Positions 1 through 64,000 of a stretch of 64,000 nucleotides of DNA are shown here, piece after piece. Position numbers and translations under genes: made by a program. Where the stretch lies: NCBI GenBank assembly GCA_965637545.1, contig OZ281499.1, positions 10,850,001-10,914,000 on the forward strand, given 5' to 3'. This stretch comes from Phallusia mammillata. Its lineage: Eukaryota. The first letter of the stretch is position 1, and every line of letters begins with the position of its first letter. Below the pieces are notes generated by a model. The model searched no databases, was not told the DNA's origin, and was given only the letters and a program-made list of their open reading frames with translations.

Positions 1-1381
1 GTGTGACACGATTACGGAAAGACTATATCCGCTCAGAAAACAACATCCTAACTTGGAATGGAATGATTTGATACTAAAAGCTTACAATGAACGAATCTGC
101 CTCTCTGCCACTGGTTATCACAAGTGAGAAAAATATATATATTTCTTGTTTTTGCCTTCATAGGCGTAAGCGACGCATTATGCTTTTCAGGACACCTGGA
201 ATGTTTTCCACTTGGGACTCTGAAACAGGTATAGTCGAAGGCCGCCCTGCTTGCTTTTTTTCATACGGTGCAGCTGTGTCCGAAGTCGAAGTGGACTGCT
301 TGACCGGTGATCACGTGGTGCTTCAAACTGACATTGTGATGGACGTCGGAAGAAGTCTTAACCCTGCCATCGATATTGGACAGGTTTGCAAATTTGCAAA
401 GCTACAAAACTCTGATCTTCGTGTAACATGTCTTTGTTCTGTTGCAGATTGAAGGGGCGTTTGTTCAGGGTTACGGGTTGTTTACCATGGAGGAGCCCTT
501 GCACACCCCTGGTGGTCAGGTTATTACGTCAGGACCCGGTGTGTATAAGATTTCTGGTTTCGGGGATTGCCCGCGGAATTTCAATGTGCACCTTTTAAGA
601 AACTCTGATAATGACCGAGCAATATATTCGTCGAAGGTACAACTATTTAATTTAAAAACAACTTTTTTTGCTTCTTTACCGTGTATTTATCAGATCTAAT
701 CAGAGACTATAAATGAAGTATTTTTATCAATCGATTTTGGATTTGTAAATTGCATTTCAATTAATCTACAGCGATTGTATTTAATTTGTTGTACGGCCAG
801 ATATTTATAATTCGAAAACCTCTCAGCTTAAATGAATTTGTGATATTTGTCCATACAAGATAACCTTCGACCAAGACTATGCCAATATAAACTGGATATC
901 AACATTGCAATGATTAAGAAATCAATAACTGTTTTTTGTTTTATTGGTAAAAAGTATAATAAAACATAAAAAACATGCACGCAACATATCTTGAATTATT
1001 ATGTAACCAAGTTTATTTACCTTGCTTGTCGTTTAAATGTATTAATTGGAATACTGGTAGGCCCGTTATTTTCAGAGACGATGTTTTACAGGGTGTGGGA
1101 GAACCACCACTTTGTCTAGCGTCTTCGGTGTTTTTCGCAATCAAAGACGCGATTCAATTTGCTCGGAAGGAATCGGGATTGTTCGGATGGTTTCGACTCG
1201 ACTCCCCAGCAACGTCCGAATCAATCCGAATGGCATGTGGAGATTGTTTTACAAAACAGGTTTGTTTTCGCAGGTGGGGATGAGTCGTGTTAAAGTTTTA
1301 AAAATCCTTTTACTTCAGCATGAACATCACATTGACCCAAAAGTAGAAAAGGACCTGAAACCATGGAGCATTCGAGCCTGA
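1..1381 (+). CDS. XDH-like: 3' end of an XDH/AOX-family molybdo-flavoenzyme gene, class A copy 1 (5' part is outside the window)
   Basis: GT-AG exons 1-123, 191-383, 448-636, 1092-1259 and 1319-1381 splice in frame. They encode [17 protein letters not shown]...[32 protein letters not shown] (catalytic Glu1261 equivalent) and the C-terminus KPWSIRA*. Exon sequences match A3/A4 rather than B2/B5. Confidence 0.93.
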
Positions 1382-1739
1382 TGACCAGTGTAATTTTTTC
1401 ATTGTGCAAATAACATTTTTGCTAGTATGCTTGTACGTAACTTTGTAATCATCAATATGTTGTCCTATGGGTTTTTTGTTTTTATTCCAATTATATATAT
1501 ATACATACTCATATAGGCCTATATCAGCACACTTGTAAAATATAAATAAAATACGTACCGTTTGCGGCATCAAAATATGTGTACATTCCTAATGACTACC
1601 CAAATACGTTTTGGAAATCGCGTTTCATGCATTTTTGCCTCTGTAAAGAATTGTAGAAACTTTGCCATAGTTACGGCCGACCAATCGTCAAATTGATCTA
1701 TATTTTTTGTGCGTTTTAATCGAAAATTAGTGTTTAAAT

Positions 1740-1956
1740 CAGTGGTTCTCAAACTCGGTTTTCGGGGCTGCATGCGGCTCCAAACTACTTATTTTGCGGC
1801 TCGCTCCAGACCTCAGAAAACAACCAAACATTGCTATTTTAGCTTTCAAAGTCATAATCTTTAGTGATTTTCTTAAGGTTTCGTTTTTTTTGCGGCTCCC
1901 TACACACTTAAAAAATACAATTTGACCCCGACAATAAAAAAGTTTGAGAACCATTG
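1740..1956. mobile_element. hAT-type MITE
   Basis: TIR cagtggttctcaaact / agtttgagaaccattg, flanked by an 8-bp TSD gtttaaat / gtttaaaa. Confidence 0.85.
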
Positions 1957-3603
1957 GTTTAAAACTTTAAATGGTATATGATGCTCTTTTCTGATTGTTT
2001 CGTGTGATTGTATGTGTTGTAACGAATTGATGAAATCACGTCAGCTTAATACATACCCTATTTAAAAATAAGTAAAAGCAATACTGTATATATTTTCAAA
2101 CTTGAATCTCCCAGTTCGTTGCTTGATGGATAAAGACTATAATGAACCTTATGCTTGTTGATTCAAGTTTGTAAAAAACATTAAGTAAAACATTTATTAA
2201 TTCTTAAGAATTTAAGATAAGTATATTTCACTTTTTACAATATCATCGGTATCTATAAGCAAGCATAAAGACATCATATTGGTGAAAACAGTATACACAT
2301 AAAACGAGAAGATAATAGCAACCGAAGCTTATTTGATTAATAAAATCTAAAGAAAACGCATGGTCCTCGCAGAAAAAGCACGGTTGTGGGAAGGTATTGT
2401 TTGTGAGGTTTTGAAAATAGTGTGTCAGCCATACAGCACCTCCGCCCTGTAAGCTGTAGACGCCCTGCTGTGGGCGCAAGACTATAGCCCTTTCATCAGA
2501 AGCACAAATATGCAAAGGTGCAAAGGAATTTGTCTCGGCGCCAGTGCTGGTTAAAACAATTATAGTTGTGTTGAAAGATTTGTCACAGACATTGTTTTCT
2601 TTTCATTTTCCAAATATAAAGACATTTTTTTGAAAAAAAATTTTGCTTAATGCGGAAAAACTTGTCGTCAAAATTTGGTAAAGCTTGAAAGCAAATTTTA
2701 CAATTGACACATTAATCGTTAGGCATGCATGTGTGCAAGTTTTACGGATTTTACTTCAACACACTTTTCATTGATGACAAAGTATTGACAAATGGTCGTA
2801 AGAACTGTGACACTTTTAATACTAGGCAACAATGCAATGGCAGCTTACCGCAAGCCTTGTTTTATGGATTGCCGGATTAACTGAGGTATAATTTATATTG
2901 TGCAATTATTTCAGGTATTTTAAACTCCCAAATACCGACTATCAGATATTTGTAGTCATGTACCACGAAGGACATTGCACGTATTATTTCCTATCTATTT
3001 ATCTGACGTAAAAAGATTAAAGCATTTTAAAGATACTTTGTATCATATTGAGAATTTATTACACTCATATATAATTCGCGAAGCAAATGCAAGCAGTTAA
3101 AAAGCGTTAGTATACTGACAAGCATCACACTTTGCAATTGGAATATGACAACCCAACCTAAATTCGCTGTAGCAATTTAAATGGGCCGTTTACTTTCAGA
3201 TATTTAAAGCAATTTTGCCCAGGTGTCTTTTGTGGAGCGTGAAATGTAGCAGTGAACATAAAACTGTTTTATTAAATGAGTTATAGACGAACAATAAAAC
3301 ATAGCACTTTATGCGACAGGTTTTTTCGAAATATAGTTGCGGTGGGGTATACGGAAATTAGCAAGATTTGGCACTAAAACACCGTACGTCTAAACAGATC
3401 AAACGAGTCTAGGCTCAAATGCTACTTCAAACGTGCATTTTAAAAAAACGTGGCAATAAAATGCAACAATCTTTAAAAAAAATGGTCCAACAGCAGCATA
3501 ACACAACAACATTTGACAGCGAAGTAAACACTGATTTAAAACGAGAAAACAACGTGGACGACAAAAATTAGTGATGGTAATGTTTTAAATTGCTGCTTTG
3601 ATA

Positions 3604-3812
3604 CAGAATTGTATATGCGGGCTTGAAATTGCGGGCCGAACCCGATCGTACCAGTCCCAAATCCGGCACGAACTAGAAGTTTTTAAAGCACGATGCAGGC
3701 ACGAAAGGTGATGAAATTGCGGGAAAAACAATGTAGCGTATTGAGCCAGGTCGGAAATAAAACCAGTTTTGTTGAAGCTCAAACCTGAACCCGACCGACA
3801 GTTCCACGACAT
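3604..3812. mobile_element. Decayed MITE, probably related to the element at 59885-60214
   Basis: Starts cagaattgta..cgggc and contains aacccgaccg motifs. It is absent from the homologous right-arm sequence near 52700. Confidence 0.4.
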
Positions 3813-3967
3813 AACAGCTAATACCGATTTAATGATACAAAATTTACAAAATGTACAATCACACCACATTTACAATGCATGTAAGGTTCATTTCTTAAAT
3901 TTGTTTTATCAAAAATTTGCTGCTTCGAAAATGACATGCGGTGTAAATGTTTAAGACTTCGTGATGT

Positions 3968-6900
3968 TCAAGCTGTGACTGACCAAGGAGTCAAATTCCT
4001 TTCTTCTTTTTCGTCGGCATGATGTTTATGCTGAATTTCCACAACATAGGTTATTTTCAAATTGCGAAATTAAACTTTACCAAAAGTAAGAGTTCGGATT
4101 TACTGAAACATTAACGCTACCAAAGAATTTGCAAGAAAAAAATCGTTTGTCCGAGGTTTAGTTACCTTGGTAAACCGAAGGAAAGCTTATGTTATCTGAT
4201 AGATTCACCTGCTTAATAAAGTTGTCTCCGCATGCCATTCGAATACGTTCAGCGGTAGCTGGAGCGTCCATTCGGAATGGTCCAAATATCCCCGAATCAT
4301 TTCGTGCACTTCCGACCGCCGACTTAATAGCATAGAGCACGGAAGCAGACAAGAAGAACGGCGGTTCCCCAATTCCCTTTAAAAATCCAAATATTAGAAG
4401 CAAATGAAGTAGAAAGTGAAACAGTTGTTTTGAACCTTGGATGAATAAATAGCTTTGTCGTTCTCCGAATTACGCAGCAAGTGAACATTGAACTGGCGAG
4501 GGCAATCACCGAAACCGGGAATCTTGTAAGCACCTGGGCCAACTGTTAGAAGATGGCCGCTAGGGGCGTGCAAGGGTTCCTCCATCGTAAACATTCCGTA
4601 ACCCTGAACAAATCCGCCTTCAATCTGCAAGAATAAAACCTATTAAACCTAATGTCGTTTCGACGACGATCTTGTATTACCTGTATGATATTACATCAGT
4701 CACTAGCTAAGTTTTGAATTAGTGACGTCCTGACAAATGGTATTCGGCATGACAAAACATAGGTGTTTTGTTAATACGTAGTATGGTGGAATGTAACAAG
4801 CTCATAACCTGTCCAATATCGATAGCAGGGTTAAGACTTCTTCCTACGTCCATCACAATATCAGTTTGAAGCACCACGTGATCACCGGTCAAACAGTCCA
4901 CCTCGACTTCGGACACAGCTGCACCGTAAGTGTAGTAGTTTGCTATTCGACCTTCGATTTTACCTTTGGCCAAATCCCATTTGCTGTTCATATTCGGAAC
5001 TCTAAAATATCGTGTTTTTTACAAATTATCCAACTAATCCAAATCTTAGTTTACATATATGTTTTTATTCAAGTTTGGTGGAGCGTCTTGTAAACTCATG
5101 TATAACTAGCTGGATTTTTCCCTTAATGATTCACTTAAAACACAAGTACAATATATTGATCTGATACACGTCGGGTAACTTGTAAGTTGTTGACAATTTA
5201 TGTTACAGATTTCGTAGTGCAATCACTTTTCCTCTTTTATCAGGTAAGGTCCTGTTAATTTTTACTTGTAATATCCTGTAGCAGAAAGGCTTATACGATT
5301 CATAAATGCCTTCACAACCAAATCTTTCCATTCCAAGGTGGGATATTCCTTCCTCAATGGAGCAAGTCGTTCAGATATTTTGTCACAGGCTGCCTACAAC
5401 AAAATTTTTGTTAATATTTCTGCAGCTAAACGTGGAATATTGGAATTTAACAGACATGAACTACATGATTTACCTTCACAGCTCCACCATTAATGTCAGA
5501 ACTGATGCTGGCAACTGTTGCAATGGTGTTTGGGACTGTATTGGTGCTTGTTTCTGAGATGTGTATAAGATCAACTGGAATCTCCAGACAACGACCGGCG
5601 ATCTGAATTAAAAAATAATCAAGATTTTTTTTTCTGACAGCTAAGAACAAACAAACTTAAGACTCAAATTTTCCAACCTGTATCATCTTTGTGTGCAATC
5701 CTTGGCCCATCTCGGTTCCACCGTGGGTTAAAGAAACTGAACCGTCAGTGTAAATGTTCACGAGCGCCCCCGCCTGGCAGCGAAACTCTGGAAATCCGAC
5801 AGCAAATTTGGTTGGAACACAGGATATTCCACGTTTCTTCCATCTAAAGACAACTTTTTGCTAATGTGCGTTGTTTAATAATCACAGTTTTTTGATGTTG
5901 TTTGGAGTCGGTGAGTTCGAATCTTAGCAACAGCAAGTTTTGAACAACTTTTTCCGTAAACCACAGTCGACAATATCACCTGTTTTTCGTGTTGTAAAGG
6001 TCTACCGCTTCTTTTCTTTTGTGGAAATTTGATTTTTCGATGCAGTCATCCCAACATCGTCTCGCTGTACAGGGGTCGAGGCTTTGACCGTAGTGTGTAA
6101 ATTCCCCCATTTCCTTGTACATGTTCATCTCACGAATCTTAAGTGCAAAAAAATCTAACTGTGTAAATTTATAAACCGCACCAAACTAGATACCACTTCG
6201 GTGCAAACTGTTTAAAAACTGCAAGTCAGACCGGCTTCACTCGATTTTACCTTCTCTGGCATGACCCCGAGATGTTCAGCAACTTTCGTGATCCAAGATT
6301 CTGTAATAAACATCGACTGTGGGCCACCGAAGCCCCTGAAAGCTGTACTGGATGCAATGTTGGTGCGGCAAGCGGTCCCTCGAACGTGTATGTTAGGTAT
6401 ACTAAAAACACAATTAAAAATATTGGAAAAACTATATTAGACAGGAAAACCAAACTGTGTAGAAGCGCTCTAGGATTATTTAACAACGTAATACACCTGT
6501 AACAGTTGTCAAAATGGATTGTGGATTTTGATAATACTGCCATCGAATAGTCGATAGTGTGACCAGCATTGCTGTACAACTCAGCCTTCAAAGCCTTCAC
6601 TTTTCCGTCATTCATAAATCCAACCTGTGCAAATAAATGCATTCACAGATGATTACCATGTAGTTGCAATGTACAACATCTAAGAAGGTGTGTTCTTTAT
6701 CACATGTGTTAAATAAGAAATAGACAACATTCGCCTTTAAGGCAATATGTGGAACATTAACGACACCTTATCTTACATAAAGGACAGTTACTTTCCTTGT
6801 ATTTGGCGTAAAATGGATGTCGACCTCCCGTCATTATCATGTCATCCTTGCGGGAAAGCATACATCGAACTGGTCGGCGACATCTACGAAGCAAACATGC

Positions 6901-9900
6901 AGGGAGGTTAACAAATAGAGTTGAGGTTTAGTCTGTTGTAGATTAAGGCCAAATCGGTAAAAATTTCCAATTTACTTGTGTGCTGCAATGGCCACTGGAT
7001 TACTGACCAACCAAAATCGACTTTCCTTGCCTCCGAATCCGCCTCCCATTCTTTTCATTCTGATAACAACCTTGTTTCGCTGAACGCCGAGATTTCTAGC
7101 AACCTTAAGTCATTTGTAAGCGTTTGTTATATTTGATGTATGTTTCGCTATATGTGCATCCATTAAATTAATGTTAAAGGATGAAAGTGACCATATTTTT
7201 AAAAATGGTTTGATTTAAGTAAATTAAATTGCAAACACGCGCTAAACCTTTTGCAGGTAACAGGATAAATTTCAATTTGGAATAAAATGTTTTAAACTTC
7301 AAACTCAGAGCACATTGGTGGAATTATTTGTGGATATGTTGGCATTATGTTAACGAATGTGGTTTATAAACCAACCTGACTCTGTAAGGTAGTTGGATCT
7401 TGACTTGAAGAGTAAATTTCCATCTCATCATCTTCTAGTTTTGGAACAGCAAGACACACTTGCGTTTCCATGTAAAAGTGCTCCTGACCAGCGGTTCTAT
7501 AACAAAAAAACACAAGACGTGGTTTTACACTGCCGCAAAAGTAATATCTTGATACATTCACAACTCTCAATTTGTGTCCAGCAGCTCAACTTGCTTATTA
7601 ACTCAAGTTTTTTTTTCAATTGTCCGCTGACATATTTTACGCCAATATACCTGACATCCCCTTCAATCACGTGATCGCACTCTTCCATCGCTTTGTCGGG
7701 ATCACCACGAATAATTTGTTTGCTCGGATCCAAGAAAGATTTTTGTTTAATCGCATCCTAACATTTAAAGATAAGATTAAATATCAACTTTATGCAGTCA
7801 ATTTTGTTCAACATGTGTCAAATAAATATATTTTCACACGGCTTAACGTTGCATATATTGGCTTTTTTGTTTTCAGTTACCTCAATTGTGACAATAATAG
7901 GTAAAATATCTTCGTATTCGATTCGCACCAACTGAGCAGCTCTTTGTGCATGTGCTTGAGTGTCAGCGATAATAGCACCGATGGTGTGTCCCACACAAGT
8001 AACCTGCAACATTTGTTAGTTGATTTACCAGACCTCACAATAAATAGTTTTTTTGTGTGCGAGGCTGACGATATCCGCAACGAGAAGTAGCTCCCCAAAA
8101 CTGTTTTGATCAAACCACATTCTATTGCTTTGACCTAATTGGAGACAGTAAAAATGTGACTCTATTGCTATTAGAGTGATAATAACCAATACATTTTACA
8201 ACACAAAGCCTTTGCTTGGTTTAATAAACAATTCTAAGTACCAAAAAATATTAGAATTTGGTCAAAAGGCCTAAAACCGAGGCGCCTTACAAATATGTAC
8301 CAGTTATTTTAAGCCATTTAAATGTGTAAATTTTTTTGTGTAAAGCTTGTTTTTCACCTTGTCCACTGCAAAAACCCGATCGTCATCATCAATTACTCTA
8401 ACATTGTTCGAACCCGGCACGTCACGATGATTGACGTACGTCACAAAACCCGGTGAAGTCATAGCTTTACTGATGTCAACGTTGCGTACGTAGGCGTGCG
8501 CTCGAGTACTCGTTACAAAACATAGATAAAGCTCATCTGGAAATCAAATAGTTTTTAATTGCATACATTGGTTTTCAAAAAGGTGTGTATTGTTTGTTAC
8601 ATAATTTTAAAAACAGTTTACTATTTCTAAAATGTAGCATAGAATAGAGGTTGGATAAAAGTTTTGATTGTTCTTTTTGGGGGCAAAATCTTGAGCGATT
8701 TTTGGAATTAGTTAATGTTTTGTCTGTCCTAACTGACACAACTTGTACTTTTCAAACTATCACTCCATTTGAGCAAATATTTCGGTCGGGCACGAAGTAT
8801 AAGTTTTAAGACTTGGTAACGTGCATCTATAAAGTTGGCTGCGTAAACACTTTTGCATGAAGAAAAAACGAAGAGGTTGATCAGATTGCAGTCCTACAAT
8901 TTTACTTACCTTTATACACTGGCATGTCATCTATGTAAACAGCTTCGCCAGTTGTGTGTTTTTCTCCAGATACATGTTTCACTGGTCGCCCAACTAGGTC
9001 TTCTAATGCTTGATTCGAGTGAGTCTAATATGCAGTAAAAATATTACTCTCGAACTAAAAAGTACGAAAAAATAGTTAATATTTACCCCTTGCCAGGTCT
9101 GCGTTCCAAACTCGTAGTGTTGTGAAAAGTCATCCAAAGCACTCATTTCTTCTGGTTTGATATTTTCCTTTCAACATCATAACGAATGTTATGATATCAC
9201 ATGGTATCTTCACACACAAAAAGTTACCTTGATTATTCCTTTTTCGATCAGACAATTCTTTACGTATAGGTAGAACTTAAAGAAAAAGCTTGCTGCAAGA
9301 GCTTCCCTGTATTCCACCATTCCTCCTGGAGCATCCAGACTCAGTGGAAAGTCCTCCCTTATCCATTGCATGTAGTTTTGGACCAAATCTTCCGTCCACT
9401 CTCTGTTAATTAGAAATTGCAAATGTCATCATATATTTAAAACTATCATGTTGTTGCTTCACCTTCCAATCATATTTTGAATGGTCTTTTCTGGCATAAC
9501 TGAAGTAGCAGCCATTCCACCAAATGCGGCTACAAATTTGAGCACTTTGCAAGTTCCTGGATGAAAGACGACTCGCATGGCTGCATTCACGATAGCAATA
9601 TCGTCTTCTCGACGTTTGGATTGCTTGTAAGCTTTCATGTACTCGTCCTAAATAACAACAGTGTATACCTCAAAATGTCACAACCATTATGTAGCACAAA
9701 TGTGTTTTACCTTTGTATTAAATGGAAGATAAACAGAAATGAGAACTTCGCCCTTCTCTGCACATGTCGTCCTGTATTTGGGGAAGAAACTTTGATCCAT
9801 CAAAACCTGTCGATCTTTAGCACGAGAATGTAATCTGAACGTAGCAATACTTTCGTTTGCCATAAGGATTGGATTGAGATCAGAGATGGGACTTGCTGTC

Positions 9901-12420
9901 ATTATGTTGCCCCCAATCGCCTGTGGAACAACATTGATAAATTCCACATTGTGTTGAGTCAATACAACTTAAAGAACTTACTGCAACATTTCGGATTTGA
10001 TCCCCTGCAAACCAATGAAGCATATCGAGAAACGCGCGCATCCATTGTGTGCGAAACGTTTCAGTGGTTTGTATGATATCCTGAAATTGCTCCTTGATGC
10101 TTGTCAAAGTGCAAGCTGACCCGATAATCAGACCTGACAAAATATATCTAAATTGCAAATCGCATTGTTTAAAATGCATGCAACTTAGTTGAAATCTTGC
10201 TCGAATTGTGAAGGTTGTAATATATTATTGCCGTATAGGTGCAGTTTTAATTTGAACTTTTATGAACTCATGTCAAACCCTGACCTTCATCAGTGTTTGA
10301 TGTTGTAACAAGTTCCTTAAGACAAGTAGGAGAAATGATAACAGGAAACATTCGTCCTTTCACGTTGCATTCAACCCCGATCTCAGTGTTTCCATTTACC
10401 AACTGAGCTTCTGGGTAAATTGACTTCAGTTCAATCAGCTGATCTAGTGACGTAGGACGAAACCACGTGACCCGTTCCCCGACGAACTTTAGTGTTTGGT
10501 GCTGTTCAGATCTGCTTTTGATCTTAAATGCAATGGTAAACACATTTTTTATTATCATCGTTTGTTTGCGATTACCAACAACGGTAATTCTACCAAATGG
10601 TTAAGTAAACAACTATATTTTCCGTATCTATAGTCAATCAATACAAACCGTTTGGGCATACTGTTTAGCGTGAAACGAAATGATTCTATTTATGGAGCAA
10701 TAACGTGGTTTACTTTATTCCATACATAATAATGAAATAAAAAAGAAACCTACCATAAGTTGAGGGGGAAATATTATTTCTTGTGACGGATCGTATTTTC
10801 CAAAGCACACGTTCAAGGCCGAGTGAGGATCATCTACAGCATTTATTACTAGACATAACATGCAGAGAGTTAAACCCATTGTTGCTTTGTTATCCAATGC
10901 CGCAAAGCTTTTGTGGGTTCTACACTGAGTGGATTGAAAATACAAACACGGTTAACGGGATTTTCAAGCACGAGTTTCGATTATAATATTTCAAAACATC
11001 CACTGATAGATGTCCGCAAGCGAAACAGCTTGGTGTGTGACTAAAGTTTACCTGTTAATAACGTTTTCCAGATTTTGTTACGTGGGTTTATAAAGCTTTG
11101 AATATTTGCAAAATAAAGAACTATGAATACAACAAAATTTTTACAGTAATCGTAAATGTTAGTAATTAACAAAGACACGAGATATGTTCGTTAGTAAGAC
11201 TATTGAAATACCTCCATTCTGCTTGCAGCAATTCGCTCCCATAGGACAGCCAGAACCAGACTCCGAAAAAGTACTGAAGGCTGTATTAATAGGCATAAGA
11301 AATATTTTTCCCTGTATTACGTTCAATATATAACAAGTAACATTACTACATGATTTACCACTTAAAATCGGTCTGTATCCGGTGCACCGACAAAGATTTC
11401 CTTGCAAACATCCTTCGATATCCTCAGCTCTTGGCACTGATTTGTTACGTAACAATGCGTACATTGACATCACAATACCGGGAGTACAAAAACCACATTG
11501 AGATCCGTGAAATTTAGAAAGGCGCTCCTGCAAAAATGTGAAGAAATCTTAACATGTACAACAAAACGTTGTATTTGACTCAATTAAAAATACTGAACCT
11601 GCACTGCATGTAACTTGGTCTTGGTGCTGCCGATTCCCTCTACTGTAGTAACAGCACAACCATGTACTGAAACCACTGGAGCTAAACACGCGTTTGCCGA
11701 ATAATGTCTAACAAAGGTAGCAATAAAATGCTTTGTCATGTATCTATACAATATCTTATAATATTCACTGACATGATTTTGCTGTTGATGTGATCCCACT
11801 TCGAGATCATAACAGTGCATGCTCCACATCCTCCTTCCCCACATCCCAACTTGGATCCCGTAAGACGCACTGCAATAACAAACAGGAGATTTCATACGTT
11901 TGTTAAACAAATTATAATTTTGTTAATTTATGGCCCTCGAAAGTGCTGCAGACAGTTTATTGATGTCGTAGGAATCTGCAAGGCAAAGTTACACTAAATT
12001 GTAGTGGTAAAATCGTTCTCAGTAGGTTTCTGTTATTTATGTTAGTTGAAAACCTATGGTACATAAACTTACATTCTCGCCTGAGATAGGTCAAAAGCGT
12101 AGTTTCTGGGTCTGCATGATATTCCACAACCTGTTAATGCAGTAAACATCGATGACTAATCTTAAGTAACTCAAATGCAAGGTTCGCAAACTCACAGCGC
12201 ACGTTTCAAAATATTTAACTTACAAATGACAATTTACAGCGCACGTTTAAATATTTCAGACATCGACTGTTACAAGCTTCCACATACATAAAAACAACAA
12301 AAACATTCACATAGACATAACCTTTTCGCCATTAACATAAAATTCCAACACATCAGTGCTTTTCTTCGTCCATTGTGTTTTGTCGCTATCTACTTCGCCG
12401 TGGCAGTTAAGAATCACCAT
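3968..12420 (-). CDS. XDH-like: XDH/AOX-family molybdo-flavoenzyme, class B copy (about 30 coding exons, apparently intact)
   Basis: ATG at 12420 ([33 protein letters not shown]). 2Fe-2S motifs [10 protein letters not shown] and [17 protein letters not shown]; FAD domain [27 protein letters not shown]; Moco domain [44 protein letters not shown]; stop TGA at 3968-3970. No frameshift found by eye, provided the GA donor at 6795 is used. Confidence 0.92.
6625..6795 (-). other. Putative non-canonical GA-AG intron in B2
   Basis: Exon ends KYK (AAG) followed by GAAAGTAAC; the next exon begins VGF after tttgcacag. Retention hits an in-frame TAA, and the GT at +5 shifts the frame. Confidence 0.75.
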
Positions 12421-14542
12421 TTTCTCTCACCACTATCAAAATGTATTTACAGTTATTGGTGGAAAACTAAACTGTGGCAAAATAAATTAATATCGTGTTT
12501 TATTTATATGTGCAGAGTGATCTTTAAATTTATCACATATTAATTGTATCGAAACTCAAAGCCTAAATTTTATTGGGTTTGTATTGTCACTGGCTAAATT
12601 GTACTGATGAGAAATGTACAAACAATGTTTGCAATCCTCTGTAACGGTGCAATGACACAAGACCTAGTAATAACACAATATAAAAAACCGAGTATATTAA
12701 GTTAACCAGTGAAGTTATTATAATAAGTTCAACGACCAATTAACATTCAACGACTTAAGACAGCAGATAATTATTAACTTTAAATGACAACCCCTAAAAG
12801 ACGTGAGTTTAATGCGGAAGCTTTTTATTACCCAACTTCTACATCTTTGCACACACGGTGCAAACTTTTGCTTAAATGCGAGTCTCTAAATAAGACTGCG
12901 AAGAAACTCAATTGCCGCCGACCCTTCTTCGCAAACGTCTTTAAGAAACGCGCTGTTCGTGGAATGTGCACTGGAAAAACCGTACCGCAGATATACTGCA
13001 CGCCACTTGTGCAACCCTTGTGTAAAGTTTACTTGTGCATTTCGCTCCACAGATTCGTTTGAACATTTCTAGATGTTTTTAGCGGAGCTACTAATCCTGA
13101 TTTAGATTTCTGCAGCAAATATATCGAAAATTTTATTTTCAATACATTTTAAATACTAAGAAATCAGGTCACTTAATTTGGTGCTGTTTGGCACTTCTTA
13201 ACGCAATGCATTGTTGTCTATATTTTTTCTCCATCTTGCAAAATGCTTGTAGATGTTCGGTCTAACTTGTCAAGTCGTCAGCAACAAAATCTTTAAGATT
13301 TCAAGATTTTTTTGTCTTAAAAACTTCTTCATGTCTTAAAGCGAGTCTTAAAGCTATGCCTTATTAACCACGAAGAACTTGTTTCGCAAACTTAAAGCAT
13401 GACTAAAATCGAACCATTTCGGGTGAAACAAGTTCTGCTGCGACTGTAGAAGCGAAAGGTTTGATTTTGGAAAAAAAAAACTAAATAAAGTTTCAACAAT
13501 AGGCTAAAGTTGATATCATGTAAACATTAAGTAGCTAATGCGCATAAAATGTAATGCGTTTGTCACATAAAAATATGTGGAAAATAACAATTATGACAAA
13601 TAATATTTTGTACAAATTTTGCAGGCTTGCATGTTATGTTGCAAAGATCGTAAATCGCTAAGGGTTGAATGTCGTCATAACTTATAACAAAGTTAGGCAA
13701 ACCCATACCAAAACTCGATCAAAACGTTGTTGTTATATTTACTGACTTTCATCAATTTATGAATAAAAATATCGTTTACTGTGTCTAAACTTCACTCATA
13801 GACGAAAACTAAACCATGCAAAACTGAAATCCTAATTATAAACAGAACACAATAAGTTGATTTTTAAGAAGATCAAATGTCCTTCAACATTTTTGATTAT
13901 TTAGTAAGCACGCAATTCAAACAAAATGTGCTATGGTGCGCTTGCATAAGCAAAACGCAGATAGCTAACAATTGGCCATACGGGTCGTGTGTTTATGTTT
14001 CGTCGTGACGCACTGCATGGGCAGGCCTCTGCACTCGTTTCCTTTACACATCACCCTATAGCGCACGTTTGTGTGAAATGTTGAAACATTTGTAATGTAC
14101 AGCACGGTTTGATATAGAATCTTTTGCAGAAAAAACGTAAAAGCGTATTTAAGTATTTCCAAAACTACGAAGCATTGTAATTATCTGTTTAGATGTAGAA
14201 TAATTTGTACACAATAAATATATATTTTATTGCATTATGCTCTGAGAACTTACGAGGTTGAAACGTTTACAATGTAGAAATATTGCGCTGTGCATGTTGC
14301 ATTCGAGGTACAAAATTACACTTTGCATCATATGCTGCACGTTTGCTTGTACCTACTATAAAGCGAAAAACATTCGACAGCAAATTCCTAAGATATTGCT
14401 CAGCTTGAAAACTTCCAAGCTAATCGAGGTCAGCTCCGCTTCACTGGGCATGACTAACCATGTTTGTCACCAAGAAAAACAATGTAAAGCAAACCAGGCA
14501 AATTTCAACAAGATCTGTGGCGACTCAATCACCACCACAGAT

Positions 14543-14840
14543 TAGGGCGACCATGTCTGAATGGACTAAATATCTGATACCGAAAACCTTTCTCGAAGCC
14601 AAACCGTTGTGTATCAAATATCGCACATCAGGGTAAATCGCTTTAAATATCCTTTTTTGCCAAAATAACAAACCAAGCAATCGGTGTTGATTATATTGAC
14701 GTGCTGAGATATATATTTTTTTACACCTATTAGAAAACCAATTTGCCAACTTGTTATCTATACTAGATGCTAAAATTCTGGACATTAGGGGTGTTTTAAA
14801 AAATATTTCCGGACATTGAATTTCCTACACCATAACCCTA
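14543..14840. mobile_element. Possible decayed MITE
   Basis: Begins tagggcgaccatgtc, ends acccta and has subterminal ggaca motifs. The terminal inverted match is only 5 bp. Confidence 0.25.
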
Positions 14841-15429
14841 CTGTTAATAGGTGGCACATCAGCAGCACAAAAATGTTTGTTTGGACTTATTTTCCATAAT
14901 TTGATTGTTGTGGCAAATTGTTGACTTAAAGTGTTGCGTTTCTTTTTCATTATTGTAAGTAAAACTACGGATAGCTTGATGCTGCATGATTTTAAAATTT
15001 GCCAGTTTTATTATTTCTAAATTACTGATTTTAATTCCTTTACAGCATATGCTGAATCTGTAATATGTCACCATTTTTCAGCTGTCTTCTTTTTAACAAT
15101 TTTATTTTGCAACTGGCTTTAACATCGACATGTTATTTTTATTTTTAAAGAAGATCATATTTAAAAAATTAATTAGATTGTTTCGTATGTTAAAAGGTGC
15201 AATAAAAATGTTACATAATAACCAGACAGAAATTAGATTAAAAACATTTTCCAGCAATTACTGCAAGTACCATTCCATTACCAAGAATTTTTCACGTTAT
15301 CTCAAAGCAAAATACAAAAAGATGCTATAATACAAATATTTCTAAGTTATTGATGTTCAGTTTTATGTCAGATAAATTTGAACTTAGTGGTAGCCATTTT
15401 TATCCAGGTAATATCTTCGTGCTTTACAC

Positions 15430-16073
15430 CAGGGCTTCCCAAACTTTTTTGATCGCGACCCCTTTTATAATCTCTTTAAATTTTCCGCGACCCTTCACGG
15501 ATAATATGATAAACAATGCAAAAAATACATTTGTTGTATTTATAATAACGACTAATTCGAGCGAAAACTAAAAACAACCTACCGGTACTCGGAGTCTTCT
15601 ACTTTACACGTCCAAACACCGATACGTTTTACGTGCTTTAGCCTTTAGTTTCTGTCACATTGTTTTGCAAATAGGCACTTATCACCTTGGACCAAGTTTA
15701 GGCCGTTGCAGTGCTTTGCAAGCGGACATTAAATACTGTTTAGAAATCGTAAATTTATTATCTATTTTTACCAGAGAAAGTTATTGCGCCACACAATACT
15801 TAAACGCTAGTCTATAACTACGTACGTCATCTTTATGTTGCATTTGTTACGTTTCAAACGACATTTGTTCGATTAATGGCGTCACTACATGCGCGTTGCG
15901 CTAACGCGACGTAAAACCGACGTTACTTGTACAAAAATGACATTGTGACGTTATACAAAGGTCAAGGCCAGTGTATAGAGTACTTTCTGCAAAATTGGTA
16001 CAGCTCTCTGCGACCCCTAAAGTTTGTTAAGCGACCCCTTCCGGGGTCGCGACCCCCAGTTTGGGAAGCCCTG
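15430..16073. mobile_element. hAT-type MITE, left arm only
   Basis: Perfect 16-bp TIR cagggcttcccaaact / agtttgggaagccctg and a degenerate 8-bp TSD ctttacac / gttttcac. The empty site is visible in the right arm near 42795-42810. Confidence 0.85.
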
Positions 16074-16328
16074 GTTTTCACTACATAAATACTACAGGCC
16101 GTTCCATAGAGAATGATCGGTTGGTGTAGGTCATATTTTGAGTTAATTACAATGCAGTATTTAAACAAATGTAAATTTCACGCATAGAAATGGTTTTTAT
16201 ACCATTAACTTAATAAAATTACAATGAACCGTCAAATTTCAATAATTACAGCAACAATTAAAAGTATGAGGGAAAAAAATTACATCTTTCAGACACAAAT
16301 GGTTTTGAAGAGATATGTTTTCGCTTGA

Positions 16329-18827
16329 TCATGCTCTAATGCTCCAAGACTTTACGCCCTTCTCTACTTTGGGGTCAGTGTGTTGTTCATGCTAAAATAA
16401 TAAGTTAAAAATGTTTTGTCAGTGTTCAACCTAATTTAAGTTGACTATTAACAACAAACCTGTTTTGTAAAACAATCTCCACATGCCATTCGGATTAATT
16501 CGGACGTTGCTGGGGAGTCAAGTTGAAACCATCCGAGCAATCCCGATTCTTCCCGAGCAAATCCAATCGCGTCTTTGATTGCGAAAAACACCGAAGACGC
16601 CAGAAAAAGGGGTGGTTCTCCGATAGCCTGTGCAAAAACAAATTTGAATGTTATACAACCATTTTTATCACATGATGTTATGACGAACAGTTTTCATGTA
16701 CTTTCGGGGTTCAAATTAAAATGAAACACGTTAACCGGATAAATTAGAATTTCTCGACTGACGATAATAGGTTAAAAATACAATCGCAACATTTTGAGAT
16801 CTATAACAAAAAATGTCTCTTTTGTTGACCAATCGTTTCTGAGTGAAAATAAACTGTTAAGAAAACTAATTGTTGTACCTTAGATGAATAGATTGCTCTG
16901 TCATTCTCTGCGTTTCTTAAAAGATGCACATTGAAATTCCGTGGACAATCCCCGAAACCAGGAATCTTATACACTCCGGGTCCTGACGTAATGACGTGAC
17001 CACCAGGGGTGTGCAAGGGCTCCTCCATGGTAAACAACCCATAACCCTGAACAAACGCTCCTTCAATCTGCAACAGAACATGGCACCATCAAGTTTGATA
17101 AAATTACAGTTTCCTTCCATTTTAAATATAACAAACAAATAATGTTCGTGGACAAAATACGTCCACATATACCTTTACGGAATACATTCTTTTCGCAATT
17201 AGTAATTATATTACACGATTTTTAAACTTCGTCATTTTGCAAACCTGTCCAATATCGATAGCAGGGTTAAGGCTTCTCCCTACGTCCATCACAATGTCAG
17301 TTTGAAGCACCACGTGATCACCGGTCAAGCAGTCTACCTCGACTTCGGACACAGCTGCACCGTACGAAAAATAACAAGCAGTGCGGCCTTCGACTATACC
17401 TGTTTCAGCATCCCATGCGGAAAACATTCCGGGTGTCCTCAATAAAACATATTGTGTACAAACTAACCGTTTCTGTTTCGACGGATTTTTTGTGAATTAG
17501 TAGCAACATACTATTTAATGAATATCACTAAATGTTCCAAACTTGATGCAAAATGACTATTACGAATGTTAACGATTGGCTTTTTTGGAAATGTTTTAGT
17601 CACTATGTCAAATTTACGTTTCGTTTTCTCACTTGTGGTAACCAGTGGTAGAGAGGCAGATTCGTTCGTTGTAAGCTTTTGTAATCAAATCGTTCCACTC
17701 CAAGTCAGGATTTTGTTTTCTCAGCGGGTCTAGTCTTTCCATTATCGTGTCACACGCATCCTAAAATGTTGGTTATTTATTGATTTTTGACTTACATAAA
17801 AGTGTCGATTTGCGAATTTGGTGTGAAAGTCAGGCCCCATAAAAACTCACCTTCACTGCCATTCCGTTAAGATCTGTGCTGAAACTTGCTGCTGTCGCTC
17901 TTGTGTTGGGAACAGTAACTGTACTCGTCTCACAAATGTGAATTCGCGACAAAGGAATCCCAAGACACCTTCCCGCCACCTGTTTTGTACTTGCGTGGTA
18001 TTATTGTTTCAAAATGGGTTATTTTTTGACATTTTGCAATTATAAACAACGATGGTTAAAACGTTTACAAATAATAAGTCGTAACTATCAAAATATTGTT
18101 TAATTTTCTAAACACCTGCAACATCTTAGTGTGTAATCCTTGTCCCATTTCAGTTCCTCCATGTGATAGATAAACCGAACCGTCAGTGTAAACGTGAACT
18201 AATGCACCACCATGACACCAGTTGTAAGGGAAACCTATTGCATATTTCGTCGGAACACAGGCAATGCCCTTTTTGCGCCATCTAAAATCACAATGTTCTA
18301 TTCTCGCACGTTATATGGTACTGAGTGTTTTTACCTGAAGCAGGTATACGACTTGACTTAACAAACTTCTTAAGCTTATTCAGCTTATATTTGCGTTCAA
18401 TTAGTTTAATGTAGAAGTAGAACAATTATTTCAATATTACAGATCAAGCCGACCTGCTTTGTTGGTTAAACTGCGCAATTTGTTCTTTTCTCTGCACCAT
18501 ATTTGATTTCTCAATTACTTCTTCCCAGCATCTTCTGGCTTGAAACGATTCAAGTTTTTGGTTGAAATGTGTCACGTCTTCCTCCTTGTACATATTTAAA
18601 TCCCGAAACTGAAAACAACATATTACTTTCATGCCTTGACTCGTTTTACTTCGTATTCAGCAACCGTTTGATGTCGCTTTAACTTTACCATCCGAAAACA
18701 TTTTTGTTAACTCACAACAAGGGGCAGGAACTTGGCCGAACGGTCTGGCGCGCCTGACCCATATACAGACATAAAAAAAAACTGATCGGGATTCGTCCCC
18801 GGGAGAGTCCTGGGTTCGAACCCCGTG

Positions 18828-18858
<31 letters not shown>

Positions 18859-21800
18859 AACTCACAACAAGTATTTCATCTGCTACTCAACATATAGAGT
18901 AAAACAAATGAAAAACTGTTTGCATAATTTTTAAATAATGATGTTTGTAAAAGATTTATTGAAAGTTATTTGTATACTTTCTTATTCGTTCAGAAAACGT
19001 GCGTTGAAAATCATCGTTTGCAAGCGCATATGAATGCAAAAAAAAATTACTCACACAGTTCCAACATATTATCTCTGTATTGTTTAGACCCGATTGTTTA
19101 ATCTCGCACCAACCTTTTCTTGCGTCATGTTCAGAAATTGGGCGATTCGAGTCATCCAACTCTCAACGATCAACATTCCCTGTGGTGCACCAAAACCACG
19201 AAAAGCGTTGCTCGATGAAATATTGGTTTTGCAGATTTTACCGTGTATAAGAACGTTTGGGATTCTATCAAGTTGAAAGTGCCGATGTCAAAAGAAATAA
19301 AACTAGGATTTGCAATTTTTTACCGTCCTGGCGACTTACTTTTGGCTATTTTCATACATTAATGTAAAAAAGAATCTAAAATTTGTAGTTCATACTAATT
19401 TTTATTTATCTCTGGCAATCATAATTGTTGTTTTTTTACTTGTAACAATTGTCGCTGTGTATAACTGCCTTGCCCAGTACACCGCCAGAAAGATCAAGTG
19501 TGTTACCACCGTTGCCATACAGGTCCAGAATTAAAGCCACAAGTTTGCCGTCTTTCATAAACCCAACCTGTGAAGAAAGCAACGCATATTTCACAAGTGA
19601 ATCGTAATAAAAAACAACTAAACAAAATTCCTGAAGTACTTTATATCATATAGGCCAGTTTAGCTCTTACTTTTAATGGCTTGTAATGAAACGTGGCGTA
19701 CTTATATAATTCATATTTTTCCGGGGTCTATTCGTTGCCACATTGCAGCAAAGAGGTTTGTCTGACGTTATTAATTACTAAATTTAAAACTAGCCTTGAA
19801 CTTACCTTGTAATTGGCAAAAAACGGCTGGCGCCCTCCAGTGATAATCATGTCCTCTTTTCTGCTCAACATACATCTCACTGCTTTGCCACATCTTAAGT
19901 ATATTTGCAATGTTTATCTACCGGCATCGAGACGGCATCGTTTTGTTCAATAACCTACTTATGTGCCGCAACTGCAACAGGATTACTGACAACGAGAAAC
20001 CGAGTTTCCTTGCCTCCGAATCCTCCTCCCATCCTTTTCACTCTACTTACCACTTTGTTTGCTTCTACCCCAAGCAATGTAGCCGTCTGTGAGAAATCAC
20101 ACATAAATACCATTCATAACATTCAACATGAAATTCGTTACATTTAGCCAATCCCGTCATTATAATATTACACAATACCGTGCGTTGAAGCATAGATGGA
20201 TCTTGGGATGAACAGAACATCTCTATTTCTCCATCTTCGCCTTTCGGAACTGCGATGCACGCTTGTGTCTCGAGGTAGAAATGTTCTTGACCTCCTATTC
20301 TGTGAATGTATTGGCAAAACGTAAACATTCAGATCATCATCAGCTACCGATTTCATTTTACACCTAACCTGACTTCTCCCTCGATCACGTGATCGCACGT
20401 TGCCATGGCAGTGATTGCGTCTCCGTGAACTACATTCTTGGAGATGTCAAAGTAGGACTGATGATGCATAGCATCCTTTCAAAAAAAAAGAATTTTCAAA
20501 AAAATATATGCATCACTTTTCCAAACTATGTGTTACAAACAAGCATGTTTGTTTCAGGTTTAATATTTACTTCTATCGTGATGATTACAGGTGATATATC
20601 CTCGTAGTCGATTTTCACCAACTGAGCAGCTCTTTGAGCGTGAGCCTGTGTGTCAGCTACAACTGCTCCAATCACTTGACCGAAACACGTTACCTTAGGT
20701 AACAAATAGAATGTTTCTGTTTAAACCACACATTTTAGCTGATTTTGCATGTCAGCCATTTTAAGTTTACCTTGCTGGTTGCAAACACCTCGCACAGTTC
20801 GCCTGCAATCGGTATTTCGTTGGTTCCTGGCACGTCACGATGGTCTACATACGTCACAAATCCTTCGCATGCCACTGCTTTGCTGATGTCGACGTTTTTG
20901 ATGTAAGCATGTGGCCGGATACTTGTAACCAAGCACAAGTACAACTCATCTGCAACCATTATCAAATATTGCAAGTTCGAATTGACCCGGTAGTGGAAAA
21001 TGTGTTAAGGGCGAGGTTTACCAATAAAACATTAGAAAACGCTGTCAATGTGTGACACGATTTTTTTGTTTTAGCATAATTTGCATTGTTTTCTGATAAA
21101 AAGCGAGACTTCATAAACCAACCTGAAAATGTTGGCATGTCATCAACATATACAGCTTCACCAGTTGTGTGCTTGTCGCCAGATGCATGTTGCATTGGTC
21201 GACCAACCATGTCATCATGCGGTTGCCCATCGGTGGTCTACAAAACACCAGGAATTGCACAGATTTGTTTTTAGTGGAAAATATTTGTATTTTTAGTGTT
21301 TTTAGTATTTTAGTAAACGTAGGATCACAGATGTGGGCGTAAAAATTGTTTTAGCTGATTTGGAAAATACCATCACGTTTGTTAAACAAATGCTCTGTAC
21401 AAATAACTTCATTAAAAATAAGAGAACAAATACTTTATGTTTATTTGTTAAAAACCGTGATCGTTTCTTTTTAGTGTACGTGATCAGAGAGATTCGTAGT
21501 TGCTCATTACTAAAGTATGTTTTTATTTCACTCACATCTTGCCAAGTCCTTGTGCTCATTGGAATATGAATTGCATCCGTCGGTTTAAACGTTGTGAGAT
21601 TTTGAAGCTTCAAATCATCTTCGAGCTTAAAATATACAAGATACTCGCAAAATGTCCGGAAGATTAGAGAGAATAAAAACGAAATCCTTTAAAGAGTGTG
21701 TTGGAAACATTACGGAAATCACTTACAGTCGTCAGCCCCTTCTCGACTAGATTGCCCCGGACGCACAGAAAGAACTTAAAGAAAAAGCTTGCTGCAAGAG

Positions 21801-24800
21801 CTTCTCTGTATTCCACCATTCCTCCTGGAGCATCCAGAGCCAACGGAAGATCTTTTCGCAACCAAATCATAACATCTTTCATCAGTGTTTCATTCCATTC
21901 TCTACATAAAAAGCACATATGCAAAAATAATTTACACTAATATCAAAGAAAGGCACTTACTTTCCAATCATATTTTGCATGGTCTTTTCTGGCATAACTG
22001 AAGTAGCAGCCATTCCTCCAAATGCAGCAACAAATTTAAGCACTTTGCAAGTTCCAGGATGAAAGACGACACGCATGGCTGAGTTCACTATAGCAATATC
22101 GTCTTCTCGTCGTTTGGATTGCTTGTAAGCTTTCATGTACTGGTCCTAATTGTAACTAATGTAAAACATTTCACTTGGTATTATTTTGTTTGGTGCAATA
22201 CCTTGGTGTTAAACGGAAGAAAAACAGAAATGAGAACTTCGCCCTTTTCTGCACATGTCGTCCTGTATTTGGGGAAGAAACTTTGATCCATCAAAACCTG
22301 TCGATCTTTAGCACGAGAATGTAATCTGAACGTAGCAATACTTTCGTTTGCCATCAGTATTGGATTGAGGTCAGAGATGGGACTTGCTGTCATTATGTTG
22401 CCTCCAATTGCCTACGTTGAAAAATATAATGCCACAATTTTATTTTATGCTTGTAAGTTTGTAACGGGACTGCTTGTTTGTAGCCTATGTAATGCCATTT
22501 GTTTAGATATTGCTATTACAGATTAAGTATTTGAAGCAAAATTGAAAATCGTACTGTCTCACCGCAACGTTTCGTATTTGATCACCAGCAAACCAGTAGA
22601 TCATTTCCACCAGAGATTCCAGACATTGTGTTTGATACTTCGTAAAACTTCCAGAGTCAATAAAGTTCTGAAGTTCTTCCTTAATTTGACTGATCGTACA
22701 TGATGACCCAATGTTTACACCTGTACAAATTAAACGGTAATTGGTTTATTTTAGATGCTGGCTCAACATTACTACTTTTATGAAAATGAAGCAAAAATGA
22801 AAGTTATAAAGCAGAATGACTTGTTTACTTGTTAGAAACCAAAACTGGGCATAGACCTGTTGAACAGCTGTGAGGCCCTTGTGATGATTTACAATAATTA
22901 CAGTGTCCACCAATAAAGCCTTGGAGTTTACCTTTGTCGTCTACAGATATTGTTTTTAACTCTTTCACGTCAAGGGGAGTAATAATATATTTGAAATGGC
23001 GTCCTCGAACATTTGCTTCGACTCCAATTTCAGTGTTTCCATTCACCAACTGAGCATCAGGGTAAATGGATTTCAACTCGACCAATTGCTGAAGTGACGT
23101 TGGTCGAAACCACGTGACGCGTTCTCCGACGAATTTTAGTGTTTTGGGGTCTTCAGATTTGGATTCTATCTGAAGATAAACAATGGCAAAAAGCTTGGTA
23201 ATTTACAGTTTGTAAAGAAACAGAAAAATATATGACTAAAACGAGTGCAACCATTTTTCACACAGATGGAACAAAATACGTAGTTTGTAACAACTGCTTA
23301 AAGTTTTCTACTAATTACAATTCATTATATGCACCACTGCTTATAACATTATAACGTAGACCAGTGGTTTGCCTAACAGGTGATTATTCTTAGCCAAGCG
23401 ATTGCTAAATCATTTCCGGCTACTTGTTGAAAAACGATGTAACTAAAACATGATTTACTACTACCATAAACGCAGCGCACACGTAAAAATCTGTCTGTTT
23501 TTGGATTACTATTCAGACTAGCTGACACAAACGCTATTATACACTCTTTTCGGCAGTTTGTGCAATGTATCAAAACAATCGTTTTTTTCGAATAGTTTGA
23601 TTATGGGGTAGTTAATGATCTTAACTATTGTTGATCTCATCTTAATTAAAAGTAAAATATTCAAATGTTAATCTTAGTTTATCCGAACTGAACTGAAATC
23701 TGAAGTTGTTTGTTTCAAGCCCGACGAGCCTGATCTAGAATAAAGATAGTGATTGATAGATAAAAATTACCCTAATTGAGATTTTGCCTACCCCATATTA
23801 TATATACATTGCCTACCCTATATTACAATGACAAACTAATCCAAAACACAGCAACCGCAGATTATTTATAAAATATACCAACAGATCTGGTGGAAACAGG
23901 ATTTCTTGTGTTGGGTCATATTTGCTGAAACAAACTAACTGGGATGCATGGGGATCATCATTTCTCATTAAATTTTTGTCAGATGTTTCTGGAAAGCCTG
24001 TAAAACACGAGCAGCCGATATTGTACTTTGTACACAATCTGTGCCTACATTCATTACCATTTTGAATTGGTTTGTTTTTACAGCATTTAGCTCCCATCGG
24101 GCATCCAGCCGTTGAATCGATAAATGTATTGAAAGCTGAAACATAAAATAGTGAGTTTGCTGACCGGCTGATATTTACTGATGTTTTTCTCCAGACTTGG
24201 CGACACGGTTTTTAGCATACGGGTGTTTGTAAATGTCTACATTAAACATGTCAGACATTTTCTCAGACATACCACTTAATATAGGTCTGTATCCTGTGCA
24301 TCGACATAGATTTCCCTGCAAACACTCTTCGATATCTTCAACACTTGGAACTGGTTTGTTGCGTAACAATGCGTACATTGACATCACAATACCAGGGGTG
24401 CAGAAACCACATTGAGATCCATGAAATTTAGCAAGACGCTCCTGAAATTTTTGACAATAATTGTAAAGCAACTTATTACGTAAAAAATCACGTTCATACA
24501 ATACCTGCACTGCATGTAACTTGGTCTTGGTGCTGCCAATTCCCTCTACTGTAGTAACAGCACATCCATGTACTGAAACCACTAGAGCCAAACACGCGTT
24601 TGCCGAGAAATGTCTGTTGGGAAGATAACATGTTGGCTGTTTTACGGATGCATAACGATCATTCTTACTGACACAATTTTGTTGTTGATGGGATCCCACT
24701 TTGAGATCATAACAGTGCAAGCTCCACATCCTCCTTCCCCACATCCCAACTTTGATCCCGTAAGACGCACTACACACATTTTTAACACGACTTATAGTTG

Positions 24801-25167
24801 CAGTCTCATTTTAAAAGTACACCTCAACCAGTCAAAACTTACATGAACACCTTAAGTTTGAAAATTGAAAATGCATATCACTGAAGTACCAATTTCTAAC
24901 AGTAACTTACATTTTACTCGCAAATACGACAGTAAAGTGGTTTCCGGGTCAGGTGACTCCTCGACGATCTGTTAAAAGTAAGCAGTGAAAATGCTTTCTG
25001 ATTTGACTATTCAACATCAATCTTCAATGATTTGAGTTACAGAACAAAATCTTCAATGATTGAGTTACAGAAGACTTTTTTTAACAAACCTTTTTCCCAT
25101 TTACGTAGAACATTAGCACATCACGTGACATGACCTGCCAATCAGTGCTTACTTCCGTTGTTACCAT
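16329..25167 (-). CDS. XDH-like: XDH/AOX-family molybdo-flavoenzyme, class A copy 3 (apparently intact)
   Basis: ATG at 25167 ([26 protein letters not shown]). The exons I traced splice in frame with GT-AG sites and give the Fe-S, FAD and Moco motifs ([47 protein letters not shown]). Ends KSWSIRA* at 16329. Confidence 0.92.
18721..18855 (+). mobile_element. tRNA-derived SINE (or retroposed tRNA-like RNA) with poly(A) tail, in an A3 intron
   Basis: A-box-like tggccgaacgg, B-box ggttcgaaccc, ~28-nt poly(A) tail and a perfect 15-bp TSD gttaactcacaacaa (18706-18720 and 18856-18870). Confidence 0.85.
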
Positions 25168-27821
25168 GACGATCAGATAAACACACCTACTAACCTAAAA
25201 GCGTGTGACTGGTAAGCACATAGTGTAAACAAACGTTAAAATATGGTTAACTGCTTATTGCGTGCGTACAGTATTACTACAAATGATTTTTTGTCAAAAT
25301 CGTATTTTAATCACCAAAGAAAATATTTCGGTAATTTTAGTGATTTTTACCCAAATTTATTCCAGTTAAACCTCGGTTGCTGACAAGCACCAAAAATGCT
25401 TAAGTTTTACATGCATAACAAACATACATGTCGATGTTTACTATGTTGCAACCTCTGACAAACAACAAATTCGTAGGTTTGATTCTATCAATACAAAACG
25501 GAAAAAATGACAATGCATAACAAGAACAAAGGTACTAGGTGTTTTATAACGTCCAATTGAACAGCAATTGACCATAAAATACCATCAGCCACGCGCTAAC
25601 AAAAAAACACATGTTACTATTTACTCGTAAGTACAGCCACTAATAACAGGTATATTTGCCAAATCATGTTGCGTCTTTGCTTACAAACTAAGGCGCCCTT
25701 ACTTGTTTTATTTATCTTAAAAACTTGTGACGACACAAAACTACGATAAAATCTTTTTGCTGTTTCAAAACATACGTTTTGCCAACAATACTTCGTAGTC
25801 ATAATATCGCGTGGCCTCAATGGTCTGAGGACATATAACGAGCTATAACTTCCGGTCTGGTAGCTTGACTAACAATCGCTTTACCACCACTAACGTTTCT
25901 GTAAGAGGCTGCCGGAGTGTAAAAAAGAAATCTCAATGATACTAGGTCTTCGACTTATTTTTCCAATCTAACTTGGAGTGCGCGATGTATTGTTAACACA
26001 TTGTGTACACACACTGCGGATGGACAAAATGCAGAATATGTGTGCAAACAGAATGTAAATGAACACCGAGATAACAGGAACCGTTGAAGTAGGCCCTGCG
26101 TCCGCAAACAATAAGTTCTACGCCTGATGTTGAAAAGAGTCATGGCTGTTCTAAAAGTTCTATGTTGCTTATTTTGGTTTTGAGCAATTAGGCTATTCAC
26201 GGCAAACGTTCACTAAAACATCGCAAAGAAGAAACAGCAATTAAAACAATGAACCAAACCAACTCTAAAAACATGCTTAAGGTTCTAAATAAAACCATGC
26301 CAGATGCCTAGCCGATATGAATGATTTAGATTAGCTATCTAAAAATTAACTCGAAAAAAATACTCGACCAGTATATAGTTAAAAAGTGACCTCTACACAT
26401 TGTCCTGAGCGTTATTTACGATTTCTGAGCAGTTAACTACAAGTATAAACCGCGAATTGCTGCTAATATCAGGTTGCAAAAACGTCAACTTTTATTGGCC
26501 GAATTTGGCACCACGCCCCCTTTTTTTTCTTCCAGTTAACGAACGAATTACACGTGCCTTTTTCTACAAAATGTCGGCAATGGTTTGCAAAACATCGGTT
26601 GTCCTATTTATTTAACTGGCACTTAACAAGGTAAGTTTAAGTGGCACATAACAGGTTAAGTGCCGGTTTTACAATGCAATGGCCGTAATCGAATACTTAG
26701 TGTTGACTTACGGTACGGTAAACAGCAGCGTGTTTGGTCAGCGCTAAAGTTATAAGAGACCTAATCGTGTCAGAGCCCTGTAAATCCCAACTTACATAAG
26801 CAACGGCACTACGTTAGCAACTTTTGCGATATAATCAAACATTTATATGTTTTTTAAAAGAAGCCATTCCTAAAAAGAAATTGGAAACACGAGTTAACGC
26901 TCCTTAACTATACTGAGGTGTCAAGGTTGCTCTAATCATAAGGGATGACCGCCACAGTTCTGCACTCACGGTCTACGACAAACGAGACGTATATTATGAA
27001 ACATTGTTTGCAATTTAAACACCGGTTCCTTTGAAATTATCACCAACTTTGACAAACGCAAACACCGTAAATATCTTTATGCTATAAGTGTAAGAAAATA
27101 TATAGATGAGAAAAAAGACGCAAGAGAATGTGCCAACGCAGAAAATAGGTGAAGCGGAAACAACGATGTACAAACCGCGTGTTGACATTCGAACAACTCA
27201 ACGTGTATGTCAAATTATGTGACCTTCTGCATGGAGATTGAGGCTGATTCCACGAATAAATGTATGCTTAAACATATATTCGTAATTGTTCACTATGATC
27301 AAACTAGCTATCAGCTGACATGTCCAGCTTACGCAACATGAAGTGATGCATGTTATTTGACTTACTTATAGACTTACCACTGCGCCTTAGCAGCCTGATC
27401 AGCCCGGAAAACCCACTGTCGTGCAACGGAAACCACCGTTTAATCTTTTTCACTAGGCCACCAAAAACCGAAAATAATGCCAAACTTATGGTAACGAACG
27501 TGTGGTAAGTAAAATAAAATATCGGTAAATCTTAAATCATAAAATGCGAAGTGTTTAACTGAATGGAGTATATTTACATATATATATATCGTTGGTAAAA
27601 AGAAAGCATAGCGACTTAAATGCACCAAAAAGTCACCAATCTGGAATAGATGAGCAACGTTAAAACGTTATGGACATAAACTAAAACTACGTACAATTGG
27701 TAAGTTATCGATGACAAGCAATACACCATTGTTTTATGTACACTTTTCTACAAAATTTTGGTAAATTTAAATTACTACAGAAAATGCCGCTGCTATGTTG
27801 GTAAATTTTTGCAATGTGTTG

Positions 27822-27882
27822 TTTTGGTTGAAATGTGTCACATTGTCCTCCTTGTACATGTATGAATACTGCAACTGAAAAC
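27822..27882 (-). pseudogene. Orphan XDH-like exon relic
   Basis: Reads tgttttcag|LQYSYMYKEDNVTHFNQN, an ungapped match to the A3 exon start ttgttttcag|[18 protein letters not shown] (about 18555-18620), including the acceptor site. Confidence 0.7.
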
Positions 27883-28110
27883 AGATGTATTCATTCAAAA
27901 ATACTTCGTTTAAAACTAGTTTCAAAAGTGTAAACATCTTCAATCCCGTGATTTGAAAAAAGTCGTTGATGTCTTTTGTGCGACATGTATGTAGTGATAT
28001 GCCCCACTTAATTGTTAGTTATCTGCATTAGTGATTTTTTTAATTGCCTACAATTCAGATCGCCATCATTGTTTGTTAATGAAACCTATACTTTTTGTTA
28101 TCCCCCAAAT

Positions 28111-28454
28111 CAGGGGTGGCCAACCTTCTACATACCATTCGCCAACTTTTTAACATACTGTGTTGGATGCGCCATGAATGTCTCGTAGCCTCACCTTCTA
28201 TGACTACTTCTTGTATATAGAGAGAAAGAGAAAGAAACAACTTTTGCATCAGAAGGATAGTAATAAGAACTATTAAGTAAAAAATAACTCTGATAAACTA
28301 TATATATATAGAAATAATTAATAGGGCTGGCTTACTTTATTTATTTATTAGTTTATTAATTTGATTTTCATGATTATCAAAAGAAGGCAATGCGCCCTTT
28401 CTAATTATGCAATGCGCCACGTTTGGCGCATGCGCCATAGGTTGGTCACCACTG
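28111..28454. mobile_element. hAT-type MITE (same family as 32387-32702)
   Basis: TIR caggggtggccaacc / ggttggtcaccactg and 8-bp TSD ccccaaat / ccctaaat. The internal sequence is the reverse complement of 32387-32702. Confidence 0.85.
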
Positions 28455-29479
28455 CCCTAAATCCAACAGCGAATTGTAGTGTAAGCCCAACAAGGGTATG
28501 ATAAATATAAATATAAAAGTGCAAATAGATTAACAAACAAATTAAGTCTTTTAAAAGAAACTCAAGCATTGTCAATAAAGCAAAACTGTATTTCATGTTG
28601 TATTCCACATATTGTATTGTTCCATTAAATGGCACCACGGGCAATTAAGATTAAAACATCAAACGCGACTGCTATTGTTTTACACTTGCTACATGAATTT
28701 TGACAGGCGCTGAAAAGAATTTTGCAATTCTTTTCATGCGAAGAAGTGATTATCAACATACCTTCACGTTTTTTTGTTAAAGCTGCGCCTTAGGTACCCG
28801 TAGTCCTGATACAGTTATGCACAACTAACATGCGATTGTACTGGATGACCATACAGTGACCGACTAGTAGTCATATTCAACTATATACCACCGCCGGCAC
28901 CAACATGCTTGAACACATGCACATATCGCGCATTCTGTAGATGGTACTTAATGTAAGTAATGTAATATATAAATATCTGTAAACTTTTATGCTACATACA
29001 AGTATCTGTAATTGTGTTTGTGTGTGTGTCATTTATTTTTTTGAATTTTGTATTTCACTTCATTTTTGACAAGCACTTTTATTTTTATAACACGGGTGCT
29101 GTATGAACTAATAAAGTTACTAGTTGCATGCTAATGTCTGGTAGTTGCATAAACAGGAAGTGTTCCTTTGCATGTTTTTTGCGTACTTCAATATGTGCCT
29201 TTGTAAAACATAATCGTAATAGGGTAAGTCTCAGAGCTTACAAGTAGCCAAAAAAGCACAAAAGAAACCCAAAAGTTGCCCAGAAACAGGCAAAAAGTAG
29301 CCAAAAACGAAACCCCAAAATTCCACAAAAAGTAGACAAAAACTATAGGCTAAAACGACCACACAATGAAGTCTAAAATTTACCCAGAAAGCAGCACAAA
29401 AAGCTTTATCTCAGGCTCCCGATATGAGAACGCTGGCCTCCTAAAACCTCATTTTCCAGTCCTCCTGAAAGCTATTCAT

Positions 29480-29705
29480 ATACGCAGTCTTCTTTGCCTG
29501 CAATTTCTCGCAAAATTTGCATCGTCACTGCCTTTAAAAGCACCGACAAGAAGAAAATCGCTGGATTCCATTTTCTCACATCCTGTAGCTTTAACCGTCA
29601 ATTATTATTTCCTCGGCCAAGTGTTTTAACTCATCAATAACTGGGTTAACTTTAGGAATAACAGGGCAATATTAATTTCACGCGGCTTTCCGCTTCCATA
29701 AATAA
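29480..29705 (-). mobile_element. Possible degenerate DNA-transposon transposase remnant (CMC/EnSpm-like) in the palindrome spacer
   Basis: Minus-strand frames interrupted by stops and frameshifts give IYGSGKPREIN..., PVIDELKHLAEEIIIDG and CEK. These resemble motifs I recall from animal EnSpm-like transposases; no search was run. Confidence 0.3.
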
Positions 29706-31679
29706 AAAAAAGTTATTAGGTAGGTATCTGCGAGGCGGTTGTCCCTAAGGTCGGTATAAGCAGAGAAGTGAACAGCATGGGGTTTCTTAACTTGCTGTGT
29801 TCTGGAAATGTTTGGTGTGTGTAAGCAAAAATGTGTGAAAATGTTGTACCATATTAAGATTACGTTTTACGATGACACATATTGAAGTACGTAAAAAACA
29901 TGCAAAGGAATTATTAGTTCATACAGCACCCATAAAAGTGCTTGTCAACGTGAAGTGAAATACAAAATTTAAAAACTTAAATGACACTCACACAAACAAA
30001 CACAATATCAGATACTTGTATGTATCATAAAAGTTTACAGATTCATCACTATTATCATAAAAGTTTCATGTTACATCACTATTGTTTGGTACCATCTACA
30101 GAACGTGCATGTGTTAAAACGTGTTGGTGGTGCCATATAGTTGAATAATAAGGCTGTTACACAATTACTACGTCACACATGCTATGTGGCGCCCCAGTGT
30201 TCGTTTTGTAAACGGTGATACTCGATGTGGCAGGTGTATGCACGTGTAGTCGTGGTTGGTGCTCGTAAAAGACAGATGTGTTTTACTTGTCTAATTTTAT
30301 ATGCATGTTTTTATACTTTTAATAAACATTGCAGCAACAACTGCAGGTCTACACCGAACTACAAATGCATGTTACAAGGATACCTGTCGGTCACTGTGTG
30401 GTGATCCAGTACAATCGCATGTTAGTTGTGTATAACTGTATCTGGACTGCGGATGCCTAAGGGGCAGCTTTAACAAAAAACGTGCAGGTCTGTTGATGAT
30501 CATTTCTTCAAATGAAAAGATTTGTAAAATTCACATCAGTGGTTGTGAAATTTCGTGTAGCAAATGTAAAACAATAACAGTTGCGTTTGATGTTTTAATC
30601 TTAATTGCTTGTGGTGCCATTTAATGAAACAATACAATATGTGAGATACAACACGAAATACCGTTTTACCTTGTTGACAATGCCTGAGTGTCGTTTAAAC
30701 CGTAAGACAACACAAAGTGTTCGATAACGGCCATTGCATTGTAAAAATGACACTTAACCTGTTATGTGCCACTTAAACTTACCTTGTTAAGTGCCAGTTA
30801 AATAAATAGGACAATCGATGTTTTGCAAACTATTGCCGACATTTTGTAGAAAAGGGCACGTGTAATTCGTTCGTTAACTGGAAGAAAAAAAGGGGGCGTG
30901 GTGCCAAATTCGGCCAACAAAAGTTGACGTTTTTGCAAGCTGATATTAGCAGCAATTTGCTGTTTAGACTTGTAGTTAACTGTTTTTGAATCGTAGATAA
31001 GGCTCAGGACACTGCGTATGGGTCACTTTTTAGCTCTATACTGATCTGATCGAGTAATTTGATCTCAATAATTTTTGGGATAGCTAATCTGAATCATTCA
31101 TATCGGCTAGACATATCGCATAGTTTTGTTTAGAAATTAAACTGGTTTTTAGAGTTAGTTTGGTTCATTGTTTTAATTGTTGTTTCTTCTTTGCGATGTT
31201 TTAGTGCTAACGTTTGCAGTGAATAATTGCTCAAAACCAACATAAGCAACATATAACTTTAACAGCCATGACTCTTTTCAACGTCAGGTCTAGCATTTAT
31301 TGTTTGCTGATGCAGCCTGTTTTTCAACGGTCGCTGTTAACTCGGTGATCATATACATTCTGTCTACACGCATATTCTGCATTTTTGTCCATCCATTTAC
31401 CGCAGTGTGCATGCTGCATTCGTTGCTTACTCAAAAAAGGTAGATTAAAAAAATACGTAGAAGAGACAGCACCTTTCAGATTTCTTTTTTTACAGTATGA
31501 CAGCCTGTTGCAGAAACATTAGCGGTTGTAAAGCGATTGTTAGTCAAGCTATCAAACCGGAAGTTATAGCTCGTCATACGACGTTAAATCATTGAGACCA
31601 CGTGATATTATGACTACAAAGTATTGCCCGCAAAACGTATGTTTTGAAACCGCAAAAAAGATTTCAACGTAGTTTTGGG

Positions 31680-32189
31680 CAGTGTTTCATACCGGAACGG
31701 AACGAAACCAAATAACGTTATTCGTTCTGAGCAAATTATTTATTTCGTTATTACGTTCTGGACCGATATTTTCATTTCGTTCCGGTCTGACCGAAATAAA
31801 TTTATAACGGTATTTTTCGGTATTTCGGTCTTAACAAAAGAACATTTCTTTGTTGTCTTTACAACTATTAAGTGAAAAAAGAAAAAAAGTTGCAACATAC
31901 AAGAATTATTGTCGGTAGTTGTTACGTCACATAACATTTGTCAATGATGGTCAAACGGATGTAAATTGCAGGGGCTAATTTTTTATCGTAGCTTAACGGC
32001 GCGAAATTGTTAGCAATTGTTTCATGTCAAATGTCCAGAACGAAATACCGGAATAAAAAATAACGGTATTTCGTTCCGTTCCGGTATTTTGAATATTTTT
32101 TATTTCGATATTTCGTTCCGGTATTTGAGCCAAATTTTTTTTATTTCGTTCCGGTATAACGTTCCGTTCCGTTCCGGTATGAAACACTG
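31680..32189. mobile_element. hAT-type MITE with GTTCCG/CGGAAC subterminal repeats, right arm only
   Basis: TIR cagtgtttcataccggaacggaac / gttccgttccggtatgaaacactg and a perfect 8-bp TSD gttttggg. The empty site is in the left arm near 25730. Confidence 0.9.
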
Positions 32190-32386
32190 GTTTTGGGTGA
32201 TGGTCACATGTTTTTGAGCTAAATACAACAAATAAGGGCGCATTAATTAGTTTGAAACTTGGCCGCAACCTGCTTTTGTAGCAAATACTTGTTATTGTTG
32301 GCTGTTGTTAGGAGTAAAAAGAAGCATGTGCCTTTTGTTCGCTAGTGGCTGATGGTATTTTGTGGTCTATTGCTGTTCAATTAGAC

Positions 32387-32702
32387 CAGTGGTGGCCAAC
32401 CTATGGCGCATTGCATGATTAGAAAGGGCGCATTGCCTTCTTTTGATAATCATGAAAATTAAATTAATAAACTAATAAATAAATAAAGTAAACCAGCCCT
32501 ACTAATTATATATGTATATACATATATATATTCATGTTCTTATTTCTTATTACTATCCTTCTCAATCAAAAGTTGTTTCTTTCTCTTTCTCTCTACATAC
32601 AAGAAGTAGTCATAGAAGGTGGGGTTACGATACATTTATGGCGCATCCAACACAGTATGTTAAAAAGTTGGCGAATGGTATGTAGAAGGTTGGCCACCCC
32701 TG
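32387..32702. mobile_element. hAT-type MITE (same family as 28111-28454)
   Basis: TIR cagtggtggccaacc / ggttggccacccctg. The empty site is in the left arm near 25550; only a partial TSD (agac) is visible. Confidence 0.85.
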
Positions 32703-33084
32703 AGACGTTGCTAAACAACTAGTATTTGCAAACATCACTAATTCGCTGTTCTTGTTATGCATTGTCATTTGTTCCTCTTTGTGTTGATAAAATCCAAGCT
32801 ATGAGTTTGTTGTTTGTCAGAGGTTGCAACGTAGTAAACATATACATCGTAAAACCGTTGGTGCTTGTCAACAACGGTGATTTAACTTGTGAATAAAATT
32901 TTGGTAATTGCTTCGCGGTTAGTCTAACCACCAACATTTTTGAGATTTCAAAATAAGATCTGGACAAACGACCATTTGTAGTAATACTGTGCAATAAGCA
33001 GTTAACCATATTTTAACGTTTGTTTACACTATGTGCTTACCAGACACACGCTGTTAGGTTAGTAGGTGTGTTTATCGGATCGTC

Positions 33085-36000
33085 ATGGTAAGAACGGAAG
33101 TGAGCACTGATTGGCAGGCTATGTCACGTGATGTGCTAATGTTCTACGTAAATGGGAAAAAGGTTTGTTAAAATTAAGTTTTTTCTTTTGTAACTCAATA
33201 ATACTAAACTAGATTGATGTTGAATAGTCAAATCAACAAGCATTGTAACTGCTTATGATTATTAGATCGTCGAGGAGTCACCTGATCCGGAAACGACTCT
33301 ATTGACGTATTTGCGAGTAAAATGTAAGTTACTGTTAGAAATTGGTATTTTAGTTGTTTACATTTTCAATTCTTAACGTTAAGGTGTTCATGTAATTGAC
33401 GGGTTGAGGTGTACTTTTAAAATCAGACTGTAAAAATGAGTCGTGTTAAAAACATGCAGTGCGTCTTACGGGATCAAAGTTGGGATGTGGGGAAGGAGGA
33501 TGTGGAGCTTGCACTGTTATGATCTCAAAGTGGGATCCCATCAACAACAAAATTGTGTGAGTAGGAATGATCGTTATGCATCCGTACAACAGCCAACATG
33601 TTATCTTTTCAACAGACATTTTTTGGCAAACGCGTGTTTAGCTCCAGTGGTTTCAGTGCATGGATGTGCTGTTACTACAGTAGAGGGAATTGGCAGCAAC
33701 AAGACCAAGTTGCATGCAGTGCAGGTATTGTATGAACGTCATTTTTTACGTAATAAGTCGCTTTGCAATTATGGTCAAAATTTCAGGAGCGCTTCGCCAA
33801 ATTTCATGGATCCCAATGTGGTTTTCTGCACCCCCGGTATTGTGATGTCAATGTACGCATTGTTACGAAACAAACCAGTTCCAAGTGTTGAAGATATCAA
33901 AGAGTGTTTGCAAGGAAATCTATGTCGATGCACTGGATACAGACCTATATTAAGTGGTATGTCTGAGAAAATGTCTGTCATGTTTAATGTACATATTTAC
34001 AAACACCCGTATGCTAAAAACCGTGTTGCCATGTCTGGAGAAAAACATCAGTAAATATCAGACGGTCAGCAAATTCGGTATTTTATGTTTCAGCTTTTAA
34101 TACATTTCTCGATTCAACGGCTGGATGCCCGATGGGAGCTAAATGCTGCAAAAACAAACCAATTCAAAATGGTAATGACTGTAGGCACAGATTGTGTACA
34201 AAGTACACTATTTGCTGCTCGTGTTTTATAGGCTTTCCAGAAACATCTGACACACATTTATTGAGAAATGATGATCCCCATGCATCCCAGTCAGTTTGTT
34301 TCAGCAAATATGACCCTACACAGGAAATCGTGTTTCCACCAGATCTGTTGGTATATTTTATAATTAAACTACGGGAGTTGTATTTTTGATTTGTTCCTCA
34401 TTGCAATATAGGGTGGGAAATAATCCCAATTAAGGTAATTTGCACCGATCAATCACTGTCTTTATTCCAGACCAGGCTCGTCGGGCTTGAATCAAACAAC
34501 TTCAGATGTCGGTTCAGTTCGGATAAACTAAGATTAACAGGTAAAACCATTCAAGAATTTTTTGATACACTGCACAGAGTTCGTAAAAAGCAAGGGCGAT
34601 AAACACAACAACTGAATAGCTCCTAATAGCGTTTGTGTCAGCTAATTTGAATAGTATAAATCCAAAAACAGACAGATTTGTACATGTGCGCTGCTTTTAT
34701 GGTAGTAGTAAATCATGTTTCAGTTACATCGTTTTTAACAAGTATCCGGAAATGAACTAGAAAATCACTTGGCGTGCTAAGAATAATCACCTGTTAGCAG
34801 TTGTCAACCTCTGTTATAATGTTATAAGTAGTGGTGCATATAATGCATTGTAATAAGTAGATAACTTTAAGCAGTTGTTACAAACTAAGCATTTTGTTCC
34901 ATCTATGTGCAAAATGTTTGTACTCGTTTTAATCATCTATTCGTCTGTTTCTTTGCAAACAGTGATTTACCGACCTTTTTACCATTGTTTATCTTCAGAT
35001 AGAATCCAAATCTGAAGACCCCAAAACACTAAAATTGGTCGGAGAACGCGTCACGTGGTTTCGACCAACGTCACTTCAACAGTTGGTCGAGTTGAAATCC
35101 ATTTACCCTGATGCTCAGTTGGTGAATGGAAACGCTGAAATCGGGGTGGAAGCAAATGTTCGGGGGCGATATTTCAAACATATTATTACTCCCATTGACG
35201 TGAAAGAGTTAAAAACAATATCTGCAGACGACAAAGGTAAACTCCAGAGCTTTATTGGTGGACATTGTAATTATTGTAAACCAGTATAAGGGCTTCACAG
35301 CCGTTTAACAGGTCTATGCACAGTTTTGGTTTCTAACAAGTAAACATGTCATTCTGCTTCATAACTTTCATTTTTGCTTCAGTTTTTATGAAAATAGTAA
35401 TCTTGAGCCCGCACTTTAAACAAACCCGCTCACCAATTACCGTTTAATTTGTACAGGAGTCGAAATTGGAGCATCATGTACGATCAGCAAAGTTAAAGAA
35501 GAACTTCAGAGCTTCATTGACTCTAAAAGGTTTGCAAAGTATCAAACACAATGTCTGGAATCTCTAGTTGAAATGATCTACTGGTTTGCTGGTGATCAAA
35601 TCCGAAACGTTGCGGTAAGACAATGCGATTTTATGTTTCAAAAAGTTTCATTCAATAATAAGAATATCCAAATAAATGCGTTACGCAGGTTACAAACAAG
35701 CAGTTCCACTACAGACTTCTCTGCCTAAACTTACTCAATTCTGATAAAATTCTGACATTCTTCTATTAAACGCAGGCGTTCGGAGGCAACATAATGACAG
35801 CAAGTCCCATCTCTGATCTCAATCCAATCCTCATGGCAAACGAAAGTATTGCTACATTCAGATTACATTCTCGTGCTAAAGATCGACAGGTTTTGATGGA
35901 TCAAAGTTTCTTCCCCAAATACAGGACGACATGTGCAGAGAGGGCGAAGTTCTTATTTCTGTTTTTCTTCCGTTTAACACCAAGGTAGTGCACCAAACAA

Positions 36001-39000
36001 AATAATACTAAGTGCAATGTTTTAAATTAGTTACAATTAGGACGAGTACATGAAAGCTTACAAGCAATCCAAACGACGGGAAGACGATATTGCTATCGTG
36101 AACTCAGCCATGCGTGTCGTCTTTCATCCTGGAACTTGCAAAGTGCTTAAATTTGTGGCCGCATTTGGTGGAATGGGTGCTACTTCAGTTATGCCGAAAA
36201 AGACCATGCAAAGCATAATTGGAAAGTAAGTGCCTTTCTTTGATATTGGTGTAAGTTGTGTCTTTTGCACATGTGCTTTTTATGTAGAGAATGGAATGAA
36301 ACACTGATGAAAGATGTTGTGATTTGGTTGCGAGAAGATCTTCCGTTGGCTCTGGATGCTCCAGGAGGAATGGTGAAATACAGAGAAGCTCTTGCAGCAA
36401 GTTTTTTCTTAAAATTCTTTCTGCATGTCCAGAGCAATCTCGTCGAGAAACGACTGATGACTGTAAGTGATTACCGCAATGTTTTTAATGAACACTTTAA
36501 ATATTTCACTTTATTCGTTGCAAAATTAACTATTTTTCCTCTTCAGAGCTTTTAATGTGTATTTTTCCGAACATTATTCGACTATGTTGTATATTTTAAG
36601 CCTACAGATGATTTGAAGCTTCAAAATTTCACAGCGTTTAAACCGACGGATGCAATTCACATTCCAATGAGCACAAGGACTTGACAAGATGTGAGTGAAA
36701 TAAAAACATACTTCAGTAATTAGCAACTACGTATCTCTTTGATCCCATACACTTCAAAATCAAACGGTTTGGTCTTTGGCAAATTAAAAACAATCACTGT
36801 TTTTAACAAAAAATAATCTTAAAATAAATTTTCTCTTATTTTTAACGAAGTTATTTGTACAGAGCATTTCTTTAAAAAACGTGATGATCTTTTTCTGGAT
36901 CAGCTAAAAATCTTTTACACCCACTTGAACATACATTTACTATAATTAAAAAAATGATTTACTCAACAAATGCTTTGAATTAAAAACTCAGTACAATTGC
37001 TTTTGTTTTGTAGACCACCGATGGGCAACCGCATGATGACATGGTTGGTCGACCAATCCAACATGTGTCTGGCTACAAGCATACAACTGGTGAAGCTGTA
37101 TATGTTGACGACATTTCAACATTTTCAGGTTGGTTTATAAAGCCTAGCATCAATCCGAAGTTGACCTGCAATATTTAAAGCTGTTTGCAGATGAGTTGTA
37201 CTTGTGCTTGGTTACAAGTACCCGACCACATGCTTACATTAAAAACGTCGACATCGGGAAAGCAATGGCGTGCAAAGGGTTTGTGACGTATGTAGACCAT
37301 CGTGATGTACCTGGTAGCAACGAATTGCCGATTGTAGGCGAACTGTGCGAGGTGTTTGCAACCAGGAAGGTAAACCTAAAATGGTAGACATGTAAAAAGT
37401 ATGATACGAGCAGAAAAGGTTTGTAACCTCAGGTTACGTGCATTGGACAAACCATTGGAGCAGTTGTAGCTGAATCCCAAGCACAAGCTCAAAGAGCTGC
37501 TCAGATAGTCCAAATCGACTACGAGGATATATCACCTGTTATTATCACGATTGAAGTAAAATTATCCTGAAACAAACATGCTTGTTTGTAACACATGTTT
37601 TGGAAAACTAATATTTTTTTTATATAATTCTTTGAAGGATGCTATGCATCATCAGTCCTACTTTGACATCTCCAAAAAAATAGTTCATGGTAACGCAATC
37701 ACTGCCATGGCAACGTGTGATCACGTGATCGAGGGAGAAGTCAGGTTAGGTGTAAAATGAAATCGGTAGCTGATGATGATTTGTACGTTTACGTTTTTGT
37801 CGATAAATTCACAGAATAGAAGGTCAAGAACATTTCTACCTGGAGACACAAGCGTGCATCGCAGTCCCGAAAACCGAAAAAGGAGAAATGGAAATGTTCT
37901 GTTCAACTCAAGATCCATCCCTGCTACAATGCACGGTATTGTGTTGCGTGTGTAATATCACTAGAAAGGTGGCGTTCTAACATACATCCATTTTAAATAA
38001 TCTATATCCTATTTACCAATTTACTAAACACATCATTTGATGTACACGTATGATTGTTTTTTTTTAACAAAAACGAAAATATCGTTTGTAACTGAGGTTG
38101 CAATACCTACAAGTTGACCTTTAGTGACCTGCGGTCATGACGCGGCCCAGCTGACAACGAGAATTTAAAGACCATTTATCGCGGCTGTCGAAAAAGTCAA
38201 GTTTATTTTTTTCATCTTTATGTTGATCAACAAAGTTTTGCTTGACATATACGAAATCGAAGCACGTTTATCGAGTTTTAATCACGCCCTAAACCTTCGG
38301 CAAAACTTGAAATGAGCGTGTAACTTAATAAAACGACATGGCATTGCTGCGCAAATACAGCTGATTTATAATCGCCGAAATGACTGTCTCGTAAAACGTC
38401 TGTCCGGACGTCAAGCTGAGCTATCCCGCTTTGCATAATTGCAAACCAGTGAGTTCGCCCTCTGGCCTTCTGTCTGACTGACAGTGTACACATATTATGG
38501 GCTGTAAGGGTAACCATTTGGTCGATTAGGGCAAAATTTTAAAAACTAAACACGTAACCTACTCTACTGCAAACGATTGTTAAAATTTCAGCATATTAGG
38601 GCTTGCATTTCTGGCATAAAACCAAAGCCGATTATTTCGGGGTTTAAGGGGTGAAAATGGGTGAATCCAATAAAAAGTTAGAAAATCCTTTAGAATACCT
38701 TACATTGCACCAACCAACAAACAATGAAACTGCTAGACTATGTACTTTAGCCAGTAGAGCCGTTTTAAAAGAAATATGTTCTGGGAGCCTTTGGATGGAC
38801 CACTAGGTTATTCGGGGCCAAACTTCAGTTGGATTAAATTTGAAATAATATCTAACAACTGTGTAAATTTGAATAAATTTAAATTCTTGACCAAACGCGT
38901 ATAGCAAACCAGCGTTAGACAGTAACGAGTACTTGGGGGTTTAATGGGTGAAAATGGGTAAATCCTATTAAAAGTTACAAAATTCGTTGAAATACCTTAC

Positions 39001-42000
39001 ATTGCACCAACCATTGACGCATGAAACTACTAGATTATGTACTTTAGTCAGTACGGCTATTTCAATATTTACGTTTGGGGGGTCTGTGAATGAACCACTG
39101 GGTATTTTGGGGTGAAACTTCAGTAGGATCAAATTTTGATTCATATCTAACATCTATGTAAATTTAAATAAATTTAAAGCATTCTTTTTTGACCAAACGC
39201 GTTTAACAAACCAGCGTTAGACAGAAAAAAAGAAAAAGAAAAAGACGAAAAAAAACGGACAAAAACAATATGCGTCCTCTGCATAAAAGGGGACCCATAA
39301 TACAGACGGGGTTGGCAAAATGTTTCAAGGAATTTCATGTTGAAATATTGATGTGTAATTTCTCACAGACGGCTACATTGCTTGGTGTAGAAGCAAACAA
39401 AGTGGTAAGTAGAGTGAAAAGGATGGGAGGAGCATTCGGAGGCAAGGAAACTCGGTTTCTCGTTGTCAGTAATCCTGTTGCAGTTGCGGCACATAAGTAG
39501 GTTATTAAAAAAAAGATGACATACCGATGCATTGATAAGATTAACATTACAAATCAACTCAAGATGTGGCAAAACAGTGAGATGTATGTTGAGCAGAAAG
39601 GAGGACATGATTATCACTGGAGGGCGCCAACCGCTTTTAGCCAAGTACAAGGTAAGTTCAAGGCTAGTCTTAAATTTAGACCATTAAAAAGTTTGAAAAT
39701 TTGGCCTCTTGAAATATATGAGTTGTTAGTCATCTTTTCATATTTACGAGCCAATACAGTGCACAAGGAGCTAAACTGGCTAACATGATATATAGTAGTT
39801 CAGAGATTTTGCTGTGTTTTATTACGATTCACTTGCATTTTTTTACAGGTTGGATTTATGAAAGACCGCAAACTTATGGCTTTAATTCTCGACCTGTATG
39901 GCAACGGTGGTAACACACTTGATGTTTCAGGATATATACTGGCCAAGGCAGTTTTACACAGCGACAATTGTTATAAGTAAAAAAATAATTATAATAAACA
40001 CAGTCAAAAATGCCTCAATTTACAGAAGGAATCTGTGTCATGAGATAGTTAAAAATTAGTATGAACTACAAATTTCACATTCCTTTTTGTATTAATGCAC
40101 GCAACTTGAAAGTAGCGGAAAGTTAGTCGCCAGAATGGTAATAAAAAAAATATGAGTTTTGGTTCTTTTGACATCTTTCTACTTTTTCTCAGTGACTTTG
40201 AAAATATAGACAAAACTGTAATTGAAATGTGATTTTGTTTTGTCGAGTGATTTTAAAAGTCAAGGCATCAAAGTAGTGTTTAATTGTTTTCAGTTGAGGG
40301 ATTTAAATATGTACAAGGAGGGAGACGTGACACATTTCAACCCAAAAATTGAATCATTTCAAGCCAAAAGATGCTGGGAAGAAGTAATTGAGAAATCAAA
40401 GATGGTGCAGAGAAAAAAAAAATGCGCAATTTAACAAACAAAGCAGGTCAGCTTGATCTGTAATATTGAAAGCAAATATAAGCTGAATAAGAAGTCAAGT
40501 CGTATACCTGCTTCAGGTAAAAACACTCAGTACTATATAACATGCGAGAAAAGTACATTGTGATATTAGATGGCGCAAAAAGGGCATTGCTTGTGTTCCG
40601 ACGAAATATGCAATAGGTTTCCCTTACAACTGGTGTCATGGTGGTGCATTAGTTCACGTTTACACTGACGGTTCGGTTTATCTATCACAAGGAGGAACTG
40701 AAATGGGACAAGGATTACATACTAAGATGTTGCAGGTAGTTTGAAAAATTAAACAGCATTTTCATAGTTACGATTATTATTTGTAAACGTTTTAACAATC
40801 GCTGTTTACCATTTAAAAAAATAACCACATAAGACACCACAACAGACTCCAGTTTGCTTACAAAACAGGTGGCGGGAAGGTGCCTTGGTGTTCCTTTATC
40901 GCGAATTCACATTTGTGAGACAAGTACAGCTACTGTTCCGAACACAAGATCGACAGCAGCAAGTTTCAGCACAGATCTTAACGGGATGGCAGTGAAAGTT
41001 AGTTTTTTTAGTGCCTGATTTTTGCACCAAATTCTCAAATCGACACTTTTATGTAAGTCAAAAAATTAAATACCCATCATTTTAGGATGCGTGTGACACG
41101 ATAAAGGAAAGACTAAATCCGCTGAGAAAACAAAATCCTAACTTGGAGTGGAACGATTTGATTACAAAAGCTTACAACGAACGAATCTGCCTCTCTGCCA
41201 CTGGTTATCACAAGTGAGAAAACTAAACTTAAATTTGACATAGTGACTAAAACATTTCGAAAAGAGCCAATCGTTAACATTCGTAATAGTCATTTTGCAA
41301 CAAGTTTGGTATATTTAGTAATATTCTTAAAACGGCATGTTGCGAATAATTCACAAAAAAATCCGTCGTAACAGAAACGGTTAGTTTGTACACAATATGT
41401 TTTATTGAGGACACCCGGAATGTTTTCCGCATGGGATGCTGAAACAGGTATAGTCGAAGGTCGTACTGCTTGCTATTTTTCGTACGGTGCAGCTGTGTCC
41501 GAAGTCGAGGTGGACTGCGCTTGACCGGTGATCACGTGGTCCTTCAAACTGATATTGTGATGGACGTCGGAAGAAGTATTAACCCTGCTATCGATATTGG
41601 ACAGGTTTGCAAAATGCCTTAGGTGAAGGTAGCGAAACCGTTACACATTTACAACTAACTTAATTGTAAAAAGCATGCATCCCGGAAAGGTATACCATTA
41701 TATATGTGGACGTATTTTGTCCACAGATATTACTTAGTTTGATATTCAAAACTGTATAGCACGATAAAGGAAAAATGAAACCAAAAAGCAATTTTATTAA
41801 ACTTGATGTGATAGGTCTTTGTTCTGTTGCAGATTGAAGGGGCTTTTGTTCAGGGTTATGGGTTGTTTACTATGGAGGAGCTCTTGCACACCCTTGGTGG
41901 TCAAGCCATTACGTCTGGACCCGGTGTGTATAAAATTCCTGGTTTCGGAGATTGTCCACGGAATTTCAATGTGCACCTTTTAAGAAACGCAGAGAATGAC

Positions 42001-42555
42001 AGAGCAATCTATTCATCTAAGGTAGAACGATTAAGTTTCTAAGCATTTTTTCCACGTAGGAACAATAGGCCAACAAAAGTATCTCATTTTGGGTGATATA
42101 TATATGTATATATATATATCTTTTGGCAAAAGTTGTGCAATTCTATTTGTATTTTTTTTTTAGTTTTATCAGAGAATTGTCGTTAATCAACAGATTTTAA
42201 TTATCTTGTTGCTCCCTTTTACTCAACGGTTGCATAACATTCAATTTTGTTTTTACATAGGCTATCGGAGAACCACCCCTTTTTCTGGCGTCTTCGGTGT
42301 TTTTCGCAATCAAAGACGCGATTCAATTTGCTCGGGAAGAATCGGGATTGCTCGGATGGTTTCGACTCGACTCCCCAGCAACTTCCGAATCAATCCGAAT
42401 GGCATATGGAGATTGTTTTACAAAACAGGTTTTTTGTTCATAGTCAACTTAAATTAAGTTGAACACTGACAAAACATTTTTTACTATTTTAGCATGAGCA
42501 ACACACTGACCCCAAAGTAGAGAAGGGCTTGAAATCTTGAAGCATTAGAGCATGA
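33085..42555 (+). pseudogene. XDH-like: XDH/AOX-family class A copy 4, pseudogene
   Basis: Collinear with A3 but with multiple lesions: +1 T at 33822-33825, -1 near 35940, TGG>TGA at 36682-36684, loss of the whole IPN...AFRGFG exon near 40175, -2 near 40420, +2 (gc) at 41519-41520, and TGG>TGA at 42538-42540. Confidence 0.9.
37960..39296 (+). mobile_element. Non-autonomous Helentron/HINE-like element in an A4 intron
   Basis: About 1.34 kb absent from the ~90-nt homologous A3 intron. Starts actagaaaggtggc, carries two ~290-bp internal tandem units (about 38620-38921 and 38935-39223), an A-rich simple stretch and a 3' hairpin gtcctct-N7-aggggac (39274-39294). No TIR or TSD seen. A second copy lies at 62806-64000. 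The superfamily assignment is inferred. Confidence 0.55.
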
Positions 42556-43410
42556 TCAAGCGAAAACATACCTCTTCAAAACCATTTGTGTCTGAAAGAT
42601 GTAATTTTTTACCTCATACTTGTAATTGTTGCTGTAATTATTGAAACTTGACGGTTCATTGTAATTTTATTGAAGTAATGGTATAGCAACCATTTCCATG
42701 CTTGAAAATTATTTTCTTTTAAATACAGCATTGTAATTAACTCAAAATATCGCTGACACCAACCAACCATGTATTATAGAACGGCCTATAGTATTTATGT
42801 AGTGTAAAGCACGATGATATTACCTGGATAAAAAAGGACTAGCACAAAGTTTAAATTTATCAGGACATCAAATAGTATCCTTTTGTACTTTGCTTTAGGA
42901 TATTGTGAATATGCATGTTTGAACGCCCCTTAACAAGATTTAAATGTTATTTATTTATTGTTGTCACTGTCAAATACTCGAGGAAAGTCATTTTTTTGTA
43001 ATGTTTTGCGTGCCACTCAGTTATGGTAGTCGGTGCATTTAGGTGTGAGAATAAAAATTTGGGCATCTCTAGATATAAGTTACAGCTGAGAACCATTTGT
43101 GTGAGCCTCGACAATACAAAGTTTGAAATTTTGATGTTTTTAGTTTTTAGTCATAGTTTTCAAAATGTTAAGGAGGATTAATCAACATCAGTTTTTGTCC
43201 TGCATAGCTGCGTAACATAGCTTTTAGCATATGTTTGCCTCGAACAAAAGCATTTGTTTTTGAAATATACAGTTAACTTAGCTTGACTTTACAACCTAAA
43301 TAGACATAATGTGGTTTATTAATCATAACCTTACAGTAGTTGCAGTATATATGGCTTACACCACATCTACGGTATAGTCTTTCAAACTATTTAGTTTATT
43401 TTATCTACAG

Positions 43411-43829
43411 CAGTGGTTCCCAACCTTTTTGTAGTCAGGGACCCCTTTTATAAATTTTATCGGTCCTTGGACCCCCAACGTAATTTAGTCTTTTTTCGTT
43501 CCCTTCATTTTATGTTATTATACGTTTTTAATCAACGTTTACAGTCCTCTAATCTTAATAAAGTTCTGTACTGTAGCAGTCAATGCACTAAAAGAGATAA
43601 ATTTTCTAGTGTACATTACTTAAAACAAACTAAGAATTCTATTGTTAATGTGTGTTGTGATGTCACAATGGAGGTAACAATCACAAGTTTTCTATAAATG
43701 ATAGGAAAAACGGTTTGGAAACTCAAAAATATTGTACTGCTGTTGATGCAAATATTTGCCTCCACGGACCCCCTGAAACCGTCTCACGGACCCCTTGGGG
43801 GTCCGCAAACCCCAGGTTGGGAACCACTG
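43411..43829. mobile_element. hAT-type MITE
   Basis: TIR cagtggttcccaacct / aggttgggaaccactg and a perfect 8-bp TSD atctacag. Confidence 0.92.
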
Positions 43830-44182
43830 ATCTACAGTTATTTACGCACAAAGTAGGTCTGCGGTTATTGTTTTTTTCGCAACCTTAGATTAAATACTTT
43901 GTGAACTATTTAGGCAGCAAAGCAAAAGGTTTTGCATGGCTTTTGCAAAGATGTGAAAATGGTAGTGTATGACAAAAATGACTGGCATAGTACGCATACA
44001 TAGGTATTGACAAACGCGGTTTTATAACATGCGTACGCTTGTCAGACAACGATTTGGAGGTGGTATTTAAAGTTAATAATTAAGTTCGATGCCCAGAAAT
44101 GTTGTGTGCCGTATAACATGACGTTAAGTACTTTTGCCACAGTGAACGTTTCAACCACTAAATTTTGATATTGGTGGGGAAA

Positions 44183-47100
44183 ATGGTGATTCTTAACTGC
44201 AACGGCGATATAGATAGCGACAGAACACAATGGACGAAGAAAAGCACTGATGTGTTGGAATTTTATGTTAATGGCGAAAAGGTTCTATTGAATTGTTTTC
44301 TTTTTTGGCTCTTTCTGTGCTGTTGTATTGGTTGAATGTAAATGTTTTTTTAATGTTGTTTGCATGACAGTCCAAAAAAGTGCGCGAATCCGTACATTGC
44401 ATTATTTATCGCTGCTTACTGCATTACAGGTTGTGGAACATCATGCAGACCCAGAAACTACGCTTTTAACCTATCTCAGGCGTGAATGTAAGTTTACATC
44501 AGAAGTTTGAAGTTAACACAAATTACAAAATATTGTATTTATTGTTGAGAACATTTTAGCCACTACAATATAGTGTAACTGTGCCTCGTACGGTATCAAT
44601 AAATTGTAAAATTCTAACTGGTTTCACAAATGAATGAAATTCGCAGTTCGTTATTACAGTGCGTCTTACTGGATCAAAGTTAGGATGTGGGGAAGGAGGA
44701 TGTGGAGCTTGCACTGTTATGATCTCAAAGTGGGATCACATCAACAGCAAAATTGTGTAGGTATATATTATATGAGACCGTATGCTACACTAAATGAAGA
44801 TTCGTTTGTAACCTTCTAGACATTACTCGGCAAACGCGTGTTTAGCTCCAGTGGTTTCAGTGCATGGATGTGCTGTTACTACAGTAGAGGGAATTGGCAG
44901 CACCAAGACCAAGTTGCATGCAGTGCAGGTGAAACATTTCCTGGTAGAGTTAAAACAATCGTTGTAGCGCATGTTGATCAATGCTTATTGATTTTCTATA
45001 GGAGCGACTTTCTAAATTTCACGGATCTCAATGCGGTTTTTGCACCCCCGGCATTGTGATGTCAATGTATGCATTGTTACGTAATAAATCAGTGCCAAGT
45101 GCTGAAAATATCGAAGGATGTTTGCAAGGAAATCTATGCCGGTGCACCGGATACAGACCGATTTTAAGTGGTAAGTCTTGCAGTACTGTTGTCCGTTTTG
45201 AGTTGCACAAACAACCAAAAACATTTGGCCAAACGGCGAACATTTCCTAAAATTAATGCAAATTTATGTGTCCCGTTTTTGCTATTATTACAGCTTTCAG
45301 TACTTTTTCGGATTCTAGTTCCGGTTGTCCAATGGGGGATAAATGCTGCAAACAGAGTGGAGGTATTTCAACGGTCTTACTTACTTACATGCTTCACTAT
45401 TTTATTACGTACTCTTTGTGTAACAGAATACTGGGACACTACATAGCTGTTGTATGATTACTGGTGTATTTTTTACTTCACGTATAATGTAGAACCTACA
45501 AAAAAACTAGTATTAAAACTTTATTGGATAACAAAGCGACACTGAGTTTAACATCACGCATGTTGTCTTTAGTAATAAAAGCTAAAGATGATCCCCACTC
45601 GGTCTTGAACGTCTGCTTCGGAAAATACGATCCGTCACAAGAAATAATATTTCCCCCTCAACTTATGGTTGGTATCTTTTGTATTTCATCATTTTTTTAT
45701 GCAATAGAACAAACAATATTATTGTTCCACTAAAAACATTATCTCCTTTAACGGCGAAAACCGTGCCCAAACAGTTAGTTTTAATTTACTACGGATACGG
45801 ATAATATAGTTGCTTGCAGCAATACGTAACCATTAAGGAGAAATACCGTTGTTGGTAATGGAAACAAATTGTTATAATGTATCATATATGACAAAAAATG
45901 CATTGACAATTGCTTTGAAGATCAAAAGCAGATCTGAACAGCATCAAACTCTAAAGTTCGTCGGGGAACGGGTCACGTGGTTTCGTCCTACGTCACTAGA
46001 TCAGCTGATTGAACTGAAGTTAATTTACCCAGAAGCTCAGTTGGTAAATGGAAACACTGAGATCGGGGTTGAGTGCAACGTGAAAGGACGAATGTTTCCT
46101 GTTATCATTTCTCCTACTTGTCTCAAGGAACTTGTTACAATATCAAACACTGATAAAGGTCAGGGGTTGGCGTGAGTTTATAAAAGTTCGAATTAAAACT
46201 GCACATATACCCCCATAATACGTTACAACTCCAGCAAGATTTAAACGTATATATTTTATCAGGTTTGATTATCGGGTCAGCGTGCACTTTGACAAGCATC
46301 AAGGAGCAATTTCAGGATATCATACAAACCACTGAAACGTTTCGCACACAATGGATGCGCGCGTTTCTCGATATACTTCATTGGTTTGCTGGAGATCAAA
46401 TCCGAAATGTTGCGGTAAGTTCTTAAGTTATTTTTACTCAACACAATGCGAAATTTATAAACATTGTTCCACAGGCGATTGGAGGCAACATAATGACAGC
46501 AAGTCCCATCTCTGATCTCAATCCAATCCTCATGGCAAACGAAAGTATTGCTACATTCAGATTACATTCTCGTGCTAAAGATCGACAGGTTTTGATGGAT
46601 CAAAGTTTCTTCCCCAAATACAGGACGACATGTGCAGAGAAGGGCGAAGTTCTCATTTATGTTTATGTTCCATTTAATACAAAGGTAAAACCGAGTTGTG
46701 CAACTTAAAAGTTTATGCTGTTTTGGTTATACAATGCTGCCAAGTAGGACGAGTACATGAAAGCTTACAAGCAATCGAAACGTCGAGAAGACGATATTGC
46801 TATCGTGAATGCAGCCATGCGTGTCGTCTTTCATCCAGGAACTTGCAAAGTGCTCAAATTTGTTGCCGCATTTGGTGGAATGGCTGCTACGTCAGTTATG
46901 CCAGAAAAGACCATTCAAAATATGATTGGAAGGTGAAGCAACAACATAATAATTTTGAACATCTGATGACATTTGCAACTTCTAATTAACAGAGAGTGGA
47001 CGGAAGATTTGGTCCAAAACTACATGCAATGGATAAGGGAGGACTTTCCACTGAGTCTGGATGCTCCCGGAGGAATGGTGGAATACAGGGAAGCTCTTGC

Positions 47101-50100
47101 AGCAAGCTTTTTCTTCAAGTTCTTCCTACACGTAAAGAATTGTTTGATCGAACAAGGAATAATCGAGGTAACTTATTGTCTGAATATGTCATGTAAGATC
47201 ATAACATTCGTTTCGATGTCGAAAGGAAAATATCAAACCAGAAGAAATAAGTGCTATGGATGACTTTTTACAACACTACCAGTTTGGAACACAGACCTGG
47301 CAAGGGGTAAATATTAACCATTTTTTCGTACTTTTAGTTCGAGAGTAATATTTTTACTGAATATTAGACTCACTCGAATCAATCATTAGAAGATCTAGTT
47401 GGGCGACCAGTGAAACATGTATCTGGAGAAAAACACACCACTGGCGAAGCTGTTTTCATAGATGACATGCCAGTGTATAAAGGTAAGTAACATTATAATG
47501 CGAAATGTATACCGATGCAATTCGGTAAGTAGATTTTGGTGAGTAACCAAGTACATTTTTCTTCATCAAAATCAGCCCCAACATTACAAATTATGGAAAA
47601 TATTACTTGATGTCACAACAGCCTAAAATTTTACGTAAAATGAAAACACACGCAGTTTCGGCCTAAGCCTTGTCCTTGCATCATGTCAATTGTTAAGGGT
47701 TTGGGAATGTCAAAAAAATTGAAATAAATAAAAAAATACCCTGAGCAAAGTATCGACTATCAATATATTAAATAAAAACTTTTGATTTCCAGATGAGCTT
47801 TATCTATGTTTTGTAACGAGTACTCGAGCGCACGCCTACGTACGCAACGTTGACATCAGTAGAGCTATGACATCACCGGGTTTTGTGATGTACATCGATC
47901 ACCGTGACGTGCCGGGTTCGAACAATGTTAAAGTGATTGATGATGACGATCGAGTTTTTGCAGTGGACAAGGTGAAACTGAAGTTGGCAAAAAGATTACA
48001 CATTTAGAATGATAAATATCAGTAAGGCGACTCGGCTTTAGGCTATTTCACGAAAACCATTCTATGTGGTTTACTTGGAACTGTTTATTTAACCATTTTT
48101 AGAAAAAAAATTTGGTTCACTTATGTCTGTTTATCAAACCAAGCAAATACATTTACATGGTAAAATGTTTTAATTTTTATGGTTACTGTGTACTTTCACT
48201 AAAATAAACTTATGCTTATTGATTCAAATTTATGAAGATATTTAGTCATTCAACCGTATATCGCCTTTACAAAATTATCGGTACTGATGAGAAACAATAA
48301 TGAAACAATGACTCTGTATCCAAAGGCGTTATAGCAATATAAGATAGTAATATTTCTACTGCGCGGTCATCGCTAATACTCGCAAATGTTGCAGGTTACT
48401 TGTGTTGGACACACCATCGGTGCTATTATCGCTGACACTCAAGCACATGCGCAAAGAGCTGCTCAGTTGGTGCAAATTGAATACGAAGATATTTCACCTA
48501 TTATTGTCACGATTGAGGTAACTGAACACAAAAGCCAATATATGCAACTTCTCACCGGTGTAAGTTAAGGTTTAATCCTGAAATTTAAACTTATGTTTAA
48601 ATTTGAGCGGAAAAAGTTTTTTATGGTTTAACATGATCTTAAAAATATTAGGATGCGATTAAACAAAAATCTTTCTTGGATCCGAGCAAACAAATTATTC
48701 GTGGTGATCCCGACAAAGCAATGGAAGAATGCGATCACGTGATTGAAGGGGATGTCAGGTAAATTGACTGAAAATTTGTCAGCAGACGAATAAAAAACAC
48801 TTGAATCAATAAGCAGACTGTTAGACAAAGACTGAGGATTGTGAATGTGTCAAGATATTACTAAATTGTGTGTGTTTTTGCAGAACCGCTGGTCAGGAGC
48901 ACTTTTACATGGAAACGCAAGTGTGTCTTGCTGTTCCGAAACTAGAAGATGATGAAATGGAAATTTACTCTTCAAGTCAAGATCCAACTGCCTTGCAAAA
49001 TCAGGTTGGTTATTAAACAAATATTTTCATCCAGTTCCTACCTCAATTGATGTGTTTTTAGTCAGCTTTCAGCAATAACTTTCATTTGAATTAAATTTCC
49101 AAGTTACCTGCGGAAGGTTTTGTAACTTTCCTTAGGCAAACTTTCCTTAGGCAACCACTCCTTAATGGATTGGCACTCATCCACTTAACATTCTTGTAAT
49201 GTTTTCATCATATAACGCAACAGTTTGGCGTAATAAACGATAACTAGCATTTTTAGGTTGCAAGAACACTCGGTGTTCAGCGAAACAAGATTGTAAGCAG
49301 AACAAAAAGAATGGGAGGCGGATTCGGAGGCAAGGAAAGTCGATTTTGGTTGGTCAGTAATCCAGTGGCCTTAGCAGCACACAAGTAAATTGGCATTTTT
49401 TACCGATTTGTTTTTCATTAAAACTGTGACAAAATCTCGCAGAAAATCTACAACACACCAAACCCCAACTCTGTGTTAACCTTCTTGCATGATTGCTTTG
49501 TAGATGTCGTCGACCAGTCCGATGTATGCTTTCCCGGAGGGATGACATGATAATGACGGGAGGTCGACATCCATATTACGCCAAATACAAGGAAAGTAAC
49601 TACATGTGATGTTCGAGCAGGTGGCGTAAAAAAACAATATATTACCCTAAAGGCGAAATTTTGTTTGCGACAAATATTTGTCAGGTGTTGTACATTGCAA
49701 CTACATGGGAATCATCTGTGAATGCATTTATTTGCACAGGTTGGATTTATGAACGACGGAAAAGTGAAGGCTTTGAAGGCTGAGTTGTACAGCAATGCTG
49801 GTCACACTATCGACTATTCGATGGCAGTATTATCAGCGTCCACAATCCACATTGATAATTGTTACAGGTACACTTTTACATAACCAATATAAAGGTTTGG
49901 GTTGACATCCTTTGTTTAATATTTTGGCGCTACTTCATAGTATACCTAATCTATATGTTCGTGGGACCGCTTGCCGCACCAACATTGCATCCAGCACAGC
50001 TTTCAGGGGATTCGGCGGTCCGCAGTCGATGTTCATTACGGAATCTTGGATCACGAAAGTTGCTGAACATCTCGGGGTCATGCCAGAGAAGGTAAAATGG

Positions 50101-52528
50101 AGTGAAGCCGGTGTGACTTGCAGTTTTTAAACAGTTTACACCCAAATGGTATCTAGTTTGGTGCGGTTTATCAATTTACACGGTTAGATTTTTTTGCATT
50201 TAAGATTCGAGCGATAAACATGTACAAGGAAATGGGGGAATTTACACACTACGGTCAAATCCTCGATCCCTGTACAGCGAGACGATGTTGGGATGGCTGC
50301 ATCGAAAAATCAAATTTCCACAAAAGAAAAGAAGCGGTAGACTTTTACAACACAAAAAACAGGTGATATTGTCGACTGTGGTTTTAAGCCAAAGCTTTTT
50401 AACTTACCGATTCCAAATCACATTCACAACATTGTGATTGATAAACAATGTAATATAATTAGGAACACTATACACGGACTTGAAAAGTAATTTAATCATA
50501 AACATTACTGCCAAGGTAGTGGTGTATAAAGAATACATCGTTCAGACGTTTCAACCATCTCTGTTGTCATCATCAGTGTAGGTTGTCAATCAAGCTGTAG
50601 AACACGGTACTAAGGAAAATAAAGCACTAAGGAAAAAAAGGTAAAAGCCAGATGTGTAAAGTGACGTCACAGACGAGATTGTTGAAACGTCTGAACGATG
50701 TATTCTTTATACACCACTACCTTGGCAGTAATGTTTATGATTAAATGTAATATGAGCATAGAACTTTGTCTTTAGATGGAAGAAACGTGGAATATCCTGT
50801 GTTCCAACCAAATTTGCTATCGGATTCCCAGAGTTTCGCTGCCAGGCGGGGGCGCTCGTGAACGTTTTCACTGACGGTTCAGTTTCTTTAACGCACGGTG
50901 GGACCGAAATGGGCCAAGGATTGCACACAAAGATGATACAGGTTGGAATTTTTTTTATGGCACTTTGATCTTCAATTTTAGTTCTTTTCATGCCTGTTAC
51001 AAAAACGATTATTGTTTATTTTTAAATCAAGATCGCCGGTCGCTGCCTGAAGATTCCAGTTGATTTTATACACATCTCAGAAACAAGCACCAACACAGTT
51101 CCAAACACCATTGCAACAGTTGCCAGCATTAGTTCTGACATGAATGGAGGAGCTGTCAAGGTAATACTGGAAGTCGGCGTCTGTAAAATTCAATATTTTG
51201 CTTCAGAAATCTTAACATGAACGTTTATTGTAGGCAGCCTGTGACAAAATATCCAAACGACTTGCTCCATTAAGAAAACAACATCCAACTTTGAAATGGA
51301 AAGATTTGGTTTTGAAGGCATTTATGAATCGAATAAGCCTTTCTGCTACAGGATACTACAAGTAAAATTAACATGATGTTAACTAGGAAAGAGAAAAATT
51401 GGTTTCGCTGTGAAACTTGTAACATACATTGGCAAAATTTTTCCTTATCTCACAAATTACCCGACGACAATTATTGCAAAAATCACCTTGCTTTGCTTGA
51501 GGCTCTGTTCACAGGACAATTGATAAAACCTAAGTGACAAAAATATACAAACAAAGGTTTTGTTTTGTTTTGTTTATAAAAACGGTTATTTGCAGAGTTC
51601 CGAATATGCAGAACAAATGGGATTTAGCCAACGGTAAAATCGAAGGTCGAATAGCAAACTATTACACTTACGGTGCAGCTGTGTCCGAAGTCGAGGTGGA
51701 CTGCCTGACCGGTGATCACGTGGTGCTTCAAACTGATATTGTGATGGACGTCGGGAGAAGTCTTAACCCTGCTATCGATATTGGACAGGTCATCAGCTAG
51801 TTGCATTTTTTAATACAATAGCATTGCAATAAAACAAGGTTCAATTGAGCATTAGGTTTGATTTTTGCAGATTGAAGGTGGATTTGTTCAAGGTTACGGA
51901 ATGTTTACAATGGAGGAGCCCTTGCACACCCCTGGCGGTCATATTCTAACAGTTGGTCCGGGTGCTTACAAGATTCCCGGTTTCGGTGATTGCCCTCGCC
52001 AGTTTAATGTTCACTTGCTGCGTAATTCGGAGAACGACAAAGCTATTTATTCATCCAAGGTTCATAAACACATTTGCACATTTTATTTGAAACTCTTCTG
52101 ACATTGGCTTTTAAAGGGAATTGGGGAACCGCCGTTCTTTTTGTCCGCTTCCGTGCTTTTTGCTATTAAGTCGGCGATCGGAAGTGCACGAAATGATTCG
52201 GGGATATTTGGACCATTCCGAATGGACGCTCCAGCTACCGCTGAACGCATTCGAATCGCATGTGGAGACAAATTTGTTAAACAGGTAAACGTAGAACATC
52301 AAATAACATTAACTTTTGGTTTGGTCTACCGTGGTAAAAAAAATCGGACAAAAGATTTTTTCGGCTGTGTTAATCTGTTCATTTGTAGTGTTACTGTTTC
52401 AGTAAACCCGAATTCTTACTTTTGATAAATTATGAAAAATATGAACTTGTTTTGGGTGCATTCAGCATAAATATCATTCCGACGAAAATGAAGAAAAGAA
52501 ATTGACTCCTTGGTCGGTTACAGCTTGA
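44183..52528 (+). CDS. XDH-like: XDH/AOX-family molybdo-flavoenzyme, class B copy 5 (30 coding exons, apparently intact)
   Basis: ATG at 44183 ([33 protein letters not shown]). Thirty exons were traced, with Fe-S, FAD and Moco motifs as in B2, ending TPWSVTA* at 52526-52528. Requires the GA donor at 49592. Confidence 0.92.
49592..49739 (+). other. Putative non-canonical GA-AG intron in B5
   Basis: TAC AAG|gaaagtaac ... tttgcacag|GTT GGA TTT. The intron is 148 nt, so retention frameshifts. Class A genes have AAG|gtaagt at the same position. Confidence 0.78.
50457..50746. mobile_element. Penelope-like-derived insertion with a perfect 66-bp inverted repeat, in a B5 intron
   Basis: 50490-50555 and 50681-50746 are exact reverse complements. 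The flanking direct repeat is aatgtaatat (50447-50456 and 50744-50753). The minus strand carries CTGATGA..GAAACGTC. The insertion is absent from the homologous B2 intron (about 5850-5980). Confidence 0.6.
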
Positions 52529-53330
52529 ACATTATTGAGTCTTAAAGAGTGTGCAAATATTTTCAATACACGTCTTTTTCAATGCAGCAAATCAGAAAAT
52601 ATTTTTGTTTTAAGGCATTTACCCGCTCTCGCTATTCAACAATAATTAAAATCAGCGAATAGTTTTTGCCTGTAAATTTTGTATCATTAAATCCGTATTA
52701 GTTTTTTGTAATGTTATCATCACTAGCTCAATGATTTTTTTATGTTGTTGCTGGTTTCAAATCGTGTTTCAAAAACCCGATTTTGGTATTCAATTTATTA
52801 TGCTGCTATTTGCCTGTGGTTTTGCAAGCTTTGCGTATTAACCTGTTTTTAACGCTAACTTAAGCTTTTTGATATTTACTGCGTGTCAAATGCTAAAGCG
52901 AAATTTTAACGCTCAAGCATAAGGCTATATTGCAAAAGCAATTGTTTTTGTTTATTAGCTTACCCACAATTTTTAAATATTTGTTTGTAAATAAAATGCT
53001 GTACATGGCTATGTGTTGATTACTGGTCAATTCGGTACAAAGTCGAACAAAAATGTTTTAGTCAAAAAAGTCTTCAGGATAAAAAAAAGTGCGTCTGTCT
53101 TTTAGGAACTAAAAATTGACCGGCCGGACCGTAGTCTTGCTGTTCTGTTCAGAAAGTGGAGTAAAAGTACACAAAATGAAAAATCTAGTGTAATCTTGGG
53201 ACGCCAACATTTATCACCAAACCAGTTTTGAAGAAAATGTAACTTAGTTTCTTCACCTTGTTATTGATTTAAAGTTAGCATTTAACGTGCTAACTTTTAT
53301 TAACCGTATTTTCTTACGTGCCATTTCTGA

Positions 53331-53762
53331 GGGTGACACTAAAACGCTGACTGGGCGGGACGGGCGGGATGGGCGGGAGATGGAGGGGCGTCGTGAAAAC
53401 CGCAGAATATCGGGTTAAATTGCTGACGGTTAGTGCTATTAAGGTTGGGATAAGGTTTTATACTAGAAAATCATTAAAAATAATTCCCCTGGATACATTC
53501 CGCGACCGAGGGAAACATTCAGCGGCCGAGGGAGACTTCCCGCCCAAGCATTTTTTCTGAATGTCAGGAAACAGCTGAATAAGTTTTAGGCAGGAACATT
53601 TTTTGATTCATATACTATTACAAAATCTCAACCCAACCCTAATAGCACTAACTGTCAGCAATTTACCCGATATTTAGCGGTTTCCGCGACGTCCCGCCAC
53701 CCATCTCCCGCTCGTCCCGCCCGTCCCGCCCGTCCCGCCCATTCAGCGTTTTAGTGTCACCC
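53331..53762. mobile_element. Fold-back/long-TIR MITE-like element
   Basis: Ends gggtgacactaaaacgctga / tcagcgttttagtgtcaccc. Inverted similarity continues for roughly 150 bp, with gggcggga repeats. No TSD recognised. Confidence 0.75.
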
Positions 53763-54843
53763 GGTTAGTGTTTCAGCAGTTTTAACGTCTGTTTTAAATG
53801 TATTAAGTTTTGTGGCTGTGGATAATATTATGTTATGTAAAGTTAGATTGTTTGGATTGTTTTGTAATTGTGACATTCTTGACTTTTATTTGGTTTAGGT
53901 GTTTAAAAATCCGTTTTAGATCACTGATCAATTAATAAAGTGCATCTGAAACCGACTCGCTTATTCTGCCAGTCAAGAGACTTTAAAAAATTAACATCAA
54001 CATTTTGCTTCTGATGACAGCAATTGTTTTCTTAACAACAGATAAACTAGACTACAAAACAGCAGATAAACTGTATGACACTATATTGGATGAAACTGTA
54101 TTGACAACGTACATGTACAAGTTATAGGCGCCGAGTAGGCGGTTGGGTTTGTAAAGCACGAAATTTGGAAAATTTGGTTAGTTTATAACAGTATCGTACG
54201 AAATATCGTAAAGTCTGAAGAATATTAGCAACAAAACGTGGCTTGAAACTGCAACTTGTTGTGGTTAGTGCCTTGTTTGTGACGTCAAACACACAATTGT
54301 CAGTGAATGTCAGCCATTGTTGTGTACAATGCAAATGTATTGTAAAATGTAAGGCAGCACTACGAAACTTTTTTAAAAAGTTGCTAAACCAATAAAAACG
54401 CTACAGCAACGTGTTGCAATTGCAAGCTAAAAACTATTTCATACATATCGTTTTTTGTTTTGGCGAAGGTTGCATTAATGCATTAATCCTCTGTTATAAA
54501 GTGTCCATATATAGAATTCTATGGAAAGTTTGTTGGGCTTTGAGTTCTTGTGCTTGTACGCATTTGTGACGTCACACAAAGTGACGTCATATTTTACGTC
54601 ATCTTGCATTTTTGTAAAACTCGGTGCCTATGTAGTACAACAATACACTTAAATTTCACTATTTACATTTTTGTTTACATTTACATTCATTTGGGAGAAG
54701 AAGGTAATTCCTTTTGGGTAAACTTCAAATTGAGATCATATTTTTTATATTGCAAAACGACTCAACGTTACTTAAATTACGCCGATTCGCCATGATGTTG
54801 TTGAAGTAAGGTCACAACATTACAGAGTTGTACATTTTGTAAG

Positions 54844-57800
54844 TTATTTGGTGAGGTGTGTGTTGTATTTGTATCTTTCCAGTAGCATGCTGATAGCTTC
54901 CTTTCTAAGTTTCTCACCATAGGACGTCCCAACACCTTTCTTCGTTTCAGGTTGGTTGCATTTTCTTGAACACTTTAGCTTGCTGATCCATTTTGGTATG
55001 TTTGGGATTACATTCATCGGAGGAGGAAGTGAGTTCTCTTTGCGAATAAACCGAAGCCAAACTGCAGCTCTATGTAGCTTCCATTCGACCTCGGCGTTTG
55101 TGCTAGTTTCGTCATAACTTTGTGACATCATTGCGATGAGCATATTTATCATGACCAGGATAACAACGACATGATACAATGCAATAAGAGACCAAGCGAC
55201 ACCCTCTGTTATAAAGTGTCTTCCTGAAAGCGAGATGAGAGACAGATCAAACTGACCAAAGATTGCCCAGTACAGCGTACCAAACGACTCGCGGACGTTC
55301 GAAAATAGCACATTCTTGGTGCACTGCGCACCGCTAGTGGAGTTGTTAAGGGGGCAAAATAATTTCTTGGCTGCAGGTGTGCCGTAATACCAGTACAACT
55401 CGCTCAAGCTCAGCGCAAATGCTACAACAACTAGCCCAAATATGAACAAAAACTCAAGGATGTTTGTTATCATGCGAGCAAGAGATAATTGCAAGGGTCC
55501 AAGCCACCGAATTGTTCTGATCAGGTTAAGGACTCGAAGGCAGACAAATATGTATGCCCATGACAGGAGAGCCTCCGAAATCAGCTTTAATTCTGTAGGT
55601 TTCCATTCGTATCTCGGAACTTTGTTTAGGCCATTAGTGTGTTGGAAGTATTCGACAATCCTGTGTGAAAACAAGTTTATTGCACATCTAGAGCAGGAAA
55701 TATACACACCATGCACACTTTTTGTTGAAAAAAACTTGATGTGTTATTTTGCAGCACACAAAAGAGAAAACAATCTTCGATGGAGTCTTGGTCCTACCTG
55801 AGGATAATACTTGCAGATAACAATATTAGTTGAACAAGGTCGTTGATGTTCCACCAGTCAGAGAAATACTTTTTAGCTCCGTGAAAGAACAGCTCACGAA
55901 ATTCCTGCTTCCATTTTCCAATTACCCAAAACAGAATTAGCCAGTCAACTGCAGTCGGTGGTGATCCTATGATAAACACATGCAGCTATGCTTTAACTCT
56001 GAAGTTAACTTGCACTATTCCAAACAGCAATTCCATTAGTGACGTTTTTACTTATTTTGGAAAATGACCGACTTTTTTGCCGAATTTATGCTTTAGTAAT
56101 TTGTGTCTTCCCTACCCAGGTAGTCGTTTTCCACGGATCTTGTGGCGACGCTAATGAAAACCAGGACAACAAACGATAAGTCCGACAAAAGATGACAAGC
56201 AAAAGCTATTGCTGGCTTTGTGATAATTTCTGCACAAAAGAATGAATTATTAAAACAATAAGTTTATGAAGCTTTGTCCTTATGAATAAAAAATGCTTTA
56301 CTCAAAAAATCCTTGGATACCACATATTTTGCCATCATACAGTACTTTTTGTTGACTGTATTTTGTTCGGATTTGTTACTATTTGTGTTTGTTTTATTCT
56401 GATTGCACACATTTAAAGGAAGGGGGCAATGATTTAAATATTAAGTTACGTACTTCCCACTGTAGAGTATGGCGATATCAGATGATATAAAGATAGGATC
56501 GGGAAAAACACGCCAACAAGGAAATGCACAAAAATCCATTTCAACATGTTTCCTTGATGCATAAATTTTGCACCTTTGTAGTTCATGTAATCGATACATT
56601 GCTGTGGCACAAAACAATGTCGTTAAATTAGTTACTTATTTCTATTGCGTTACATATAAATAATCAAATCGATAAACGCGTAAAACCAATGCTTTTCGGC
56701 AATTAAATTTATGGTATTTTTATACGTACCTGGGAATTACTGTGTGTGACAAATTTCAACAACCTCATCTCCACCGATCGGTCAAATAGTTGAAGTCGTT
56801 GGTTTGACCGTCGGTTTGTGGAATTTCCATACATTTCTTGTTGTTCAATGTCATTAGAATGCTGCGGACTGAACCGCTTTACCACTCGTCCCAAATGACT
56901 AATATGTGTTGAGGTGTTGAGTGTGTTTCCTGTGGTTTCGCAATGAAACAAACGAAGAAGTCCATCTGATGATCGAACCTGACGTTTTCAGAAAAGATAA
57001 ACAATTTCAAGCTTCCAGACAATTTTCTGACTAACGGAGACGCAACTGACTGACGACGCTGGTCGTCCAGTGTACAAAAAACGATTTATCACAAATTACA
57101 TTCCGAAAACATAGAAAAATAACCAAAACACTTTTAAGTGTCGCTGTGTAAAATGGATAAATTAGCACGTTACTTCATCAAGTAGAGAACACATGTAGTT
57201 TTCTAGATTTTCTTCTAGCTTTATGTAGAAATCGCTATGTTGTGGTTCCATTTTAGCATACTCTTGGATTTCTTCAATCAAATCCATGCAGTATTCGAAT
57301 GGGTCCAATCCATCGGGTCCCTACAAAGATAAAAATTAGCAATTGTATCAATCAATAACTTTTTTTTTTTTACTGGTGAACATTTTCTTTATAACAGCAA
57401 CAAATTTTATAAGTTTAAAATCCGTTTTTGTGCAATACAAATAATAAATAAAACTTAAATTTTATGAGAATTTCAGCCTACCTCTGCAAGTGCTGTAATA
57501 TAGGCGGGACTTGACTTTGCTTTACACATAATTTTGCGCTCGTTGGCGGATTCCCAAAAGACCTCATTTGCTATGGTCGCAGTCTGTGCACACATGTGTC
57601 AAACAAAATACACTTAAGTTTTAAACAAAGTTTAATGTGTTTTTTTTTCAACCGATTTCAGTTAAATTTCATGTAGTCGATTCGAAAACCTCATTGGATT
57701 TGTAATGTGCGCGTACATACATTGTTAGTTTCTTTGTTTTCTTGCACAACTTTTCTTTATCTTATTTATGAACTTTTATAAATAAGAAGAAGGTTTGTTG

Positions 57801-60800
57801 CATTATTTACACCAGGGGTGGGCAACCTGCGGCCCGCGGGCCGCATGCGGCCCTTCATTAAAGCTTGTGCGGCCCGCAGAGACGCTTGGATTTCAAGTAC
57901 TGGCAAACGAGTCCAATTATTACATATTTTTGAGCTGATCTGCGATCTGGCAAAATGTGGCTAGAATCAAATACGAATTATACTTGTAGTTAAGCATATT
58001 TGGTAAGAAACAAAACAAAATCACTTTGTGTGGTGAACATGCATGTGCGGCCCTCGATCCAATTTTGACATTTATAATTGGCCCTACAGTAACAAAGGTT
58101 GCCCACCCCTGATTTACACAGTTGTATTTCCTACCAACATACGTACCAAAAGGGGCATAAATTTTAATTAATAAAATAAGTTTGACAAAGTTACTACACC
58201 ATGTATGATACAACCGATTATTATGTAGAGATCCTAATCTTTGTAAAAGTAAAAATGTGATACCAATTAGTGTTTTTCGCTTTGGTTTTGTCATTTCGGA
58301 CTAACTTTGTGTTTTGTTTTTGTTTTATTTTTTTTACTGACGTAATGTTTTTGGTAGCATTTTGAAACCAAGAAGTTGGTGTTTCAAAAAAATTGACGGC
58401 ATTTTAATGAATCCATTTTATAAACCATATTCACATACCTCTAATATATAACCATACTCCTTGAGTAGTTTGATCATTGTGTAGTTCTGAGTATATGCAG
58501 CCAACACCATTGGCGTGAAACCAGGAAAGTAATAATCACTTGATTCCAACCGACTTGTGTGAGTTCCACGTTTGCGTTCATTCTCCAATATTACTCTTAC
58601 ACCATCAACATAATCTTGTTTGATCGCGTGAAATAGGCAGTTTCCTATTTCGATCTGTAAATTGCATACACATGAATTTTTTTTACATTTCTTATATATA
58701 AACCTATAGGTTATATAGGTTGGCGGTTGTAGTTATAACCTCCTTTTATGTTTTTGTGATTAACCAACTAAAATCAACCACGGAGCTTTTATCACTACGA
58801 TGGTGCGAGTTTTGCAGCCGCACGATCTTGTTATCGCTGTTTTTTGTGGGTGGTACGTTGCAATTCATCGCTTTATAAGAAAGGTGTCTTGCAAGATATG
58901 CCATTATCCTGATGAAGGCGTCTTGCATAGGACGTCGAAACGTCGATTATTTGCAATAAAACTGCTGGATGGCCAGTACTGCACAGGGTGATACATTATG
59001 CCTGCCAGCAATTGCTGATTTAGTAAATCACCTGATTTCTCCAGCACACGTTATTTAAAATAAAGGACCAGCCAGCCCAATAATATGTTATTAAACAGGC
59101 AATTTCGTTAAAAATGAACCACAAATGTATTCCACCAGTGAAACCATTTCAAGTCAGGAATGTAATAAAATAATCAAGTCCAAAAATTCATACAAACCCC
59201 CATTTTCAGAAGAAGTTCACAAGTTGCCTTTGATCGGTTATTGATAGCAATTCTAAGAGCAGTGCGACCATCATCGTCTGTGCAATTGATATCAGGTATT
59301 TCCATCCGTTTTTCATTGAAAACGAAATACCACCCAGATGCGCTATTCTCTCCTTCTACTGCCTGAAGTTGATTCGCTTTGACAATTGTGATAAATGCTG
59401 CGTTCAATCTTGAAAAACAATACTTTTCTGTTCACATCATGATGCTAGTTAAGGCCCTTATTAATTTTAAAAGGCCGTTTTTCTTTTTTTGGTAATGGTC
59501 TTAACTGGGCAAGATTTGACAGTGATTGACAATATATTAAATTATTTAATGAAAACTAAAAATATTTTTATTGTACTTTTCATTCCGACTTGAAGGTTTC
59601 TGTTGTTCAGGTGCAGTGATAACTGAAATACAAAAAATATTATATTGTTTTACTTATATACTCGCGAAATAAAGAGTTCCTTGTCAAACATGCAAAAACT
59701 CCTAAAAGAAGTACTAAATCCCCTCAAGTGATTCGCCAAACAATACAAGAGAAACAATATCGAAATTAGACGAAAAATATCGTTCGTAACTAAAGCGGTT
59801 TCAAATTTGAAAATAGTTCAATCTACAAAAGCAAAAACCACACAAGGTTTTGCCAAATTTCTATAATTAACTAGATCCTCGTAGTAGAGTTGTAAACGGG
59901 CCGGAAATTGGAGCCCAAACCAGCCCCAACCCGAATCTTTATGAGAAACCAGTTTGGGTCCGAAAGTTTGATTGACATTAAAGCCTCATGAAAGACCAAG
60001 ACAACAAACACAAACAATGTGTTTTAGACTACTGCTCTTAAACAATGTGTTTTAGGGCTGGTCGACATTAGGTCAGGTCCAGCAACTGGCTACTTCGATA
60101 GTAATATTTGTTAAAAAAAAATCTGACACAGAGTGTAAAGTCGGGCCTGAATCATAGCATTTTTTTAAGTACCAACCCGACCCGAATCTGAACCCGGTCC
60201 GACTTACGACTTTGTCTCGTATTCATATTGATGTGTTTGAAAAAACAATACCCCCTGAGAATCCGTCTTGATTTCCATATATATCGTACATTTGTTGCTT
60301 TGTCGCTTGTTTGCGTTGTCCGGGTAATAATTGAATTAGTTGTCGCAAACCAGCAGGAATTCTAGATCTGTCAAATAAAAAAAAACATTGGTTAAAACGT
60401 TCGTCATGACTTGTAATTGCAAATGGTTGAAAGCAATTAAAATTAAAATTTATTATCTGATCCTAGCTGAAAAAAGGTGTTATGTGCTGTTAATTTATGT
60501 CAAATTTATTGAAACTTACCTTTTTCCCTCGTTATGATGTGGCGCTGACATTCTGTACATTTGAAATGAATCATCTTTGGGATTTGTCAAACTAAAAGAG
60601 TAAAAATAGTAAAAAATATAGTTGGGTAGTTAAAGGAAGATTTTTTGCGAGTAGGGTGCTAAAATGCTAAAGAAAAACGTTGGTTATACTAGCAATACGA
60701 CAGACAACTTAAAACACTATTAAAATAAACGCAAGGCGCCTTTGAGAAAGCAAAATACAAATGCGATTATTCTGTGTTATTGCAACTACACGATTTAAAA

Positions 60801-62593
60801 AATATAGTTCCTGGTAACAAATCTTACAAAATATGTTTTTTAACTTTATTTTTCAATATTCTGAAGTAGTGTTAAGGCAAGAATACTTTATTCTTTAAGA
60901 AAGAAAGTTACAAGCCTTGACTTAGGTTAGAAGGTTTTTAACCTACTTCATACCTTTCATCCGAAATATAATGCTGTTGGGATCTCATGTACGGGAAAGA
61001 AGGCTCATCGTTTGGATTTATAGGGCTGCAGTTAGAAGAATAAAAAAATCGGCATTAAAAAATCGCTTATATTCAGAGGTCAAAAAAGTAATGACATAGA
61101 AGACCGGTCTACTTTATTAAAAAATTTATTGTATGTTTAACTTTAGGCAACTGCAAATTCAGTCTGGTGCGGTATAGGTATTAGTATAAAAAGAATCAAC
61201 AACTATTAAAAATCCGGTAAAGGCGCTTTTAAATAGGCAAAATACATGTTGCGATTATTCTGTAATATTGCAACTACACGATTTATAAATAGTTTTCCGT
61301 AACAGATCCTCCAAAATATGTTGGGTTTTTTCAACTTTGTCTTTCAATATTCTGAAGTAGCGTTTTAGGCAATAATACTTTAGTCTTTGAGAAAGAAAAT
61401 TGCTAGCCTTGACTCAGTTTAGATCGTTTTAACCTACTTTATACCTTTCATCCGAAATATAATGCTGTTGGGATCTCGTGTACGGTGCATAATGTTCGTC
61501 GTTTGGACTTATAGGGCTGCGGTTAAGAGAAAAAAAATCGGCGTTAAAAACGCTTATGAAACCTGTAAAGGCGCTTTCAAAAAGCAAATACATGTTGCGA
61601 TTATTCTGTTTTATTGCAACTATGCGATTTATACATAGTTTCCCGTAACAAATCTTACAAGGTATATTATTTAACTTCATCTTTCTATATTCTTAAGTAG
61701 TGTTTTAGGCAAGAATACTTTACACTTTGAGAAAGAAAATTGCTAGCGTTGACTCAGTTTAGATCGTTTTTAACCTACTTTATACCTTTCATCCGAAATA
61801 TAATGCTGTTGGGATCTCGTGTACGGTGCATAATGTTCATCCTTTGGATTTGTAGGGCTGCGGTTAAGAGAAAAAAAATCGGCGTTGAAAAAGCTTATAT
61901 TTAAAGGTCAAAGAAGTAATTACACAGAAGACCGGTCTACTTTATTACAAATTCTATTGTCTGTTTAACTTTGGTCAACCGCATATTCGTTCAGGTATTA
62001 ATATAAAAAGTTGTAAAACTCTGACACATTAAAACGTGAAGAAAATTCAGTGTGAAAAACCACTAAATCTGTCGCTATGTTTTATTTGTTTTATCAAAAC
62101 AAATGCATTTCGCTATAAAAAGCATCATCAGTGTCTAAAAACAAAATAAAAAGCGGGATAAGAGCAAAAAATGCAAAAAACACACACCACCAGACCAACC
62201 GCAAAAAGCCTTTCCTCTGTCTTACAGGACTGCAAATGCAGACCGGCAGGTATGGCGTTGATATCAGAGTTAAAGCTGCACAATTACACATTTGTGTCAG
62301 TTCTTATAAGAATATTAAAAAATAATTCGTAAAAAAGGAAAGTGGTAGGGATTAAACCTATTCAGTCAACATCCCAACACGACTAAAAGGTATTCAAGTA
62401 AAGATAAATTTCTCAACACGACTAAAAGGTATTCAAGTAATATTTCTCTTTGAAAAGAAATTTCTTTAATCTATCTCATGCCAACTAGTGATAGTGCTAT
62501 AATTAAATTGTCCATTTCCGAAACTACCTTACGTTTTTCCTGTTATGGTTTCTCCTTCGGCTGTACCACTTTCTCTTAAAGCTTGAACGATTT
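54844..62593 (-). CDS. TRPC-like: TRPC-like (canonical TRP) cation channel, multi-exon; 5' end not resolved
   Basis: In-phase exons at 62533-62593, 60520-60591, ~60250-60383 and ~59575-59622. Ankyrin exons DINCTDDDGRTALRIAINN..ELLLKMG and IGNCLFHAIKQDY..FTPMVLAAYTQNYTMIKLL, then KSSPAYI and DPFEYCMDL. The large last exon has S4-S6, pore FGTLYWAIFG, INMLIAMMSQSY, TRP box EWKLHR and LPPPMNVIP; stop at 54844. Confidence 0.9.
57813..58111. mobile_element. hAT-type MITE in a TRP intron
   Basis: TIR caggggtgggcaacct / aggttgcccacccctg, gcggccc repeats and a perfect 8-bp TSD atttacac. Confidence 0.92.
58900..58960 (+). ncRNA. Minimal type I hammerhead ribozyme motif (Penelope-terminal type), antisense in a TRP intron
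   Basis: attatc-CTGATGA-a-ggcgtctt(gcat)aggacgtc-GAAA-CGT-C-gattat, followed by aataaa. Stem II is 8 bp with two G.U pairs, stem III is the palindrome ACGT, and stem I has 5 of 6 pairs. Confidence 0.72.
59885..60214. mobile_element. Degenerate hAT-type MITE in a TRP intron
   Basis: Imperfect TIR tagagttgtaaacgggccgg / ccggtccgacttacgactttg, cccga repeats and a TSD-like pair cctcgtag / tctcgtat. Confidence 0.6.
60716..62010. repeat. Three-unit tandem repeat (about 486, 357 and 450 bp) in a TRP intron
   Basis: Recurring blocks aaggcgc..gcgattattctg..ttgcaacta and tacctttcatccgaaatataatgctgttgggatctc, with units starting near 60716, 61202 and 61559. Confidence 0.9.
62088..62140 (-). ncRNA. Minimal type I hammerhead ribozyme motif, sense within a TRP intron
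   Basis: Minus strand agaca-CTGATGA-t-gct(ttttat)agc-GAAA-TGCAT-T-tgttt, followed by aataaa. Stem III is the palindrome ATGCAT and stem I is 5 bp with one G.U pair. Confidence 0.6.
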
Positions 62594-62805
62594 CTTAAAA
62601 TACAATAAAGTGGGCATTAAACTGTTATGTCAAAATAAACTAATTTTGGGACTCCAGTACATTAAATCCTATAAATCAATCTGTTCAAACAAAAAAATTG
62701 ATTAAACGCAGCTAATTATTTTTTTTAAATATATAGTATTTTTAAAGTAGTTGTGGTTAACTAAAAAAATTAAGCCGGTTAAATTTGTTCATACATAACA
62801 TACAA

Positions 62806-64000
62806 ACTAGAAAAGTGGCTTTATGATATACTTCAATTTTATATATTCTATACGATATTTACTATACTATACACAATTGTATCTACATGTATGATTGTTT
62901 TTGCAAGCAAAAACGAATTGGTCTCCACACGCGTGTTTATGCAGATTTACGGTAAACCTATGTTGCGGTTATTTTTAGATTCTTAAGGACAAATTTTTCA
63001 CAAAGCATTAACTTAACTTTAAAAGTCTTTGTCCGTATTCTTTTTGCATCATTATTGTCATATAATTACAAACAAAAACGGTGAAAAAAGAAGGGGGAAA
63101 TACTTTCAATTTAATCTCTTGCTTTGACCTTGATATTGTCGTTCAAGTTCAGTTTTTAAACACATATTTTCCTAGAAAGCCTTAACTGTTATATTAGACA
63201 CTATATAAAAAAGGTCGTTTGCTACAAAGATATACAAAACAACTTGTTTATCACTTAACTTTGTTTCGCAAAAACGACCGCTTAATGACCTTTTGACACT
63301 GTTTTTAACAGCATGCAGTCCTTAGTGTTTAACAATACCGTTCAGCCTAATTTATACATCACTTAAGTACTGATTCTTGAATTGATTTGTCAAAAATAAA
63401 GAAGATACGTTATGACGAAAAATTCTTAACTGTGTTGTAATGCCTACAAGTTGACCATTAGTGACCCGTGGTTATGCGACGGCCAAGCTGACAACGAGAA
63501 TTTAAAGACCATTTATCGCGGCGTTTAAAAAAGTTGAAGTTTATTTTTTCATATTTATGTTGATCAACGACGTTTTGCCTGACATAAACGAAACCGAAGT
63601 ACGTTTATCGAGTTTAAATTACGTCTTAGGTGTAAAAACTTCGCCAAAACTGAAAATGCGCGTGATAACTCAATAAAACGACACAGCATTGCTGCACAAA
63701 AAAACAGCTGATTTCTAATCACCCAAACGACTGTCTCGTAAAACGTCTGCCCGGACATCAAGCTTAGCACTCCCGCTCTGCCGCCTTAATCATAAACCAG
63801 TGAATTCCTCCCTTGGGACTTATATCTGACTGATATCGTACACATATTATGGGTTGTAAAGGTAACTGGCAAAATTTTAAATACTAAACGAATACTCTGC
63901 TTAAACAATTGTTATTTTTTTAAATATTTCTGCACCATAGGGCTTGTATTTCTGCCTTAAAACTAAAACGTATTATTTCGGGGTTTAAAGGGTGAAAAAT
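62806..64000 (+). mobile_element. Second copy of the Helentron/HINE-like element, running off the window end
   Basis: Starts actagaaaagtggc. 63430-64000 is collinear with about 38095-38660. It carries roughly 450 bp of extra internal sequence relative to the 37960 copy. Confidence 0.6.

What the first reader, a model, noticed from the sequence alone, without database searches (positions are those of the whole stretch)
19440..19560. XDH-type scaffold with a non-XDH molybdenum pocket: Arg880 lost in all four copies where the exon is visible
Seen: aligned to XDH DLSxSIMERALFHMDNCY, the Arg position is Lys in A3 ([18 protein letters not shown], 19469-19471), A4 (39945-39947) and B2 ([18 protein letters not shown], 6526-6528), and Ala in B5. 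The PTKFGISFTVPFLNQ loop is one residue shorter ([14 protein letters not shown] in [15 protein letters not shown] in B), and GRHP is GRQP in class A. Glu802 (GGKE), Gln767 (GQEH), Arg912 (AFRGFG; exon deleted in A4) and Glu1261 (GEPP) are kept, as are the XDH-type FAD/NAD features RREDDIA and FFPKYR. Known (bovine numbering): Arg880, Glu802 and Thr1010 determine purine binding, and AOXs typically replace both Arg880 and Glu802 and lose the EDDIA acidic motif. Inference: these may be an independently derived class of NAD-linked aldehyde/heterocycle hydroxylases, neither true XDH nor vertebrate-type AOX.
Basis: partly seen in the sequence, partly recalled or inferred. Interest (0 to 1): 0.75.

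Follow-up and report, generated by a model that had tools for sequence, protein, structure and literature searches.

The report
Sea-squirt XDH genes lacking Arg880
A sea squirt has eight neighbouring copies of the purine-oxidising enzyme xanthine dehydrogenase, and every copy has replaced the arginine that normally holds xanthine, mostly with lysine. The assembly holds no ordinary copy, so either a lysine version still does the old job or the whole family now works on other substrates.

Summary
A formal alignment to bovine XDH puts Lys at Arg880 in A3, A4 and B2, and Ala in B5. Four more copies just outside the window carry Lys, Lys, Lys and Val. All eight also have Thr1010 replaced (Pro, or Lys in X1) and a pocket loop one residue shorter. 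Gln767, Glu1261 and the NAD-type FAD site (Tyr393, Arg394, Asp429/430) are kept in all eight; Arg912 is kept in all but A4, which has lost that segment. Glu802 survives in five copies.

Three whole-genome searches found no Arg880 XDH. They found only this cluster, one 3' fragment, and two very divergent genes on another contig.

The eight genes form one strongly supported clade inside animal XDHs. Seven look intact and are under purifying selection. A3 is transcribed and spliced. A4 is decaying.

Lys880 paralogues in a starfish, a snail and a nemertean arose separately. A shared origin with vertebrate AOX is disfavoured but not rejected (AU p about 0.07).

"Not true XDH" is unproven, because a bacterial Arg-to-Lys mutant loses only about 20-fold in rate and ascidians make urate. 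I could not fetch other tunicates' genes. A neighbouring window of this scan noted the same pocket in three upstream copies.

The parts
1..1262 (+). Glu1261 lies at 1101-1103. The rest of the gene lies before the window; there it has Asp802 and Lys880.
   Evidence: tblastn and my spliced alignment to bee XDH P0066.
4194..12348 (-). Gene B2. The model is intact, with 29 exons and about 1313 aa. Key residues: Gln767 7484-7486, Glu802 7023-7025, Lys880 6526-6528, Arg912 6335-6337, Phe1009 5792-5794 followed by Pro, Glu1261 4365-4367. One intron has a GA-AG boundary, after the exon ending at 6796.
   Evidence: Spliced alignment. dN/dS against B5 is 0.16.
16457..25116 (-). Gene A3. The model is intact, with 29 exons and about 1303 aa. 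Key residues: Gln767 20287-20289, Glu802 20006-20008, Lys880 19469-19471, Arg912 19198-19200, Phe1009 18230-18232 followed by Pro, Glu1261 16616-16618, Tyr393 22265-22267, Asp430 22098-22100.
   Evidence: Spliced alignment. Pfam domains found exon by exon: Fer2_2, FAD_binding_5, CO_deh_flav_C, Ald_Xan_dh_C, MoCoBD_1 and MoCoBD_2. Spliced contigs occur in three RNA-like runs and not in a DNA run.
19440..19567 (-). The flagged exon of A3, equivalent to bovine residues about 848-890. It carries Gly879-Lys880 in place of Glu-Arg.
   Evidence: Ungapped phmmer alignment to bovine XDH. RNA joints at 19264/19440 and 19567/19806, with no base differences in the exon.
33136..42431 (+). Gene A4, a decaying mirror copy of A3. 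It has Lys880 at 39945-39947. It lacks the AFRGFG segment (Arg912/Phe914) and two other conserved segments.
   Evidence: Spliced alignment to the A3 model. dN/dS is raised to 0.31-0.38.
44255..52287 (+). Gene B5, the mirror copy of B2. The model is intact. Key residues: Glu802 49335-49337, Ala880 49836-49838 (codon GCG against AAA in B2), Arg912 50005-50007, Phe1009 50825-50827 followed by Pro, Glu1261 52126-52128.

Best explanation
This is a lineage-specific radiation of the animal's XDH orthologue. The animal is an ascidian. The cluster holds eight genes in tandem and inverted order on one chromosome; four full genes and one gene end lie in the window.

Shown:
- Seven copies have intact models of about 1300 aa.
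- They keep all cofactor domains, the catalytic base Glu1261, Gln767, Arg912, Phe914 (Tyr in X8) and the NAD+-binding residues of the FAD site.

Inferred mechanism: the substrate is hydroxylated at the molybdenum centre. Electrons then pass through two [2Fe-2S] clusters to FAD and on to NAD+.

The purine-holding part of the pocket was rebuilt before the genes multiplied: Arg880 to Lys, Thr1010 to Pro, and a loop one residue shorter. It then kept diverging between copies at positions 802, 873, 876, 879, 880, 884, 1011-1013 and 1078.

Most likely function (inferred): no other XDH is present, so the Glu802+Lys880 members (A3, X2, B2) most likely still oxidise hypoxanthine and xanthine or close oxo-heterocycles such as pterins. 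In them Lys would supply the positive charge that Arg880 normally gives the transition state. The other members have probably moved to other heterocycles or aldehydes: X1 (Ala802/Lys880/Lys1010), X3 (Asp802), X8 (Gln802/Val880) and B5 (Ala880).
For: - Lys/Ala/Val at 880 in all eight copies, by formal alignment.
- The eight genes form one clade (SH-aLRT 100) on a long stem inside animal XDHs. They are 65-93% identical to each other and 52-54% identical to deuterostome XDHs.
- Lys880 occurs in both main subclades, so it is ancestral by parsimony.
- No canonical XDH in the 240-Mb assembly by three searches: PF02738, PF20256 and a frog XDH segment spanning residues 880-1010. All first-look candidates were scored.
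- dN/dS is 0.15-0.24 among the intact copies.
- A3 mRNA is spliced as modelled and the Lys codon is unchanged.
- NAD-site residues Glu263, Ser356, Asp360, Tyr393, Arg394, Asp429/430, Pro501 and Arg508 are kept in all eight.
- Pocket columns are enriched for variation between paralogues: 5 of 12 against 14 of 342 columns that are conserved in 113 canonical XDHs (Fisher p 1.6e-4).
- Literature: R310K in Rhodobacter XDH lowers kred only about 20-fold, against about 10^4 for R310M (PMC9966888).
- Literature: ascidian tissue has XDH activity and stores urate (PMC6320678).
Against: - No enzyme activity is known for any copy.
- Thr1010, which binds hypoxanthine and xanthine, is lost in all copies. 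The loop is shortened. Leu873, Ser876 and Phe1013 are changed. Together these could abolish purine use even with Lys880.
- In the three RNA-like runs the copy with about ten times the contig depth of A3 was X1, which also lacks Glu802. Contig depth is a poor measure of expression.
- A canonical XDH could sit in unassembled sequence.
- I could not retrieve any other tunicate's genes. The timing of Arg880 loss relative to loss of a canonical copy is therefore inferred from this genome alone.
Confidence: 0.55

Rival explanations
1. None of the copies is a xanthine dehydrogenase. All are NAD-linked hydroxylases of aldehydes or non-purine N-heterocycles, and the species has lost XDH activity or has it encoded in unassembled DNA.
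For: - Arg880 and Thr1010 are both gone in all copies, the loop is shortened and other pocket residues are changed.
- Arg880 is described as conserved in characterised XDHs and never in AOXs (PMC5746545).
- Pocket positions vary between copies as expected for diversified substrate ranges.
- No uricase gene was found, so purine breakdown may be reduced.
Against: - Five copies keep Glu802, which AOXs never keep (PMC5746545).
- Lys conserves the charge, and R310K keeps most activity.
- Ascidians are reported to make and store urate and to have XDH activity.
- The two other XDH-family genes in the genome lack Glu802, Arg880 and Phe914, so they are worse XDH candidates.
Confidence: 0.27
2. The cluster shares its origin with vertebrate AOX. 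One XDH duplication in the common ancestor of tunicates and vertebrates gave the AOX line. Tunicates then lost the XDH copy and expanded the other.
For: - Forcing the cluster and mammalian AOX into one clade costs only 27-35 log-likelihood units and is not rejected (AU p 0.072-0.075).
- Two conserved XDH columns changed to the same residue in both groups.
Against: - The best trees place mammalian AOX with vertebrate XDH (SH-aLRT 100) and the cluster outside.
- Both groups sit on long stems, which invites false attraction.
- There are no shared changes at positions 802, 880 or the NAD site.
- Only three mammalian AOX sequences were available, all cut from fused gene predictions.
Confidence: 0.13
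3. The cluster belongs to an old Lys880 paralogue class shared with other invertebrates such as starfish, snail and nemertean.
For: Lys880 recurs in Patiria, Littorina and Lineus 'XDH/oxidase-like' proteins. The Patiria protein also has Pro1010.
Against: Each of those proteins groups with XDHs of its own phylum. A joint clade is rejected (AU p 6e-69 under LG+G4 and 2e-7 under LG+C20).
Confidence: 0.01
4. The copies are dead genes or assembly duplicates, so the substitutions reflect decay.
For: - A4 has lost three conserved segments and has a raised dN/dS.
- X3 carries a large insertion and a 200-N gap in one intron.
Against: - Seven models are full length without stops.
- dN/dS is 0.15-0.24.
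- A3 is spliced in RNA.
- B2 and B5 differ at dS 0.18 and lie in inverted order, so they are not haplotype copies.
Confidence: 0.03

Closest known systems
Animal xanthine dehydrogenase (bovine, rat and human XDH; PDB 1FO4, 3UNC, 1WYG, 2CKJ)
   Same: - Same seven-domain architecture.
- 52-54% identity to deuterostome XDHs.
- Gln767, Arg912, Phe914, Phe1009 and Glu1261 are kept.
- The NAD-binding FAD-site residues are kept.
- Glu802 is kept in five of eight copies.
   Different: - Arg880 is absent in all eight copies.
- Thr1010 is replaced.
- The 1009-1016 loop is one residue shorter and carries a new conserved Cys.
- Residues 873, 876, 879, 883, 884, 1011-1013 and 1076 are changed.
- There are eight copies instead of one.
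Rhodobacter capsulatus XDH mutant R310K (the Arg880 equivalent)
   Same: It has the same Arg-to-Lys change at the residue that stabilises the transition state.
   Different: It is a laboratory point mutant in an otherwise canonical pocket, and kred falls about 20-fold (PMC9966888). Here Lys is natural and comes with other pocket changes.
Vertebrate aldehyde oxidases (AOX1-4; PDB 4UHW, 3ZYV)
   Same: They are XDH-derived paralogues in tandem clusters, with Arg880 lost and a varied pocket.
   Different: - AOXs also lose Glu802 and the NAD-binding features, and use O2.
- The best tree places them with vertebrate XDH, apart from this cluster, although a joint origin is not formally rejected.
Aspergillus nidulans HxnS (purine hydroxylase II, nicotinate hydroxylase)
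   Same: It is an independent XDH duplicate that stays NAD-linked and changes substrate through edits around Phe1009/Thr1010 and Phe1013.
   Different: HxnS keeps both Arg880 and Glu802 and has an Ala inserted between Phe1009 and Thr1010 (PMC5746545). Here Arg880 is lost and the loop is shortened.
Unstudied 'xanthine dehydrogenase/oxidase-like' paralogues of marine invertebrates (Littorina saxatilis, Lineus longissimus, Patiria miniata, Lingula anatina)
   Same: They carry Lys or another residue at 880, often keep Glu802, and have Thr1010 replaced. They occur as lineage-specific duplicates.
   Different: They arose separately within their own phyla. At least Patiria also keeps Arg880 copies, whereas this genome has none.

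Membership tests
Xanthine oxidase family of molybdo-flavoenzymes (XDH/AOX type) | Domain order: 2Fe-2S, 2Fe-2S, FAD_binding_5, CO_deh_flav_C, a/b hammerhead, MoCoBD_1, MoCoBD_2. | tested here: met
   Pfam hits on A3 exons cover every domain tested except the first Fer2, where the exon scanned was too short to score. That region, including the cysteine motif, aligns along the full length of XDH. PF02738 and PF20256 hits occur in all copies.
Xanthine oxidase family of molybdo-flavoenzymes (XDH/AOX type) | The catalytic base Glu1261, plus Gln767 and Arg912 at the molybdenum centre. | tested here: met
   These are invariant in all eight copies, except that Arg912 is lost with its segment in A4.
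True xanthine dehydrogenase (EC 1.17.1.4) | Arg880 (bovine numbering). | tested here: not met
   Lys in six copies, Ala in B5 and Val in X8.
True xanthine dehydrogenase (EC 1.17.1.4) | Glu802. | tested here: inconclusive
   Glu in X2, B2, A3, A4 and B5. Ala in X1, Asp in X3 and Gln in X8.
True xanthine dehydrogenase (EC 1.17.1.4) | The Phe1009-Thr1010 pair and the standard loop length. | tested here: not met
   Phe1009 is mostly kept (Ile in X1, Tyr in X2). Thr1010 is Pro, or Lys in X1. The loop is one residue shorter.
True xanthine dehydrogenase (EC 1.17.1.4) | NAD+-binding FAD site (Tyr393, Arg394, Asp429/430 loop, Glu263, Ser356, Pro501, Arg508). | tested here: met
   All are conserved in all eight copies by alignment to mammalian XDH.
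True xanthine dehydrogenase (EC 1.17.1.4) | Oxidises hypoxanthine and xanthine with NAD+. | not testable with these tools
   This needs an enzyme assay.
Vertebrate-type aldehyde oxidase | Both Glu802 and Arg880 replaced, and the NAD-binding features lost. | tested here: not met
   Glu802 is kept in five copies and the NAD site is kept in all.
Vertebrate-type aldehyde oxidase | Falls in the vertebrate AOX clade. | tested here: inconclusive
   The best tree says no. The AU test does not reject a joint clade (p 0.072-0.075).
Fungal HxnS-type purine hydroxylase II | Arg880 and Glu802 kept, Ala inserted after Phe1009, and Phe1013 changed to His. | tested here: not met
   Arg880 is lost, the loop has a deletion rather than an insertion, and position 1013 is Trp, Arg or Leu.

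The most novel reading that the evidence does not exclude
This ascidian, and perhaps ascidians in general, has no Arg880 xanthine dehydrogenase at all. On this reading the urate that these animals store is made by an enzyme with Lys880, Pro1010 and a shortened loop. That would be a natural replacement of a residue regarded as universal in XDHs. The same rebuilt scaffold then radiated into about seven NAD-linked hydroxylases with different pockets. Within the youngest gene pair, all three bases of codon 880 changed (AAA to GCG).
Probability: 0.4. Interest if true: 0.7.

Novelty: new variant of a known kind. Interest (0 to 1): 0.5.

Why it matters
Arg880, Glu802 and Thr1010 are the textbook markers used to tell XDH from AOX in annotation and in mechanistic work. 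This genome's only XDH-lineage genes keep the dehydrogenase FAD site and often Glu802, but none has Arg880 or Thr1010.

If a Lys880 copy makes urate, it is a natural test of how much the arginine really contributes. It would also warn against calling function from that residue alone.

If none makes urate, a chordate has turned its whole XDH lineage to other substrates. In that case ascidian urate storage needs another explanation.

The cluster is also a compact series of seven related pockets. Such a series is useful for working out what sets substrate choice in this drug-metabolising enzyme family.

Tried and rejected
**Fetching Ciona, Styela or other tunicate relatives failed.**
- An alignment of a full-length XDH with exon pieces by reference was scattered by MAFFT and was unusable.
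- A profile of the eight residue-880 exons found only one vertebrate fragment.
- The 131-aa open frame around the B2 exon, with the search restricted to the exon, found no candidate.

**The representative-library search gave no close relative.** I searched with the pocket-loop exon. It returned diverse XDHs at 71% identity or less and none with this loop.

**The long AU test did not finish.** treekit's AU test on the 67-row set was still running after three attempts. I replaced it with a 29-row IQ-TREE test.

**Other limits**
- Structure prediction was not possible, because spliced proteins may not be submitted.
- Kurosaki 2013, Garattini 2008 and Rodriguez-Trelles 2003 are not held. What I say of them is from memory.
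- Full-text searches for tunicate XDH pocket residues found nothing.

**Readings considered and rejected**
- An ancient shared Lys880 paralogue class (rejected by the AU test).
- Pseudogenes or haplotype duplicates.
- The two C5 genes as a hidden XDH. They lack Glu802, Arg880 and Phe914.
Full report
**1. What is at the coordinates**

The minus strand of window 19439-19570 encodes one exon of a xanthine-dehydrogenase-family gene. phmmer against all solved structures aligns it without gaps to bovine XDH residues 848-890, with Lys opposite Arg880 and Gly opposite Glu879.

Motif scans and tblastn show four such genes in the window plus the 3' end of a fifth:
- B2, about 4194-12348, minus strand.
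- A3, 16457-25116, minus strand.
- A4, 33136-42431, plus strand.
- B5, 44255-52287, plus strand.

The order B2-A3 | A4-B5 is an inverted pair of two-gene units.

**2. Gene models and function**

I wrote a protein-to-genome spliced aligner and ran it with a bee XDH (P0066) as guide. It gave 29-31-exon models of about 1300 aa for eight genes on this chromosome.

- *Domains.* Pfam confirms Fer2_2, FAD_binding_5, CO_deh_flav_C, the hammerhead domain, MoCoBD_1 and MoCoBD_2 on A3 exons.
- *Expression.* Contigs from three RNA-like runs of three studies carry exact GT-AG joints at the A3 introns. A DNA run lacks them, and the Lys codon is unchanged. These contigs correct two of my A3 junctions: the intron is 20300-20368, and one exon starts at 21727.
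- *Selection.* Pairwise dN/dS is 0.15-0.24 among the intact copies.
- *A4 is the exception.* It lacks three conserved segments, including AFRGFG (Arg912/Phe914), and has dN/dS 0.31-0.38. It is decaying.

**3. The whole family in the genome**

Three searches found only the following:
- Eight genes at C6:10.798-10.950 Mb.
- One 3' fragment at about C6:10.919 Mb.
- Two very divergent genes on C5, about 31-34% identical. They lack Glu802, Arg880 and Phe914.

The searches used PF02738, PF20256 and a frog XDH segment covering residues 880-1010. All first-look candidates were scored.

| Copy | Residue 880 | Residue 802 | Residue 1010 |
|---|---|---|---|
| X1 | Lys | Ala | Lys |
| X2 | Lys | Glu | Pro |
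| X3 | Lys | Asp | Pro |
| B2 | Lys | Glu | Pro |
| A3 | Lys | Glu | Pro |
| A4 | Lys | Glu | Pro |
| B5 | Ala | Glu | Pro |
| X8 | Val | Gln | Pro |

Other features:
- The loop after Phe1009 is one residue shorter in all eight and has a new Cys conserved in all.
- Gln767, Arg912 and Glu1261 are invariant in the seven intact copies. Phe914 is Phe except Tyr in X8. Phe1009 is Phe except Ile in X1 and Tyr in X2.
- The NAD-site residues are invariant in all eight: Glu263, Ser356, Asp360, Tyr393, Arg394, Asp429/430, Pro501 and Arg508.

The assembly therefore holds no canonical XDH.

**4. Pocket diversification**

I took the 354 columns that are at least 90% conserved in 113 canonical XDHs and split them into pocket and non-pocket columns. 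Pocket columns are far more often variable between the paralogues: 5 of 12 against 14 of 342 (Fisher p 1.6e-4). I chose the pocket list beforehand from my memory of the bovine structure.

Positions 873, 876, 879, 883, 884, 1011-1013, 1076 and 1078 differ by subclade. The A type has Tyr-Asn-Trp-Cys-His after Pro1010. The B type has Glu-Phe-Arg-Cys-Gln.

In the young pair B2/B5 (dS 0.18), all three bases of codon 880 differ, AAA against GCG, in an exon that is 94% identical. That points to selection or a multi-base event at exactly this residue.

**5. Origin**

- The eight genes form one clade (SH-aLRT 100) on a stem of 0.63 changes per site inside animal XDHs. Mammalian AOX groups with vertebrate XDH (SH-aLRT 100).
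- Lys880 occurs in both main subclades, so it predates the radiation.
- XDH-like proteins of Littorina, Lineus and Patiria also carry Lys at 880, and some Lingula and Haliotis proteins carry Lys or another non-Arg residue there. Each groups with its own phylum.
- One clade of all Lys880 forms is rejected (AU p 6e-69 and 2e-7).
- A clade of the cluster plus mammalian AOX costs 27-35 log-likelihood units but is not rejected (p 0.072-0.075). Site patterns are uninformative.
- Independence from vertebrate AOX is therefore likely, not proven.

**6. The organism**

- The exact Ciona-type spliced leader followed by GT occurs 3179 times, against 0 for the reversed control, partly in 553-bp arrays. The leader sequence is from my memory.
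- Earlier notes of this scan call the genome a sea squirt, and one names Phallusia mammillata. I did not check the species.

**7. What they most likely do**

Shown: these are intact, constrained genes, A3 is expressed, and they have a complete electron path and an NAD-type FAD site. The rest is inferred.

- *Evidence that some copies still oxidise purines.* R310K in Rhodobacter XDH lowers kred only about 20-fold, against about 10^4 for R310M (PMC9966888). Ascidians have reported XDH activity and store urate (PMC6320678). This genome has no other candidate. I therefore think it more likely than not that the Glu802+Lys880 copies still oxidise hypoxanthine and xanthine or similar oxo-heterocycles, and that the others have shifted.
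- *Evidence against.* Thr1010 and several channel residues are gone. The copy with the highest contig depth in the RNA-like runs is X1, which has Ala802. No uricase gene was found. That fits urate as an end product, but it also fits reduced purine catabolism.

**8. Comparison with known systems**

Repeated XDH duplication with loss of Arg880 is known in vertebrate AOX, insect and plant AOX and, with other edits, fungal HxnS (PMC5746545). Two things are unusual here:
- The combination of Glu802 and the NAD site kept, Lys at 880, Pro at 1010 and a shortened loop.
- The absence of any canonical copy.

I found no paper on this in the held library. A neighbouring window of this scan recorded the same pocket states for X1-X3.

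**9. Limits**

- No other tunicate sequence could be fetched.
- No structure could be predicted for spliced proteins.
- AOX sampling was three mammalian sequences cut from fused predictions.
- Contig depth is not expression level.

Noticed in passing
window 33136-42431: A4, the mirror copy of A3, is decaying. It has lost a 14-aa FAD-domain segment, the AFRGFG segment and a 12-aa segment of the second Moco domain. Its dN/dS is raised.
   Followed up: yes
window 6526-6528 and 49836-49838: In the young pair B2/B5, codon 880 differs at all three bases (AAA Lys against GCG Ala). The rest of the 126-nt exon differs at only five sites.
   Followed up: partly
C6:10842415-10848210 (before the window; loci L039/L040): A stop-free frame of 1932 aa, probably a mobile element, lies inside an 8-kb intron of paralogue X3. 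The fetched flanks of the cluster also hold a 200-N assembly gap, which I did not place. One X3 exon may be missing or mis-modelled.
   Followed up: no
C6:10919343-10920559 (about 5 kb after the window end; locus L041): An isolated 3' fragment of a B-like copy, covering only part of the second Moco domain. It is probably a dead partial duplicate.
   Followed up: no
C5:18.947-18.956 Mb (+) and C5:20.654-20.664 Mb (-); loci L031-L034: Two XDH-family genes that are 62% identical to each other but only 30-34% identical to the cluster. They lack Glu802, Arg880 and Phe914 and are probably old-type aldehyde oxidases. In the tree they sit on a very long branch and their placement is unreliable.
   Followed up: partly
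window 6796 (B2) and 49591 (B5): My aligner needed a GA donor for the intron after this exon in both B genes. An earlier follow-up in this scan reports that mRNA removes it exactly.
   Followed up: partly
window 21962-22399, and C6:10805182: In three RNA-like runs a contig about ten times deeper than the A3 contigs lies on A3's FAD exons with about 6% differences. Its 29-nt private tag matches paralogue X1. X1 therefore seems the more abundant transcript, and the FAD exons are similar enough between copies to cross-map.
   Followed up: partly
window 18600-18999: A very high-copy repeat lies in an A3 intron. DNA contig depth is about 67,000 against about 50 nearby, and many loose ends occur at 18720-18780.
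   Followed up: no
window 54844-55716 (-): A 290-aa open frame matches Ion_trans and, weakly, PKD_channel. It is a large exon of a TRP-like channel gene.
   Followed up: no
C3:11108338-11147465: Tandem arrays with a 553-bp period, each unit holding the exact Ciona-type spliced-leader sequence followed by GT. These are probably SL RNA genes. The genome has 3179 exact copies.
   Followed up: no
whole genome G000: No match to the uricase family PF01014. This fits urate as an end product in this animal, but an exon-wise search can miss a gene.
   Followed up: no

Follow-up and report, generated by a model that had tools for sequence, protein, structure and literature searches.

The DNA analysed here (the window) is a stretch of 64,000 nt from Phallusia mammillata, and all positions are counted from its first letter. 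It holds a cluster of xanthine-dehydrogenase/aldehyde-oxidase-like genes that follow one another in mirror order, B and A on the minus strand and then A and B on the plus strand, which suggests an inverted segmental duplication of an A-B pair. The following genes were recognised:

2-1262, plus strand: tail of a further XDH-like paralogue, at the left edge of the window
4209-12420, minus strand: B_minus, the sister class B gene, with 29 exons as in B_plus and no indels
about 25089-16457, minus strand: A_minus, class A gene
about 33163-42431, plus strand: A_plus, class A gene
44183-52284, plus strand: B_plus, class B XDH-like gene (B5 of the preliminary description), with 29 coding exons and 1329 open codons

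The models of B_plus and B_minus were built from homology combined with a splice-site search. Exon lengths are identical in the two genes, each contains 1329 open codons, and the coding sequences are 94.6% identical at the nucleotide level and 94.1% at the amino acid level. In the two exons for which both pairs were compared, amino acid identity is ∼85% for the A pair versus 94% for the B pair, the A pair thus looking more diverged. In each class B gene 27 of the 28 introns are of the GT-AG type; the sole exception is intron 20, which is GA-AG in both.

As the criterion for family membership we used the domain order 2Fe-2S, FAD-binding, a/b hammerhead and Moco-binding 1 and 2. The exon translations of B_plus matched, in this order, the Pfam families Fer2_2, FAD_binding_5, CO_deh_flav_C, Ald_Xan_dh_C, MoCoBD_1 and MoCoBD_2, every score exceeding the curated cut-off, and B_plus accordingly has the domain order of the xanthine dehydrogenase/aldehyde oxidase family (molybdo-flavoenzymes). 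It is also collinear by tblastn with a 1345-aa XDH (residues 44-1332), and the PDB matches of the peptides from exons 20 and 21 were to XDH and AOX. The xanthine-specific pocket of these enzymes is made up of Glu802, Arg880 and Glu1261 (bovine numbering). B_plus keeps Glu802 (in GGKES) and Glu1261 (in GIGEPP), with Arg880 replaced, so that the full xanthine-specific pocket is absent: in a gapless alignment the position equivalent to bovine XDH Arg880 (49836-49838, exon 21) is occupied by Ala (GCG). The equivalent residue is Lys in B_minus and in both A genes, and Arg or Lys in the outgroups. By this alignment, Ala is a derived active-site change specific to the copy without RNA contigs (see below). 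Because of the altered residue the substrate of the enzyme is uncertain.

The features around intron 20 and its counterparts in the other genes are:

49504-49591, plus strand: exon 20, 88 nt, aligning to bovine XDH 821-847, acceptor TTGCTTTGTAG/
49589-49599, plus strand: donor site of B_plus intron 20, AAG/GAAAGTAA, against the U1 consensus CAG/GTAAGTAT
49592-49739, plus strand: intron 20 of B_plus, 148 nt, phase 0, GA-AG
49596-49597, plus strand: GT at +5/+6 of the GA donor, a possible mis-cleavage site
49686-49739, plus strand: 3' end of intron 20 (54 nt), with 53/54 positions the same in the two B copies
49740-49867, plus strand: exon 21, 128 nt, VGFMNDGKV...NCY, aligning to bovine XDH 848-889 and to Pfam MoCoBD_1 146-187
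6625-6795, minus strand: intron 20 of B_minus, 171 nt, GAAAGTAACT...CACAG
19568-19805, minus strand: homologous intron of A_minus, GTAAGT...CACAG, canonical
39652-39848, plus strand: homologous intron of A_plus, GTAAGT...TACAG, canonical

Exon 20 of B_plus closes with the codons GGT CGA CAT CCA TAT TAC GCC AAA TAC AAG (last base 49591) and is followed directly by GAAAGT (49592-49597), the GA occupying 49592-49593. The intron ends in ...TTTGCACAG, with the AG at 49738-49739, and exon 21 begins with GTT GGA TTT (VGF) at 49740. These letters agree exactly with the GA donor at 49592, the 148-nt intron and the VGF start reported in the preliminary description; the GA had also been called conserved there, and the second class B copy in the window does share GAAAGTAACT. 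The peptides of exons 20 and 21 align without gaps to bovine XDH (821-847 and 848-889) and to MoCoBD_1 (to 115 and from 146). Therefore, a K/V junction, in which AAG is joined to GTT, is required.

The donor AAG/GAAAGTAA is identical in B_plus and B_minus, as is the surrounding region from at least −15 to +10. It carries AG at −2/−1 and A at +3, and the remainder fits the U1/U6 consensus: with +1/+2 set aside, 7 of 9 positions agree with the U1 consensus, a value tied for best among the 28 donors (median 5), and the donor equals that of intron 14, AAG/GTAAGTAA save at +2. At the other end of the intron, the 53/54 identity over the last 54 nt is the highest among the 28 introns of the B pair (the next being 51 and 48), while the middle of the intron is only ∼80% alike between the copies, with indels. 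Such a conserved 3' block is suggestive, and only suggestive, of selected branch-site or enhancer signals. An Rfam search of 49300-50000 on both strands, which included this block, returned no match; it is thus not a known small RNA.

Introns of the U12 type have the donor /RTATCCTT and the branch site TCCTTAAC near the 3' end. Non-GT-AG termini occur among these minor-spliceosome introns too, but class B intron 20 lacks their motifs, since the donor AAG/GAAAGTAA is not /RTATCCTT and nothing resembling the branch site TCCTTAAC occurs in the last 54 nt. Editing of the +2 A to inosine was likewise rejected, for the edited donor would read GG, not GT. The same mRNA would result if the boundaries were shifted by −1 (GG..CA), −2 (AG..AC) or +1 (AA..GG), none of which is canonical. 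RNA does not tell these placements apart, and GA-AG was chosen among them on homology, because the homologous intron of the A genes is GT-AG.

Both class A copies have AAG/GTAAGT at the homologous site, in agreement with the normal GT ascribed to them earlier. Three related loci in public assemblies were also compared. The intron was reached in one of them, the distant relative L001, which has AAG/GTAGCA at the homologous position; L002 ends with its contig and L003 is broken by a retroelement. The GT of the class A copies and of L001 implies that GT is ancestral and that T was replaced by A at +2 in the B lineage. The ancestral donor would have been a perfect consensus, AAG/GTAAGT, of the kind still present in the class A paralogues, and the +2 change would have arisen ahead of the split between B_plus and B_minus (dS about 0.15-0.17). 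It was probably tolerated because the remaining U1-pairing positions, and those pairing with U6 at +4 to +6, stayed optimal. With the predicted cut at the G of GA, AAG is followed directly by GTT in the mRNA and the protein reads ...AKYK/VGFM....

Other outcomes at this site damage the protein. As had been noted from the sequence, retention of the intron in B_plus shifts the frame, and a frame-keeping use of the +5 GT needs a cryptic AG and deletes VGFMNDGKV. With the intron retained, a stop follows after six codons (KESNYM, stop); the cryptic AG lies at 49763-49764. A cut at the +5 GT by itself adds 4 nt, and translation then ends 15 codons further on. When GT/GC-AG pairs at B_plus intron 20 were searched exhaustively, one frame-keeping candidate emerged that the preliminary description had missed: a poor GC donor at 49580 (TAC/GCCAAA), use of which deletes AKYK. 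None of the pairs gives an intact conserved protein.

In order to follow the intron in transcripts, we aligned to positions 47000-52500, at 90% likeness, the contigs of a DNA run (X2) and of X8, X9 and X16, three putative RNA runs that each belong to a different study. All are public runs of the same organism. The label 'RNA?' attached to the three runs is a guess; we treated them as cDNA on the ground that many introns are exactly missing from their contigs. All three runs gave spliced contigs, which run exon after exon with continuous record coordinates. In record 14 of X9, position 868 corresponds to 49384 (the end of exon 19) and position 1083 to 49939, with exactly 88+128 nt between them, the first two letters at 49939 (AG) being ambiguous with the end of exon 21. 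In record 12 of X8, the 695 nt between exons 15 and 22 are the exact sum of exons 16-21. The depth arithmetic agrees: in X8, X9 and X16 the depth of the bin 49576-49759 equals the contig depth multiplied by 36/184, and these 36 nt are made up of exon 20 (16 nt) and exon 21 (20 nt) with no intron, whereas use of the +5 donor would predict 40 nt.

Compared with B_plus, the contigs show 5-8% differences. Of 40 such places listed, 36 have the letter of B_minus, and the per-exon difference counts equal those between B_plus and B_minus within two, exactly so in 7 of the 10 listed exon pieces. The transcripts therefore come from B_minus. The joint 49591>49740 does not figure among the joint rows listed; it is the record coordinates and depth arithmetic together that show that intron 20 is removed exactly from B_minus transcripts, and hence that the GA donor of this gene, identical to that of B_plus, is used accurately in vivo. 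A retrocopy is an unlikely source of the spliced contigs, as the assemblies are small and transcriptome-sized and no exon-exon joints are listed in the DNA run X2.

Class B intron 20 is thus probably a genuine U2-type GA-AG intron whose +2 T>A change predates the duplication of the B genes. Its splicing is observed in B_minus. We infer the same for B_plus because the donor is identical, the last 54 nt are nearly so and the exons downstream are under purifying selection. The earlier proposal that the GA donor is functional accordingly stands on the exact removal seen in B_minus in the three putative RNA runs; for B5 itself, which is absent from the listed RNA contigs, it holds by extension.

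Among the contig pieces listed for X8, X9 and X16 over the region of exons 20 and 21 none is specific to B_plus, all carrying B_minus letters, and the best RNA run holds 0.08 of the B_plus 31-mers, exons making up ∼40% of the stretch searched. In the material sampled, B_plus is probably expressed weakly or not at all. The preliminary description had named lack of B5 expression as grounds for abandoning its proposal, and this objection is not cleared: the contigs have the letters of B_minus, and the share of B5 words is at most 0.08 in any of the RNA runs. Two further searches were negative: one for homologous proteins with the 71-aa junction peptide of B_plus (39-124 aa lengths) gave no candidate, and the ORFs beside intron 20 (53 aa in B_plus, 131 aa in B_minus), sought for independent DNA contigs, were not on record.

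B_plus could on these grounds be a silent, recently disabled duplicate, the GA intron working in B_minus and being irrelevant in an unexpressed B_plus. Besides the lack of B_plus-specific exonic contigs in the three RNA runs, this reading draws on the Ala that B_plus alone has at the Arg880-equivalent, on the number of derived changes at strongly conserved sites (five in B_plus versus one in B_minus) and on the end of B_plus/B_minus similarity ∼70 nt upstream of the ATG, which means that the promoters differ. The coding sequence tells against it. B_plus has 1329 codons free of stops and frameshifts and 27 intact canonical splice sites, and none of the marks of a pseudogene (frame disruptions, lost splice sites, dN/dS near 1) was found. 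Between the two B genes dS is 0.15-0.17 and dN/dS 0.16-0.19. A dN/dS of 0.148 was obtained for exons 21-29, which comprise the 470 codons after intron 20, and this low value supports a working junction, because these codons would otherwise be free of selection. When the 79 amino acid differences between the copies were polarised with the A genes, L001 and six other XDHs, 28 derived changes fell on B_plus and 32 on B_minus; B_plus has therefore not been decaying since the duplication, as long neutral decay would have left far more changes on it. The five derived changes of B_plus at strongly conserved sites are all conservative (Y>F, M>I, V>I), and the sampled RNA runs may miss the tissue or stage in which B_plus is expressed. 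B_plus has evolved under purifying selection, and we regard a disabled duplicate as unlikely. The statement that B5 shows no other lesion is to be narrowed correspondingly: its 29 exons contain no frame-breaking lesion, but the Ala at the Arg880-equivalent is found in B5 only.

It had further been proposed that the donor possibly acts as a low-efficiency splicing control on enzyme level. GA would then be kept as a deliberately weak site that throttles output, part of the transcripts being retained or cut at +5 and degraded. In the order of non-canonical donors GA stands low (GC>TT>AT>GA>GG>CT), and cleavage at +5 is described for donors of this kind (PMC6280755); here it would end in a frameshift and an early stop; the 53/54 conservation of the last 54 nt, the best of the 28 introns, could also reflect selected splicing signals. 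However, the assembled B_minus form is correctly spliced in all three runs, albeit assembled contigs drop minor forms and give no isoform ratios. Other introns of the B pair are well conserved too (51/54, 48/54), and a neutral +2 change that the otherwise optimal donor tolerates fits the data equally well. We therefore hold such a throttle to be quite doubtful.

It is very improbable that a canonical pair is really used at intron 20, either the GC donor at 49580 (loss of AKYK) or the +5 GT with the AG at 49763-49764 (loss of VGFMNDGKV). Both pairs preserve the reading frame, but the lengths of the B_minus transcripts fit the K/V junction only (216 nt, not 204 or 195), the residues that would be lost sit in the conserved MoCoBD_1 core, gapless against the XDH structures, and GCCAAA is a very poor donor. 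Although GA is only one base away from a consensus donor, an assembly or sequencing error, or a rare allele concealing a true GT, is scarcely credible, the strongest argument against error being that the same A stands at the same site in two paralogues whose exons differ at ∼5% of bases and whose introns differ far more; the independent DNA run X2 also spans the GA donor with uniform depth and no difference among the rows listed, a check that is supportive only.

GA-AG introns are already known, and class B intron 20 is a further example of them rather than a new mechanism. According to Brackenridge et al. 2003, as cited in PMC7072748, PMC5714493 and PMC6280755, they occur in vertebrate FGFR1-3, and in the accounts given by these citing papers the human FGFR introns are used efficiently. 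The FGFR1-3 introns, as described there, resemble class B intron 20 in being of the U2 type, with a GA 5' end, a donor otherwise near consensus and efficient use in an animal. However, the same accounts present the FGFR site as an alternative donor, reportedly dependent on a canonical donor six nucleotides upstream. Class B intron 20 has no GT within 12 nt upstream, and its GA is the sole donor giving functional protein; the site is therefore constitutive, not alternative.

GA and GG donors have also been described in the copepod Eurytemora affinis (PMC5714493) and GA-AG introns in Oikopleura dioica (PMC7072748), a tunicate, as is the host of the class B genes. The published GA donors require AG immediately upstream of the cut and carry A at +3 (PMC5714493; PMC7072748), as in the AAG/GAA found here, and in both species the 3' end is an ordinary AG. 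In Eurytemora and Oikopleura, however, GA donors are common (∼10-12% of introns in the sampled copepod genes) and outnumber GC-AG introns, which implies an altered recognition system, whereas the class B genes have GA in 1 of 28 introns each and every mappable homologous donor of the A genes is GT. A curated census of Ciona introns contains GT-AG, GC-AG and AT-AC only (PMC2760879). Outside these two species GA donors are rare; a human survey, in the form in which it is cited in PMC5714493, counted 14 of them among 222,263 introns. In human cells GA is fourth among non-canonical donors, these donors can be spliced at +5, and reporter assays indicate that they need high U1 complementarity or nearby enhancers (PMC6280755). 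Human +2T donor variants (PMC12805630; PMC6280755) likewise combine a functional +2 change with high U1 complementarity elsewhere, but they are recent, mostly only partially functional and studied as disease alleles, whereas the +2 change of class B intron 20 is fixed and was kept through a gene duplication.

A broader reading would be that ascidian spliceosomes tolerate GA beyond what the Ciona census records, as part of a tunicate-wide relaxation at +2 that was later exploited massively in larvaceans, with the weak donor and the 54-nt block selected as a throttle. We offer this as speculation, to which we attach little probability. Class B intron 20 gives a small hint of GA donors in ascidians, set against a Ciona census restricted to GT-AG, GC-AG and AT-AC. 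It is also a clean natural case: in a perfect consensus donor the T at +2 was replaced by A, and the change has survived for long (dS about 0.15) and through a duplication, which is useful as a calibration point for reading +2 splice variants. Where gene predictors and splice-aware mappers accept only GT or GC donors, both class B models will be broken or frameshifted at intron 20, and annotation of the XDH-like cluster therefore needs a manual GA-AG junction.

Several further observations concern the class B genes outside intron 20. Upstream of the start codons the similarity between the two copies extends over 44112-44183 (plus strand) and 12502-12420 (minus strand). It includes a conserved acceptor-like TTTTGCCACAG (44132-44142), 41 nt before the B_plus start codon, which may be the acceptor of a 5'UTR intron or of a spliced leader; the different regions beyond could explain different expression of the two B copies.

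At the opposite end, the last mapped exon of both genes closes with FVKQ followed by GTAAAT or GTGAAT (52285 onward on the plus strand, below 4209 on the minus strand), so that one more short 3' exon should exist; this terminal exon, following FVKQ/GT, was not located in the B_plus and B_minus models. A B_minus transcript contig extends 728 nt past FVKQ/GT, with no 90% match to B_plus.

Some deeper RNA contigs (depth up to 970), at 51600-51783 and 48288-49023 on the plus strand, are confined to the best conserved portions of the exons and show unusual long joints, from 48499 to 48882 and from 48922 to 51655. They probably derive from a more highly expressed paralogue matched at 90% likeness.

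Finally, a very high-copy repeat lies at intron 23 of B_plus (50312-50863, plus strand), where the depth of the DNA run reaches 170,000-330,000 compared with ∼500 elsewhere and where the repeat carries many rearranged joints. Intron 23 is 413 nt long in B_plus and 136 nt in B_minus, a difference that points to a repeat insertion specific to B_plus.
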